Assembly: GCA_032718475.1 (NCBI GenBank)
Contig: JAUCBJ010002426.1
Coordinates: 1 to 64,000, forward strand
DNA: 64,000 bases
Reading direction: 5' to 3'
Origin: Nemertoderma westbladi
Lineage: Eukaryota; Animalia; Xenacoelomorpha
Shown here: one piece after another, positions 1 to 64,000 of the stretch
How the letters are laid out: each line of letters opens with the position of its first letter
How positions within the stretch are numbered: position 1 is the first letter of the stretch
Position numbers and translations under genes: made by a program
Notes under the pieces: generated by a model
The model's input: the letters and a program-made list of their open reading frames with translations, nothing else
What the model was told of the DNA's origin: nothing
Databases searched by the model: none

Positions 1-24
1 TTCCCTTCCCGAGTACTCTAAACA

Positions 25-25
<1 letters not shown>

Positions 26-93
<68 letters not shown>

Positions 94-120
94 GATCGGC
101 ATGCCGCATTACAGCTGCAT
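26..120 (-). repeat. (ACT)n tail plus ~27 bp 3' end of an RTE-like LINE (severely 5'-truncated copy)
   Basis: (act)n at 26-93 is followed by atcggcatgccgcattacagctgcat, nearly the same as atcggcatgctgcattgcagctgcat beside the (act)n tail of the LINE at ~25485-25510. Confidence 0.6.
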
Positions 121-505
121 TATATATAGTATATATTACATATATATTAAGAATGCACATATAAGATATTACAATATTAAGAACGGCTATCATTCACAAT
201 CTACATGTAAAACTAATTATTTTGTAATCCTTTTTCTCCCGATTTTGGGGTATATTCGACCGAAAAAGTATCAAGCCAGAACCTCTAAAAAAAGTCTTAT
301 CCACTCAGCTACAATGATTGGGTATTTTACATTAACTGAACCATCACGTGGATTATAATTTACTAATAATGAAGCCATTCATCATTAACCCAAAACACTT
401 ATAATACAGTAACAATACTGTATACCAGTAGGCCTACAGTATAATGATCGTTGTAGATTAGTTCAACTGTCTTCTCCTGTTGCAATATCCCCTTCTTACC
501 TCATC

Positions 506-751
506 TTACCAGATCGTCAACTTTTTAATCGCCCCATCAATTAAATCTTTCGGAATACCCCAAGTCGAAATTATATCCACGATATCCGTTATTGATTTCC
601 ATTCATATGAGAAACATTTTGTTTGAGAATCCTGCTCTCCCATGGCTTCAGCAATGTAGTCATAACCCAGCATATGGCAAATACAGATACAAAAACTGCT
701 AAAGCAGTTATGCATTCCATTTGCTTCTTTACATTGTCTAAAAGCGTCGCA
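506..751 (-). CDS. Exon 2 of secreted cysteine-rich protein, copy A
   Basis: Acceptor tcaatAG at 752-753, phase 0; CDAFRQCKEANGMHNCFSSFCICICHMLGYD...KLTIW*; paralogous exon at 24350-24631. Confidence 0.8.
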   Translation of the reverse strand, partial: CDAFRQCKEANGMHNCFSSFCICICHMLGYDYIAEAMGEQDSQTKCFSYEWKSITDIVDIISTWGIPKDLIDGAIKKLTIW

Positions 752-911
752 CTATTGAGAATTAAAAATTAATTATTGCTATTTAAATCATGATGACATG
801 CCACCACCATTTATTATAACTGTAATTAATATAAATCACCTAACTGCACTACAAACTGTAGGCTACGTCCAGGCTAGTCTCCACCCACGTTAGGTCAAGG
901 TAATCTGGCTG

Positions 912-1410
912 CAGGGCCGGATTAGGCCATATTGGGGCCCCGGACTAAGATACATTTGGGGCCCCCTTTCAGTTTTTAAGATAATAAAGAATATTTTACT
1001 ATATAAAATAATAGGCATATACAGTATATGAATATTTTATATTTTCTGTTAACTAAATATAACTGAACTGCCCCTCCGAAGAGGCCAAATTTGCTTCACG
1101 ATTTAGGCAAGTTTGGGACACTTCTTTAATCTTTTGACCCTGACCCCTTTTGTTTTTACTCTGACCAGTTAATTACTATAGCGGCTGTTGCGCTGTCACC
1201 ATAATAATATAAATATATGTTTTTAACAATTTTCAAATTCAAAACATTTCGCTGGTATGGCCCTAGCATTCGACATTCGAGGGACCGTGACACCCCCCCC
1301 CCCCCCCCCCCCCCCCCTCCACCAGTACAACCCCTGCTGCCAAAGGTCGAGGGCCCCCTCATTTGACATTAGCCTACAGTAGGGGCCCCAAAAACCTTAG
1401 TCCGGCCATG
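912..1410. mobile_element. hAT-like MITE in the intron of copy A
   Basis: Imperfect TIRs cagggccggattagg / ccttagtccggccatg; no clear TSD. Confidence 0.5.
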
Positions 1411-1573
1411 CCTCTGTAGAACAGGTTATACAACTTGAATGTGTCGACAGTCCCCCCTCGCCCCCCTATCTGGTTATCTGTAGGCCTATGTATACAGTAT
1501 ACAGTACATTACTACTGCAGTGTAGGCTTCCAAATATTAATCAATGAAGAATTTATTTCAGTTGTTTACTTAC

Positions 1574-1708
1574 AACGGACTCCCCACAGCCAACTGTTGA
1601 TCGGCAATCCATTGATGCCAAATTATTATTAGTAATTCCTTTAGCCGCTGGTACATTATGTAACAACGTTAATGATAGGAACGTTACTGTTACGTAAATC
1701 GTATTCAT
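1574..1708 (-). CDS. Exon 1 of secreted cysteine-rich protein, copy A (signal peptide)
   Basis: ATG at 1708; MNTIYVTVTFLSLTLLHNVPAAKG...MDCRSTVGCGESV followed by GTAAGT donor (1573-1568), phase 0, joins exon 2 in frame (126 aa total). Confidence 0.8.
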
Positions 1709-2293
1709 GATGTATGACAAAGACACTAAATGATAAATATTATAAATAAATATTTATGAGAAACAAAATAAAATGATTGTGAAAATGCATTACCTTATAT
1801 GTAAGTAAGTACCACCATACCAAGTACCAAATACCAAGTATGACCAATTATTTTTGAGAGCAAAAGTTCCTTAACATTATGTAGACTATAATTTCAGCAA
1901 CTGTGAAAGATTCATTTAGTGGTTCTAAATCTATAACCCAATTGTTAGTCTTACTAACTTATTATAATTAATTGCATTAATTCAACATCTTTGTAGCTCA
2001 CTCCTTTATTAAAGTCAAGATGGCCAATTATTTTTGAAGGTTGAAGTTCTATGGGATGAGATTTAAGCCCAAAATAGCGGGAAAATGATCGCTGTATTGA
2101 TTTTAAATCAATCACATCAATTATTTTCCTCATTCAACCAAAACACGCCTTCAACGCAAAGCGTTTGCAATTTTGTTTCGAGATTTTTATACATAAGGGT
2201 CAATTCCACTGATGTGGACTCACTTTTAGAGGCGATTTTTGGTATAGGTCTACATCAGGGGGATATAATAAAGGCTACTATAAAATAGCAGAT

Positions 2294-3474
2294 TGTTCGC
2301 GCTTTTAGACCTTTAGCAGTTTAACCTGCCAAATTTAGGTGTCTTCTAGGTTATAAATCGACTTTAGCCTATAACAAGTATTTGATACACATAAAGTTAC
2401 ATTAGCCGAAGCCAGCCTATGCGCGATCATTCACCCACGGTTAAGGGAGACTGGATTCGGATGCTCTGACCTTATTGCGGTGTAGGCTTACTGTACTATT
2501 CGATTGATCGTTAATATATAATCTCTGACAAATATTATTCACTTTCGGGAAATATTAACAGTTCCTTTAGGACGTGGCGCTCTAAGTATGTAAACAGAGT
2601 TATGACTTACACTAAACACAACGGGATGGCTATTGATTTACGTATAAGGCGCATTCTTTAGGAAATGCTTTGTTATCTGTCACACTCATACACACTACCG
2701 CACACTGCTGCACACTGATCTGCCGACCTTCACTAAATTTGATCATATATAAGGAGAACAGCAACTGACACATGTAGGGTCTATGAAATAGCATTCAATT
2801 CACTCCAAAACCACTATAATGTAAGTCGCAATTGCTATCTGTAACCGGTCTCTCTAACCTTCCGTATATCAAGAAGATTGGGGTTTTATGATTATTTGTC
2901 GATATTCTCCAAATATAACAACATATTCATCAACTGATAACAATTAATAACCGACAGTAAATAGCAGTAAAATAATGCGGTGAAAGGTATGTATAGTATG
3001 ATATGATAGGTATGACAATATGGTTTGATAACAGTTATACGTTTCTATAATCAAAGCCGTTCTAATGTTTGGCTAAAGTCTGAAACACAGAATAATTCCA
3101 CAGCCGATGTTCTGGGCTCAGGAAAAAAGGTAAACAAAGACCATAATGCATTGCGCGATTTCCCGGAGGCTTCTGTGCAAATAAAATGAAAATCGCTCTG
3201 ATTGGTCGAGCCGAACAAAGAACAAAGAAAAGCTCCACGTGGACATATCAGCTGATAGATGTCGTCATCTGAACTACACTGTATTAAGAGTATTTTGGCG
3301 TATTGCGGCATAAAAATGGCTTGTTATGTCCGCTAAAGTACACATACAGAAAAATGGCTTTTTATGTTCACTAAAACACCTACACAGTAAGAAAACGGCT
3401 TTTTATGTCCGCTAAAACACCTACAGAGTACTTTGCGGGGAAAATGACTAGCTAGATCCGCAAAAGCCTTTACA
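2294..3474 (-). repeat. E1 3' LTR
   Basis: Direct repeat of 19444-20624 with about 7 substitutions by eye; TG/CA ends; three ~40-bp sub-repeats at ~3312-3430. Confidence 0.95.
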
Positions 3475-3482
3475 CCGCTCCC
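3475..3482 (-). other. E1 polypurine tract (GGGAGCGG)
   Basis: Directly abuts the 3' LTR on the minus strand; the same motif precedes the E2 3' LTR (45466-45473). Confidence 0.75.
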
Positions 3483-3552
3483 AGAAAATGGGATTTAATT
3501 CTATAAAATATAAAAAATCACAGTTTCTAAAATATAAAAATACTCTAAACAG

Positions 3553-6500
3553 TTAGTCTTTCTTGCGAGGACGGCGTTTACGCAGTTTTTTAAGGCTAGC
3601 AAGAGTCCTTTTCTCTTTGGGGCGAGCCACTTTACTAGGAGGGCTATAACTCCTGGGTGAAGGGTGCAATACAATTGCATCAGAAGGTTTGGGATTACGG
3701 TCGGTGTATCCGCCGGTCGAGGTACCTGGTTGATCGATATCAACCTCAGTGGAGCGAGGTCTAACGGCCTTTAGAGCGCGTTTTAGGACAGCAGCTCCTA
3801 CTGGTCCCTGACGAGTCGTCTGAACGATAGCGGTAGGTGGACCGTGAGTAGTGAGAAACTTCCTCGGTTTAATGGTTCTTTCCAACTCGCGTTCTCGGGC
3901 TCGATATTCGTATGGCCGTCGATGTACTTCCTGTAACTCTGGATGCGAGTTGATAAACAAATCGCCATACTCCGGGTCTTGACGGATGAAGTTGATCAAG
4001 TTGTATGAATTAATATCGTTAGGATTGATGTTCCTGAGATATTTACGAACAAATTTGGTGGAAATACACTCACCAACACGCTTCATTAGTTCGTAACTCG
4101 GTGTGCGTGATTTTTGTTCAACAGACGCGAATAGATAAGGATGGAACGCATAAACTCCTTCGTAGGCGCGTCCAGGGTAATAGCGATGGCGTGACTCACA
4201 GTGTAAATCCGCATTCGCTTCCCAAGCTCGGATGTAGCGCAGGGTAATCATTTCATCTACGCTTTCCAGATCGCGGTTAAAAGGGCAATCAAAACTGGCA
4301 TGTCCTTTAAGTTGACAATGATGGCATTGAGTCATAAATTGGGGGCAGACTGCGAAAATGTGCAAGTTATTGAGTCTGCAATACGCACAATAGATCTCCA
4401 TCGCCGGTTGTTCGTGGAAATAGGAGCAGGGTACGTCTGAGTCCATGGGGGTGAGATGATCTCTCGATGCGCATAATCGGCAACGTTTTCGAGAAACATA
4501 GTTGGCGTGCCGATAATCGTATGCGGTGAGACATTGTGGACCTTGATACCATTCTAAGACGTAGTCGTTGTCGCTGCTCCGGGGCGCTGTAGGCTGAATC
4601 TCCTCAGATTCTAAGCATATTGGTTCGTCTTCCAATTGCATAGCTGAGGTAGGTGCGGCTGTCTCCTCAAGCGAACCCACTGTCTGAACTTCCACGATAG
4701 AATAACCCGTGGGTATTCGAGGTCTTTGTATAACAGATGAATGTAAGTTCTGTATACAAACGTCCTTGAAAATGGCGAATCCAGCGCTGTCTAACTTCTC
4801 AGCAGCTGAGTCTCTTAGGCTGAGCTTGGTCAGAGCGCGGTCCTTGAACTGACTATCAACGTTACGGAACGGAGTCAGAAAGCGCCTGAAACATTCGAAG
4901 CGGATGAATTTATTGTGTTCATCTAGCTTGGCGAGTTTGGTTCCAAGTATTAAGGGATGGGCGCGTATAGTACGACTGCACACATCGGCTAGCCAACCGG
5001 CAAGTGCGGCGTTTTCAAAGATCGTGTATATAGCTAAGGAGGGACGAAGTGGAACACTCATAAAGCTATACACGACGCCAGGTGCGGTCAATGGTCCGTC
5101 AAAGTATAATCGAGAATAATGATCTCCATATACTTGTTGGTAGTTGATAGGATTTCCAACCTTGAAATTCCATCCGTATTCTTGAAAGGCAAGATGTCCG
5201 ATGGAGGTTCGTTGTACTTTAGTAATGCCGCTGGGTGTATTGGCATACATAGTGCGGAAGAAACCTCGGCCTTCTGCCCAGGGAGCAATCAGCTGAGTAT
5301 CTACGAAAGGATATGGGATATTCTCCATGTTCCTAAAGTCGTTTTGGAGATCTCCATAAACAGCTGAGCCGATTTTAAGGATTCTTTCGTTAAACAACAT
5401 CTCGAGCACGGGCTGGGGTAACATTGATCCATCGATACCCATGGCCGGTTTGCGCTCGGTGTCAGTGACGTAACGCTGCGCGAGTTCGAATTGTCCATGT
5501 CGGAGTTTCTTTTGTATCTCGGTGAGGGTCTCAAAAGAATAATCAATCACATCGGAACACGCTCGAGTAAATACGTGGGTAGAACCAGCTAGTCCTCGTA
5601 TATGTATCATGCGCGTAGTTCCCAGTTCTCCAACCGGAACGCTACCTTCGTTATCGTAAGTGACAACTCCATACATCTCGATAACGTTAAGAGTTTCGTT
5701 CCACTCTTTAGTGGCGTTTTCTAGAGTCATTCCCACTGGATGCCACAAGGTGGCGCATTCGCTAGCATTAGGTAGATCTCTATACTTCAAATACTGTGTA
5801 GTATATGTTTCTACATCTCCATATCGTTGTATTCTTTCCTCCTCGAATAACACGTCGAGATTCCAGTGGACTAATCGAGTTTTGATAAATCCATCGAGAT
5901 TATACGGAGGTATTGTATCTTTCTCTATTCTGGAAACATTATAGGGTTTTCGGAATGAGTTTACTTTCACTAACTGATCCAGATGTTTCTGCAGTTGTTC
6001 GAGTTCGACAAGATCGAGAGGATTTATTAGTGGTAGAAACCTTAGACTATGTGTAGGATCTTCCGGTTTTACCATGTAATATTGAGTTAGATTGACATAA
6101 TAAGGGTGATCTTTGATCCCATAAAACGAGTTCGGTAAAGGTCTAGCGCGTATGTTGACCTCGTGTACCATACGACGGACAAGATCCGCTCTATTGTCCG
6201 GAGGTTCAACGAGTATACCGTCGACACGAGCGGCCTCGATTGGCGGACGTTGCAACATAGGAGCGTCAGCGATAAGATCCCGAGATCTTAGGTTGATATC
6301 AACCGGTTGAGGTTGTGCCGTGGCGAAGAGTTTGTCTCCGAAATGGGGAACCATCGAAGGATGAATGATGGTTTTAGAATAGAGATCAGTCATAAGGATT
6401 TGAGCTTCTGGCTGGGCTAAAGCTGCTTCTTCTCTCTCATCCATTTCTATGTGTTTCTCCTCGAGCTGATTTTCCTCCGCTTGTTGTTGTAAACGCTCGT

Positions 6501-7806
6501 CTAGGAACTCTTGTAGAGAATAGGTTCGTCCACGTTCGATGTCTTCCTCGAGGTTCTGGATTTCTCGATCGAACTGGGGTAAAGCTAATTCTTTCACCGC
6601 TTGGACTTGTTGCTGCAATTTGCGTTTCTCTAAACAATCGTAAGTTCCTTTTCCGATCTTCTGCCGAATAGCGTCTAACGCGTTTCGTACAACGCTCTCC
6701 TCGACTTCGGTGACGGGTTGTATCGGGGTTAAACCGGGACGATTGTACGGGTTGAACGGCGATATTAGATGCCCGCGTCCCAATCCGGCTAGGTAGGAAG
6801 GGCGAATATCTAGCGAGCCCACTACCGGAGTGCCACCGATTAATTGTTCGGGTAACACAAGATCTTTAAATAGTGAGTACAGTTCAGGGGGATCCGTTAT
6901 ACTATTAGGATCAAGCGTTTGAGGTCTCACTAAGAAATGAGGAGGTCTGACCGAGTATTCCGGAACTCTGATCATGGGTTTATTTAAGGATCGTTTGAGT
7001 CGAGCGAGCGTAGGTGATACGTCGAACAGGTTTCGCTCGAAACTTCCATAAGTATATCGTGTAAAACTGTGTTTAGCGCAACGTCTCCGCGGATGTTTAT
7101 GTCTTTCCGTTTGCTGATTGGGTCTAGGGCATTCATCGCAGTAATACCAAAGACGCACGTCCTGCAGGGGAAACGCGGGTGATCGTTCTCCAGTTTTACA
7201 ATATTCCTCCATCTGTTCGAAGCTATCTGGGACGACAGGTAGCGGTCGATCGGCGGTAAGATACATCATAGTGAAATAGAGCCGTTTGAGTTCTATCATA
7301 GGGTCATGATGTATACCTTGAGGATATCGAGTTTCTAGATTTTGTTGACTGGCAATATTGAGATATGTTTCTCTCAAGAATTCCAGATAATCGTTGAAGT
7401 CGCTGCGTTTATCCGGCTCTTCAACGTCTTCTCTTTCGAGTCGGTTCCGAATAGAATTCTCGTGTTCTATTCTCGGTTTATCGTTCCGACTCCGCTGGGT
7501 ATGATATTTAAATAAAACCATTTCCCTTTCGGTGTCTATATCGTCCGTATCGTGTAAATCGATAGGATGGCCAGTAGTTAAGAAGTCCATATACGTACCA
7601 TTACGATGCGTATAGCGAGCGGTGAATTTTCTATAGTCCAATTCACGCGTAAGTTGCTCCTGGGACATTGGCGGTTCGATATAACGACCATCGTCCTCCG
7701 TAGTAGTTGGACTAGCGTCGCCGCGTATTAAGCTATCAACAAACGCTTGTAAAGGTAGAGTATATCGCTCCCTGATACCAAGATCATCTTCTATCAACTC
7801 AGTCAT
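3553..7806 (-). CDS. E1 accessory ORF X, 1417 aa: DEDDy 3'-5' exonuclease-like domain, 3 CCHC zinc knuckles, basic C-terminal tail
   Basis: Open ORF. ExoI VVTYDNEG; LPQPVLEMLFNERILKIGSAVYGD (ExoII); FVDTQLIA; GPLTAPGVVYSFMS (ExoIII-like). Knuckles CRLC..H..C, CAYC..H..C, CHHC..GH..C; ends KKLRKRRPRKKD. Homologous remnants in E2. Confidence 0.8.
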   Translation of the reverse strand: MTELIEDDLGIRERYTLPLQAFVDSLIRGDASPTTTEDDGRYIEPPMSQEQLTRELDYRKFTARYTHRNGTYMDFLTTGHPIDLHDTDDIDTEREMVLFKYHTQRSRNDKPRIEHENSIRNRLEREDVEEPDKRSDFNDYLEFLRETYLNIASQQNLETRYPQGIHHDPMIELKRLYFTMMYLTADRPLPVVPDSFEQMEEYCKTGERSPAFPLQDVRLWYYCDECPRPNQQTERHKHPRRRCAKHSFTRYTYGSFERNLFDVSPTLARLKRSLNKPMIRVPEYSVRPPHFLVRPQTLDPNSITDPPELYSLFKDLVLPEQLIGGTPVVGSLDIRPSYLAGLGRGHLISPFNPYNRPGLTPIQPVTEVEESVVRNALDAIRQKIGKGTYDCLEKRKLQQQVQAVKELALPQFDREIQNLEEDIERGRTYSLQEFLDERLQQQAEENQLEEKHIEMDEREEAALAQPEAQILMTDLYSKTIIHPSMVPHFGDKLFATAQPQPVDINLRSRDLIADAPMLQRPPIEAARVDGILVEPPDNRADLVRRMVHEVNIRARPLPNSFYGIKDHPYYVNLTQYYMVKPEDPTHSLRFLPLINPLDLVELEQLQKHLDQLVKVNSFRKPYNVSRIEKDTIPPYNLDGFIKTRLVHWNLDVLFEEERIQRYGDVETYTTQYLKYRDLPNASECATLWHPVGMTLENATKEWNETLNVIEMYGVVTYDNEGSVPVGELGTTRMIHIRGLAGSTHVFTRACSDVIDYSFETLTEIQKKLRHGQFELAQRYVTDTERKPAMGIDGSMLPQPVLEMLFNERILKIGSAVYGDLQNDFRNMENIPYPFVDTQLIAPWAEGRGFFRTMYANTPSGITKVQRTSIGHLAFQEYGWNFKVGNPINYQQVYGDHYSRLYFDGPLTAPGVVYSFMSVPLRPSLAIYTIFENAALAGWLADVCSRTIRAHPLILGTKLAKLDEHNKFIRFECFRRFLTPFRNVDSQFKDRALTKLSLRDSAAEKLDSAGFAIFKDVCIQNLHSSVIQRPRIPTGYSIVEVQTVGSLEETAAPTSAMQLEDEPICLESEEIQPTAPRSSDNDYVLEWYQGPQCLTAYDYRHANYVSRKRCRLCASRDHLTPMDSDVPCSYFHEQPAMEIYCAYCRLNNLHIFAVCPQFMTQCHHCQLKGHASFDCPFNRDLESVDEMITLRYIRAWEANADLHCESRHRYYPGRAYEGVYAFHPYLFASVEQKSRTPSYELMKRVGECISTKFVRKYLRNINPNDINSYNLINFIRQDPEYGDLFINSHPELQEVHRRPYEYRARERELERTIKPRKFLTTHGPPTAIVQTTRQGPVGAAVLKRALKAVRPRSTEVDIDQPGTSTGGYTDRNPKPSDAIVLHPSPRSYSPPSKVARPKEKRTLASLKKLRKRRPRKKD

Positions 7807-7886
7807 AGCTGCTATATGAGTTTATCAATATTATAATGAGTTTATAATTAGGCCAGCGGGCGTCGCTGCCTACCCCTCTCGGCCCC

Positions 7887-7995
7887 CGGACAGTGCAAGA
7901 TCCTCAGCGCCGATGTACCGTCGTCGCTGTGTTTTTCGCCAACGTAGTAGCTACACAACGACAACGATAACCGGCACAAGTCACTCCACTGTCCG
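7887..7995 (-). promoter_or_regulatory. Conserved structured RNA element upstream of ORF X
   Basis: Closing stem CGGACAGTG/CACTGTCCG and inner stem GTCGTTGTGT/ACACAGCGAC; retained in E2 (43762-43866). Confidence 0.5.
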
Positions 7996-9521
7996 TCCCA
8001 AAGGCTTAGATTTACTTCAGGTTCTTACTGCAGAGTTAGGGCTACTTTCACAATTGCGACTCGCTACTGTAAACACACTTTAGTAGTAACATTCACCTAT
8101 AAACGCACAAATTCCACACAACTGTCACAAATTGTACACATTCGGGCCATTTGGCCATTAGTCAAGTGCCTTCCAGAATGCCACGTTATTATTATGTATC
8201 CTTGGATACTAGCAGTGTGCTATTTATTCCTTATGCTATTCATTGGGGCAAGCTTTCTATTGTTCTTTTAACTCACTTCTAATTCTAGCGTGGTTGTTGC
8301 TATGGTGACATTATGGAAAGCTAGTGGTAGAATTAGGGTAACTCCCATGCATACAGATCTGGGATGCTATTTAATAGTAATTATTTAATTGTCAATATCC
8401 CCTTTATACATGATTTAATAAATTTTAACGGCTATTGACTATATATTGGAGATTCTCGCACACTAATACACTTAATAGGGTGAATCTCTGCTCCCATGAT
8501 CTATTAATTAATGGAATTTTGGGAATGTTATAAATTGTATAAAAATGACAATTTATCAAATTCATTAAAGGAGATGAATTTAAATTTATTCCCGTAAATT
8601 TTATTATTTAATATTAAAATAGACACAATTTTATTCCAGAACATGTCTGGGGACTAGGATCCTTAATTCTAGGAAATTTGTCCTTTTAAGAGTATCGGTA
8701 AGTGCTACGATATCTTAATATACTTTTTTTATTTGATTTTAGAGGATCTAAAATTTTACAGATTTTAATTTATAGATTTTCTAGAGTTAACTTGTAAGTA
8801 GTTACTCTATTGTATCTGTTTGACAGATTTTACAAATATTAATAGTTAATATTTAAGATGGGCACCAATTTATTCCAGAACTTGTCTGGGGACGTTAACC
8901 ACTGATTCTAGAATTTTGTCTTTCAAGTATATCGGTGGGTGCCGCGATATCTTAATCGACTAGAATTACAGATGGTCAAAGGGTTTAACAGATTTATTTG
9001 CGTTGTACGCTACTGTTAAAGGGACATCACGCTACTATATGTATTATTTAATATAGGGTATGAGAGCAATATCGCAAGAAGCAATGTCAGTGAGAAGAGG
9101 CAAGTCGTTTCCAAGGTCTACCCAGAGCTTGGTTTAGCCGAGACACGAGGATCTGAATTTTGCATTCCTAATACTCTACTTACCAATATTACTTGAATAT
9201 AGTAGGAGCTTTATTGTACTTTAATAAGTACGGATATTTCATCTTACTGTAGTCACGTATTTATAATGTAATACGGACAGTAAGGAAAGAGAACAAGAAT
9301 TATTTCTCGCCGTCGCACTAAATATATAATATATAAGTAATTAAGTAATAAACGCGTATATATATATGGCACTAATCTACTAAATAATCGCTAAAATAAC
9401 ATTCTACTAAATAAAATTAAAGAAAACGATTATAATAAAATTACATAATAATACATACATAAATATAAAATAATAAGAACAAATATAAAATAATATAGTC
9501 ACACACCCACTCCAGACGCTG

Positions 9522-12500
9522 TCACGTTGGGGAGTCCCTAGATGTTTGTTGGATTAGGGAGGTGGTCGTGGGAAGAGTATCTTGCCTTCCATAGTTTCCG
9601 GAGAGTTCTCTGTCTCTTTCCAGTAAACATAAATGACCAACTGGGCGATTGAGCTGCTGTGTCTCGAAGACAATTCCCGGTTTCTTAAAGTTACGTCGCA
9701 TGACGACGAGTTCTACCGATTGCACCAAACCATCATCCGAGATATGAGTCTCGATGATACGACCTGTCTGCCACCGCTTACGTGGAAGATCTGAATCCAC
9801 AATAAGGACCATGTCTCCGGCGCTGACGTTTTCTTGCTGCGCAAACCACTTAGTTCGAAGTTGTAGCGTAGGCAGATAATGTTTTTCGAAATTGTCAGCG
9901 AAACGACGGGATAACAACTGCATAAGTTGCCAAGTTTGCCGGCAGTATTCGTCTCCGTCCGTGATTTCCGATCGCGGGAGCATGGCTACAGGTTTCTTCA
10001 GTAGGAAGTGCGTGGGTGTTAGCACTTCCAGGAAATCGGGACTCGATGAGACTGGCATAAGCGGTCTCTCGTTGAGATAGGCGGCGATTTCCTCCATTAA
10101 CGTCCGCAAAAGTTCGTTGGTGAGATACGCGCGGCACAGCACTATAAAGTGAAATGATGTCTTCACGCTCCTGATTAATCTCTCCCAACTTCCTCCCCAC
10201 CAAGGGGCGTCGGCGGCGTTGAAGGTCCAGCTAGACGCTGTTACCCTTAGCTGATCGTCCACCTGTCTTTGATTCCAATCTTTGACGTAAGCCGTGATTT
10301 CATTGTTGGCACCAATGAAGTTCGTTCCCTTATCAGATCTCATCGTGTTACTAGTTCCAAAGCGAGCGATCTGTTGGCGTAAGCTCAATATGAAGCTATT
10401 GGTAGACAAATCGTTCACCATATCGAGATGGATAGCTCTACAAGTCATACAGACAAAGATGACACACCATCTCTTGACTATAGTCCTAGCACGATATACT
10501 TCAATAGGGCCAAATAGATCCACACCGGTATTTGTGAAGGGTGGTTCATAGAAGCTTACTCGTTCCCTAGGTAATTCTGCCTCTCGCTGTGTTAAAGGCC
10601 TACTGAATGCTTTCCTACAGGGTATGCAGTTCCTAAGAACTTGGTTCAGAGCTCTACGGGGTTTATGAAAATAATAGCGAGTTCGAATTTCGCTAAGAAC
10701 TCGTTCTCTACCAGCATGATAAAGCTTACTGTGAACATCTACAATCATCTTGATTTGTATTTCAAGATTTCTAATGAGTATGGGAAACTTAGTGTCAAAG
10801 GATAATGGAGCATTAGTTAGTCTTCCTCCAACACGTATTAACCCATCTATCATTGTGCTAGAGAAACGATCCCTTAAGCGCATCTGTGGATTTCTCAACA
10901 ACAGGAAATACTTATCGGAATCCTCATAGCATTGCAGGAGTCTCAGTATCTGCTTATTGGTTTCTTCATGCTCCTGGTAACTGATCTTCTCCTTCAGAAA
11001 CCTGTCGGATATCTTGTATTTGGGAAGATCTTTAACAACATGGACCTGCGCAGATGTCGGTGGAGCGGTATCACTAGCGGTCTTCGTCCTGGAGTAGTGA
11101 TGATGAAAACATCGCTTTAAATATGCAACGGCCTTACAGAGCCGATTCCAGGAACTATAGTGATGTATCGCTCTCTGCAGGAGAGGTGAGAGTCCTTGCG
11201 AGACGTCTGGTATTCCAGATTTCCAATCTCTCTCTCTCTCTGATTTCCACAACAGACTTATTTGTGGCTGGGGTTTTGGATCCAAAGCGTCGTCTCCGGA
11301 AGTGTGTAGTACAGACAGATCTATCACGGGTTTAAATAACTTCGATTTACTCGCCCGAGTTTTAGGTTTGACTTTCTCCGCTCCCTTGGCCTGTCTAATC
11401 TCCGCCGTAGTAAGATGAGGAGGCCATTCATCCTCTTCTTTGCTTAGGAAGTCGGGTCCACCTAACCAGTCTGGAGTATCTATCAGTTCTTGTGGAGTTG
11501 CTCCCCTGGAGGCGATGTCGGCTGGATTAATCGTCCCGGGGCAATGTCTCCATTGATCTATCTTCGTGCGACTAAGTATAATGGCTACTCTGTTGGTAAC
11601 GAAGACGCTGAACTGACAGACTTCATTGGTTATATACTCCAACACGAGCAAAGCATCGGTCCAATAGACAGTTTTATCCAGTGGATAGTCGATCTGTTCT
11701 GTTACATTCCGGCCGATGGCTGTAGCGTATAGAGCCGCTTTTAACTCCGCTCGAGGAACTTTCAACTTGTTGTTTATCAAGGCCTTAGAGGTAACCAAGG
11801 CGACCTTGATTCCATCCGGAGTTTCAACTCTCAGGTAGGCTACTATACCTATTCCCATATCGCTGGCGTCTCCAAACACATGGAGTTGATAGGAATACGT
11901 AGGGAGAACATGACCAAAATATGAACGGGAAATTATAAAGTTCTCGATGGATGGTAGAGAATCTTCCCATTTCATCCACTTCTTTAATAGTTCTCCCTTA
12001 AGTGGATCGTCCCATGAGTGGTTTTCAAGCCACATTTGTTGTACTAAACTCCGAGCAATCAATATAACTGGGCTAATAAATCCCAATGGATCGAAATAAG
12101 TGCTCAGGATACTTAGACAAATCCGTTTAGTCCGAACTGGATTATCTCGCTGTTTTAACTGGAAAAACAGGATATCTCTCTCTGTGTCCCATTTCAAACC
12201 AAGCGTCTTGGTTTCTGGAAGATCGTCCTTGATTAGGTCTAGATCTTTAACTCCTCGGTCTTCTACCGGGATCGATTCCAGAAACTCACGGGAGTTGCTG
12301 GTGAATTTAGTTAATCGAAATCCACCTCTTTTCAAGCACTCTACCGTTCCTTTAGCGACATCAATGGCTTCTTCCACTGATGGCAGGGACTTTAAATTGT
12401 CGTCCATGTATATATCCCGTTTGATGTTGTCGATAACCTCCTTAGAGAAGGCGTCCCGGTTGTCATCAGCAGTGGTGCGCACTACTGAGCAGGCGTTTGA

Positions 12501-12752
12501 AGGGCTCGAGATGATCCCAAAAGCCTGGATGGTCATCCAGTACTCCACCGGTTTCTGGTTGAAGTCTCCTTCAGGCCACCACAGAAATCGTAGGCTGTCT
12601 CGATCCCTATCCAGTGCCTTAACTTGTAAGAACCTGCCTTCTATATCGGAGGCGAAGGCGATTGAATATTGTCGTAATCTTAAGAGTATTCCCAACAAGG
12701 ATTGGAGTAAGTTGGGTCCTGGCAACAACTCGGAGTTAAGGGATTGGCCCAT
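9522..12752 (-). CDS. pol: E1 pol: RT-RNase H-integrase (open for 1076 codons)
   Basis: LNSELLPGPNL, SDIEG, YMDD, FDPLG, FGDAS, PRAEL, NPADIASRG, HHCC (H..H..CIPC), GVDLFGP, SDKGTNF, GGSWERLIRSVK. Confidence 0.92.
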   Translation of the reverse strand: MGQSLNSELLPGPNLLQSLLGILLRLRQYSIAFASDIEGRFLQVKALDRDRDSLRFLWWPEGDFNQKPVEYWMTIQAFGIISSPSNACSVVRTTADDNRDAFSKEVIDNIKRDIYMDDNLKSLPSVEEAIDVAKGTVECLKRGGFRLTKFTSNSREFLESIPVEDRGVKDLDLIKDDLPETKTLGLKWDTERDILFFQLKQRDNPVRTKRICLSILSTYFDPLGFISPVILIARSLVQQMWLENHSWDDPLKGELLKKWMKWEDSLPSIENFIISRSYFGHVLPTYSYQLHVFGDASDMGIGIVAYLRVETPDGIKVALVTSKALINNKLKVPRAELKAALYATAIGRNVTEQIDYPLDKTVYWTDALLVLEYITNEVCQFSVFVTNRVAIILSRTKIDQWRHCPGTINPADIASRGATPQELIDTPDWLGGPDFLSKEEDEWPPHLTTAEIRQAKGAEKVKPKTRASKSKLFKPVIDLSVLHTSGDDALDPKPQPQISLLWKSERERDWKSGIPDVSQGLSPLLQRAIHHYSSWNRLCKAVAYLKRCFHHHYSRTKTASDTAPPTSAQVHVVKDLPKYKISDRFLKEKISYQEHEETNKQILRLLQCYEDSDKYFLLLRNPQMRLRDRFSSTMIDGLIRVGGRLTNAPLSFDTKFPILIRNLEIQIKMIVDVHSKLYHAGRERVLSEIRTRYYFHKPRRALNQVLRNCIPCRKAFSRPLTQREAELPRERVSFYEPPFTNTGVDLFGPIEVYRARTIVKRWCVIFVCMTCRAIHLDMVNDLSTNSFILSLRQQIARFGTSNTMRSDKGTNFIGANNEITAYVKDWNQRQVDDQLRVTASSWTFNAADAPWWGGSWERLIRSVKTSFHFIVLCRAYLTNELLRTLMEEIAAYLNERPLMPVSSSPDFLEVLTPTHFLLKKPVAMLPRSEITDGDEYCRQTWQLMQLLSRRFADNFEKHYLPTLQLRTKWFAQQENVSAGDMVLIVDSDLPRKRWQTGRIIETHISDDGLVQSVELVVMRRNFKKPGIVFETQQLNRPVGHLCLLERDRELSGNYGRQDTLPTTTSLIQQTSRDSPT

Positions 12753-12775
12753 GTAGAGGGCGGAGCCGTCAAATA

Positions 12776-15700
12776 CTACCCGGACTTCGTTGGGTTTACC
12801 GGGTTTGGGAACGTATGGTGTGTTAAATAGTACATTCTCTCAGTTATGGGTGTCCCTTCCGGTACTCGCTCCGCATATCCCTTGTCAATGAATTTCTTCA
12901 GCTGGGTCTTGTACATCTCCTTAGCTGAAGCGTTTGCCGTAAGACGTCGATGTAGTTGCGCAATTCTCTTCTCCGCCAAGGGTCGGTTGTTTATAAAATT
13001 GGGTTCTCGCCGTCGGAAAGGCAGACCAATCTCATACCTACCTTGATCTTTAAGAAAACGTGTAGTTGTTTCCTGTATCTGCTTGGCTCTTTCTTCTTCT
13101 ACCGATAGGGCCTTATTGTAGGAATTGGGCTCTATAGCCTCTTGAGTAAAGAATCGTATGGCGTGTTCATCACGAGTCTTCGCGTTGTGGCGATCTATTA
13201 CTTCATTAAGTTCGTCGTTGTAATCGACTTGTCCCGCTGGACGAATGAGGTGACATAGGTTCACTTGGTTTTGCCAAGTTTCATTTTCCGTAAGGAGGTC
13301 GATGGTATTCTCCTTGTCGAAGAGTTGGTGGATATCGTCATTATCTGAGGAGTATGGTATTCCCTCAGTTGGGTCGTCTCCCTCACTGATCTCATCTTCC
13401 CATTCACTCACCTGGTAGACTCTTTCTTTGGGTAGCCTTTCCATGAGAGTTCTACGGGAAGGGCCAGTAAATTACCAACCTACTCTAGTTCTTCCCGCAT
13501 AGGTTTGTAGTGGTTGCGGTTGAGCAGGCAGTTTCTCCAATGTCTCAAGCGCCTCATGCGCATTTTGGCCGATGAGTATTTGTACTCCAGGGTAGTCTGT
13601 GTTGAATCTAGGTATCTTATGCTGCTGGGTGAAATCGTCCTCATCCCAGTTATAAGGTTCCACTTGGCTGGTAGCGAAGTTCTTTATCGCCACCATTTTT
13701 ACTGACCTTATGCTGTGTTCTCCTAGTTCATCCTGGGGGGTGGACAACGCGCCTACATAGTAATCTGTAGTTACTGTAGATTTCCAAACCTGCATAATTC
13801 CTGACATGTTCAACTTAGTTCGGAACTTGGGTTGTCCAGCAAAGATGTCTTCGGCTAGTTCTTTGTCGATGAATGTTCCTGTGCTGCCGGAGTCAAGGAG
13901 GGCATTCACTATATAGCTCTTTGCTGGCCCGTGGACTCTCAACTGCACTACGGGAAATTCTCGGATTCCTAAGTTGGAAGTTGGTGCTTTCCAAGATGGT
14001 TGTCGGTCAGGAGTAGTTAGGGGGAACTCACTATCGGTTTCCTTTTCATACGTAAGTGCTCGATACACTGCGGTATTTATTAGGTAACAGGATTCGTTTT
14101 CGTCGGAGAATTCATCCGTATAGAATCCTTCCATCTCAGAACTTTGGTCAGTTTCGTTCACATCACTGAATTGGACATGTAGTTCGGAATCACTTACCTG
14201 ACTCGGGCTGTTTCTTTCGAATTCAGTGTGCAACAAGATATGATGTTTCGCGCCGCACTTTGCACACCTTACGTCGGAGTAACAGGTTCGCCGTTGGTGT
14301 CCTCGTCTGAGACAATTATAACACAACTGCTTATCCCACATGACATCACGTCTATCCTTTAGGGATTTCTTTAAGAATTCATCACACCCACTCAAGCGAT
14401 GGGGCCCGTCATACAATACACATTTGGGCTTGATGTTACTTACCTTAACCTGTGCTGTGTGGTGCACACTTGTTCCTTCCTCGGACTTTCTTCCATGAAT
14501 TCTTTTAGGAGACGTAGGAGAAGTTGTTGTTACCTGTTCTCTCCTGTCACTGGTTCGAGACTTAAATTTACTTACGTCTTTAGGTACTTTGTTGACATAA
14601 TAAGATCTTTTGGTGTCTTTCCCGCTGTTCTCCTCATGGGAGGTTTGGTCTTTGCCGTCGTCTGTATAACACACTGGTGTTACCTTTCACCTAGAAACGG
14701 AATTTTCACTTACCTCACTTTCAGGAGTCTTCTCTCTAGACTGTTTTAGGAGTTGTAATCTTACCTCTCGGTTTAAGAATGACAGAAGGTCCGTCATGGT
14801 TGGATCTCTATGTTGTTGGTCCATCAAATAGAGAACCTTTTTGTCCCAGCGAGTACCTACTTCACTCTTTGGCAAAGCTGATGCTAAGGCTCCTACAACC
14901 ATAGAATTCTGGTATTCATGAGACTTACCTAACCAATCTAGTTGTCTACAGATCTCCTGAATCTCATCAGAAAAATCCCGCTGCTAAGGAACTTTCGGGG
15001 CGCTACTAATTTCGCATACAAATACCTAGCTATGTTTGTCCTATTACCATACCTGATGTTTAGTGTATCCCAAACTTGTCTTCATCCATCTGGATGTCCA
15101 ATAAACTTTAACGCCATTAACTTGGGAGGTCCTTCCAAACACTCGATGAGGAATCTAAGTTTCTCTCCGTTAGATAGTACAGAGTTCTGTATGTTATCTT
15201 TGTAATATTCATTAAAAGGTAACCATTTCATCTCATCTCCATTGAACTTGACGATCTCTCCCACCTTTACCGCTTGACGGGCTTCGGTTCTAGCCATTTG
15301 ACGCGTAAAACTTTCTTGGGCCATCGTATTATTTAATATCGAGTTATTGGTATATAAATTTCTTGGATTATTATCAGGTCTATATGGAATATCATTGTCA
15401 ACAGGTTTATAATTACCTTTAATAGGGTTTACTATAGGAGTTTCTACTTCACTAGCAGTATAGATGCGTGTAGGCTCCACACCTTGCGCATGAAATACTT
15501 CAGACCTAACAGGTTGACACATTGTTACAGGGGGTGGTGGTATACCCTTTTGTGTATTTACTAATTTATCGCGTTCTAACACGATACTCTGCTGCACTTC
15601 TTGCAACTCTAACCTACTTTCCCTTACTGTTCCTTTGAACTGTTGAACAGTCTCCTGCATCTGCCCGAGCAGGAGATCCATCCCCCGCCGTCTCTCATCC

Positions 15701-17447
15701 ACCCACTCGACCGCCGAAGCGGGAGCCGCCAACATAGTAGCAGGTAGACGAGGGACAACGGGCGACAAATCATTGATATTTCGCTCGGAGTCCAGGACAG
15801 GAACTGTCTCGAGGGCGGTTCTGCTGGGCACAGGTAGTTTAGTGCTGTGCAAAGGGAATTTAGAGGTAGGTTCTGGGAGTACAGGTGTCTCTATCACCGA
15901 AGGGGTGGCTTCGAGAACAGGCCTAATTATTTCAGGCTCATCTACTATAGTAGGGAGTCTTTCTACTCTAATAATTTGGTCTGTGGGTTCTGTACTACCT
16001 AAGTCTGTGTTAGCTAGTTGCCTTTTCACAGCTGGGGGCAAATCAGGCAATTTCTGACGGTGAGGCATTCTTCTACGTCTGTTGGAACGAGATCTATATC
16101 CTCCAGCTTCAGGATCGGTGGTATCGCCTTCATCCGATGATGTAAAGCCCTGTCGCTTGGGGGTGGATCGACTTATGATCTGCATTTGACTAGCTGTTAA
16201 CTGTATATTTATATAGTCTTGCTCCTCTTGAAGATTTTCCAACTCTAGTTGGGTGGTCTCTTCAGACGCCCTCCGTTCTGCTTCTGCCACTGCCATTGCC
16301 ACTTTCTTTCTGTCTTCTATACGTTTTTTCTTTACTTGTTCTTCTTGGACCCTAGCGATGTGGAGTCTTTCATCAAATTTAGCTTGGTTCGCAGCTAACA
16401 TTTCCGCATCTATTGCGTCCAACACAAACTTGGCTCCTTCACTATTAGGACGAAGTCCAGCCAGCCTTCTCCTCAACTCTTCATCACCTAGAAATCGTTA
16501 TTAGTCTGACAGATAGATGTCAATAGCATCCTTCTTCTGCGGTTTCTCTGCTGTCGCTTCGCTTTCCACTTGAGAAAAGGTAGCGTCTGTTGATTCTCCA
16601 TGGGTTGAGCGCTCAGCCAGCTGAGATTTCCACTGGGCCATTCCTTGAACCTTGAGACCCACCCGCTGGAACCAAGTCTTTACGGCAACTTGCTACGACG
16701 TGTCTTGGGTTCTCTTCGAAGCTTTCTCAAATGCTGATAGGAGTAGTCTGATTCTTAGGATTCTTACTCGAACTTGATAAAGCAGCTCTCCCTGCTCTTG
16801 AGGTCCTTGGGGTTGTTGAAACAGTTGTTCCTCTAATCGCTCCAAAGAGCTGAAGAATCCCTGTACGTATCCTGCTGCCGACCTCTTCCATACAGCTGGA
16901 TCACTAGTATCCTTTGTCACTCCCATACTGTATAAGTCTTCCCAGGCAGCTTCCGATAAGTTAAACGGGAGTCCGGGTCCGGGAAAGTTCCATTGCGACT
17001 CGACAATAGACTTCAGTTCCTCCCTTGTGTATCCCGCATAACTGTCCTTGGTCGATCGCTTACTTCTCGCCCAATCAATTTGGTGTTCCTCCACCGCAAT
17101 CAATACCCTAGTGAGTACGGCTGCAGGAAGAATGAGAAGGGGATCCGAATAAACCGCATCTGCCATCTTTGCTCTGCGCTCGGGTGTCAGCTCTACAGTA
17201 TCCGAACTACTGGAGCTATCGGGCTGCTGAGAAATAAGTTCTCGGCTCGAGTGTTGCTGCTGTTTAACAGCTGCTTCTTGGTCCCGCTTGACTTGAGCCC
17301 GATTGCCTATGATAGACCTACGGTGTTGGACTAGCCTAGTCTGGGAGGTGAGTTGAACTTCGGTCTCAAACGTTCCGCACTCCTATCTGGGTCACAGATG
17401 GTTGTATCTAGGAGACTGTCTGACAGGTTTTGCTTTGTGTCAGACAT
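12776..17447 (-). pseudogene. gag: E1 gag-protease region, disrupted
   Basis: Starts MSDTKQNLSDSLL (homologous to E2 MADTRQTLSDSLL); knuckles CYNC..GH..C and CAKC..HH; protease ALLDSGS; stops or frameshifts near 17331, 16693, 16500, 15082, 14980, 14687, 13472 and 12780. Confidence 0.88.
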
Positions 17448-19432
17448 GTTTGTTTGTACAGTTGAATGCCTACTGCTATAATTACAGTTAAAGCAAGTCT
17501 AGTAATTCAGTATCAACTGTTAGCCTAGTAGTTAATTACCGATATCGTTACTCAGTGTAACGTGATATATATACAATATATTAGAATACCGGTATACACT
17601 TATAGCATATATAAGTATTATTAAGGATCGGATATTAGGGTTCGTCACAGAATACCGGTATATAATTTCAGCGCAAATATATAGAAATATATAATAAGCC
17701 TACTGTGAATACCGGTATACAGCATACACTTATAGTGTATATAAATATAAGTATAATTATAGACTAGAATTAATTACAGAATACCGGTATATAATTTCAG
17801 CTTAAATTTATAGAAATAAATATAATAAGCCTATCGTAAATACCGGTACATCAATTATTTTAGAATAATTGAATTTTTGAATTTTTAGGGTTACTTAGTT
17901 ACTTTACTTTACTTTATTACCGTTATTTAAGCAGTAGTCCAACTGATATTAAGACCTAATTGTTGTATGACAGACCTACTATTTTATAAATCGTTTGAGT
18001 TGATTTATAATATATATACCCGCTTAATGGGTTTTTTGACAATATTTGAAATAAATGTTATTATTTCTGGGAAGGGGTCACTACACAGAAGCTGTACGCT
18101 CTCAGTGAAGTGCTACTTGTTGGACACTAAAACAAATAATTCTACTTGCCTAAGTTACTTATTACTACAAATTACGTACAATACGGGGTGAGATTACAAT
18201 CTCTAAATAAACACAAAAAATTACACGTACGAATTTTTAGGGTTAATTTTACAAGAAATCTACAAACCAGCCTAACAAGGGGTTAGAATTTCTGGTTATT
18301 ACAAACGGACAGGATACTACGGTATTTGAAAATAATAAAACAGTAGTATATATATTGCGTTGTCCAGATAGGAAATTACCACCATCTGACGACTTATAGC
18401 CGTAGCGCTATAAGTACTACATTATGTACCCGGAGTGTTCCTACCTAGAAGTTAATTACCGCAGCCTACTATAGCTAACGTGCCTATTAACCACTTTACA
18501 ACACAACTATACTGCCTATACACTAATTACCTTCGGAAAGCACTGTACACTAAACCCTAAATTAGGTACAAGTACTTATACAACAAATAACCAGCAGTTA
18601 AAAATACATTGTACAGCTAAACGGTATCTGCCGGAGTGACCAGAGCATAAAATCACCAGTCTTTACCTACGCCGAGCAGCCCTGATGTAGTACCGGGGTT
18701 AATTTAACTATAACGGTATGTATAACAAGCACAATTACTGTAGGAATGAACTTGGGGTTGTGAATGTTGCGAATAATCGCATAAACTCTGAATAATAAAT
18801 ATTACGCTACCCGTACAGACTACACAAACAAAATACAGACCAAACGCTGGCAGACTACTATCAAGCCTAAATAAACTACAGTATATGCAGACTCCGAAAT
18901 GGTTAGTTAGTATGCGTTCTAACCGAGTAGTACGACTTATTCTTTCGGGGGGGGGGGGGGGGGGGATTTACCTTACAGCACTGGATGCCCCCACGTTCCT
19001 AACTAGTACTTTATCGGACATACACTCTACGCACACTGCAATCTCTTCAGACCTAACAACAGCCAGACAACAATCCAGCCTACAAATTATTTATACAATC
19101 TGAGCAGGCTTACACGCCTTCTGCTCAATATTAACTTACAAATAAATAAAACTGACAGAAATAAGTAAAATCCCAATAAAAAACCATGGCGCCGTCCCTG
19201 ATTAAATATCAAGACCTACCGGTATATAATTATCACAATCGAATAATACTGATGTACCTGTACTGCTGTAAGTACCGGTTCGGGTGGTTAGGCAGTCAGG
19301 CCTACTGGTTACCGGTCGACCGGTACTTTTCGACTTTATTGCCTACGTTGCAATAAAGAAATTATAACTGTTATTGTTCTTACCAGAACAATAGACAACT
19401 ATATTTATTGCCTACACTGCAATCTGAAACAA

Positions 19433-19443
19433 ATAACTGTTAT
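19433..19443 (-). other. E1 non-tRNA primer-binding site ATAACAGTTAT
   Basis: Abuts the 5' LTR; exact complement ATAACTGTTAT on the element strand at 20178-20188 inside the LTR. Confidence 0.7.
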
Positions 19444-20624
19444 TGTTCGCGCTTTTAGACCTTTAGCAGTTTAACCTGCCAAATTTAGGTGTCTTCTAGG
19501 TTATAAATCGACTTTAGCCTATAACAAGTATTTGATACACATAAAGTTACATTAGCCGAAGCCAGCCTATGCGCGATCATTCACCCACGGTTAAGGGAGA
19601 CTGGATTCGGATGCTCTGACCTTATTGCGGTGTAGGCTTACTGTACTATTCGATTGATCGTTAATATATAATCTCTGACAAATATTATTCACTTTCGGGA
19701 AATATTAACAGTTCCTTTAGGACGTGGCGCTCTAAGTATGTAAACAGAGTTATGACTTACACTAAACACAACGGGATGGCTATTGATTTACGTATAAGGC
19801 GCATTCATTAGGAAATGCTTTGTTATCTGTCACACTCATACACACTACCTCACACTGCTGCACACTGATCTGCCGACCTTCACTAAATTTGATCATATAT
19901 AAGGAGAACAGCAACTGACACATGTAGGGTCTATGAAATAGCATTCAATTCACTCCAAAACCACTATAATGTAAGTCGCAATTGCTATCTGTAACCGGTC
20001 TCTCTAACCTTCAGTATATCAAGAAGATTGGGGTTTTCTGATTATTTGTCGATATTCTCCAAATATAACAACATATTCATCAACTGATAACAATTAATAA
20101 CCGACAGTAAATAGCAGTAAAATAATGCGGTGAAAGGTATGTATAGTATGATATGATAGGTATGACAATATGGTTTGATAACAGTTATACGTTTCTATAA
20201 TCAAAGCCGTTCTAATGTTTGGCTAAAGTCTGAAACACAGAATAATTCCACAGCCGATGTTCTGGGCTCAGGAAAAAAGGTAAACAAAGACCATAATGCA
20301 TTGCGCGATTTCCCGGAGGCTTCTGTGCAAATAAAATGAAAATCGCTCTGATTGGTCGAGCCGAACAAAGAACAAAGAAAAGCTCCACGTGGACATATCA
20401 GCTGATAGATGTCGTCATCTGAACTACACTGTATTAAGATTATTATGGCGTATTGCGGCATAAAAATGGCTTGTTATGTCCGCTAAAGTACACATACAGA
20501 AAAATGGCTTTTTATGTTCACTAAAACACCTACACAGTAAGAAAACGGCTTTTTATGTCCGCTAAAACACCTACAGAGTACTTTGCGGGAAAAATGACTA
20601 GCTAGATCCGCAAAAGCCTTTACA
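19444..20624 (-). repeat. E1 5' LTR
   Basis: Direct repeat of 2294-3474; flanked by TSD CAGAT. Confidence 0.95.
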
Positions 20625-20665
20625 CAGATAGTGGCGCACATTGACCGCAAATGAAATAATGTATA

Positions 20666-20718
20666 GTTTATTGTTTTGGTTAGACAACACCGCCACTGTA
20701 ACCTGCTCCTTTCCCTTA
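20666..20718. repeat. Isolated monomer of the 68-bp tandem repeat found at 60049-60975
   Basis: gtttattgttttggttaga...ctgtaacctgctcctttccct matches the array unit. Confidence 0.7.
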
Positions 20719-22123
20719 ATGTTTTTAATTAAATTAAATTAATTTTTTCTAACTCACTATTCTTTATTTTGTGTTTGCGATCATTTTGCGCCATTGACTC
20801 AAAAATACAGTAGCGAAGTCGAAGCAAATTTATGAAATTGTATTATGTATTGTCCTATCATATAGTTACTGTAGTTGTCACGCTCTGATATTTTTAAACA
20901 TATGTATATTCAATCCATTAAAGGAATTTCTATTGCTGTGGACGTTAAGAAAGACACTGAAATATTAAATAACTTTCAGTACCGGGTATGTAATTTACTG
21001 TAGACTGTAATAATAATTATAGAATTCCACAATATATAGATATGACGTATAAAAATAAAAGAAATCTTACAGTAAAATTCTCGCTTGTAAACTATTTATG
21101 ATACAAGTCATATCATCTGTTGACTCACGAACAATTTCGTTGCGAACTCTCCCGATAAATTACTTTTGGTGGGGACACCGTTGCCAAAGGCGCACCGATT
21201 GCTGTACGTCTCTATGTCGTCGTTTGATGTTTACAGAGAAACAAAAGCAATCGAGCTGTCGAGTTGAAACTGTGTAGATACCGGTAAGGCCAACTGTTGA
21301 GATTTTTCCATAATTTCTTTCACATATCATCAGAGCAAAGTCCGGTTTTTGAGAAGCCTACAAGCCGCACGAAAAAATTATATAATACTGTAAGTTAATA
21401 TGGTTATTACAATAGAAACTTAGTACTAAACGGCTACATTCACAATCTACACTCAGGCATAGGCTACTGTTGTAGGCCTCTCTCAGTTTCATGTAAAAAA
21501 ATTCAATTATTTCTTCCATTAATTATTGCCTCAACAGATTGCCTCAACATTCAGTAGTTATAGCCGGTTTCCAATAAAGTAGCAATTACACTGTGCACAG
21601 TAGTATAAAGTGACAGGGTTTTTAAAAGGGTTTTTATTCTTAAAATAGGCCGCCTGCCTAATAAAACTACAGTACATATGGAAAATGAATAAAAGTATTT
21701 TTCCCGCCAACCCTGAAACTTGCCAAGCCTATCTCAGCGCGAGGAATATTTATAACGCAAAAATACAGTAATATTATTATTATTTATTAGGAACGTGCAA
21801 CGTAAAAAGGGAAATTCGAAGGACGGATTTATTTTTGGATTATTATTATTATTACAATTTATTTTCCTTCTCTCTAAATCGCTGATCCTTTTCGCTATTC
21901 TTCACAATTCCGTCAGGGTGTTTACGAATTGCGTGTCTCCGTACTAATTAATTTTTTAAAGCTGTATAATGATTGTAAAAAATCGTGGAAAATTTCTTCC
22001 GTATAGTTAACATCCCCAAATTCTTCACTACTATACTGTACTGTAAGATTTTATTCATTTTTTTCCTGTTAGATTAAAGTTCACTTTTTACAATTTTGTT
22101 TTACAACATTTGCTCCTCCCACA

Positions 22124-23901
22124 ATGAATAGGCTTATTACAACGAATGTATTCGCTTTGATGATGTTATCAAGTTTAGTCAATTCACAATTCGTACCTTC
22201 ATTTCACCCAATAAATCTGTTTCAAAATCAAGAAAATAACAACATTGTAATACGTTGGTTGGACCAGGATTATACTGGCGGTGCCAGTTTTCAGGTGAGA
22301 CGGGCATAATATGCTGTGACACCGGTACAACAGTACTGTACGTGTACATGCGTATCTCTTACCTAATATTGTGTGGGGCGAGCGACGAAAGTAAGCGAGC
22401 TTAGCATACAGGTACCACTAACTCAATCGGGGTGTGTCTGTTTTTCTGTTGATCTGTGGTTCTGTTGATCTGTTGTGTCCAATTTTAAACGTTAATAACT
22501 CAGCCAAATGTTAATGAAATTTAACCAAACTTGGTACACATGTAGTCTGGCCAAAGTTTAGAAATTTTCCAAGTTGAATTTCCGCGCGGTCTTCGAGAAT
22601 CTAAGATAATAACAGTTAATTAGTTAATTAAGTTGATTAGGGTAAAAACAGCAACTTCAACCTGCCTCCTTAAAGGATATTAATTATTTTCTAGAATAAG
22701 ATTTAAATAATTTTACTTAAAGATTATACAGCTGTAATCCCCATACACCATTCCATTGTAGTTTTTAATTAGTTCAAGAGATTTGCTTTAAAAAATGTGT
22801 TTTTAATTGATCTAAACGTAATTAAGTTAAAATGCTTTCCATCACTCTATACTTCCAGTCTCAACATTCCTTGGCATTCTTGATATTGCCTGATTAAATG
22901 GGAAACATTCCAATCATCCTCCCACTGAGCTTTCTCTATCTTGCACAATGATCGGCTTAATTTAATGGTGATTCTTTAGATATTAGCTAAATTATTTCGT
23001 TGAGGCATTGACATGATAAATTAATATTTCAGTATCAATACTATCAATACTAAGGTAAGTTTTAATAATTTTTACAAATTGGGTTGCCTCCGCACATAAA
23101 AATATATTTCTTTTAAAACACTAATTTCCTGTTAATACCTCTGCCTTTCATTGATCCTTTGTGCTCCTTTGCGGTTGGGTTGGTGCAGATTAAGAGGGCG
23201 GTTGAAGCAAGGGGGGAACTTTCCTCTCTTCTTTGATTTATTCTTATAGGCGGTTTGATTAAATTTCTTATTTATTTATTTAAATTTCTTAAGTACCGAT
23301 TTTGGGATAGAATTGCTCAATTTTAATCTGTATCTGTTCACTGAGCCTCGTCCTGCGCGAAGGCCCACGAACGTGTTATTCATGTCATTCAGATTGAGTA
23401 TATAAGTCAATAACAAAAATATTGTATTATTATTATTATCATTATTATCCTTGTAGGAGTACTTGGACAATGTTCGTATTAGTACCGAGTTTAGAAAAGG
23501 CGATGGAAGTTGGTTGGTTGCTTTTCGATACAAACCAAGACGGAGAGTTGTCTTTAGACGAAACGAATTCGACGATTCAGCGGGATATCAGCAATCTCTT
23601 AATCTTGGCGGGGGATAACATTTTCGCCATAATAGATGTTGATGGCGACGGAGAGATTACAGAGAATGAATTCGTAAATGATGCAGGAGGAAGATACATC
23701 AACAGGGGAAACTCCGCAGCCTCGAATATAATCCGAGGTATATTGAGTAGGGCAGATGACAACCACAATCGGAGTCTAGACATTAATGAGTATCGCAGTT
23801 ATATTAACAAACTTCGTTGCTTCCTACATCCAACCGTAAGGCTCGATGATTGTCCGAGTCTAGACGGGACATCGTGGTCTCACCAGAGAGCTCCTATGTA
23901 A
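22124..23901 (+). CDS. Secreted multi-EF-hand Ca2+-binding protein, 2 exons (22124-22294, 23457-23901), apparent 1-nt frameshift near 23465
   Basis: Hydrophobic N-terminus; EF loop DQDYTGGASFQ|E spans the GT-AG intron; further loops DTNQDGELSLDE, DVDGDGEITENE, DDNHNRSLDINE; AATAAA near 24003. Confidence 0.75.
22370..23096. mobile_element. Non-autonomous Helentron/DINE-1-like element in the EF-hand intron
   Basis: Imperfect inverted ends tgtgtggggcgagc / gttgcctccgcaca, a gcgagc..gcgagc motif and ctgt microrepeats; related sequence in inverted orientation at ~57120-57165. Confidence 0.4.
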
Positions 23902-23906
23902 GCTCC

Positions 23907-23993
23907 ATTACTTTTTCACTGAAGACTGCCGGTAGGTCAAAATAGCAAAATTTGCTATTTTGACCTACCGGCAGTCTTCAGTGAAAAAGTAAT
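23907..23993. repeat. Perfect 43-bp inverted repeat with 1-nt spacer
   Basis: attactttttcactgaagactgccggtaggtcaaaatagcaaa-a-tttgctattttgacctaccggcagtcttcagtgaaaaagtaat. Confidence 0.95.
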
Positions 23994-24349
23994 AATGAAA
24001 TCAATAAAACTTTATATCCCGGTGGGCTTTCTCTTATCGGATAATATTATTATATATAATTATAGGATAATCTTTGTTTTATAAATAAAACCGGCGGGGT
24101 AGACCCTTAAAGCCTTAACTAAAACTTATATAATCTTTCCGATATAATATGCGGTACCTAAATGTAACATAAATAATATGAAGCCACACATTCACCCAAA
24201 ATACCAATAATATAACATGATACAGTAGGCTACAATACAATGTACAGTATGAAGGTACAGTTATTGTACAGTAATGTACACAGTATACGGTACTGTTAAT
24301 TAGTTCAACACTGATTGAAATAGCGCTTTCTTTTATATGTAATAAAGGG

Positions 24350-24631
24350 TTACCAATGCATTAGATCGAGAGATATTTTATTCATATCTTCCTGCGAAAT
24401 ACCCCATTCTAACATGGCAGCTCGTAGATCGCTTACCGAATCCCATTCCTTTGATAAACACATTGTTTGAGCAATGTGGTCATAACCCATCAAATGGCAA
24501 ATGCACAAACAATAACTGGCAATGCAGTTATCCAAATCCGTTACCAACAGCAAGCTCAATTGAATACTCATTGGAGAATCCGGTGACATTGAATTTGAAT
24601 AGGCTTCTTTACATTGTGTAAACTCATCGCA
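24350..24631 (-). CDS. Exon 2 of secreted cysteine-rich protein, copy B
   Basis: Same tcaatAG|TGCGA acceptor as copy A; CDEFTQCKEA...NCIASYCLCICHLMGYD...LMHW*; downstream flank similar to ~360-470. Confidence 0.78.
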   Translation of the reverse strand, partial: CDEFTQCKEAYSNSMSPDSPMSIQLSLLLVTDLDNCIASYCLCICHLMGYDHIAQTMCLSKEWDSVSDLRAAMLEWGISQEDMNKISLDLMHW

Positions 24632-24783
24632 CTATTGAAAAATAATTATTTTCATTATAATCTTAATGCGCCAACATATTAACTGTATTGATAGAAATAA
24701 CTAAATGTCCCAGGTTACAGATACTGTACTACAGTATTTAAAGTCAAATAAAATAAATTGGAGATGAGCTGTAGCAACTGTAA

Positions 24784-25023
24784 TTAAAGGTGTAATATTA
24801 TGGTTTTGTTCAGAAGTGGCAAAAATGAGAAAGCGCGTCACCGGGGGTTGAACCAGCGCTATACGTAGGCCTACGTTTCAGCCTATCAGGCCTCATCAGT
24901 AGCGCTAACCAGCTCAGCCACTAGCCCCTGACACTCAAACTCCCACCTAATCAAATCAACCCCCGGTGACGCACTTTCTCATTTTTTCCACTTCTGAACA
25001 AAACCATAATATCACACCTTTAA
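24784..25023. mobile_element. Short hammerhead-bearing element with ~68-bp inverted arms (Penelope-like pLTR or retrozyme remnant)
   Basis: Arms 24784-24851 and 24956-25023 are near-perfect reverse complements enclosing a hammerhead. Confidence 0.65.
24855..24906 (-). ncRNA. Type I hammerhead ribozyme
   Basis: AGCGCTA-CTGATGA-GGCCT-GAT-AGGCT-GAA-ACGTAGGCCTACGT-A-TAGCGCT: full catalytic core, stems I/II/III, GUA cleavage triplet, palindromic stem III. Confidence 0.88.
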
Positions 25024-25325
25024 AGTTAAAATCCTGATCGGAATGTGTGATTATTTTATTTTATTGCTAAAATTTGCCTTTATTACCAAATTAGGGGGGA
25101 AGTTAGCGTTCTCCTTTATGGGATATAAAGTTTTTAAACATAAATACATTGGATTTACTTTTACCACTGCTATCCCTTAAATCACTCAACAATTCAAGCG
25201 TAATGGTACTTTCGTCATAGGGGCAGGGGGTGAGAATATCGAAAGTACCTATCCGACTCCTTAAGTGCTCTTCTAGTAGAATATCCACCTCTCTTCCCAC
25301 TAGACCTCCGGTTTCGCTCAGGGAA

Positions 25326-26882
25326 CTACTACTACTACTACTACTACTATTATACTACTACTAGTATCGGCATGCTCGGGGTAGTACTACTACTACTACT
25401 ATACTATACTACTAGTACACTATACTATACTATACTACTAGTCTAGTATACTACTACTAGTATCGGGATACTACTACTACTAGTATCGGCATGCTGCATT
25501 GCAGCTGCATTTTTAAAAATGCTGTGCCGGCTTGTCGACAAAATTTCGCGCCACAACTCCCTATCACCCATGACATTTGCTAGATCATCCGCATCTTCAA
25601 GGCCAGTGTCCTTTAAGATGCGTCTCAAGAAAGTCATGGGCTGTCCACCATGCTTATTCACTCCATGAGGCTGCCAAAGTATAAGATTATGCACTGGCTG
25701 GTCCTCACGGCGAAAGCAATGTCCTGCAAAGCGGAGGCGATTTTGTTCTAGTGTCAAGCTTGGGGGAACCAATGAGACACCTCCAATGTTATATAGTGTC
25801 TGGTTGGAGATGTGTGCATTGTACTTAACACAATGAACCTGGCGTAGCATTCTTGTGAATGTGCCATCCAGAGATTTGGTGTCCTCAGCAGTTAGAGCCC
25901 AGCATGGACTCCCATAGAGGAGTACTGGAACTACTTCTGCTCTAAATAATCGGACCTTAAGTTTCCGATTAATTCTCGGTGACTTCCAAATCCTGGAAAG
26001 CCTATTCAAGGCTGCCCATGCCTTTCCCTTACGTATTCGAAGGTCCTCACCTGACTTCCGGATCCATGATCCCAGGTAACAGAAGTCATCCACATGCTCA
26101 AGCATACCATCCTTTGAGCTTATGCTCATCCGATGCTGAGAACTTTCAAAGTTAACTGTCAAAATTTTGGTTTTTCTGGAGTTAATAAAAAGACCAACAC
26201 TAGAAGCAGCATGTTCTAATGAGCTGAGGAGCCGTTGGGCTTCCTCTAGTGATTCTGAGAGTACTCCTAAGTCATCAGCAAAAGTCTAGATCAGTTAGGT
26301 ACTTGGCAGGATTTCCAGGAACTGGCACCAACTTATTTGTTTTCATTTCTTGTGGGAATCTTGTTGTTCGGTACATGTCTACTATGATGGGATAGATGAG
26401 CTTTAAACACTCAGGTATTTTAAAGACCTCAGGGGGAACACCATCTACTCCACTGGCACGATTGGTCTTAATGTTCTTTGCAGCAGCCTTCACTTCTGCA
26501 AAGGAGATATCGCCAATGGGAATATCTGGGAGTACAGACTCAGACACTTTTACTTCTATAAAGTTATCAGGCAATACCCTGTCATTATTGAGGAGCTTTT
26601 CAAAGTTGGCCTTCCAACCATTGAGGCGATCGGCTGGTGATTCAGACTTAACCTTGGTGGTTGGTTGGCTTTTCCGCCCAGTAAGCAAGATGATCGATTT
26701 CCATGCCTGGGATGATTTCCTGCTGTCGTCGGCATCATTGATGGCATCAACCTGTTGGTTTATTAGCTCCTGTAGATTAACAGAGTACTGCCTGTTCAGG
26801 GACCTAGATGCAGCCTTAACTGCATTCTTGGCCGCTGTAGTCTGTTTGAGTCGGGACTCTTTCTGCGCCTTATATAGGTCAT
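25326..26882 (-). mobile_element. RTE-like LINE, 3' part (internally deleted RT, thumb region, (TAG)n tail)
   Basis: ASGVDGVPPE, LVPVP joined directly to YLTDLDF(ADD) with a frameshift, FCYLGS, RLRFAGHC; (act)n tail at 25326-25482. Confidence 0.85.
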
Positions 26883-28118
26883 TGTAAAAGCTTCTGTGGG
26901 ATATAACTGGCCCCTTTGCTTCGCAATCCAGTTTCCCCCCAGGCGCTGGAATACTCTAAAAAGGTTCTCTAACTGTATATATATTCCCCTCGCCCGCAAG
27001 GTACCGTTATAGGTGTTTTAACGGACATAAAAGTCATTCTGCTATATACGTGTTTTGGCGGACATGGTAAGGCAAAAAACCTGCAATGCACCAAATACCT
27101 TTCACAGCTTAGCCGTGATGATTCATATTACGACATCTAACAGCTGGTTGCTGACATGGAAACAGCCATTGGACGCATGGTTCTTTGTTTGGCTTGAGCC
27201 AATCAGAGTGATTTTTTCTGTCGACGTATAGCTTTTCGGCCGATCATACTGAGAGTGTTCAGTCTTACTGTTTTTCTTGATATAGTTTTGTTGTTGCTAT
27301 CTAGGCCAGGAACAACGGCTCTAGAGTCAATTCGTTTTCAGACTTTAGAAGAAACATTAGTAGGCTTAAGATTATAGAGCGTATAACTGTTATCGGTCCA
27401 TATCAGTACATTGTCATATCATATCTTAACCTACCGTCTTAATGATTTGCTGTTGTTTGGTTGAATATTATTTGGAGAACATTTATAAAGAACCCAAATT
27501 TCCCAATTTTCTTGATACACTACAGGTTAGAGAGAAGGGTTATATATAGCGATTGCGACTTATATTATTGTGTTTGTAGTGAATTTAATGCTATTTGATA
27601 AGCACTACATGGTTCGTTGCTGTTCTCTTTATATATGATTAAATTCATTGACGGTCGGCAAATTAGTGAGCAGTATTGTGTGTTACCGGTAGTGTGCTTG
27701 ATTGTGACTGATAACTAAGCATTTCCTAAAGAATGCGCCTCATACGTGAATCATAAGCCTTACCGACTTACCGTTGTGATTAGTATAAGTCATATCTCTG
27801 TTTACCTAGATAGAGCGCCACGTCCTAAAGGAACTGTTAATATTTCCCGAAAGTGAATAATATTAGTCAGAAATTATTTATTAACGATCAATCGAATAAT
27901 ACAATACAGTAAGCTTACACTGCAATAATAATCTAAGCCCTCAGAATCCAGTCTCCCGGGTATATCCAGCGGGTGAATGGACGCGCACTAGGCTGGCTTC
28001 TGCTAATGTTGTGTTTATTGGTATTAAATATTTGTCATCTTCTAAAGTCTATTTATAAACCAAAAGACATATAAATTTTGGCAGGTTAAACTGCTAAAGG
28101 TCTTCAAAAGCGCGTACA
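26883..28118 (+). repeat. E2 5' LTR
   Basis: Near-identical to 45474-46709; TG...CA; CCAAT near 27200. Confidence 0.95.
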
Positions 28119-28129
28119 ATAACAGTTAT
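28119..28129 (+). other. E2 non-tRNA PBS ATAACAGTTAT
   Basis: Abuts the LTR; complement ATAACTGTTAT at 27383-27393; followed by hairpin actttattgc-agtaa-gcaataaagt. Confidence 0.7.
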
Positions 28130-28451
28130 TGACTTTATTGCAGTAAGCAATAAAGTTGAAAGTACCGGTCAAACCGGTAAACCTGAACCGGTACTTCTGT
28201 AGGTCAGTAGGCCCAACTGCCAGAACCGGTACTGCTGTAGGTCCGTAGGTCCAACTGTCAGAACCGGTACTTCTGTAGGTCTGTAGGCCCAACTGTCCTA
28301 ACCGGTACTTCCAGTATAAGTACATTAGTATTATTCGATTTTGATTATTGTATACCGGTAGGTCTTAGTATTTAATCAGGGACTGCAGCCCTGGTTTTTT
28401 ATTGAGATTTTTACTCATTTCTGTCAGTTTTATTTCCTAGTAAGTTAATAT

Positions 28452-28869
28452 TGTCCTGAGCAACGCAGCCCTATTACTATAGTCAGCTGGTATTTCAGGC
28501 GTATAACGCAGCCATTACACAATAACATACACCGTAGGAAAAACATGACCGAGTTTGCTAACTTCCGATAACATTTACATTTAATTCCTTCGTTACATTA
28601 ACATCGTATAATAAGCTGGTAAAAAACTTGTAAAGTTAGGCCACTGGTTCACAGCGCCCTGGGTACATTATGACAAATAATCCTGTAGTCCTAAGTGCTG
28701 CATTAATAAGCAGTAAGCTAGCTACATGCTATTGATGTTAGTACTGTACCGGTACATTAAGACAAGTCTGAAGTCATTATGTTACTGTAGTATGGCATTT
28801 ATCTGTATAACGTTTATGTCCGTTAATATAACTTATGTCCATTAATATATATAACTTATGTCCATAACA
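28452..28869 (-). repeat. E3 3' LTR (418 bp)
   Basis: Repeat of 35953-36427 lacking a 57-bp segment. Confidence 0.93.
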
Positions 28870-28907
28870 CTCCCCACTCGGCATCTGCCGCTTCCATAAT
28901 TTCAAGT

Positions 28908-31900
28908 CTATATGCGACCAGTGTTGAAATCATTAGATCCATTATTATATGCCGCCGCTGGGGAAACCTCGGGATCATGTGGGATGAGGAGAACCAACTC
29001 ATGTATAGGACGATCATAGCATGGTTTCTTTATTTCACCCTTAGCAGTTGATTTGGGTACTGCAATAGTTGCAGAGCGAACCAGGTTATCATCACCTTTC
29101 TTCACGGCAGTCACTCTCCCGGTTGGCCAGTTATTTCTATGTTTTGTTTTGTCTCGGATCAGAACAATATCTCCAATCATAATTGAACGTTTTGGATTTT
29201 TCCACTTCATCCGTCTCTGTAACAGTTGAAGGTAGTCATTGCGCCACCTTATCCAGAATTGATCAACCAGATACTGTACTCGTCTCCAACGATATTTCCC
29301 ATAGGCCAGCTGATCTTGATCGGAGAAACAAGTTGTAGAGATGGAATCATCCTTCAAAGTCAATATCATATTGGGAGACAATGGTTGGGGGTCATCTGGA
29401 CTGGAAGAAACTTCCCATAATGGGGTAGAGTTTACTACTGCAGCGCTTTCAACAATTACAGTATGTAGCTCATCGTATGTCAATAATCGTGGTTCAGAGA
29501 GTAAGATTGTGGCGTCAAGGACACGCCTTATGCAACCAATCTTGCGCTCCCAAACTCCACCAAAATGGCTGGAGTGTGGAGGGTTGAAATTCCAATCAAT
29601 ACCAATTGAGTTGAGATCTTTTATAACTGCATCGATATCAACTTCATTGTCATCTTGGTTGTGAGCACCAATGAAATTGGAGCCTTGATCACTACGGAGG
29701 AGGACACAAGCTCCCCTGATGGCTAGGAACCTATGAAAAGCATTCTTAAATGCTGTTGTGTCTAAAGCTGGAAGGAGCTCAACATGAACTGCCCGTGATA
29801 CTAGGCAAGTTAAGAGAAGCGCCCATATCTTTCTGATACCTGTGTTACTTCGAGTAGTGCGCCCATTTGCAACCTTCCATGGCCCAAAAACATCAATGCC
29901 AGTATTGGTGAAGGGAGCAACACGAGAGACTCGATCTAATGGGAGGTTGGCCATCTTCTGTACACAAAAGGACCCTCTAAGTTTCTTACAAATGATACAA
30001 CTCTTTATTATTTCTCTTATAAGTTTATTACCATCTTCAATATGAAAACCATTTTGACGAATCATCCCATGAGTAATATGTCGGCCCTGGTGAAAGACTC
30101 TGGTATGGTAGTATGTCACGATTACTCCAGCTATTGGATGATCTTTAGGTATGAGGTAAGGGTGTCTGGAGTCGAATGGGACATCAGAGTTCTTTAACCT
30201 ACCTCCAACCAGTAATGTCTTAGATCCATTAAGAAAAGGGGACAACTCCAGAATTTTACTGGATTCTGCTATAGTTGATCCAGTTGATAAATGTTTTATC
30301 AGTTCTGGGTAACTCTGATATTGTGCATCATGCACTAGAGCATTGACAGCATCACTATCGCCGATGGTTTGAGAATTGTTATTACCTTCTGCTATTTTCT
30401 TAGTCATTAGTTTACATGCCATTAGTACATACTTGGCCACATTGATCACAGTCTTCCATTCGCTGAAACGTTTATAGACATTGTCAAAAATTCCTTGGCG
30501 TTTGTGTGTAATCAATACTTTACCAACCTCTATTAATGGTTTGCACTCTGGTAAATCATCAACGTCTATAGCAGTATAAGGATATGGAATTTTTGTAGGA
30601 TACCTTGCAGACTTCAACACTCTTGGACCTGTCAACCATGTATTCTTCGGATCAGTTAATGACTTTGGATCAGTGGGTCGTGTAGCTCTATCGGCAGGGT
30701 TATCGCCAGTTGGGACATATTCCCATTGTGTAGGCAAGCTAGAGTTTCGTATTATATGTGATCGACGCTCGACATATTTGGAGAACCTCTTGCTATTGTT
30801 GTTTATATACCCTAAAACGACTCGGCTATCGGTATAGTACCAACTATTGCATGGTTTTTTCTTTAATGCAGAAATAACTGAATATACAGCCATTACCAGT
30901 TCAACAGCTGCACAAAGTTCTAAACGAGGCATGGAAGTGGCTGACTGTGGAGCTACCTTGGCATTTCCTGAAACAAAAGAGATAGAGATTTGATCATCTT
31001 CGTTGAATGATCTCAGGTATATCACATATCCAATAGCATCTTCAGATGCATCGGAATAGGCATGTATTTCTTGTCTCACTATTTGTCCAAAACCTATAGG
31101 TCGAAAACCCCTTGGAATGGATAGGAGTGGTAATGATTCAAGTGTTTCCTTCCACCTCTCCCATTCAGGTCTGTAAAATGCTGGAAGCTCACCATCCCAG
31201 CCACAAGCTTCTAGTTCATTGGAGGTATCAGCTTTTTTTGGAATCACCTTCCGCTGAATAAGTCTTCCAGCCAATACAACTGGGCTTGCAATCCCTATTG
31301 GGTCAAATATAGAGTTGACTGTGGACAGAATCCCTCTCTTCGTGAAGGGTCGATCTGGTATATCTACTAAAATGACAAACCTATCTTTTAACACATTCCA
31401 TGCAACTCCAAGGGTTTTCTGATTAGCCTCATTTTCAAATGATTTCAACTCAACATGTTCAGAAACAGGGAATGCTTTCAAAACATTTGGATCACTGCAT
31501 GCCAATTTATGGAGATGTATATTAAACCTACCAAGTGTATTTATGGTGCCTTGTAATGTATCAATTGCTGATTTTGTTGAGTCTTCAGACCCAAGACCAT
31601 CATCCACATAAAAATGATCATTGATATAGTCTTTTACTGGTGGAGGAGTCTCTTCCGGCATAAGGTCAACAGTCTTTCTGAGACCAATTGTGGCAATAGT
31701 GGGACTTGGACTATTACCGAATATATGTACAGTGCTTCTATAAGCAACAATAGGTTGTGAAGGGTCATTGTGGTCAAACCAGAAGAATCTCATAAAATCT
31801 CTATGATGTGGAGTGACCTTGAAACAATGGAACATCGATTCCACATCAGCTGTGAAACCAATTTCACCCTCCCTGAACCGGATCAACACATCTCGTAATT

Positions 31901-33383
31901 GATTATTCTGGTCTGGCCCCTTTAGTAATTCTTTATTCAGGCTTGTGCCAAAATATGAAGCCGAGCTATCAAATACTACCCGAACTTTATCTTTTTTCGG
32001 TTGTGTAACAGCAAATACAGGAATGTACCATACCTTTCCTGGTATACCATGTAACTGTTCATTAGGAACCTTTTCAAACTTTCCGCTGTTAATGCATTTG
32101 CCCATCGATTTCAAACATTGGTTAAGCTTATTAGGATCAGTCTTGATTTTATTAAGCGTATTACTTGTTCGTTTAAAGACAGGATCATGATTATTTGGGA
32201 GATTTGGATTTTTTTGTCGAAATGGTAGTGGCAACTGAATACTGCCATCAGCAGTAACTTCTAAATTGGACAATATTCTGTCATCAAATATATAGTCTTC
32301 TATAGATTTACCATCACAATCATCATCTTTGAACATAGCAAACACATCATTACGAATGCTTTTGGTTTCCTTATCTTCTGGTAGTAAAATAGGACTTGCC
32401 ATTCCAAAGGTGAATGATGATGATTGATGTTGGTCAGAACAACGAAACTTTGCCAAGGTTTTGTTTACTATTTTATTTTTACTGATCTTGCCAATAGGAC
32501 AGGTTTCACCAACTAAAGCCCATCCAAGAGGCGTCTCATGAACTATAGGAGCCATGCTGTTATGTGTCTTTGTTTGCATCAAAGCTCCACAGTTTCTACC
32601 TAATAACATTAAAGTTTCAGCTTCTTCATCCAATGGCTGAAATTTGAAAGATAAATGTTTAATCTGAGGAAGAGATTCCACCAAAGAAGGAGAGGCTACT
32701 TCACTTTTCGTATCTGGAATCCAATCATTACTAAATAAGCATGGGAGATCATAGTCTGAGGACATTCCAACTCCATTTATTGTTAGCCCTTCTGCTACCA
32801 TACCACTAACCTTGCAATGATGACCACTGAGGGTAGATACTGTATAATCATAGATTGGGGAATGCAACTGAAGGAAGGAAAGCACCTTAGGGTCGATGTA
32901 AGAAGAGTCAGACTGCTCATCAACAATAGCATATACCCGCATTGTTTTCTCTGAAACCTTTGGTGCTTTAATGTCAACGAGGAATGTTTTACCACAGCTT
33001 CTGGCGCCCAAGCCACACAGTGCAGTGCATAATGCTGTCTGGTCCACATTTTCATCAGTCTTCACTCTATTAGATCCCTCACGTTGGTTCTCAGTTGCTG
33101 CTGGTGGATTTCTGTGCATTGCCGTGGTATGATTTTTCTTTTTGCACTTGCTGCATGTCATTGACCCTTTACAGTTAATACTAAGGTGTTCTCCGAGACA
33201 ACGATAGCATAACCTGCTTTGCTGTGCTAAATGTTTCCTTTCTGGATACGAAAGCCTCTCAAAGACTTTGCAATCAATTAGTGAATGACCTGTTTTGTTA
33301 CAATGTATACAAGAAATTGGTGATCTATTATTCTCAGACTTCAGCGAACGTTTGTTATCATGTATGTATAATGTATATATCAT
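28908..33383 (-). CDS. pol: E3 gag C-terminus and pol (knuckles-PR-RT-RNaseH-IN), 1491 aa
   Basis: CIHC/CYRC/CSKC knuckles, AIVDEQS, RVVFDSS, ADVESMF, FYVDD, FDPIG, YSDAS, PRLEL, GIDVFGP, SDQGSNF, GGVWERKI. Confidence 0.93.
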   Translation of the reverse strand: MIYTLYIHDNKRSLKSENNRSPISCIHCNKTGHSLIDCKVFERLSYPERKHLAQQSRLCYRCLGEHLSINCKGSMTCSKCKKKNHTTAMHRNPPAATENQREGSNRVKTDENVDQTALCTALCGLGARSCGKTFLVDIKAPKVSEKTMRVYAIVDEQSDSSYIDPKVLSFLQLHSPIYDYTVSTLSGHHCKVSGMVAEGLTINGVGMSSDYDLPCLFSNDWIPDTKSEVASPSLVESLPQIKHLSFKFQPLDEEAETLMLLGRNCGALMQTKTHNSMAPIVHETPLGWALVGETCPIGKISKNKIVNKTLAKFRCSDQHQSSSFTFGMASPILLPEDKETKSIRNDVFAMFKDDDCDGKSIEDYIFDDRILSNLEVTADGSIQLPLPFRQKNPNLPNNHDPVFKRTSNTLNKIKTDPNKLNQCLKSMGKCINSGKFEKVPNEQLHGIPGKVWYIPVFAVTQPKKDKVRVVFDSSASYFGTSLNKELLKGPDQNNQLRDVLIRFREGEIGFTADVESMFHCFKVTPHHRDFMRFFWFDHNDPSQPIVAYRSTVHIFGNSPSPTIATIGLRKTVDLMPEETPPPVKDYINDHFYVDDGLGSEDSTKSAIDTLQGTINTLGRFNIHLHKLACSDPNVLKAFPVSEHVELKSFENEANQKTLGVAWNVLKDRFVILVDIPDRPFTKRGILSTVNSIFDPIGIASPVVLAGRLIQRKVIPKKADTSNELEACGWDGELPAFYRPEWERWKETLESLPLLSIPRGFRPIGFGQIVRQEIHAYSDASEDAIGYVIYLRSFNEDDQISISFVSGNAKVAPQSATSMPRLELCAAVELVMAVYSVISALKKKPCNSWYYTDSRVVLGYINNNSKRFSKYVERRSHIIRNSSLPTQWEYVPTGDNPADRATRPTDPKSLTDPKNTWLTGPRVLKSARYPTKIPYPYTAIDVDDLPECKPLIEVGKVLITHKRQGIFDNVYKRFSEWKTVINVAKYVLMACKLMTKKIAEGNNNSQTIGDSDAVNALVHDAQYQSYPELIKHLSTGSTIAESSKILELSPFLNGSKTLLVGGRLKNSDVPFDSRHPYLIPKDHPIAGVIVTYYHTRVFHQGRHITHGMIRQNGFHIEDGNKLIREIIKSCIICKKLRGSFCVQKMANLPLDRVSRVAPFTNTGIDVFGPWKVANGRTTRSNTGIRKIWALLLTCLVSRAVHVELLPALDTTAFKNAFHRFLAIRGACVLLRSDQGSNFIGAHNQDDNEVDIDAVIKDLNSIGIDWNFNPPHSSHFGGVWERKIGCIRRVLDATILLSEPRLLTYDELHTVIVESAAVVNSTPLWEVSSSPDDPQPLSPNMILTLKDDSISTTCFSDQDQLAYGKYRWRRVQYLVDQFWIRWRNDYLQLLQRRMKWKNPKRSIMIGDIVLIRDKTKHRNNWPTGRVTAVKKGDDNLVRSATIAVPKSTAKGEIKKPCYDRPIHELVLLIPHDPEVSPAAAYNNGSNDFNTGRI

Positions 33384-35167
33384 GCTTATTTATGCGTTCC
33401 TTTTGACCTAAGAAATGATCCTTCTTATATGGTAATGGAGAATTCACCTTTTGAAAGTGGGGACTGCAAATATGTCTCGCAATTGTTGATAAAAAATCGC
33501 AAAAGAAAGAAAAAGGTGGGTGGTAACCTTTATTTTCCTCAAAATACCCTCCCTTGTCTATCCATTTGTTATCAATCCAGTCTGGGAGCTTAGATCTTAT
33601 TTCGCGAAGTCCAGAACCCAGATTGAATTCACTCAACTCTGGGATACTATAAACATTGAGTTCTATTACTCTGCAGAGGTCAGCGAGGTCACCGACCCTG
33701 CTAGCTGGATCTCCACGTTTTATTGGGTGAAAGTTTGTTAATTTGGCCCTTAGCCCAGCTGCAATTTCAGGGCCAGAACCAAATCTTAGCGCCAGCTCTT
33801 TCCAAATTGTTTGGAGTGTTGTAGTAGGATCAGCACTGCTGGCATCGACCAAATTATTGATCAGTTCTAATGGCTTTCCAATAGTATTACTTTTCAAGAA
33901 TGATATTTTGTCCAGAGGAGATAATTCTATACCAGTTAGCCTATTTTCAAGGATCATTGCCCATGTACGGAATCTATATGGTTCACCCTTGAATGGCTCT
34001 GACGATTTTTCTAATAATTCCTTACGAATTAGATATTGAGAAGAGTGGTCAATATAATTGAAGGGAGTTACTGGACTATTAGAACTCATACTAGTATAAT
34101 TTGGAACAGGGGGCGGATATGGCGCTGCACTACAACCAGCTATTGAAACTGGAACTTGGGCCTTTGCTGGTATAAATGGTTCTGCTTGTGTGTATAACCC
34201 CCAAGTCACTGTTTTATTATCTGCCGATACTCCGGTTGGATTTATATAACTTGTTCCAAAAGGCAATATTGGGGTTTTGTACATTGAAGTGCACACTGGG
34301 CTAGACAAAGGGGCTGAGGGGTGTCTCCCCACTGTAAGGGAAGTACTAGAAATGGCGTTAAAGAACATTTGCATAAGTAGGAATGCTATTATTTATAAAG
34401 GATGGTATATAGTTTGCACATGAACTGACACTATTGTTATCATTATGGTTATGGTTTAAAGGCATTCCTGTAAGCTGATTTGAATCGCCATATATTGGTT
34501 TATTCAATTCTCGCTGTTGCTCAAGGTAGAGATTTATCCTATGGTTAACTTCAGGGTTAGGGTGTGATCCCTTTGCATTTACTTCATTGACACTGCAACT
34601 ATCAAATTCAAATAAGTTAGCCACTCCTGTGATAGGGTTTGTCCCAATCTCAACATTAGATGGATGGGGCACTGTATCGAACATTGTCCCAATCTCTACA
34701 TCTGAGGGATGGGGGACTGTATCTAACAAGGTGTTTGCTGGAGGTGTATTAAATTCACACACAGAGGATCGATTATCAATGCTAATTTGAGCAATTGACT
34801 GGGTGTCTATGCTTGATTCTGCTCCAAAACTTTTCCTTTGGTCAGAAAGACCCTTAATTATCTCCCTATAAATTTTAATTTGGGTTTGATAATTTGTGGT
34901 TGTTTGCAGCTTTTCCTGAGTTACAGCATGTTTGTTAAGATGAGCTATAAGCTTGCAATAAGTATTGTCTAATTCATGTTTTGCTGCTTTCAGTTTAGCA
35001 ACGTGTGAATTTACTTCCTCAATATTATTTAATTCAGTGGCAAGAATACCAAATAAATCCTCCAAACGAGACTTAGATTTTTCGTATTCTTCAAACGCTA
35101 CATAATATGTGGGTGGTTTAACCCTTTTTGGGTAATTGGATGCAGTGGCGACCTGCTGTTCATCCAT
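33358..35167 (-). pseudogene. gag: E3 gag N-terminal part, split by two frameshifts (ORFs 34358-35167 and 33358-34374)
   Basis: BEL gag motifs FKGEPYRFRTW, LALRFG and KLPDWIDNKW...YHPPFSFFCDF in overlapping frames. Confidence 0.8.
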
Positions 35168-35941
35168 TTCAGCATTTGAAACGGTTATTTATTGCAGGAC
35201 AACTGTACCCTACTATAAAGTTTTTCAATCACAAACTTTATCTGCAGCCAATTAAGATATGGGATATCAGTATATCTGTATATACCAGTATATATTTTAT
35301 CTTTGCAGCTTTATATATACCATATTATATTATATATATCAGCATACCAGTATATATACTCTTAGTACTGGTATGAGGATTATCCAACCATCACCAGTAT
35401 TCTGGTATTAGCCGATATTGGTGGTTTGGTACCGGTATGCCGGTACCGATTCTGTGATTGGTGGTTCCGCAGTTCTCAGGTTCTGTACCGGTATGATACG
35501 GTATACGGCTGTACGGTATCTGGGTATAGTAGTAGTAGTACCGGGGATCCGGTATATAATAGTTTACCAGGTTACCGGTATTCTTTCAACTGGTCAAGTC
35601 CAGCACTGGCTATTCTAACTGACAGCGTATTACTGTATTATCTAATTCCGTAATTATAGATGTAGTTTATCCTGTTATCGGCAGACACGTATTAGCAGCC
35701 TACATCAGTTTCTTCTTTCTAATCTAACAACTTCTGAACTTACTTGATTGGTTGCTAGTTAGTTAATCCTGATGTTTCACCTTTAAGGTTTTAGGGTAGG
35801 CCTACCGTCGTCTGTCTTTCTGTTTGATCTTTGAAGATACCGGTCAGCCGGTATACGTTTATACATTCACGGTTAGGTTATTCTGGTTGTAGCTTGTACG
35901 TTGATCTACAACATTCCGATCTGGGAACCAGCACCGAAGAT

Positions 35942-35952
35942 AAGTTTTTTAC
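35942..35952 (-). other. E3 non-tRNA PBS GTAAAAAACTT
   Basis: Abuts the 5' LTR; exact complement AAGTTTTTTAC on the element strand at 36120-36130 (and 28619-28629). Confidence 0.72.
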
Positions 35953-36427
35953 TGTCCTGAGCAACGCAGCCCTATTACTATAGTCAGCTGGTATTTCAGG
36001 CGTATAACGCAGCCATTACACAATAACATACACCGTAGGAAAAACATGACCGAGTTTGCTAACTTCCGATAACATTTACATTTAATTCCTTCGTTACATT
36101 AACATCGTATAATAAGCTGGTAAAAAACTTGTAAAGTTAGGCCACTGGTTCACAGCGTCCTGGGTACATTATGACAGACAATCCTATGTAGATTATGTAC
36201 ATGTATATATATGTATATATGTACATTATGACAAATAATCCTGTAGTCCTAAGTGCTGCATTAATAAGCAGTAAGCTAGCTATATGCTATTGATGTTAGT
36301 ACTGTACCGGTACATTAAGACAAGTCTGAAGTCATTATGTTACTGTAGTATGGCATTTATCTGTATAACGTTTATGTCCATTAATATAACTTATGTCCAT
36401 TAATATATATAACTTATGTCCATAACA
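35953..36427 (-). repeat. E3 5' LTR (475 bp)
   Basis: TG...CA; about 3 substitutions and one 57-bp indel relative to the 3' LTR. Confidence 0.93.
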
Positions 36428-38358
36428 AATATTGAGCTGAAGACGTGTAAGTCTGCTCAGATTGTTCAGATAATTGTAGGCCGGACTGTTGTCGGATTGT
36501 TGTTGGGTTTGGAGAGATTACGGCGTGTGTAGAGTTTGTCCGATAGAGTGCCAGTTAGTAAGTTGGGGCAGCCATAGCTGTAAGGTCAATCCCCTCTTAA
36601 AGAATAAGTCGTACTACCGTGTTAGAACGCATACTAACTAACAATTTTGGAATCTGCACATACTGTAGTTTATTTAGGCTTGACAGTATTCTGCCAGCGT
36701 TTTGGCCTGTGTTTGTTTGTGTGGTCTGTTCAGGTACCGTAATAGTTATTACTCAGATACTTTGTAGGCTGGATTGTTGTCTAGCTATTATTAGGTCTGA
36801 AGAGATTGCTGCGTGTGTAGAGTTTGTCTGATAAAGTGCCAGTTAGTAAGTTGGGGCAGCCATAGCTGTAAGGTCAATCCCCTCTTAAAGAATAAGTCGT
36901 ACTACCGTGTTAGAACGCATACTAACCAACCATTTTGGAATCTGCACATACTGTAGTTTATTTAGGCTTGGTGGTAGTCTGCCAGCGTTTGGTTTGTATT
37001 TGTTTGAGTATTCTGTACGGGTAGCGTAATATTTATTATTCAGAGTTTATGCGATTATTCGCAACATTTATGTCCCCAAGTTTATTCCTACAGTAATTGT
37101 GCTTGTTATACATACCGTTATAGTTAAATTAACCCCGGTACTACACGGGCTGCTTGGCGTAGGAAAAGACTGGTGACTTTGTGCTTCGGTCACTCCAGCA
37201 GATGCCGTGGTTCTTTTAACTGTTCAAGTATATTTAACTACTGATTATTTGTTGTACCAGTACTTGTACCTAATTTAGGGTTTAGTGTACAGTGCTTTCC
37301 GAAAGTAATTAGTGTGTAGGCAGTGTATTGTGTTGTAAAGTGGTTAATAGGCACGTTGGATCTGGTAGTCCGCGGTAATTAACTTCCAGGTAGGAACACT
37401 CCGTGATACATAACGTAGTACCTATAGTGATACGGCTATAGGTCGTCAGGCGGTGGTATTTTCCCTATCTGGACAGTGCAATATATTTACTACTACTTAT
37501 TATTTTCGAATACCGTAGTACCCTGTCCATTGTAATAACCAGAATTCTAACCCTTTGTTAGGCTGGTTTGTAGTTCCCTGTAAAATTACCCTAAAATTTC
37601 ATACGTAACATTTTGTTGTGTTTTAATTAGAGATTTAATCTCACCCGTATCGTAAGTAATTCGTAGATAAGTAACTTAGGAAGTAGAATTATCTGTTTTA
37701 GTGTCTAATGAGTAGCACTTCACTGAGAGCGCACAGCTTTTGTGTAGTGATTACTTCCCAGAAATAGTAACATCTATTTCAATATTGTAACAAAACCCCT
37801 CATACGGGTACATATAAATCCACTAAATCTATTAATAAAATAGTAGGCCTGTTATACAACACTTAGGTCGTAATATCAGTTGGACTGCTGCTCAAATAAC
37901 GGTAATGAAGTAAGTAAAGTAACCAAGTAACCCCTAACATTCAGAAATTCAATTATTCTAAAATAATTGACATACCGGTATTTACCATAGGCTTATTATA
38001 TTTATTTCTATAAATTTGGGCTGAAATCATACCGTTATTCTGTAATTAATTCTAGTCTGTAATAATTATACTTATATATACTATAAGTGTCAGCTGTATA
38101 CCGGTATTCACGATAGGCCTATTATATATTTATATATATTTGTGCTAAATTTATATACCGGTACTCTGTGACAAATCTAGTCTGTAATGATACTTATATA
38201 TATATTATAAGCATACCGGTATTCTAATATATTATATATATATCACGCTACACTGAGTAGCAGTATCGGTAATTAATTATTAGGCTAACAGTGATACTGA
38301 ATTACTAGACTTGCTTTAACTGTAATATAGCAGTAGGCATTCAACTGTACAATCAAAC

Positions 38359-41300
38359 ATGGCTGACACAAGGCAAACTCTGTCAGATAGTCTCCTAGAA
38401 ACAACAGACTGTTTCTCAGATCAAAGTGTAGAGAATCCCAGACCGAGGTCTGAAACCCCTCATACTGTAAGAAGGGCAACCCCTGCAGTGGTTGTGTCAG
38501 AACCTAGGTTGGTAGAAGCGATTTCGCAATTTGCGAAGTTAGTGAAGCGCCGTTGGTCTGCCATAGGCACTCGGGCCCAAGTCAAGCGGGATCAAGAAGA
38601 AGCTATAAAACAGCAGCAACCTCCTAGCCAAGAACCTAGTTCTCAGCGGCCCGATAGCTCCAGTAGTTCGGATACTGTTGAGCGGACGCCCGAACGCGGA
38701 GCGAAGATGGCGGATACGGTTTATGATGAGTGGCCAACCTATGAAGAATCAACCGACGCCACTTCTTCTCAAGTGGAAAGCGAGGTGGAAAGCGAGGTGG
38801 AAAGCGAGGTGGAAAGCGAAGTGGAAAGCGAATTAACAGCAGCAGAGAAGCCGCGAACTAGAGACGCCATTGACATCTATCTGTCAGACTATCAGCGATT
38901 CATAGGAGACGAAGAGTTGAGGAGACGACTGTCTGGACTTCGCCCTAATAGTGAAGGAACCAAGCTTGTGTTGGACGCAATCGATGCGGAAATGTTAGCT
39001 GCAAACCAAGCTAAATTTGATGAAAAACTCCGCCTCGTTAGAGTCCAAGAAGAACAAGTAAAGAAAAAACGGATAGAGGACCGAAAGGCAGCAGCAGTAG
39101 CGGCAATGGCAGAAGTAGAAGCAGAAAGAAAGGCAGCGGCGGCAGAAGTAGAAGCAGAAAGAAAGGCAGCGGCGGCAGAAGCAGAAGCAGAAAGAAAGGC
39201 AAAAGCGGCAATGGCAGAAGTGGAAAGAAAGGCAGCAAAGGCAGTGGCAGAAGCAGAACGGAGAGCGTCTGAGGAGACTACCCAACTGGAGTTGGAATAT
39301 CTGCAAGAGACGCAAGACAACATAAATAAACAGTTAACTGCTAGTCACATGCAGATGATGAGAAGATCTACTCCCAAACGCCAGGGATACACATCATCGG
39401 AAGAAAGCGAAACCACCGATCCTGAAGGCGGAGGAAATAGATCTCGTCTAAGCAGGCGTAGAAAAACATCTCACCGTCATAAATTGCCTGATTTGCCCCC
39501 AGCTGTTAGAAGACAACTAGCTAGCACAGACTTAAGTAGTATAGAACCTACAGACCAAATTATTAAGGTCAAAAGACTCCCTACTATAGTTGATGAGCCT
39601 GAAATAATTAGGCCTGTCATTCCCAAAGTCACCCCTGTGCTAGAAACTCCTGTACTTCCAGAGCTTAACTCTAAATTCCCTTTACATAGTACTACACTGC
39701 CTGTACCCGGTAGAACAGTCCATGAGAATATCCCTGTCCTGGAAGCTGAGAGAGAAATCAAAGATTTGTCTCCCGTCGTCCCGCGTCAGCCCGCTACAAT
39801 GTTGGCGACTCCCGCTTCGGCGGTTGAGTGGGTAGAGGAGGGACGGCGGGGGATGAATCTCCTGCTCGGACAGATGCAGGAGACTGTCCACCAGCTTAAG
39901 GGAACAGTAAGGGAAGGTAGGGCAGAATTGCAAGAAGTGCAGCAAAGTATCGCGCTGGAATGCGACAAATTAGTTAATATACAAAAGAGTATACCAATAC
40001 CCCCTGTAACATTGTGTCAACCTGTTAGGTCTGAAGTATTACATGCGCGAGGTGTGGAGCCTACACGCATCTATACTGCTAGTGAAGTAGAAACTCCTAT
40101 AGCAAGCCCTATTAAGGGTGATTATAGACCTGTTATTAATGATATCCCCTATAGACCTGACAATGATCCGAGAAATTTATATACCGATAATTCGATATTA
40201 AATAACACGATGGCCCAAGAAAGCTTTACGCGTCAGATGGCTAGAACAGAAGCCCGCCAAGCGGTCAAAGTGGGAGAGATCGTCAAATTCAATGGAGATG
40301 AGATGAAATGGTTACCTTTCAACGAATATTACAAAGATAGCATACAAAACTCTGTACTATCTAACGGAGAGAAACTTAGGTTCCTCATCAAGTGCTTGGA
40401 AGGACCTCCCAGGTTAATGGCGTTAAAGTTTATTGGACATCCAGAAGGATTAAGACAAGTATGGGATACATTAAACATCAGGTATGGTAACAAGGATAAC
40501 ATAGCTAAGTATTTGTATGCAAAATTAGTAGCCCCCCGACACTTCCTTAGTAGCGGGATTATAGAGTTTTCCGATGAAATTCAGGAAATCTGTAGACAAT
40601 TGGACTGGTTAGGTAAGTCTCATGAATATCAGAGTTCAATGGTTATTGGAGCAGTAGTCTCTACTTTACCCAAGGGTGGAGTATGTACACGCTGGGACAA
40701 GAAAGTGTTGTACATGAATGAACAACAACGACGAAGTCCTACCATGGCTGATCTCATGTCCTTCTTAGATAGTGAAGTAAAATTACAACTCATAAAGCAG
40801 TCCAGAGAGAAAACATTGGAAAATAAGGTAAGTGAGAAACCCGTTTCTAGGAGAAGGATAATACCAGTGTGTTATACTGACGACGGCGAAAGCCAAGCTT
40901 CCCAAGAAGGGGACAGCGGGAAAGACACAGCAAAATCTTACTATGACAACAAGACCTATAAAGACGTAAGTAAATACAAGTCTCGAACCAGTGACAGGAG
41001 AGAACAGGTAACAACAACTCCTCCTACGTCTCCTAAGAGAATTCACGGAAGAAAGCCCGAAGAAAGAACGAGAGTGCATAACGTTACCCAAGGTAAGGTG
41101 AGTAACATCAAACCAAAATGTGCGCTGTGCGACGGGCCCCACCGTTTGAGTGCGTGTGCTGAATTTCTAAAGAAATCCCTTGTAGACAGACGTACAGTCC
41201 TGTGGAATAAGCGGTTATGCTATAATTGCCTCAGATCAGGACACCAACGGCGAACCTGTTACTCCGACGTAAAGTGTGCAAAGTGTGGTGCGAAACATCA

Positions 41301-41739
41301 CATCTTGTTACACAGTGAGTTCGAACGAGACAACCCGAGTCAGGTAAGTGAGCCCGAACTACATGTCCAATTCAGTGATGTAAATGACACTGATCAAGAG
41401 TCTGAGATGGAAGGATTCTATACTGACGAATTCTCCGACGCCAACGAATCTTGTTACCTAATAAATACCTCAGTGTATCGAGCACTTACTTATGAAAAGG
41501 ACACCGACAATGAGTTCCCCCCAACTACTTTTGCCAGACAACCATCTTGGAAAGCTCCAACTTCCAACGTAGGAATCAGAGAATTTCCTGTAGTGCAGGT
41601 AAGAGTTCATGGTCCTAACAAAAGTTACATAGTGAACGCCCTCCTTGACTCCGGCAGCACAGGAACATTCATCGATCAAGAACTAGCCGAAGATATCTTT
41701 GCTGGACATGCAAATACTCATCCGCCAAAACGAGCATGA
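38359..41739 (+). CDS. gag: E2 gag (intact) with start of protease, 1126 aa
   Basis: Open ORF; KFNGDEMKW, LNIRYG, CALC/CYNC/CAKC knuckles, ALLDSGS; low-complexity (VESE)n and (AEVEAERKAAA)n expansions. Confidence 0.9.
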   Translation: MADTRQTLSDSLLETTDCFSDQSVENPRPRSETPHTVRRATPAVVVSEPRLVEAISQFAKLVKRRWSAIGTRAQVKRDQEEAIKQQQPPSQEPSSQRPDSSSSSDTVERTPERGAKMADTVYDEWPTYEESTDATSSQVESEVESEVESEVESEVESELTAAEKPRTRDAIDIYLSDYQRFIGDEELRRRLSGLRPNSEGTKLVLDAIDAEMLAANQAKFDEKLRLVRVQEEQVKKKRIEDRKAAAVAAMAEVEAERKAAAAEVEAERKAAAAEAEAERKAKAAMAEVERKAAKAVAEAERRASEETTQLELEYLQETQDNINKQLTASHMQMMRRSTPKRQGYTSSEESETTDPEGGGNRSRLSRRRKTSHRHKLPDLPPAVRRQLASTDLSSIEPTDQIIKVKRLPTIVDEPEIIRPVIPKVTPVLETPVLPELNSKFPLHSTTLPVPGRTVHENIPVLEAEREIKDLSPVVPRQPATMLATPASAVEWVEEGRRGMNLLLGQMQETVHQLKGTVREGRAELQEVQQSIALECDKLVNIQKSIPIPPVTLCQPVRSEVLHARGVEPTRIYTASEVETPIASPIKGDYRPVINDIPYRPDNDPRNLYTDNSILNNTMAQESFTRQMARTEARQAVKVGEIVKFNGDEMKWLPFNEYYKDSIQNSVLSNGEKLRFLIKCLEGPPRLMALKFIGHPEGLRQVWDTLNIRYGNKDNIAKYLYAKLVAPRHFLSSGIIEFSDEIQEICRQLDWLGKSHEYQSSMVIGAVVSTLPKGGVCTRWDKKVLYMNEQQRRSPTMADLMSFLDSEVKLQLIKQSREKTLENKVSEKPVSRRRIIPVCYTDDGESQASQEGDSGKDTAKSYYDNKTYKDVSKYKSRTSDRREQVTTTPPTSPKRIHGRKPEERTRVHNVTQGKVSNIKPKCALCDGPHRLSACAEFLKKSLVDRRTVLWNKRLCYNCLRSGHQRRTCYSDVKCAKCGAKHHILLHSEFERDNPSQVSEPELHVQFSDVNDTDQESEMEGFYTDEFSDANESCYLINTSVYRALTYEKDTDNEFPPTTFARQPSWKAPTSNVGIREFPVVQVRVHGPNKSYIVNALLDSGSTGTFIDQELAEDIFAGHANTHPPKRA

Positions 41740-42304
41740 GGCGCTAGAGACATTGGAGAAACGGCCTGCTCAACCGCAGCCACTACAAACCTATGCGGTA
41801 AGAACTAGAGTAGGTTGGTACTTCACTGGCCCTTCCCGTAGAACTCTCAAAGAGAGATTACCTCAACAACAGGTATACCAAGTAAAGGAATGGGAAGTGG
41901 AGAGCAGTGATGTGGACGATCCAACTGAGGGAACACCATACTCCTCAGATAATGACGATATTAACTCCAATGTAGATCAATGGAGACATTGCCTTGGGAC
42001 GATTAATCCAGCCGACATCGCTTCCAGAGGAGCAACTCCTCAAGAACTGATAGATAATCCAGGCTGGTTAGGTGGATCCGACTTCTTAAGTAAAGAAGAA
42101 GAAGAATGGCCTCCTCATCTTACCCCGGTGAAGATTAGACAGGCCAAGGGAGCGGAGAAAGTAACACAACAACTCAATCGCCCAGCTAGTCGTTTATGTT
42201 TACTGGAAAGAGACCGAAAACTGTCCGGAAACTATGGAAGGCAAGATACTCTTCCTACGACCACTTCCCTAATCCGACAAATATCTAGGGACTCCATAAC
42301 GTAA
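41699..42304 (+). pseudogene. pol: E2 pol remnant lacking RT, most of RNase H and integrase
   Basis: Versus E1 it jumps SSDNDDI to DQWRHC..NPADIASRG and GAEKV to TQQLNRP. Confidence 0.88.
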
Positions 42305-43946
42305 TAACATATGGAGTGGGCGTGTGACTATATCATTTTATATTTGTTTTTATTTTATATTTATGTATGTATTATTATGTAATTTTATTATAATCGTTTC
42401 CTTTAATTTTATTTAGTAGAATGTTATTTTAGTGATTATTTAGTAGATTAGTGCAATATATTAGTGTTTATTACGTACGTAATTACTTATAATATATACT
42501 TAGTGCGACGGCGAGAAATAATTTTTTCTCTTTCCTTACTGTCCGTATCATATTATAAATACGTGACTACAGTAAGATGAAATGTCCGTACTTCTTAAAG
42601 TACAATAAAGCCACTACTATATTCAAGTATTATTGGTAGGCAGAGTATTAGGAATGCAAAGTTCAGATCCTCGTGTCTCGGCTAAACCAAGCTCTGGGTA
42701 GACCTTGGAAACGACTTGCCTCTTCACACTGACATTGCTTCGTGCGATATTGCTCTTCTACCTTATATTAAATAATAAATATAGTAGCGTGATGTCCCTC
42801 TAACAGTAGCGTAAAACGCAAATAAATCTGTTAAACTTTTTGACCATCTGTAATTCTAGTCGATTAAGATATCGCGGCACCCACCGATATACTTGAAAGA
42901 CAAATTCTAGAATCAGTGGTTAACGTCCCCAGACAAGTTCTGGAATAAATCGGTGCCCATCTTAAATATTAATTTAATATTTAGTAAAATCTGTAAAATT
43001 CAGATCCGTTAACAATTCTAGTCGATTAAGATATCGTAGCACTTACCGATAATCTTAAAAGACAATTTCATAGAATTAAGGATCCTATATCCCCAGACCT
43101 GCTCTGGAATAAAAATTGTGTCAATTTTAACATCAAATAATAAAATTCACGGGAATAGATTTAAATTCATATTTTAAATGAATTTCATAAATTGTCATTT
43201 TGTGCAATTTATAACATTCCCAAAATTCCATTAATTAATAGATCATGGGAGCGGAGATTCATCCTATTGAGTGTATTGGCGTGCGAGAATCTCCGACATA
43301 TAGTCAATAGCCGATAAAATTAATAAAATCATGCATAAAGAGGATATTGACAATTAAAGAATTATTATTAAATAGCATCCCAGATCTGTATGCATGAGAA
43401 TTACCCTAATTCTACCGCTAGCATTCCATAATGTCACCATAGCAACACCCACGCTAGAATTAGAAGCGAGTTAAAAGAACAATAGAAAGCTTGTCCCATT
43501 GCCTAGCATAGAGAATACCTAGCACACTGTTAGTATCCAAGGATACACAGTAATAACGTGACATTCTGGAAGGCACTGACTAACGGACAAATGGCACAAT
43601 TATGTATGTATGTACGTGTACAATTGGTGACAGTTGTGTGGAATTTGTGCGTTTATAGGTGAATGTTACTGCTAAAGTATGTTTACAATAGCTAGTCGCA
43701 ATTGTGAAAGTAGCCCAACTCTCCTATAGAAAGAACCTAAAGTGGATTCAAGCCTTTGGGACGGACAGTGGAGTGACTTGTGCCGGTTATCGTTGTCGTG
43801 CTGTTGCTACATGTTGGCGTAAACACCGCGACGACGGTACATCGGCGCTGAGAATCCCACTGTCCGGGGGCAAAGAGAGGTAGGCAGCGACGTCCGCTCG
43901 CCTAAACATAAACTCATTCCGATATTAATAAACTCAGATAGCAGAT

Positions 43947-45395
43947 ATGACGGAGTTGGTAGAAGATGATCTTGGTATCAGGGAGCGATATACTCTACCT
44001 TTACAAGCATTTGTGGATAGCTTGATACGCGGTGAAGCCGATCCAACCATTACGGAGGACGATGGTCGTTATATCGAACCGCCGATGTCCCAAGAGCAAC
44101 TTATGCGTGAATTGGACTATCGAAAATTCACCGCTCGCTATACGAATCGTAATGGTACGTATATGGACTTCCTAACTACCGGCCATCCTATCGATTTACA
44201 TGACACGGACGATGTAGACACCGAAAAGAAAATGGTTCTATTTAAATATCATACCCAGCGGAGTCGTAACGATAAACCGAAAATAGATCACGAAAATTCT
44301 ATTCGTAACAGACTGGGAAGACGAACCAATATGCCTAGAATCTGAGGAGATTCAGCCTATCGCGCCCGGAACAGCGACAACGATTATATCCTAGAATGGT
44401 ATCAAGGTCCACAGTGTCTCACTGCGTACAATTATCGCCATGCCAACTATGTTTCTCGGCAACGTTGTCGGTTATGCGCATCGAGAGACCATGTTACGCC
44501 CATGGACACAAACGTCCGCTGTTCCTATTTCCACGAACAACCGGCGATGGAAATTTATTGCGCGTATTGCAGACTCAATAACTTGCATATCTTTGCGGTT
44601 TGCCCTCAATTTATGACTCAATGTCACCGTTGTCGGCTAAAAGGACACGCCAGTTTCGATTGCCCTTTTAATCACGATTTAGAAAGCGTAGATGAAATGA
44701 TCACACTACGTTACATCAGAGCTTGGGAAGCGAACGCTGACTTACATTGTGATTCGCGCCATCGCTATTATCCTGGACGCGCTTACGAAGGAGTTTATGC
44801 GTTCCATCCTTATCTATTCGCTTCTGTCGAACAGAAATCACGCATATCAAGTTACGAGCTACTGAAGCGCGTTGGAGAATGTATTTCAACCAAATTCGTA
44901 CGCAAATTTCTCAGGAGTGTTAATCCTAGCGACCTTCATTCCTATAACTTAATCAATTATATCCGTCAGGATCCGGACTATGGAGACTTGTTTGTTAACT
45001 CACACCCCGAGTTACAGGAAGTATATCGACGGCCTTACGAATACCGAGCCCGCGAACGCGAGTTGGAAAGGACCATTAAACCCCGGAGGTTTCTAACTGC
45101 CTATGGTCCACCCACGGCCCTCGTTCAGACCACTCGTAAAGGACCCGTAAGAGCGGCTGTCTTGAAACGAGCTCTCAAAGCCGTTAGACCCCTCTCCCCG
45201 GACGTTGATGTCAATCAACCCGGTACTTCGACTGGCGGATACACCGACCATAATCCTACACCCTCTGATGCAATCATATTGCACCCTTCACCCAGGAGTT
45301 ATAGCCCTCCTTGTAAAGTGGCTCGCCCCAAAGAGAAAAGGACTCTGGCTAGCTTTAAAAAACTGCGTAAACGCCGTCCGCGCAAGAAAGACTAA
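43947..45395 (+). pseudogene. E2 ORF X remnant: N-terminus and zinc-knuckle C-terminus, exonuclease region deleted
   Basis: ORFs 43947-44345 and 44502-45395 closely match both ends of E1 ORF X; ~2.8 kb (E1 ~4635-7440) missing at ~44315. Confidence 0.88.
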
Positions 45396-45473
45396 CTGTT
45401 TAGAGTATTTACGTATATTAGAAACTGTGATTTTGTATATTTAATAGACTCAAATCCCATTTTCTGGGAGCGG

Positions 45474-46709
45474 TGTAAAAGCTTCTGTGGGATATAACTG
45501 GCCCCTTTGCTTCGCAATCCAGTTTCCCCCCAGGCGCTGGAATACTCTAAAAAGGTTCTCTAACTGTATATATATTCCCCTCGCCCGCAAGGTACCGTTA
45601 TAGGTGTTTTAACGGACATAAAAGTCATTCTGCTATATACGTGTTTTGGCGGACATGGTAAGGCAAAAAACCTGCAATGCACCAAATACCTTTCACAGCT
45701 TAGCCGTGATGATTCATATTACGACATCTAACAGCTGGTTGCTGACATGGAAACAGCCATTGGACGCATGGTTCTTTGTTTGGCTTGAGCCAATCAGAGT
45801 GATTTTTTCTGTCGACGTGTAGCTTTTCGGCCGATCATACTGAGAGTGTTCAGTCTTACTGTTTTTCTTGATATAGTTTTGTTGTTGCTATCTAGGCCAG
45901 GAACAACGGCTCTAGAGTCAATTCGTTTTCAGACTTTAGAAGAAACATTAGTAGGCTTAAGATTATAGAGCGTATAACTGTTATCGGTCCATATCAGTAC
46001 ATTGTCATATCATATCTTAACCTACCGTCTTAATGATTTGCTGTTGTTTGGTTGAATATTATTTGGAGAACATTTATAAAGAACCCAAATTTCCCAATTT
46101 TCTTGATACACTACAGGTTAGAGAGAAGGGTTATATATAGCGATTGCGACTTATATTATTGTGTTTGTAGTGAATTTAATGCTATTTGATAAGCACTACA
46201 TGGTTCGTTGCTGTTCTCTTTATATATGATAAAATTCATTGACGGTCGGCAAATTAGTGAGCAGTATTGTGTGTTACCGGTAGTGTGCTTGATTGTGACT
46301 GATAACTAAGCATTTCCTAAAGAATGCGCCTCATACGTGAATCATAAGCCTTACCGACTTACCGTTGTGATTAGTATAAGTCATATCTCTGTTTACCTAG
46401 ATAGAGCGCCACGTCCTAAAGGAACTGTTAATATTTCCCGAAAGTGAATAATATTAGTCAGAAATTATTTATTAACGATCAATCGAATAATACAATACAG
46501 TAAGCTTACACTGCAATAATAATCTAAGCCCTCAGAATCCAGTCTCCCGGGTATATCCAGCGGGTGAATGGACGCGCACTAGGCTGGCTTCTGCTAATGT
46601 TGTGTTTATTGGTATTAAATATTTGTCATCTTCTAAAGTCTATTTATAAACCAAAAGACATATAAATTTTGGCAGGTTAAACTGCTAAAGGTCTTCAAAA
46701 GCGCGTACA
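45474..46709 (+). repeat. E2 3' LTR
   Basis: Preceded by PPT GGGAGCGG; followed by TSD GTCAT. Confidence 0.95.
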
Positions 46710-48530
46710 GTCATTTCGGCACTTCTGGATTTTGTTGTCAGTCCAGGAGGCCCTTTTCCTGTTTCGAGGGTATACAGGAACTGTTTCTGCAGCTGCTAAC
46801 TTAATTGCTTCTGTGAAGGCAGTATAGCCCTCACAGTGATCTGCCGCCTCAGAGGCAAGAACCTCATATCTGTTGCTCAGCTGTAGTGTGAAGCTGGATC
46901 TCACACTTGGCTGTTGCAACAGAGAGGACCAGTCATGCCGCGGCAAGGCAGATTTCGTTGTTCTGCTAGCACGCAGACTAAGTCTTACCTTGGCCACAAT
47001 AAGGCGGTGATCACTGGAGAAGGGACGAAGTGTAAATGCATTACAGTCTTCTTTAGAGCTCCTGTACTTCCTACGAAACAGAATATGGTCTATCTGGGAC
47101 TTGTGACCACTGGGTCCACTATGAGTCCATAGCTTTCCAGTTCGCTTCTTGAACTGGGTTCCAGCCGAAATCAATCCATTTCCAGAGATAAAATCCTGAA
47201 GATGGACGGAATTTCGGTTGACACTATTGCTATAGACCCAGGGCGATGTAGGTGATTGATGCAGACTTGCATTAAAGTCTCCCAGGAATGTTAAGAATGC
47301 ATGCTGATCCACGCCCTCAGTAGCTGCTTGTAGATTTTGGTAGAAATTTTCCACCTCCTCTACAGGGGCAACACTAGTTGGAGAGTAGCACACAATCAGA
47401 AACACCTTAGGAAACTTCTTAGCCAGTCTTCCAGAACATGAGAAGTGGCAACGGATGATGCGGTTAGAGATTTGGTCTATTTTGTCCAATGCTGCATGTG
47501 CATTTGGATTCATCAATAGACCAATACCACCATTGCCAATATCATCTGCTGATGCAAAGGCGAGTCGCCAACCGCCCCCGATGTCCTTAATCAGAACCTC
47601 ATCAGTCTGTCCAGTCTGCATTCGGTGCTCTTGAACACCCACTGCGCTAAGAGAAAGCTTATCTGCCAAGGCAGTCAGCTCACCTTGTCGCATTGGGGAC
47701 CCGAGTGTTAGGGTGTTTACTGAGACTAGTCTAGTGACTTGCCTCAGATTCACCAATGGCTTTGTTGGTCGGGGTGGAACATGAGAGTAGCCTCCAACTC
47801 CAGAATCCCTCTCCCCCTCACAATCTGGCCTCCCTGGTGACCCAGGGTTCGGGCCAGAAAGGTCATCAGGAAAGGGACTCAAAGAATTGTTGGCTTCTCT
47901 CTCTCCAGTAGGGGGTGAGACAGGCAGCCAGTCAGGAGATAACTGACGCCTGTGAGGCCGATTGTGTCCGGTAATCCCCGGACCTCCGCATTACTAATGT
48001 AATCCATAGTGGGGGGTTGGAGGGTGCTTTTTGCCGAGTCAGGTCTCGGGGCAAATACCACACCCTGGTTTGCCGTTCCACAGGGTGGGTGTCGCAGTGG
48101 AGTCAGATAAGAGGCCCATCACCCATATCTACTCTGGCGCACATGACCCACCATTGGCTGTGCAGCTCATCTGCTGGGTCATGCCCTGTACCCCTGCTGC
48201 CAGGTGCAGGTCGCAGTGAAGTGTACTCAGAGTGGACATGAGAACACTCTACTCCTGACCAGCCATTGGTAGATCACCATCTGCCTGGCCAGGCCATATA
48301 CTCCTGCAGCCAAGTATATGGGTCCTTAATCCAGGACCAACGGCGTCCTTATCCCAGAACGATGGGGGTCCTAGTTACAGGACCAGATTTGCCCTAGTAA
48401 GAGGGTCTATGAAGCTACAGGTGGCACCTCCTTTATGCTGCATGGAGGTGGCAGGTTTTCTTGATCAATGACCTAGAATACCTGACCTGACCACTGTTGT
48501 CGGATTGTACGAGTCGAGGATATGTACAGT
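46710..48530 (-). mobile_element. RTE-like LINE, 5' part: APE endonuclease and structured 5' region
   Basis: SVNTLTL, GVQEHR, GGIGLL, YSPT, LGDFNA, QIDHIL, SDHRL; continues across TSD GTCAT into 26882; 5' boundary approximate. Confidence 0.85.
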
Positions 48531-50047
48531 AGTAGACCCCAGAGGTATAGTGTCATAAATAAGAATGGTTGGTTTGACTTAGGATGTGTATTAATGTTCT
48601 GATATTCTCTAGTTAACTACTGTACTACCTCACCAATAGAGTTATTGTAAGTACGTTGAGAATAACGTTAACACCAATAATGATAATCTAACATCCTCTC
48701 TCTATATTACATTATCATTATTGGTGTATAAAATTACCTGTTTGTTTCGGCTAAGATAATGAAACATTTTAATAACAGTCAAAAAGTTATGACAATAATG
48801 ATGGAATTGTCAATAAAATTGATGCCCTGGCTATACTGTACGCTTGGTTCTGGTACACTGGATGCTGACTAGTAAGGGAAATATTTAAAAGTAATATTTA
48901 TAAAATTATTACACTCCGTATCATAAAAATTTGACAAAATAAGAAAGGAACGACAGTAACCGAATGGTCAGCTAGAAATCCAATATTGTCATTGATGAAT
49001 CGGAGATGATTCAGCAGTCATTGTTAAAATCTGATGTATAATAATGCTAAGTTAACGTTAATAATAAAATTAACGTTAAATCAACGTTAAAAAATGTGGT
49101 ATTGTCAGATTTTTGTAAATTGTTGTTGGAGTATAATTACTGTAAAAAATTTACGTTAAAAATTAACATTAAAGAAAAGTTAAAAAATATGGTATTGTCT
49201 GAAAAAAAATAACGTTAAATAATTACATAATTCTAACGTATTTTAACGTCGGTTTATGGTTAAATACAAACTGTCAATTTTTAACGAATGCCTGACATAA
49301 ACACAACGTTAGATTAACGTTGGTGCATGACCTACTATAGATACGACCCGCCAAGCCGCTGCAAAGCCCCTAAATTTAGTGTGCCAGTTATTTCTCTTAG
49401 ATAAAACCCCTGAAACAATAGGTCTAGCACGTCGAAAGTACTTGTCCCTAACTAAAATTATGTCCTCCTTCAGATGAGACAAATAAAAATTTAATAGCTC
49501 CAGTAGTCTTCGAGATATGAGGAGTTCCTGGCACCCATACCATATCACCACTTTTCGGAAATGATAAAATTACTCCAAATACAAGCATCACCCTTCAAGA
49601 CTTCGGTATATCATTAAACCATATGATGCTTTTTTGGTTAGTCGAATTAATTATTAGTAATCGAAAGCGAAATTAGAATAAAATCTTCATTGTTTATTTT
49701 ATAATAGACACTAAAAGAGCACCAAAATTACAAGTAGCTCGAAATTTTCAAATAGCCAAAAGTGGTAATTTGGCCGTATAGTTTGGCTTCTGAGGTTTTA
49801 TAATGTGCTGATTTTCATTGGCAAGGTTTATAAAATTGAGGTATTTTCAAAAATGAAGGAGAGTAAAATTAGTTATTTATCTGATGTAGAGATGAAGCTA
49901 CTGCTAGACTTGGGGTTGGAGAGTCCGGTTATTCTTTAAGAATCATCATGCTAGGTTTATTCTTCTGCCTAAACCAGCGGGACTCCTATCTGAACTCCCC
50001 CGAAGACATATCGGCCCTTTCGGAGGATCTCAAGTAAGACAATATGC

Positions 50048-50800
50048 GTGGCCACCTTAACAGTGTTCGTTCTTACTATCTTGAATTTAATAGACAATTT
50101 TAATGTTACAAAATTAATTAACAAATTTAATAGTTGCTCGGTGGGCAGCAGAAAACGGTTTACAAGTAAACCTTACGAAAACCAAGATTATGAAATTTCG
50201 CCGTGGTGGACGTTTATGTACTACCTTAAGAAAGTATGTTGTCTACACAAATCTACCTCAAATCGTCTCGTCACAGCTATCTGCAACGAAAACACCTTGA
50301 TATCTGAATTTGTTCAGCTCCTAAATCTACCTCACACACCCGTATACAAGCAATACCTGATTCTCATAAACGGAAAAATACAAGAGATTAATCCCCAATT
50401 TTGGAACTCACTGGCATTTACAAACCCCAGATGGCAGGACCCAAACTACACCAACCGACATATAATAACCCGCTTCAGCACTAACGGCTTCCACTACAAG
50501 ATTTGCACTAACTCGAGTTACCATGAGGCGCAAGACAGCTGTATATGTTCACTGTGCGGGGGGGGCGGCCACATTATACCATCTGCTCGAATGCCCTGCA
50601 AATCTCCGACCTTTGTGTTCCTGGGCAAGGTCCTAACTCTTCAAATAATTTTACCGTTTATTTATTTATTAAAGTAATTATGTTTTTATTGTAAATTTGA
50701 ATTTGATCTAATTTTAATTAATGACCATATCGCCTATTTGCCAGTATTTGGCGTAATAATAAATAATAAATAAATTATTATTACAATAAATAATAAATAG
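50048..50800 (+). mobile_element. 3' fragment of a non-LTR retrotransposon
   Basis: ITRF...CICSLCG C-terminal Cys motif followed by an (AATAA)n-like tail at ~50755-50800. Confidence 0.55.
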
Positions 50801-51689
50801 ACAAAGGTGATTGATACATAATAGATATGCTGAGGTAAATTAATAATATTACGACTTCAATATAATGATATTAATTGATATTGAGATGATATTGAGAACT
50901 GATATTATTTAGGGAAATTATTATTAACTATCCTGGAATATAGTGTCGATTCATGATTTGAGGAAGTGATACTTTATTTTACTCTACTCTACTCTACTAT
51001 GTGTTTATGTGTTTGATGCGGAATTAAGAGATTCATATTCAGTCGGGGATATTTATCCTGAGTTACCGGTACGTTTAACACTACCGGTATCTGCTATCTG
51101 GCCCGGGCTATATTACTACAGAACTTAATTGGCCCGTGGGGGGGAGGGGGGTGGATACTTTATAAATTTTTTATATCTTGGCTCAAAAATTACAATTTTG
51201 ATGGTATAAGGGATTTCGAGGACGCTGATCACGATAAAACAGGTCAAACTTTCTGGAAAATTTAAATTTTCTGGCAATGCATCAATCATTTTTGGTGCTA
51301 GTTTGGACCACCAGGACGAAAAGTAAAAGTAAACAACTGTCAAACTAAAAACTTTTGTGTTTGGTTTGATAATTCTAAACGTATACGGGTTTTCGAGGTA
51401 GCTGATCGCGATGAAAGTGGTTATAAATATTTCTGGTATGTGCAAATCCAATTTTGGTGCCATTTTGGTGCTCCAAAACGAAAAGTACAATAGTAAAAAT
51501 TTGAAACTGTTAAATTTTGCCTTTTGTTTGGCCTATACTGGTTTTCAAAGCCGCTGATAACGATACAACTCGTTAAAAATAGTTCGTGGTAACGAAATTA
51601 TTGTTTTTCGTGTTTGTCTGGTGGGACGAAAAATGCAAGTAGCATAAAATTTCAAAGGGAAAAAATCAAATTCGGTTGGATGGATAATA

Positions 51690-52140
51690 CGATATTTATG
51701 AGTGTCATATTCGTGATCAGCATCCCAAAAAAACCCCAAATGTTATAAAATCAGGTTGATTTGGTAATTATTTTTCATTATTAAATTTGTGCTACTTGTA
51801 TTTTTCGTGCCGCACATTGACGCGTATCTAAAAAAAAGCCGTAATCAACAAGGTACGATATTTTTCAGTGTCATATTCGTGATCAGCATCCCAAAAAACC
51901 CCAAATGTTAGAAAATCAGGTTGATCTGGTAATGATTTTTCATTATGAAATTTGTGCTACTTGTATTTTTCGTGCTGCACATTTACACGTATCCAAAAAG
52001 CCGTAATCAACAAGGTGCGATATTTTCAAATGTCATATTCGTGATCAGCATCCCCAAAAAAACCACATGGTCATAAAATCAATTTGTTTTCGTGGTGATT
52101 TTTTATTATCATATTTCCACTACTTGTTTTTTTCGCGCTC
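51690..52140. repeat. ~165-bp tandem sub-repeats (about 3 copies)
   Basis: gtcatattcgtgatcagcatc at 51704, 51870 and 52032; inverted related motifs at ~51215 and ~51390. Confidence 0.75.
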
Positions 52141-52628
52141 CAGGGGCACAAATAACTGACTAATAACTAATATAACAACATGCCTTGCCTATGCTGTTAT
52201 ATTACACAACTCTTCGATATGTTTGATGTTGAGGAATAAACCTTCCCAATGAAATCATCACATTCTAAAACCTCAGTAGCCAAACTGTATGGCCAATTTA
52301 CCACGTTTGAAAAAAGTGATACTTGCACTTTTGGTGCTCTTTTAGTTTATATTGATAAAAAAATGAAAATTTTGCTTCTAATCTTACTTTCGATTACTAA
52401 TAATGAATTCAACAAAACAAAAAAGCTTAGAATGGTTTCATGGTTATACCAAAGAGTCTTTGAAGGGTGATGTATTTTGTGTAATTTTATCAATTCCGAA
52501 AGGTTCCGAAATGGTATGGGTGTCAGGAACTCCTCATACAGTATCTCGAAAACTACTGGAGCTATTAACTTTTTAAAAAGTTGAAACGGATATATTTCAA
52601 TGTATGGGAAATAAGTATTTAATAATAA

Positions 52629-53749
52629 TTGATTATATTTCCCGCAATGCTTAAAAATATACAAGAAAAGACAGTCGTGGCAGCAATGCAGAGTGCATTT
52701 GCTAGACATGGAATTCCAGAAGTTGTTGTTTCCGATAATGGGTCCCAATATTATACGTCGTGCTCATTTGACAAATTTGCTAGGCAGTATGGGTTCTACC
52801 ACTCTACATCGTCTCCAAAGTACGCTCAGGCAAATGGAGCAGAACGTTCAGTAGAAACAGTTAAGAACATATTAAGAAGGTCACACGAGCAGGATGTTAA
52901 TTTAGCACTTATGTCATATTGGTCAACTCCTTCGGCAAATGGATATAGCCCAGCAGCACTCATGTTTGGGAGGCAAATAAGAACTACATACATTGCCGCA
53001 GATTCCCAGTACTTCAACTGTTGATCATCAGAAGCTTCAACGTTACGAATTAGAGAATAGAATCAATAGCAAAATTAATTACGATCGTCGTCATGGGTGT
53101 AAGGAAGAGAAACTTGTTAAGGAAGGAGATAAAGTGTGGATAAATGATAAGGGTGAATACAATACGGTGTAGTAATGAAAGAAGCAGTTACACCACGGTC
53201 ACTTCTCGTGATGACACACAGATGATGGTAGATCATTCCGTCGAAATCAGCGCCATATCGTTGTAGTTCCACCAAATCTTACAGGAAGAGGAGACATAGT
53301 TAGCGATCATGAGGGACATCATTCTGATGAATGTTCACTAGGATCAGAGAGAGCACAGGGGAGTGGGAACAGATAAGAGAGTAATGATGGTGAACATGAA
53401 CATACTACAGTACTAGATCGGGGCGAGTTTCGAGAAAGCCAAATAGACTCGGTTATTAAATAAACATTTATGTCATAGAGAGATGTAGTGTTATTTGATT
53501 TATTGATTAGGACTAGACTTGTATTACATGCATGCGGTGAAAGGGAGATGTAGTGTTATTTAATTGATTGTAACTTATTAGTAGGTGCTGTATAATACTT
53601 ATTGTACGATAGCGATAATATGCATATGGACTAACAGCTGTCATTTATACTGGTGAAGGGATGCTATCTATATATGGTAACGACAATGTAAATAGATCAG
53701 CTCATTATTATTTATTAGCTAAATAACATTGTTTTATACCAACATAACA
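52629..53749 (+). mobile_element. Ty3/Gypsy 3' fragment: degenerate integrase, PPT and 3' LTR (53549-53749)
   Basis: FARHGIPEVVVSDNG, SSPKYAQANG.AER.V.TVK, GYSPA.LMFGR; PPT aaagggaga; LTR ends TGTAGTGTT...AACATAACA. Confidence 0.8.
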
Positions 53750-54099
53750 GAAACTATGACGGACGGAACAATTATTCCAAGTTAATCCAATGACGGATGG
53801 AATAATTATTCGGATGATAGAAGAAATTATTCCAACGGACGAGGAAATAGTTACAACGATAGGAGAAGTTACTCAAATAATAGACGACAGTAGATGAGAT
53901 AACGTAGGTAGTAACAATTTTTCTAACCAAGAAAATTACAGAGACAAAAATAGAGATGATAATAAATGGATACAGAGTACGACAGCCGGAAGTTAATAAA
54001 TGGGAGAAGTAAACCAGACGATGAACCGAAATACAAGAGTCAAAGGCGGGGTAACAAGAGTGGGTACATGTATGTCGGCAACAAAGATACGTATATAAT

Positions 54100-54456
54100 T
54101 AAAAATAGTACCAGTATTGGTGACATCTGAAACCAATAAGAGAGGATATTACTACATTCACACTACTGGATGAAGGAGCGTCATCGACATTGATTTTGGA
54201 GAGGATATATAGGAGGGTTAAACAGGAAGGAGACGATTTTATAATGAACTTAACGATGGTAGGAAACCAGATAGAGAAAGTACAATCTAAGCTGGTGGAC
54301 GTTACTATCTCGGAAGTAGAGGGCAGAGGTAAATTCAGCATAGAGGCAAAGAAAACAGCCACAATGGACCAACTGGGAATAAGTAAAGCTCACAGCCAAT
54401 CAAGTTTGTTTAAAGTCGTTCGAACGAGTTTGCAAAAGTCGGGGAAACAAACTTGA
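54100..54456 (+). pseudogene. Retropepsin-like protease remnant of an LTR element
   Basis: FTLLDEGASSTLIL at ~54157-54198, in frame with ORF 54190-54456. Confidence 0.5.
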
Positions 54457-55095
54457 TTGGGTGTTTGTTGGTATAGAAAGCACTCCAGCCAATTATATTT
54501 GTTTCCCCGAGTGTTGTAAGTCGACCGAACGTGTTTACAAAATTTGGGGGAACAAAAAAAGATTACAAAAATTGGCCGCTCCGGGGCCACCATAGTAAAT
54601 CCTATATATAATTTATCGCAGTATTAACAGGAGAAGAAACTGATAGTACAGTAGCAGCGGGGGTACAACGGACTAGCTACCCGCGCCGGTACATTAGTTA
54701 CTGCCGACGGGACGTTAAATATAGGAGAGTAATGATCCTCGCGTACATGGGACAACGACTGCGTTACTATTTTATTTGTTTAGAGTAACGCAGAACTACG
54801 GCTAATTTACAGCCACAAGTAAACACAAGTTTTTTAGAGCCAAGGGGAAAATTAATTTCAGAGAGGGGAGATAGTAACTATTTAAAGTTACGGGAAGAAT
54901 TAATTGACATCTGATGATTAATATGGCTAACATAGTACGTTAGCGAGAGTTGAATCAAAGTGAATTCAACTGCAAGACTAAATTATATTAAGCAATAAAT
55001 AAAAAAATTATTTGAACAGAAGTTGATTTAATGATAAAGGACATTTTATGTATGTAGGCCTACACCTATACTGCAGTGAATGAATGCTTACATAG

Positions 55096-55397
55096 GGCCG
55101 ATGTTAGGACAATTGCGACCCGGACAATTGCGACCCATGATTTTGGGAAAATGTCTGGGTCGCAATTGACCGGGTCGCAATTGACCGGGTCGCAATTGTC
55201 CGGGTCGCAATTGTCCGGATACAGCTAAAAAGATGTAATGTATATCATTGACAAATATCATTGTATCATTGTATATCACTGACAATTGCGACCCATAATT
55301 TTTATTTAAAAACATGGGTCGCAATTGACCGGGTCGCAATTGTCCGGGTCGCAATTGTCCGGGTCGCAAATGTCCGGGTCGCAATTGTCCGGGCTCC
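55096..55397. mobile_element. MITE with 15-bp subterminal repeats (MULE/Phantom-like)
   Basis: ccgggtcgcaattgt units in both orientations; GG...CC ends flanked by CATAG on both sides. Confidence 0.55.
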
Positions 55398-55455
55398 CAT
55401 AGGACCAATGATAATATGTTTGGAGACAGATTAATTATGGTAAATTGCCAAGAAC

Positions 55456-58400
55456 GTCCTGGAATATAGTGTCGTTATTCAGGCACTATTTGTATCCACC
55501 CCCCCCCCCCCCAAAAAAAAAAAATTTTTACAAATCTAAATGAGATTGCATGACATTTGAAACAGAGATAATTTCACCTCCCTCCCCTCCTCCTTGCTGG
55601 GTGAGCCAGAATTTTTATTTTCGCTTTCATTATTTAGCTACAAGCGTTTGAAAAAGGTATCTCCGTCGATATTGCACCAGTTACACCGCAGTTATTCTTC
55701 AAACATTTAGTGATTTGTTAGTACTAGTGGAAACCTGACCGTGCAAGGATTCCAAATATGTAAAAATATTTGAATTTGGTTGGGGAATAGCTGAGATCCA
55801 CGAATCTAAGGAAAATCAACTACTTTCGCTAAGAAAGATTTTCCTTAGCTGAGATGGTCTATTCATAGTGGGCTATTTTACTTGTATGGGGCAGATTTGG
55901 GGTTTTTTGGTCGGGGAAAAAACTAGCCTTTAAAAGTACCCTGAAATTTTGCATGTATGTACTACTCATTGAGGCGCGTCGTGTGGGATGGGTCTCATAT
56001 TCAGGAAAAATCTGGTTTCCATGGCAACGGACTTAGAAAAAAGTCTATGTATTTCAAGTCAATATTTATAACTCTATTTGTAGAAAAACTATAATACATA
56101 TAAACTTGGGATTTCTCAACTCAACTATAAGGTCCATAGCAGAGCCGATTGAGGTTCAATAGAAAATTCAGTTGCCTTGGCAACCGGGCTAGACAGATGT
56201 TAAAATTTACAAAATGTTAATTTGAAGCCTAAGGAGAAGGTGTTATGTCTTGGGACCAACCCCTACCCCCACTATATGACTTATTCTGCGTCCGAATTTC
56301 ATTGTTTAATTTTGCAGTTACCATGACAACCGCTGAAAACAGAAGTTTTTATACAAATATAACTCATTTGGACATAGACTTCGCGATAAAATTTTACGAA
56401 ATTGGATATGTGTTATCTGGACCACTAGTTGGAACTTTTAGTGAAACCTAAAACATTCCAGAAATATCTTGTTACCATGGTAACTGGAGTTTATTAAAGT
56501 CGATATCATTCAAGTCTAAATTCAATACTCTATTTACAGCAAAATAATGTAATAAATATAAATTTGGGGTTTTGCAACTCATCTGTAAGGTCCATATACA
56601 ATCCATTCGAGGTTAATTACACAATCCAGTTACCATAGCAACAAGACTAAACAGATGTTAAAATTTATAAAATGATAATTTGAAGCACAAGTTAATAGTA
56701 TAATGACTTGGGACCAACACCTACCCCCACTATACGACTTATTCTGCATCCGAATTACATTGTTCTATTTTCAGTTTCCATGACAACCACTGCAAACAGA
56801 TGCATTTTGTGCATTTTTTGACCAAACTTCTCAATCTTAATAAACCTATGACATACCACATATTTAATTAACAAGTTTGGTTTAATTTCATTATTGATTG
56901 ATTGACTTATTTCGGATAAAATTATCAAAAGTCTGATACTACTGGTACAGACTGACAGTGTCTAATTTTTGACCAAACTTATTATTATTATTATTATTTA
57001 ATATTAATAATAATAATTTAATATTAACTTATTATTATATTTAACGAGTTTGGTTTAATTTCATCAAGGAATGGCCGAGTTATTAGCGATCAAAAATTAG
57101 ACGATGACATACAATTCATCGTCCCTTTGCTAAGGCTTCGCACAATTCGTTGCTCGGCCCACATTATTTCTTATTAAACAGCAATATGACTAGTGAGCAA
57201 GGCAATAGTTGTTGCCACTACGACTTGCGTTAAGCAGTCAGTGGCAGGAATACAATTCCTTTCTAAAATGAGTGATCTTGGAGCCATTATGCGAAATTAA
57301 CTATTTAACATATATAACTATATAACAATTTGGTTTGTTGCTTAGTCTAGTCTAGTAGCATTTGCCAATAAATAACTTACTGTATTTCCATGGGAATATA
57401 AGTTATTTATTGGCAAATGCTACTAGACTAGACTAAGCAACAAACCAAATTGTGGCCCTTTGTTTAATTTTCCTTAGCTTCGTGGTTGCATTTCCTTTAG
57501 GAAATGCCTTTCTAGTATGGGCATTCGAATTTTACATGTATTTGCTTCCGCTGCAGGCCATTTATTCTATTATTAAATACACAACGTTCTAGAACATTTT
57601 GTTTATCTCATAAGTAGCTTGGCACCAATGCAATGCCTACATGATCCACGAAGCTAAGGAAAATCAACTACTTTCGCTAAGAAAGATTTTCCTTAGCTGA
57701 GATGGTCTATTCATAGTGGGCTATTTTACTTGTATGGAGCAGATTTAGTGTTTTTTGGTCGGGGAAAAAACTAGCCTTTAAAAGTACCCTGAAATTTTGC
57801 ATGTATATACTACTCATCAAGGCGCGTCGTGTGGGATGGGTCTCATATCCAGGAAAAATCTGGTTTCCATGGCAACGGACTTAGAAAAAAGTCTATGTAT
57901 TTCAAGTCAATATTTGTAACTCTATTTGTAGAAAAACTATAATAGATATAAACTTGGGGTTCCTCAATTCAACTATAAGGTCCATAGCTGAGCCGATTGA
58001 GGTTAAATAGAAAATCCAGTTACCTTGGCAACCGGGCTAAACAGATGTTAAAATTTATAAAATGTTAATTTGAAGCCTAAGGTTAAGGTGTTATGTCTTG
58101 GGACCAACCCCTACCCCCACTATATGACTTATTCTGCGTCCGAATTTCATTGTTTAATTTTGCAGTTACCATGACAACCGCTGAAAACAGATGTTTTTAT
58201 ACAAAAATAACTCATTTGGACATAGACTTCGCGATAAAATTTTACGAAACTGGGAATGTGTTATCTGGACCATTAGTTGGAACTTTTAGTGAAACTGAAA
58301 ACGTTCCAGAAATATCTTGTTACCATGGTACCTGGAGTTTATTAAAGTCTATATCATTCAAGTCTAAATTCAATACTCTATTTGTAGCAAAATAATGTAA

Positions 58401-59496
58401 TAAATATAAATTTGGGGTTTTGCAACTCATCTGTAAGGTCCATATACAATCCATTCGAGGTTAATTACACAATCCAATTACCATAGCAACAAGACTAAAC
58501 AGATGTTAAAATTTCTAAAATGATAATTTTAAACACAAGTTAATAGTATTATGACTTGGGACCAAGACCTACCCCCACTATATGACTTATTCTGCATCCG
58601 AATTACATTGTTCTATTTTTCAGTTTCCATGACAACCACTGCAAACAGATGCATTTTGATAGAAAATCGGTAATTTGGGCATAAACTACAATAATTTCTG
58701 AAACTCGGTATATGTGTCATCTGAACCACAATCTGGACTGAATCTTTTTTCAAAGGTAAAACCAACAGTTCCAGAGAATTCTAGTTTCCATGGGAATATA
58801 AGTTATTTATTGGCAAATGCTACTAAACTAGGCTAAGCAACAAACCAAATTGTGGCCCTTTGTTTAATTTTCCTTAGCTTCGTGGTTGCATTTCCTTTAG
58901 GAAATGCCTTTCTAGTAATACAATATAGTATCATGAAACTAAATCAATTAGCACAATAATTAATTAGTAAGGACGCCAGACAATAACATTTCACCAAAGT
59001 TCCACTCAACAGTTTCTCCACCGCCGTTCACCGCCGCTCACCACCGCCGTTCTACATGATAATACTAGTATATGGATATTCATACATAATCAAAATGTTC
59101 TAGAACATTGTGTATTTATTAATAGAATAAATGGCCTGCAGCGGAAGCAAATACATGCAAAATTCGAATGCCCATATCTCAGCTATTTCCCAACCAAATT
59201 CAAATATTTTTACACATTTGGAATCCTTGCACGGTCAGCTTTCCACTAGTACCAACAAATCACTAAATGTTTGAAGAATAACTGCGGTGTAACTGGTGCA
59301 ATATCGACGGAGACACCTTTTTCAAACGCTTGTAGCTAAAGAATGAAAGCGAAAATAAAAATTCTGGCTCACCCAGCAAGTAGGAGGGAGGTGAAACTGA
59401 TCTCTGTTTCAAATTTCATGCAATCTCATTAAGATTTGTAGAAAAATTTTGGGGGGGGGGGGCAGGTACCTGAATATCGACACTATATTCCAGGAC
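55456..59496. mobile_element. ~4-kb non-coding composite element with ~330-bp terminal inverted repeats and internal duplications
   Basis: 55456-55796 is inverted at 59176-59496; ~1-kb direct duplication 55795-56807 / 57643-58657; 55-bp hairpin arms 57325-57379 / 57399-57453. Confidence 0.7.
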
Positions 59497-60048
59497 ATGG
59501 TGTACAGTGTATTGAGTGAAGACAGCTTATGTTTCGATGGAGACAGCTGAGTGATTGTATGTGTGTTAAATAACGCAATAATTTTTATTGTCCGTTTAAA
59601 TCCTTTTTTTGTCCTTTTTTTTTTATTTTTTATGTCCTCCAAAAGTCTAATGTTAGGTTCCATGCTACCGGTTTCTCTACTGCTGTTCTCTCAGGCTATC
59701 AGTACCGGTATTAGTATATATAGCACTATTTTGCTGTATTGTATGTACAGATGTAGGTATAAAGCAGGTATTTCTGTATTTTAGTACCGGCACCGGTACT
59801 GCTATAGGCCTACTGTGTAGCCTACCATTTAAATACGGTAATGGTAGGCCTACTGTGTAGCCTACCATTTAAATACGGTAATGGTAGGCCTACCGGTTGT
59901 GCTAATAAATTTTAAATAATTGATAGGCCAAACTGGATTGCAGGATTGTGGAAAATGTGGATATACCTTTCACATAATTTAGGCCTATTACTGTATTAGT
60001 TTTATAATCAATAATGGATCATGACTACTGTCTGAGTAGTGTTACGGA

Positions 60049-60975
60049 TAACCTGCTCCATTCCCTGATTTGGTAAAGTGACTGTTTTGGTTTTGATTGC
60101 TTGATTGTTTTGGTTAGAAAATCCGGCCTTAACCTGCTCCTTTCCCTCAATTAGTTAAGTGATCGTTTATTGTTTTGGTTAGAAAATCCCGCCTCTGTAA
60201 CCTGCTCCTTTCCCTCAATTGGTAATGTTATCGTTTATTGTTTTATTTAGAAAATCCTGCCTCTGTAACCTGCTCCTTTCTCTCAATTGGTAATGTTATC
60301 GTTTATTGTTTTGGTTAGAAAATCCCGTCTCTGTAACCTGCTCCTTTCCCTCAATTAGTTAAATGATCGTTTATTGTTTTGGTTAGAAAATCCCGCCTCT
60401 GTAACCTGCCCCTTTCCCTCAATTAGTTAAATGATCGTTTATTGTTTTGGTTAGAAAATCCCGCCTCTGTAACCTGCTCCCTTTCCCTGAATTGGTATAG
60501 TGACCGTTTATTGTTTTGGTTAGAAAGGCCCGCCTCTGTAACCTGCCCCTTTCCCTCAATTAGTTAAGTGATCGTTTATTGTTTTGGTTAGAAAATCCCG
60601 CCTCTGTAACCTGCTCCTTTCCCTCAATTAGTTAAGTGATCGTTTATTGTTTTGGTTAGAAAATTCCGCCTCTTTAACCTGTCCCTTTCCCTCAATTAGT
60701 TAAATGATCGTTTATTGTTTTGGTTAGAAAATCCCGCCTCTGTAACCTGCTCCTTTCCCTCAATAAGTTAAGTGATCGTTTATTGTTTTGGTTAGAAAAT
60801 CCCGCCTCTGTAACCTGCTCCTTTCCCTCAATTAGTTAAGTGATCGTTTTGGTTAGAAAATCCCGTCTCTGTAACCTGCTCCTTACCCTGATTTGGTAAA
60901 GTGACTGTTTATTGTTTTGGTTAGAAAACTCGGCCTTAACCTGCTCCTTTCCATCAATTGGTAATTGTTTTGGCT
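60049..60975. repeat. 68-bp minisatellite, about 14 copies
   Basis: Unit taacctgctcctttccctcaattagttaagtgatcgtttattgttttggttagaaaatcccgcctctg; period 68 (60198 to 60266). Confidence 0.93.
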
Positions 60976-62218
60976 ATAAAATGAGCTACGTCATGTGGTA
61001 ATCGATTATCGACAACAACCACAAACTATTAAATATAGAGTCTTTTTACCACAGGCGCATATGGAAATCTATCTCATAGTCTATAAATCATGGAATCATG
61101 GAATGTTTTGCCACATGCATAGTGAAATCAACTGTCTGACAGTCCAGAAATCAGCAGTCTGACAGTTTGAAGAAATACATACATAAAAAGTCATTAAAAG
61201 GACAATAAAAGTCATTAAAAGGACAACAAAAGTCATTATGCATAATTCGTAAAAAAAAAATGACAAAAAAAGTCAAATAAAAGGACATAAAAAATCACTG
61301 CCGTTAAATAATATAATAACAGCTGGAATTGTATACAATAGGATAGTTACGTTGGATATAATGTAGAGGATAGAAATATTAATACTAAATTAGGATTAGG
61401 ATAGTACTGTAGGTGGTTAATGATTCGACTAAATTATTTAGGCCCTAGGTTTATAATAAACTTAATATTGAAACATAATATTATATTAGATACGCCCTAT
61501 TGAGAGGTAATAGCAACAGAAGAGCTCATTGATAAAGAGGGACGCCCTATAGAGCGGCATTAAAAGTCCAACAATGAATCTATCAAAGACGGTAACAACA
61601 GTTAAACATGAGGGAACGGCAACGTTACAGCAAAGCGTTCTAAACAAACATTTTTACAAACACGAGAATAAAGCAGAGCTTAAGAATCGTATGGGATCGA
61701 ATCTGGACTCAGATGAGAAATCTATATTATTGCGGAGTAGATCACCTAGTCCACAAGTCAGGCGATCATGCACGCGATCGGTAAGGATGTGGAAAGGAGC
61801 GAGTCGACGACGCAGACATAGAGCGACGACGAATACTCGAACCAACGAGATATCGTGGTAGAATATTAGAAGGCGGAACGAGAGACCTTGGTAAAGGTAT
61901 CGCGGTACAACAAGTATTTCATGACGTGGGAACGTCTTCAGAGAGTTCCGATGTACTATGGAATAAATTGAGGGATTACATGGAACAGCTACGAGACGAG
62001 AAATAGGCCTACTACAAAGAGAAATGTGGTGCTAGAAGAGACGGTAATGGATTTCATTTATTACGCAAGGATAGAGAAACACAGAAGAAACTGATGGAGT
62101 TTGATATAATAAACAAGCTACAACTACTGTAGAATAGGCTCTATCTGTAGCCCAAGAAGAAACCCGATACGAGGGACTGAATTATCTACGGATAACAGGA
62201 GACCCGAGAGAACATCGG

Positions 62219-62698
62219 ATGGATCAGCGATATATCAATCCGGGATGTGGATTCTGCGGGAGTCTACATCACGTAAAAATAGCTTGTATAGCAACGGAAA
62301 CAAAAGTGTCACAATGCGCATATTGCGGACGATTTGATCACTTGTTAGCGGCATGCAACCCATTAAACACGCGGTGTACGGTATGTGGATTCAGAGGACA
62401 TAAGGGAGCTGAATGTCACGAGAGAAAGCCGGACGAATGGCTATTGCAATTCGAATCTTACGCGGTGGGAGGGAAGATTACATATAGGAGGAATAATAGA
62501 CATGGTATACAGTATACACCTTGGATTCTATTTCTGTACGGAAGAACAGGAGCAATATATATGGAAAAACGGGACCAACTTCACCGGTCACGACTTGATG
62601 TCTGCGTCAGCGAAAACAAGTCCGGAGAGAATTCAACAGGAGATAACATTGGCGGGAACTACAGGATTGGACGGACTCGGCCGATGGTTATTACGTAA
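62219..62698 (+). pseudogene. Degenerate triple-CCHC protein related to the ORF X C-terminal module
   Basis: CGFCGSLHH..C, CAYCGRFDHLLAAC, CTVCGFRGH..C then FESYA, paralleling ORF X CAYC..H..C..CHHC..GH..C..WEANA; upstream frame fragments from ~61574. Confidence 0.6.
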
Positions 62699-62710
62699 TG
62701 TATCGAGTGC

Positions 62711-63060
62711 CAGGCCCGTAGCCAGGGGGGGGTTCGTTGGTTCGAACGAACCGCCGTTTTGATAAACGTGCCCGAACAGATGTTTGGGAAAGTGCCCTTT
62801 TTATAATTACCTTTTTGAAAAATATTCTCCATTTAATTATATTCACATATTCGTAAAAGTGCCCTTTCCGGCAAAGCAAATATTAAAGTTACATTAGCAG
62901 CTAGAACAGTTAGGATTCACATCCCAGTGCCAATGTGCTTTAAAAAGTATCCCACATATTTCGTATCGGGCTTGGATATTTGTCATTATTTAAAAAATTA
63001 AAAAAGTGCCCTTTTTTTGAAAAAACGAACCGCCCTTTAAAAATCCTGGCTACGGGCCTG
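62711..63060. mobile_element. hAT-like MITE
   Basis: Perfect 16-bp TIRs caggcccgtagccagg / cctggctacgggcctg. Confidence 0.75.
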
Positions 63061-63881
63061 AATGCATACATACGACAATGACAAATAGGCGAGAACGACT
63101 TGAAGTAATACCCTTCAAGAATCAAAAACGCTAGGAAATTTATACTTCAATGATAAGTGTTCCTAATAAAGTGAATGAGGACATATTATTTTTTATACTT
63201 ACTTACGACATTCCTATATAGTGAATGATACCTACGATGGAAGAAATACTTTATAGAGATAAACTTTGAATAAAATTAATGACTAATTACAGATATTGGA
63301 CATTTATATAACTTTATTGTATATTATTACTTTACAGGACTATAAAATAACTTTATATGATTGTGATTTAATCATTTGTTAATTTCTAGGAGTTAATGAA
63401 ATTAATGATTTCAGATTATTTTCTTAAACATATTATTTTCACAGTTATTGGGAAGCAGTTGGTAAAGTATAAAACGATAAAAGGTTAGTATAAATAAGGA
63501 GATTAAGAAGTAAATTAATCATCGAAGGGGTGTATGGAACACAGGTAAAGTATATGAGCCGAAGTGATGTGAGTATTATTAGATAATAAATTAAAAGATA
63601 ATAATAGAGTTAAAGCCAAAATGGGGAAATAATGAGATTGGTTTGGAATTACCCTGTGTGTGTCAGCAAGTTGGCAGGGGGGAGTGTGAGTGGAGTAATC
63701 CCAAACGAATAAACGAGAATTTGAGAGAATATGTAACACAATAAGACAAACAACTCGCACTGGCCCAGCCCCTGATATCCAATTTGCTGGAGCTGTGGGA
63801 CCCTACCTTTGAAAATTCCTAGATACCCGCATGGCCACCAAACATGAATTATTGAAGAATATATGTCAGTTGTTTACTTAC

Positions 63882-64000
63882 AACGGACTCCCCACAGCCA
63901 ACTGTTGATCGGCAATCCATTGATGGCAAATTATTATTATTAGTACTTCCTTTAGCCGCTGGTACATTATGTAACAACGTTAATGATAGGAACGTTACTG
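63882..64000 (-). CDS. Exon 1 (partial) of secreted cysteine-rich protein, copy B
   Basis: Near-identical to ~1574-1690; ...VTFLSLTLLHNVPAAKGSTNNNNLPSMDCRSTVGCGESV followed by GTAAGT donor at 63881. Confidence 0.8.

Follow-up and report, generated by a model that had tools for sequence, protein, structure and literature searches.

An RNase D-like exonuclease domain and zinc knuckles are predicted in the third gene of a BEL/Pao retrotransposon from Nemertoderma westbladi

A BEL/Pao retrotransposon of Nemertoderma westbladi carries, in the position where some related elements have env, a long third gene (ORF3) whose product (P0001) is predicted to combine an RNase D/DEDDy-like exonuclease domain with three Cys/His zinc knuckles. 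We read this product, with a probability of about 0.35, as an intracellular accessory exonuclease in which the knuckles would hold single-stranded RNA and the RNase D-type domain would trim its 3' end, most likely against the silencing RNAs of the host. The finding would add BEL/Pao to the bdelloid elements as a carrier of DEDDy third genes, and it bears on whether animal retrotransposons encode counter-measures to small-RNA silencing. Because ORF3 is intact, under selection and provided with named candidate catalytic residues, it is open to direct expression and assay.

The carrier element and its third gene

The window analysed is a stretch of 64,000 nucleotides. The carrier of ORF3, E1, is a BEL/Pao element of 18.3 kb on the minus strand (Table 1). 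Its LTRs show 7 differences over 1181 positions, and a 5-bp target-site duplication, ATCTG, lies at either end (2289-2293 and 20625-20629); E1 is a young insertion. The pol translation matches PF05380 (E=3e-36), PF18701 and PF17921, in the Pao-type order PR-RT-RH-IN. BEL/Pao elements are defined, in the available text of PMC554778, by a triple Cys-His box in Gag and an LLDSG protease motif; both were found in the translations, the box having one Cys changed in E1 and being complete in a second element of the window, E2. No TGG-type primer-binding site was found beside the 5' LTR of E1 or E2, and a tRNA search of the window returned none.

Table 1. Features of E1 and of the ORF3 remnant in E2, in window coordinates
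Feature	Position	Strand	Description	Basis
3' LTR	2294..3474	-	1181 bp, TG..CA	
Short purine tract	~3475-3482	-	adjoins 3' LTR	
ORF3 (P0001)	3553..7806	-	1417 aa, unbroken frame, sense to pol	
Basic C-terminal tail	3556..3624	-	preserved in E2	sequence
Post-knuckle segment	4132..4281	-	E..A........R......G pattern, common to related ORFs	alignment
Three Cys/His zinc knuckles	4285..4482	-	aa 1109-1174	sequence
Predicted RNase D/DEDDy-like exonuclease domain	4972..5709	-	aa ~700-945; ~29-aa insertion after third predicted strand	
ExoIII Y927-x3-E931	5014..5028	-	candidate; weakest-aligned part of domain	alignments
ExoII D819	5350..5352	-	candidate catalytic residue	alignments
ExoI D718-x-E720	5647..5655	-	candidate metal ligands	aligns to P0002 D62/E64 and reference D-x-E
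pol-ORF3 spacer	7807..9521	-	1715 nt, AT-rich, non-coding, several AATAAA	
BEL/Pao pol	9522..12839	-	RT with YMDD, RNase H, integrase; 1105 open codons	
gag-protease region	12776..17480	-	several pieces from premature stops and frameshifts	
5' LTR	19444..20624	-	1181 bp, TG..CA	
ORF3 remnant of E2	43947..45395	+	aa 1-125 fused out of frame to aa 1058-1417	

An initial annotation of this DNA had described an uninterrupted sense frame between pol and the polypurine tract, and this was borne out, with the correction that a non-coding spacer of 1715 nt separates the frame from the pol stop at 9522; ORF3 ends 78 nt ahead of the 3' LTR. Directly 5' of the ORF3 ATG the spacer holds a GC-rich box and a TATAAA (7841-7846), and it is a candidate internal promoter for ORF3. 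An Rfam scan found no match in the spacer and one chance match (E=0.4) in the whole element.

That ORF3 could be an unrecognised envelope or fusion protein is suggested by its position, since env occupies that slot in some BEL/Pao elements (PMC3118150, available text). However, no hydrophobic segment is present (the top 19-residue Kyte-Doolittle mean is 1.19) and residues 1-100 are acidic, with a net charge of -11, so that by hydropathy and N-terminal charge the protein has neither the signal peptide nor the C-terminal transmembrane helix of an env or fusogen; the knuckles and the basic tail also speak against such a protein. Judged on its sequence, ORF3 is not env-like, as had been proposed, and the envelope reading is extremely improbable. 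The basic tail reported earlier is present and may be NLS-like.

Evidence for a probable exonuclease-like domain and its candidate catalytic residues

Judged from its sequence, the central region of ORF3 very probably adopts an RNase D/DEDDy fold. Among the 18950 models of NCBIfam, P0001 matches just two, both RNase D, and its score against one RNase D HMM, TIGR01388, is 16.8 bits (E=0.003), which lies under the curated threshold. The ESM Atlas gave 0.92 for P0001, with 25 of 30 matches in clusters carrying PF01612. A HMMER search of 1.84 billion proteins recovered a homologue, P0002 (E=4.9e-6, ~30% identical), which gives E=0.036 against PF01612 and whose nearest Atlas cluster, a euglenozoan exonuclease-plus-CCHC family (0.86), is taken as a lead only. 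P0003, another of the three HMMER matches, is an acidic repeat protein that matches the linker only, and was dropped.

A profile of three sequences was compared with 67 DEDDy domains chosen by HMM, all of them bacterial; this set replaced a motif-selected one that was partly circular. The local score of 39.6 was equalled by none of 100 block shuffles (maximum 23.2) and the global score of 33.1 by none of 60 (maximum 13.2), and the alignment runs through ExoI, ExoII and ExoIII in order. Most of the signal comes from the ExoII region. Taken singly, the ExoI part does not reach significance (17 of 60 shuffles score as high), and the C-terminal part of the domain is marginal (2 of 60).

No exonuclease match to P0001 was found in Pfam, PF01612 included, or by sequence in the PDB. 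Word-index protein searches and searches of viral contigs, prokaryote genomes and PHROGs gave no new relatives, and plasmid and phage searches gave chance matches only. AlphaFold models from the single sequence and from a 7-row alignment, out of which bacterial exonucleases were kept because of circularity, reached pLDDT values of 30.4 and 31.0, too low for reading a fold. These values would suit a central region that is not DEDDy at all, its motif matches arising by chance in a single short helix-strand segment, as would the weakness of ExoI alone and the two different registers in which MAFFT placed ExoI across alignments; but the HMM library, the language-model search, the homologue and the shuffle-controlled profile agree on one superfamily, and we consider such a coincidence improbable. 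The alternative ExoI register, ACSDVIDYSFE (alignments A2 and A3), was discarded, since placing ExoI at YDNEG brings the two strands that follow it into alignment.

All the motifs quoted in the initial annotation were found where it had placed them: YDNEG at residue 717 (nt 5658), IHIRG at 734, THVF at 743, LPQPVLEML at 796, KIGSAVYGDL at 811, FVDTQ at 834, GHLA at 870 and GPLT at 904. Its DEDDy domain is probable on the HMM, Atlas, homologue and profile evidence; its placing of ExoIII, at GPLT....Y913, is not retained. ExoIII is better placed at PL..Y927-x3-E931, because P0002 retains this motif and the RNase D references align W..RPL...Q..YAA.D there. Both P0001 and P0002 have a glutamate at this point where the references have an aspartate, that is, Y-x3-E instead of Y-x3-D; the change is conservative and gives P0001 the acidic tetrad D-E-D-E. 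The four acidic positions are retained in two of the three exonuclease-bearing ORFs. In the third, P0004, the ExoI glutamate and ExoIII are lost and the frame is still open, so dead versions exist.

On these alignments P0001 is somewhat more likely than not to be catalytically active, through D718, E720, D819 and E931 and two metal ions. The replacement at ExoIII and the degenerate P0004 would also fit a pseudo-nuclease, like EXD1 or Maelstrom, which keeps the fold but does not cut, and which serves as a decoy or adaptor by binding RNA ends or small-RNA factors of the host. Two relatives (L003 and L004) have the knuckle module and no detectable nuclease, and inactive DEDD derivatives work in piRNA biogenesis (PMC5408684, available text). 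Nevertheless, P0001 and P0002 retain D-x-E, D and Y-x3-E throughout at their low identity; metal binding accounts for this more readily, and we hold a non-cutting role to be possible but doubtful.

Zinc knuckles, constraint and the proposed role

Three CCHC knuckles had been reported and three are present, but only the third is canonical (CX2CX4HX4C), the others being CX2CX4HX9C and CX2CX5HX4C; ~120 residues separate them from the exonuclease domain. A knuckle family profile matches HIV NC, LIN28 and Air2 and, weakly and over the knuckles only, PDB 7c42/7c45 (E=0.9-5), which we take to be TbRND, the RNase D of Trypanosoma brucei. The segment that follows the knuckles is significant jointly with them and not alone in a leave-one-out test. 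The exonuclease-plus-knuckle layout recurs in two relatives, P0002 and P0004 (locus L001), and the knuckle module lies downstream of pol in L003 (BEL/Pao) and L002 (Gypsy-type). In L003 and L004, which carry the module, an exonuclease was not detectable; the nuclease is therefore not what all members of the family have in common. Together these alignments point to an unnamed knuckle module common to the third genes of two LTR superfamilies.

E2, whose LTRs differ at 2 of 1236 positions, has a deletion that takes out the whole exonuclease region (E1 4633-7432). Between E1 and E2 the ORF3 ends give dN/dS values of 0.077 (358 codons) and 0.149 (125 codons), and three long gag segments give 0.22-0.25. 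The ORF3 ends are under purifying selection, a result that covers the ends and not the exonuclease. The remnants in E2 had been taken to show that the gene belongs to the family and was not captured just once; this stands, but E2 covers aa 1-125 and 1058-1417 only, and is uninformative on the exonuclease because it lost that region. In run X1, among the best-supported 40 of ~2500 differences, 11 of 13 ORF3 variants are synonymous, including all three in the exonuclease domain; the run consists of contigs that are only guessed to be RNA, and therefore has no bearing on expression.

The gag of E1 is broken and ORF3 is whole, as might be expected of a captured host gene that rides as a passenger or of a copy now maintained for the benefit of the host; genomic placement, moreover, is established for L002 and L003 and not for P0002, P0004 (L001) or L004. 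Against this, the constraint built up between two element lineages, the LTRs are young, L001, L003 and L004 are each one uninterrupted frame at the DNA level, and two relatives follow pol genes, which together make a host gene very improbable.

In the accessory reading that we prefer, the 1.7-kb spacer would supply an internal promoter, the likely source of ORF3 expression, and the protein would be directed to the nucleus by its basic tail; the zinc knuckles would grip single-stranded RNA, the predicted RNase D-type domain would trim the RNA 3' end, and the trimming would blunt host silencing RNAs. The working model, by analogy, is TbRND, in which a weak exonuclease domain owes its affinity for RNA to the knuckles. 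The accessory, host-facing character of the gene is suggested by E2, which lacks the domain yet has near-identical LTRs, by E3, an ordinary BEL element without ORF3, and by the module after pol in L002 and L003. We lean somewhat towards a protein that would act in trans, on small or tailed RNAs of the host, over one that would act on the element's own intermediates. A bolder version, in which a modular triple-knuckle accessory family is swapped between BEL/Pao and Gypsy and its D-E-D-E exonuclease destroys or mis-trims host piRNAs/siRNAs as an enzymatic anti-silencing weapon, is unlikely. In the available text of Rodriguez et al. (PMC5408684), DEDDy ORF3 has no clear link to copy number.

An active exonuclease might instead work in the replication of the element itself. 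Its substrate would then be the primer RNA, the 3' end of the element RNA or, ahead of integration, the cDNA ends, with the knuckles targeting it to the particle. The resemblance of the knuckles to retroviral NC and the lack of a TGG-type primer site in E1 and E2 agree with this, and such a role has been proposed for the bdelloid DEDDy ORF3s (PMC5408684, available text) and for the DEDDy domain of the Dada transposase. E3, however, has no ORF3 and also lacks a TGG-type primer site, which weakens the idea of primer trimming; gag-pol alone suffices in most BEL/Pao elements (PMC3118150, available text), and the nuclease is missing in relatives. A role in the element's own cycle is accordingly a doubtful alternative to the host-facing one.

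Comparison with known systems

Juno and Vesta, two LTR retrotransposons of bdelloid rotifers, are Gypsy-like. DEDDy ORF3s are known from Juno, Vesta and Athena/Terminon (Rodriguez, Kenefick, Arkhipova 2017, PMC5408684), where they lie in the env position, so the novelty implied by the initial annotation was too high and, with the concept already published, the surprise is limited. As far as the available text of that paper goes, the bdelloid ORF3s and P0001 share an RNase D-like gene in the env position, the lack of a transmembrane segment and an altered acidic tetrad, and both types of ORF are spread over unrelated retroelement groups. They differ in the carrier (BEL/Pao for P0001, dUTPase-bearing lineages for Juno and Vesta), in the tetrad (D-E-D-E against DEED) and in setting, the P0001 domain standing within a 1417-aa protein with three knuckles and bdelloid knuckles being described there for gag and pol, not for ORF3. 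Bdelloid ORF3s were absent from the protein-search matches of P0001, and the likeness is one of description. No DEDDy third gene in BEL/Pao was found in the literature searched, a scope that left Repbase and GyDB outside.

Motif order and ExoII-region sequence are shared by P0001 with Mut-7/Nibbler, EXD1, EXD2 and WRN (PF01612), but there is no match at a curated threshold and none of their accessory domains was detected in P0001. Some members of these families act at small-RNA 3' ends.

Several BEL/Pao elements, namely Roo, Tas, Cer7 and the mosquito chuvirus-glycoprotein elements, have a third gene, env, in the slot that ORF3 occupies in E1 (PMC554778, PMC3118150, PMC13524379, available text). 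Unlike theirs, the third gene of E1 does not encode a membrane glycoprotein, and E1 clearly exceeds the 4.2-10 kb that these sources give as usual.

TbRND (Gao et al., PMC7797062, available text) has a DEDDy exonuclease at its N terminus and tandem CCHC knuckles after it, the same order as in P0001; the Atlas cluster nearest to P0002 is a lead in this direction. TbRND is an enzyme of the cell, its DEDD is intact, and a linker of 28 residues leads to four knuckles, whereas P0001 has three knuckles, a far longer linker and an altered tetrad; no significant sequence match joins the two, and TbRND is probably an architectural analogue of P0001. In the texts cited, bdelloid LTR elements provide the precedent for DEDDy ORF3s, and trypanosome RNase D that for the exonuclease-plus-knuckle layout; what appears to be new is that layout in two relatives of P0001 and the knuckle module after pol in both BEL/Pao and Gypsy-type elements.

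The carrier element and its third gene

The element that carries the third open reading frame (ORF3), here called E1, occupies 18.3 kb of the minus strand, with the target duplication ATCTG on both sides and 7 differing positions between its long terminal repeats (LTRs). Its pol contains PF05380 (E = 3e-36) and PF18701, and the translated gag has the triple Cys-His box, which excerpts of PMC554778 describe as a Pao/BEL hallmark. Pol and ORF3 are open, while gag-protease has about 4 premature stops and at least 2 frameshifts despite an LTR difference of only 0.6%; either trans-mobilisation of an already gag-defective copy or assembly errors in gag-protease could account for this. No TGG-type primer-binding site was found beside the 5' LTR of E1 or of the neighbouring BEL/Pao elements E2 and E3 (19443-19380, 28119-28140 and 35952-35930).

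ORF3 runs for 1417 sense codons without interruption, follows the pol stop after a 1715-nt non-coding spacer and ends 78 nt short of the 3' LTR. It is a real, selected, non-env third gene. The exonuclease motifs listed in the initial annotation were all found where it had placed them, as were three zinc knuckles and a basic tail, and the maximum hydropathy of any 19-residue window (1.19) agrees with its report that a transmembrane helix is lacking. It had also described homologous remnants in E2; these correspond to aa 1-125 and 1058-1417, but the whole putative exonuclease is missing (E1 4633-7432 is absent in E2). Over these shared parts, the exonuclease lying outside the comparison, the dN/dS check that it named gave 0.149 (125 codons, aa 1-125) and 0.077 (358 codons, aa 1058-1417), compared with 0.22-0.25 in three long gag segments and 0.25-0.42 in three short gag/pol segments. 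Contigs of sequencing run X1 span 30 of 30 bins of E1. Among the 40 best-supported X1 differences, a selected subset and the sole evidence for constraint within the exonuclease region, ORF3 accounts for 13, of which 11 leave the protein unchanged, among them those at codons 713, 715 and 717, which adjoin the first catalytic motif.

E2 has large deletions in pol and ORF3. Three of its deletion joints are also present in X1, so either E2 is a mobile non-autonomous form or X1 shows the same allele. The spacers of E1 and E2 differ at 156 of 1624 aligned sites (9.6%), below the synonymous divergence of 17-45%, which hints at cis constraint, with base composition or mosaic history as alternatives. 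This conservation, a GC-rich box and TATAAA 40 nt upstream of the ORF3 ATG, and several AATAAA downstream of pol together suggest a candidate internal promoter for ORF3.

Table. Positions of elements and reading frames in the window and in two metagenome loci
Feature	Position	Strand	Remarks
E1 5' LTR	19444-20624	-	1181 bp, TG..CA
E1 3' LTR	2294-3474	-	1181 bp, TG..CA
E1 ORF3	7806-3553	-	
E1 spacer	7807-9521	-	
E1 gag-protease	12776-17480	-	
E2	26884-46709		related BEL/Pao element; LTRs differ at 2/1236, TSD GTCAT
E2 spacer	~42300-43950		
E3	28453-36427		ordinary BEL/Pao element without ORF3, nested in E2 5' leader
LINE-like element	25443-26955, 46695-47990		split by E2 insertion; endonuclease-like and RT-like frames, identified by eye
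Short frame	23398-23901		EF-hand-like repeats; probably a host exon
Repeats	55134-59388, 60003-60983		15-bp tandem arrays; 1.85-kb duplication with 213-nt inverted arms; 68-bp satellite
Satellite unit	~20650		one 68-bp unit, just outside E1 5' LTR
L003 spacer	3728-5476		AT-rich middle; length similar to E1 spacer
L003 ORF	5423-8209		~900 aa; 29% identical to L004 ORF over their length
L004 ORF	615-3326		~900 aa

The central exonuclease-like domain

Searches of Pfam and PDB sequences gave no match to the central domain of ORF3. NCBIfam gave two, both RNase D (better E = 0.003), and in the ESM Atlas aa 680-1000 scored 0.92 with PF01612-carrying clusters, which made up 25 of 30 matches, the top two rows being unnamed clusters. 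HMMER returned three proteins from 1.84 billion representatives; P0003 was dropped as a repeat artefact, and P0002 and P0004 are real homologues with the layout of ORF3, that is, an exonuclease-like domain, knuckles and a common downstream segment. The aligned domains of these three proteins were compared with 67 bacterial DEDDy domains from loci picked with the models PF01612 and TIGR01388; these matched 88 frames, of which the 67 with a locatable ExoI motif were kept. No block shuffle came up to the local score of 39.6 (100 shuffles, maximum 23.2) or the global score of 33.1 (60 shuffles, maximum 13.2); scored separately, the ExoI side was not significant (17/60 shuffles reached the observed score) and the C-terminal side was marginal (2/60). 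Two AlphaFold models of the region had pLDDT of 30.4 and 31.0. Judged from these sequence comparisons, the domain very likely has the RNase D/DEDDy fold, and ORF3 probably joins an RNase D-like exonuclease to zinc knuckles.

By alignment, the candidate catalytic residues are D718 and E720 (ExoI), D819 (ExoII) and Y927-x3-E931 (ExoIII). In P0002, D62 and E64 correspond to the ExoI pair, and the ExoII D and the Y-x3-E have counterparts as well. The original placement of ExoIII at GPLT....Y913 was abandoned: a serine would fall on the last acidic position, the register is not conserved in P0002, and RNase D references align elsewhere. With the Y927 register, the predicted tetrad thus reads D-E-D-E in both proteins, whose sequence identity is about 30%. 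Catalytic positions are degenerate in P0004. In Trypanosoma brucei RNase D (TbRND), excerpts of PMC7797062 state, the A-site metal is coordinated by the fourth aspartate, and hardly any cleavage remains when this residue is lost; the predicted ORF3 tetrad differs in having glutamate there, which may or may not suffice. A catalytically dead decoy is a close, if unlikely, rival to the function favoured below.

The knuckle-module family

Among 141 pattern matches in metagenomes, four loci (L001-L004) were confirmed. L001 encodes P0004 as a single open frame. In L003 a BEL/Pao pol is followed by a spacer of ~1.75 kb and a sense ORF of 929 codons with the knuckle module, and L004, a short contig without pol, holds a full-length relative of that ORF; the two have the module in common, and their N- and C-terminal domains are unrelated and unannotated. 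L002 contains decayed RT-RNase H and integrase pieces (PF17917, PF17919, PF17921), which we read as Gypsy type, and downstream of them the module, then a purine tract and TGT. A profile built without window sequences scored 28.8 bits on ORF3 aa 1140-1209; BEL gag knuckles reached 4.2 bits, and none of 300 shuffles exceeded 0.5. Such a profile gave no score for the post-knuckle part alone. Three of the six related ORFs carry the exonuclease, two have none detectable and one is truncated. A position downstream of pol was shown in 3/6, and one between LTRs for E1 only; no relative outside the window was found to combine the exonuclease with a proven retrotransposon context. What is constant across the family is the knuckle module, which likely grips RNA; some members have an RNase D-like domain joined to it.

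Proposed function and known systems

The same layout is found in TbRND, a tethered trimmer whose binding and cleavage collapse when the fingers are removed and whose overexpression depletes guide RNAs (excerpts of PMC7797062). By this analogy, the ORF3 product likely acts as a 3'-end trimmer of short single-stranded RNA, the knuckle module gripping the RNA and the attached domain cutting it. ORF3 is dispensable in cis, as E2 lost the exonuclease domain yet has young LTRs and E3 lacks ORF3. It is also modular, has been found in both BEL/Pao and Gypsy-type elements and has a basic C-terminal tail, so that a diffusible host-facing factor fits better than a core replication enzyme. Interference with host small-RNA silencing is therefore favoured, with a probability of about 0.35 for the whole chain of reasoning. 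The second close rival, an enzyme that acts on intermediates of the element itself, is slightly less likely than the decoy. The chance that ORF3 proves to be an enzymatic suppressor of small-RNA silencing is low.

In the excerpts seen of BEL/Pao reviews, env is the only extra gene mentioned, and the word 'exonuclease' is absent from the available portions of PMC3118150 and PMC13524379. Full-text literature searches, with Repbase, GyDB, subscription papers and supplements outside their scope, found no BEL/Pao exonuclease third gene. A DnaQ-like domain is termed a well-known accessory domain in part of an opinion paper (PMC6338049) and is likewise carried by Dada DNA transposons (PMC3706591, in excerpt). 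DEDDy third genes in LTR elements are already known: the sections available of Rodriguez et al. 2017 (PMC5408684) describe RNase D-like ORF3s in bdelloid Juno and Vesta LTR elements and Terminons, with a DEED tetrad in contrast to the D-E-D-E predicted for E1, and raise the same functional options as here. What is new is the carrier (BEL/Pao), the fusion of an exonuclease-like domain to knuckles, and the unnamed knuckle module common to the relatives.
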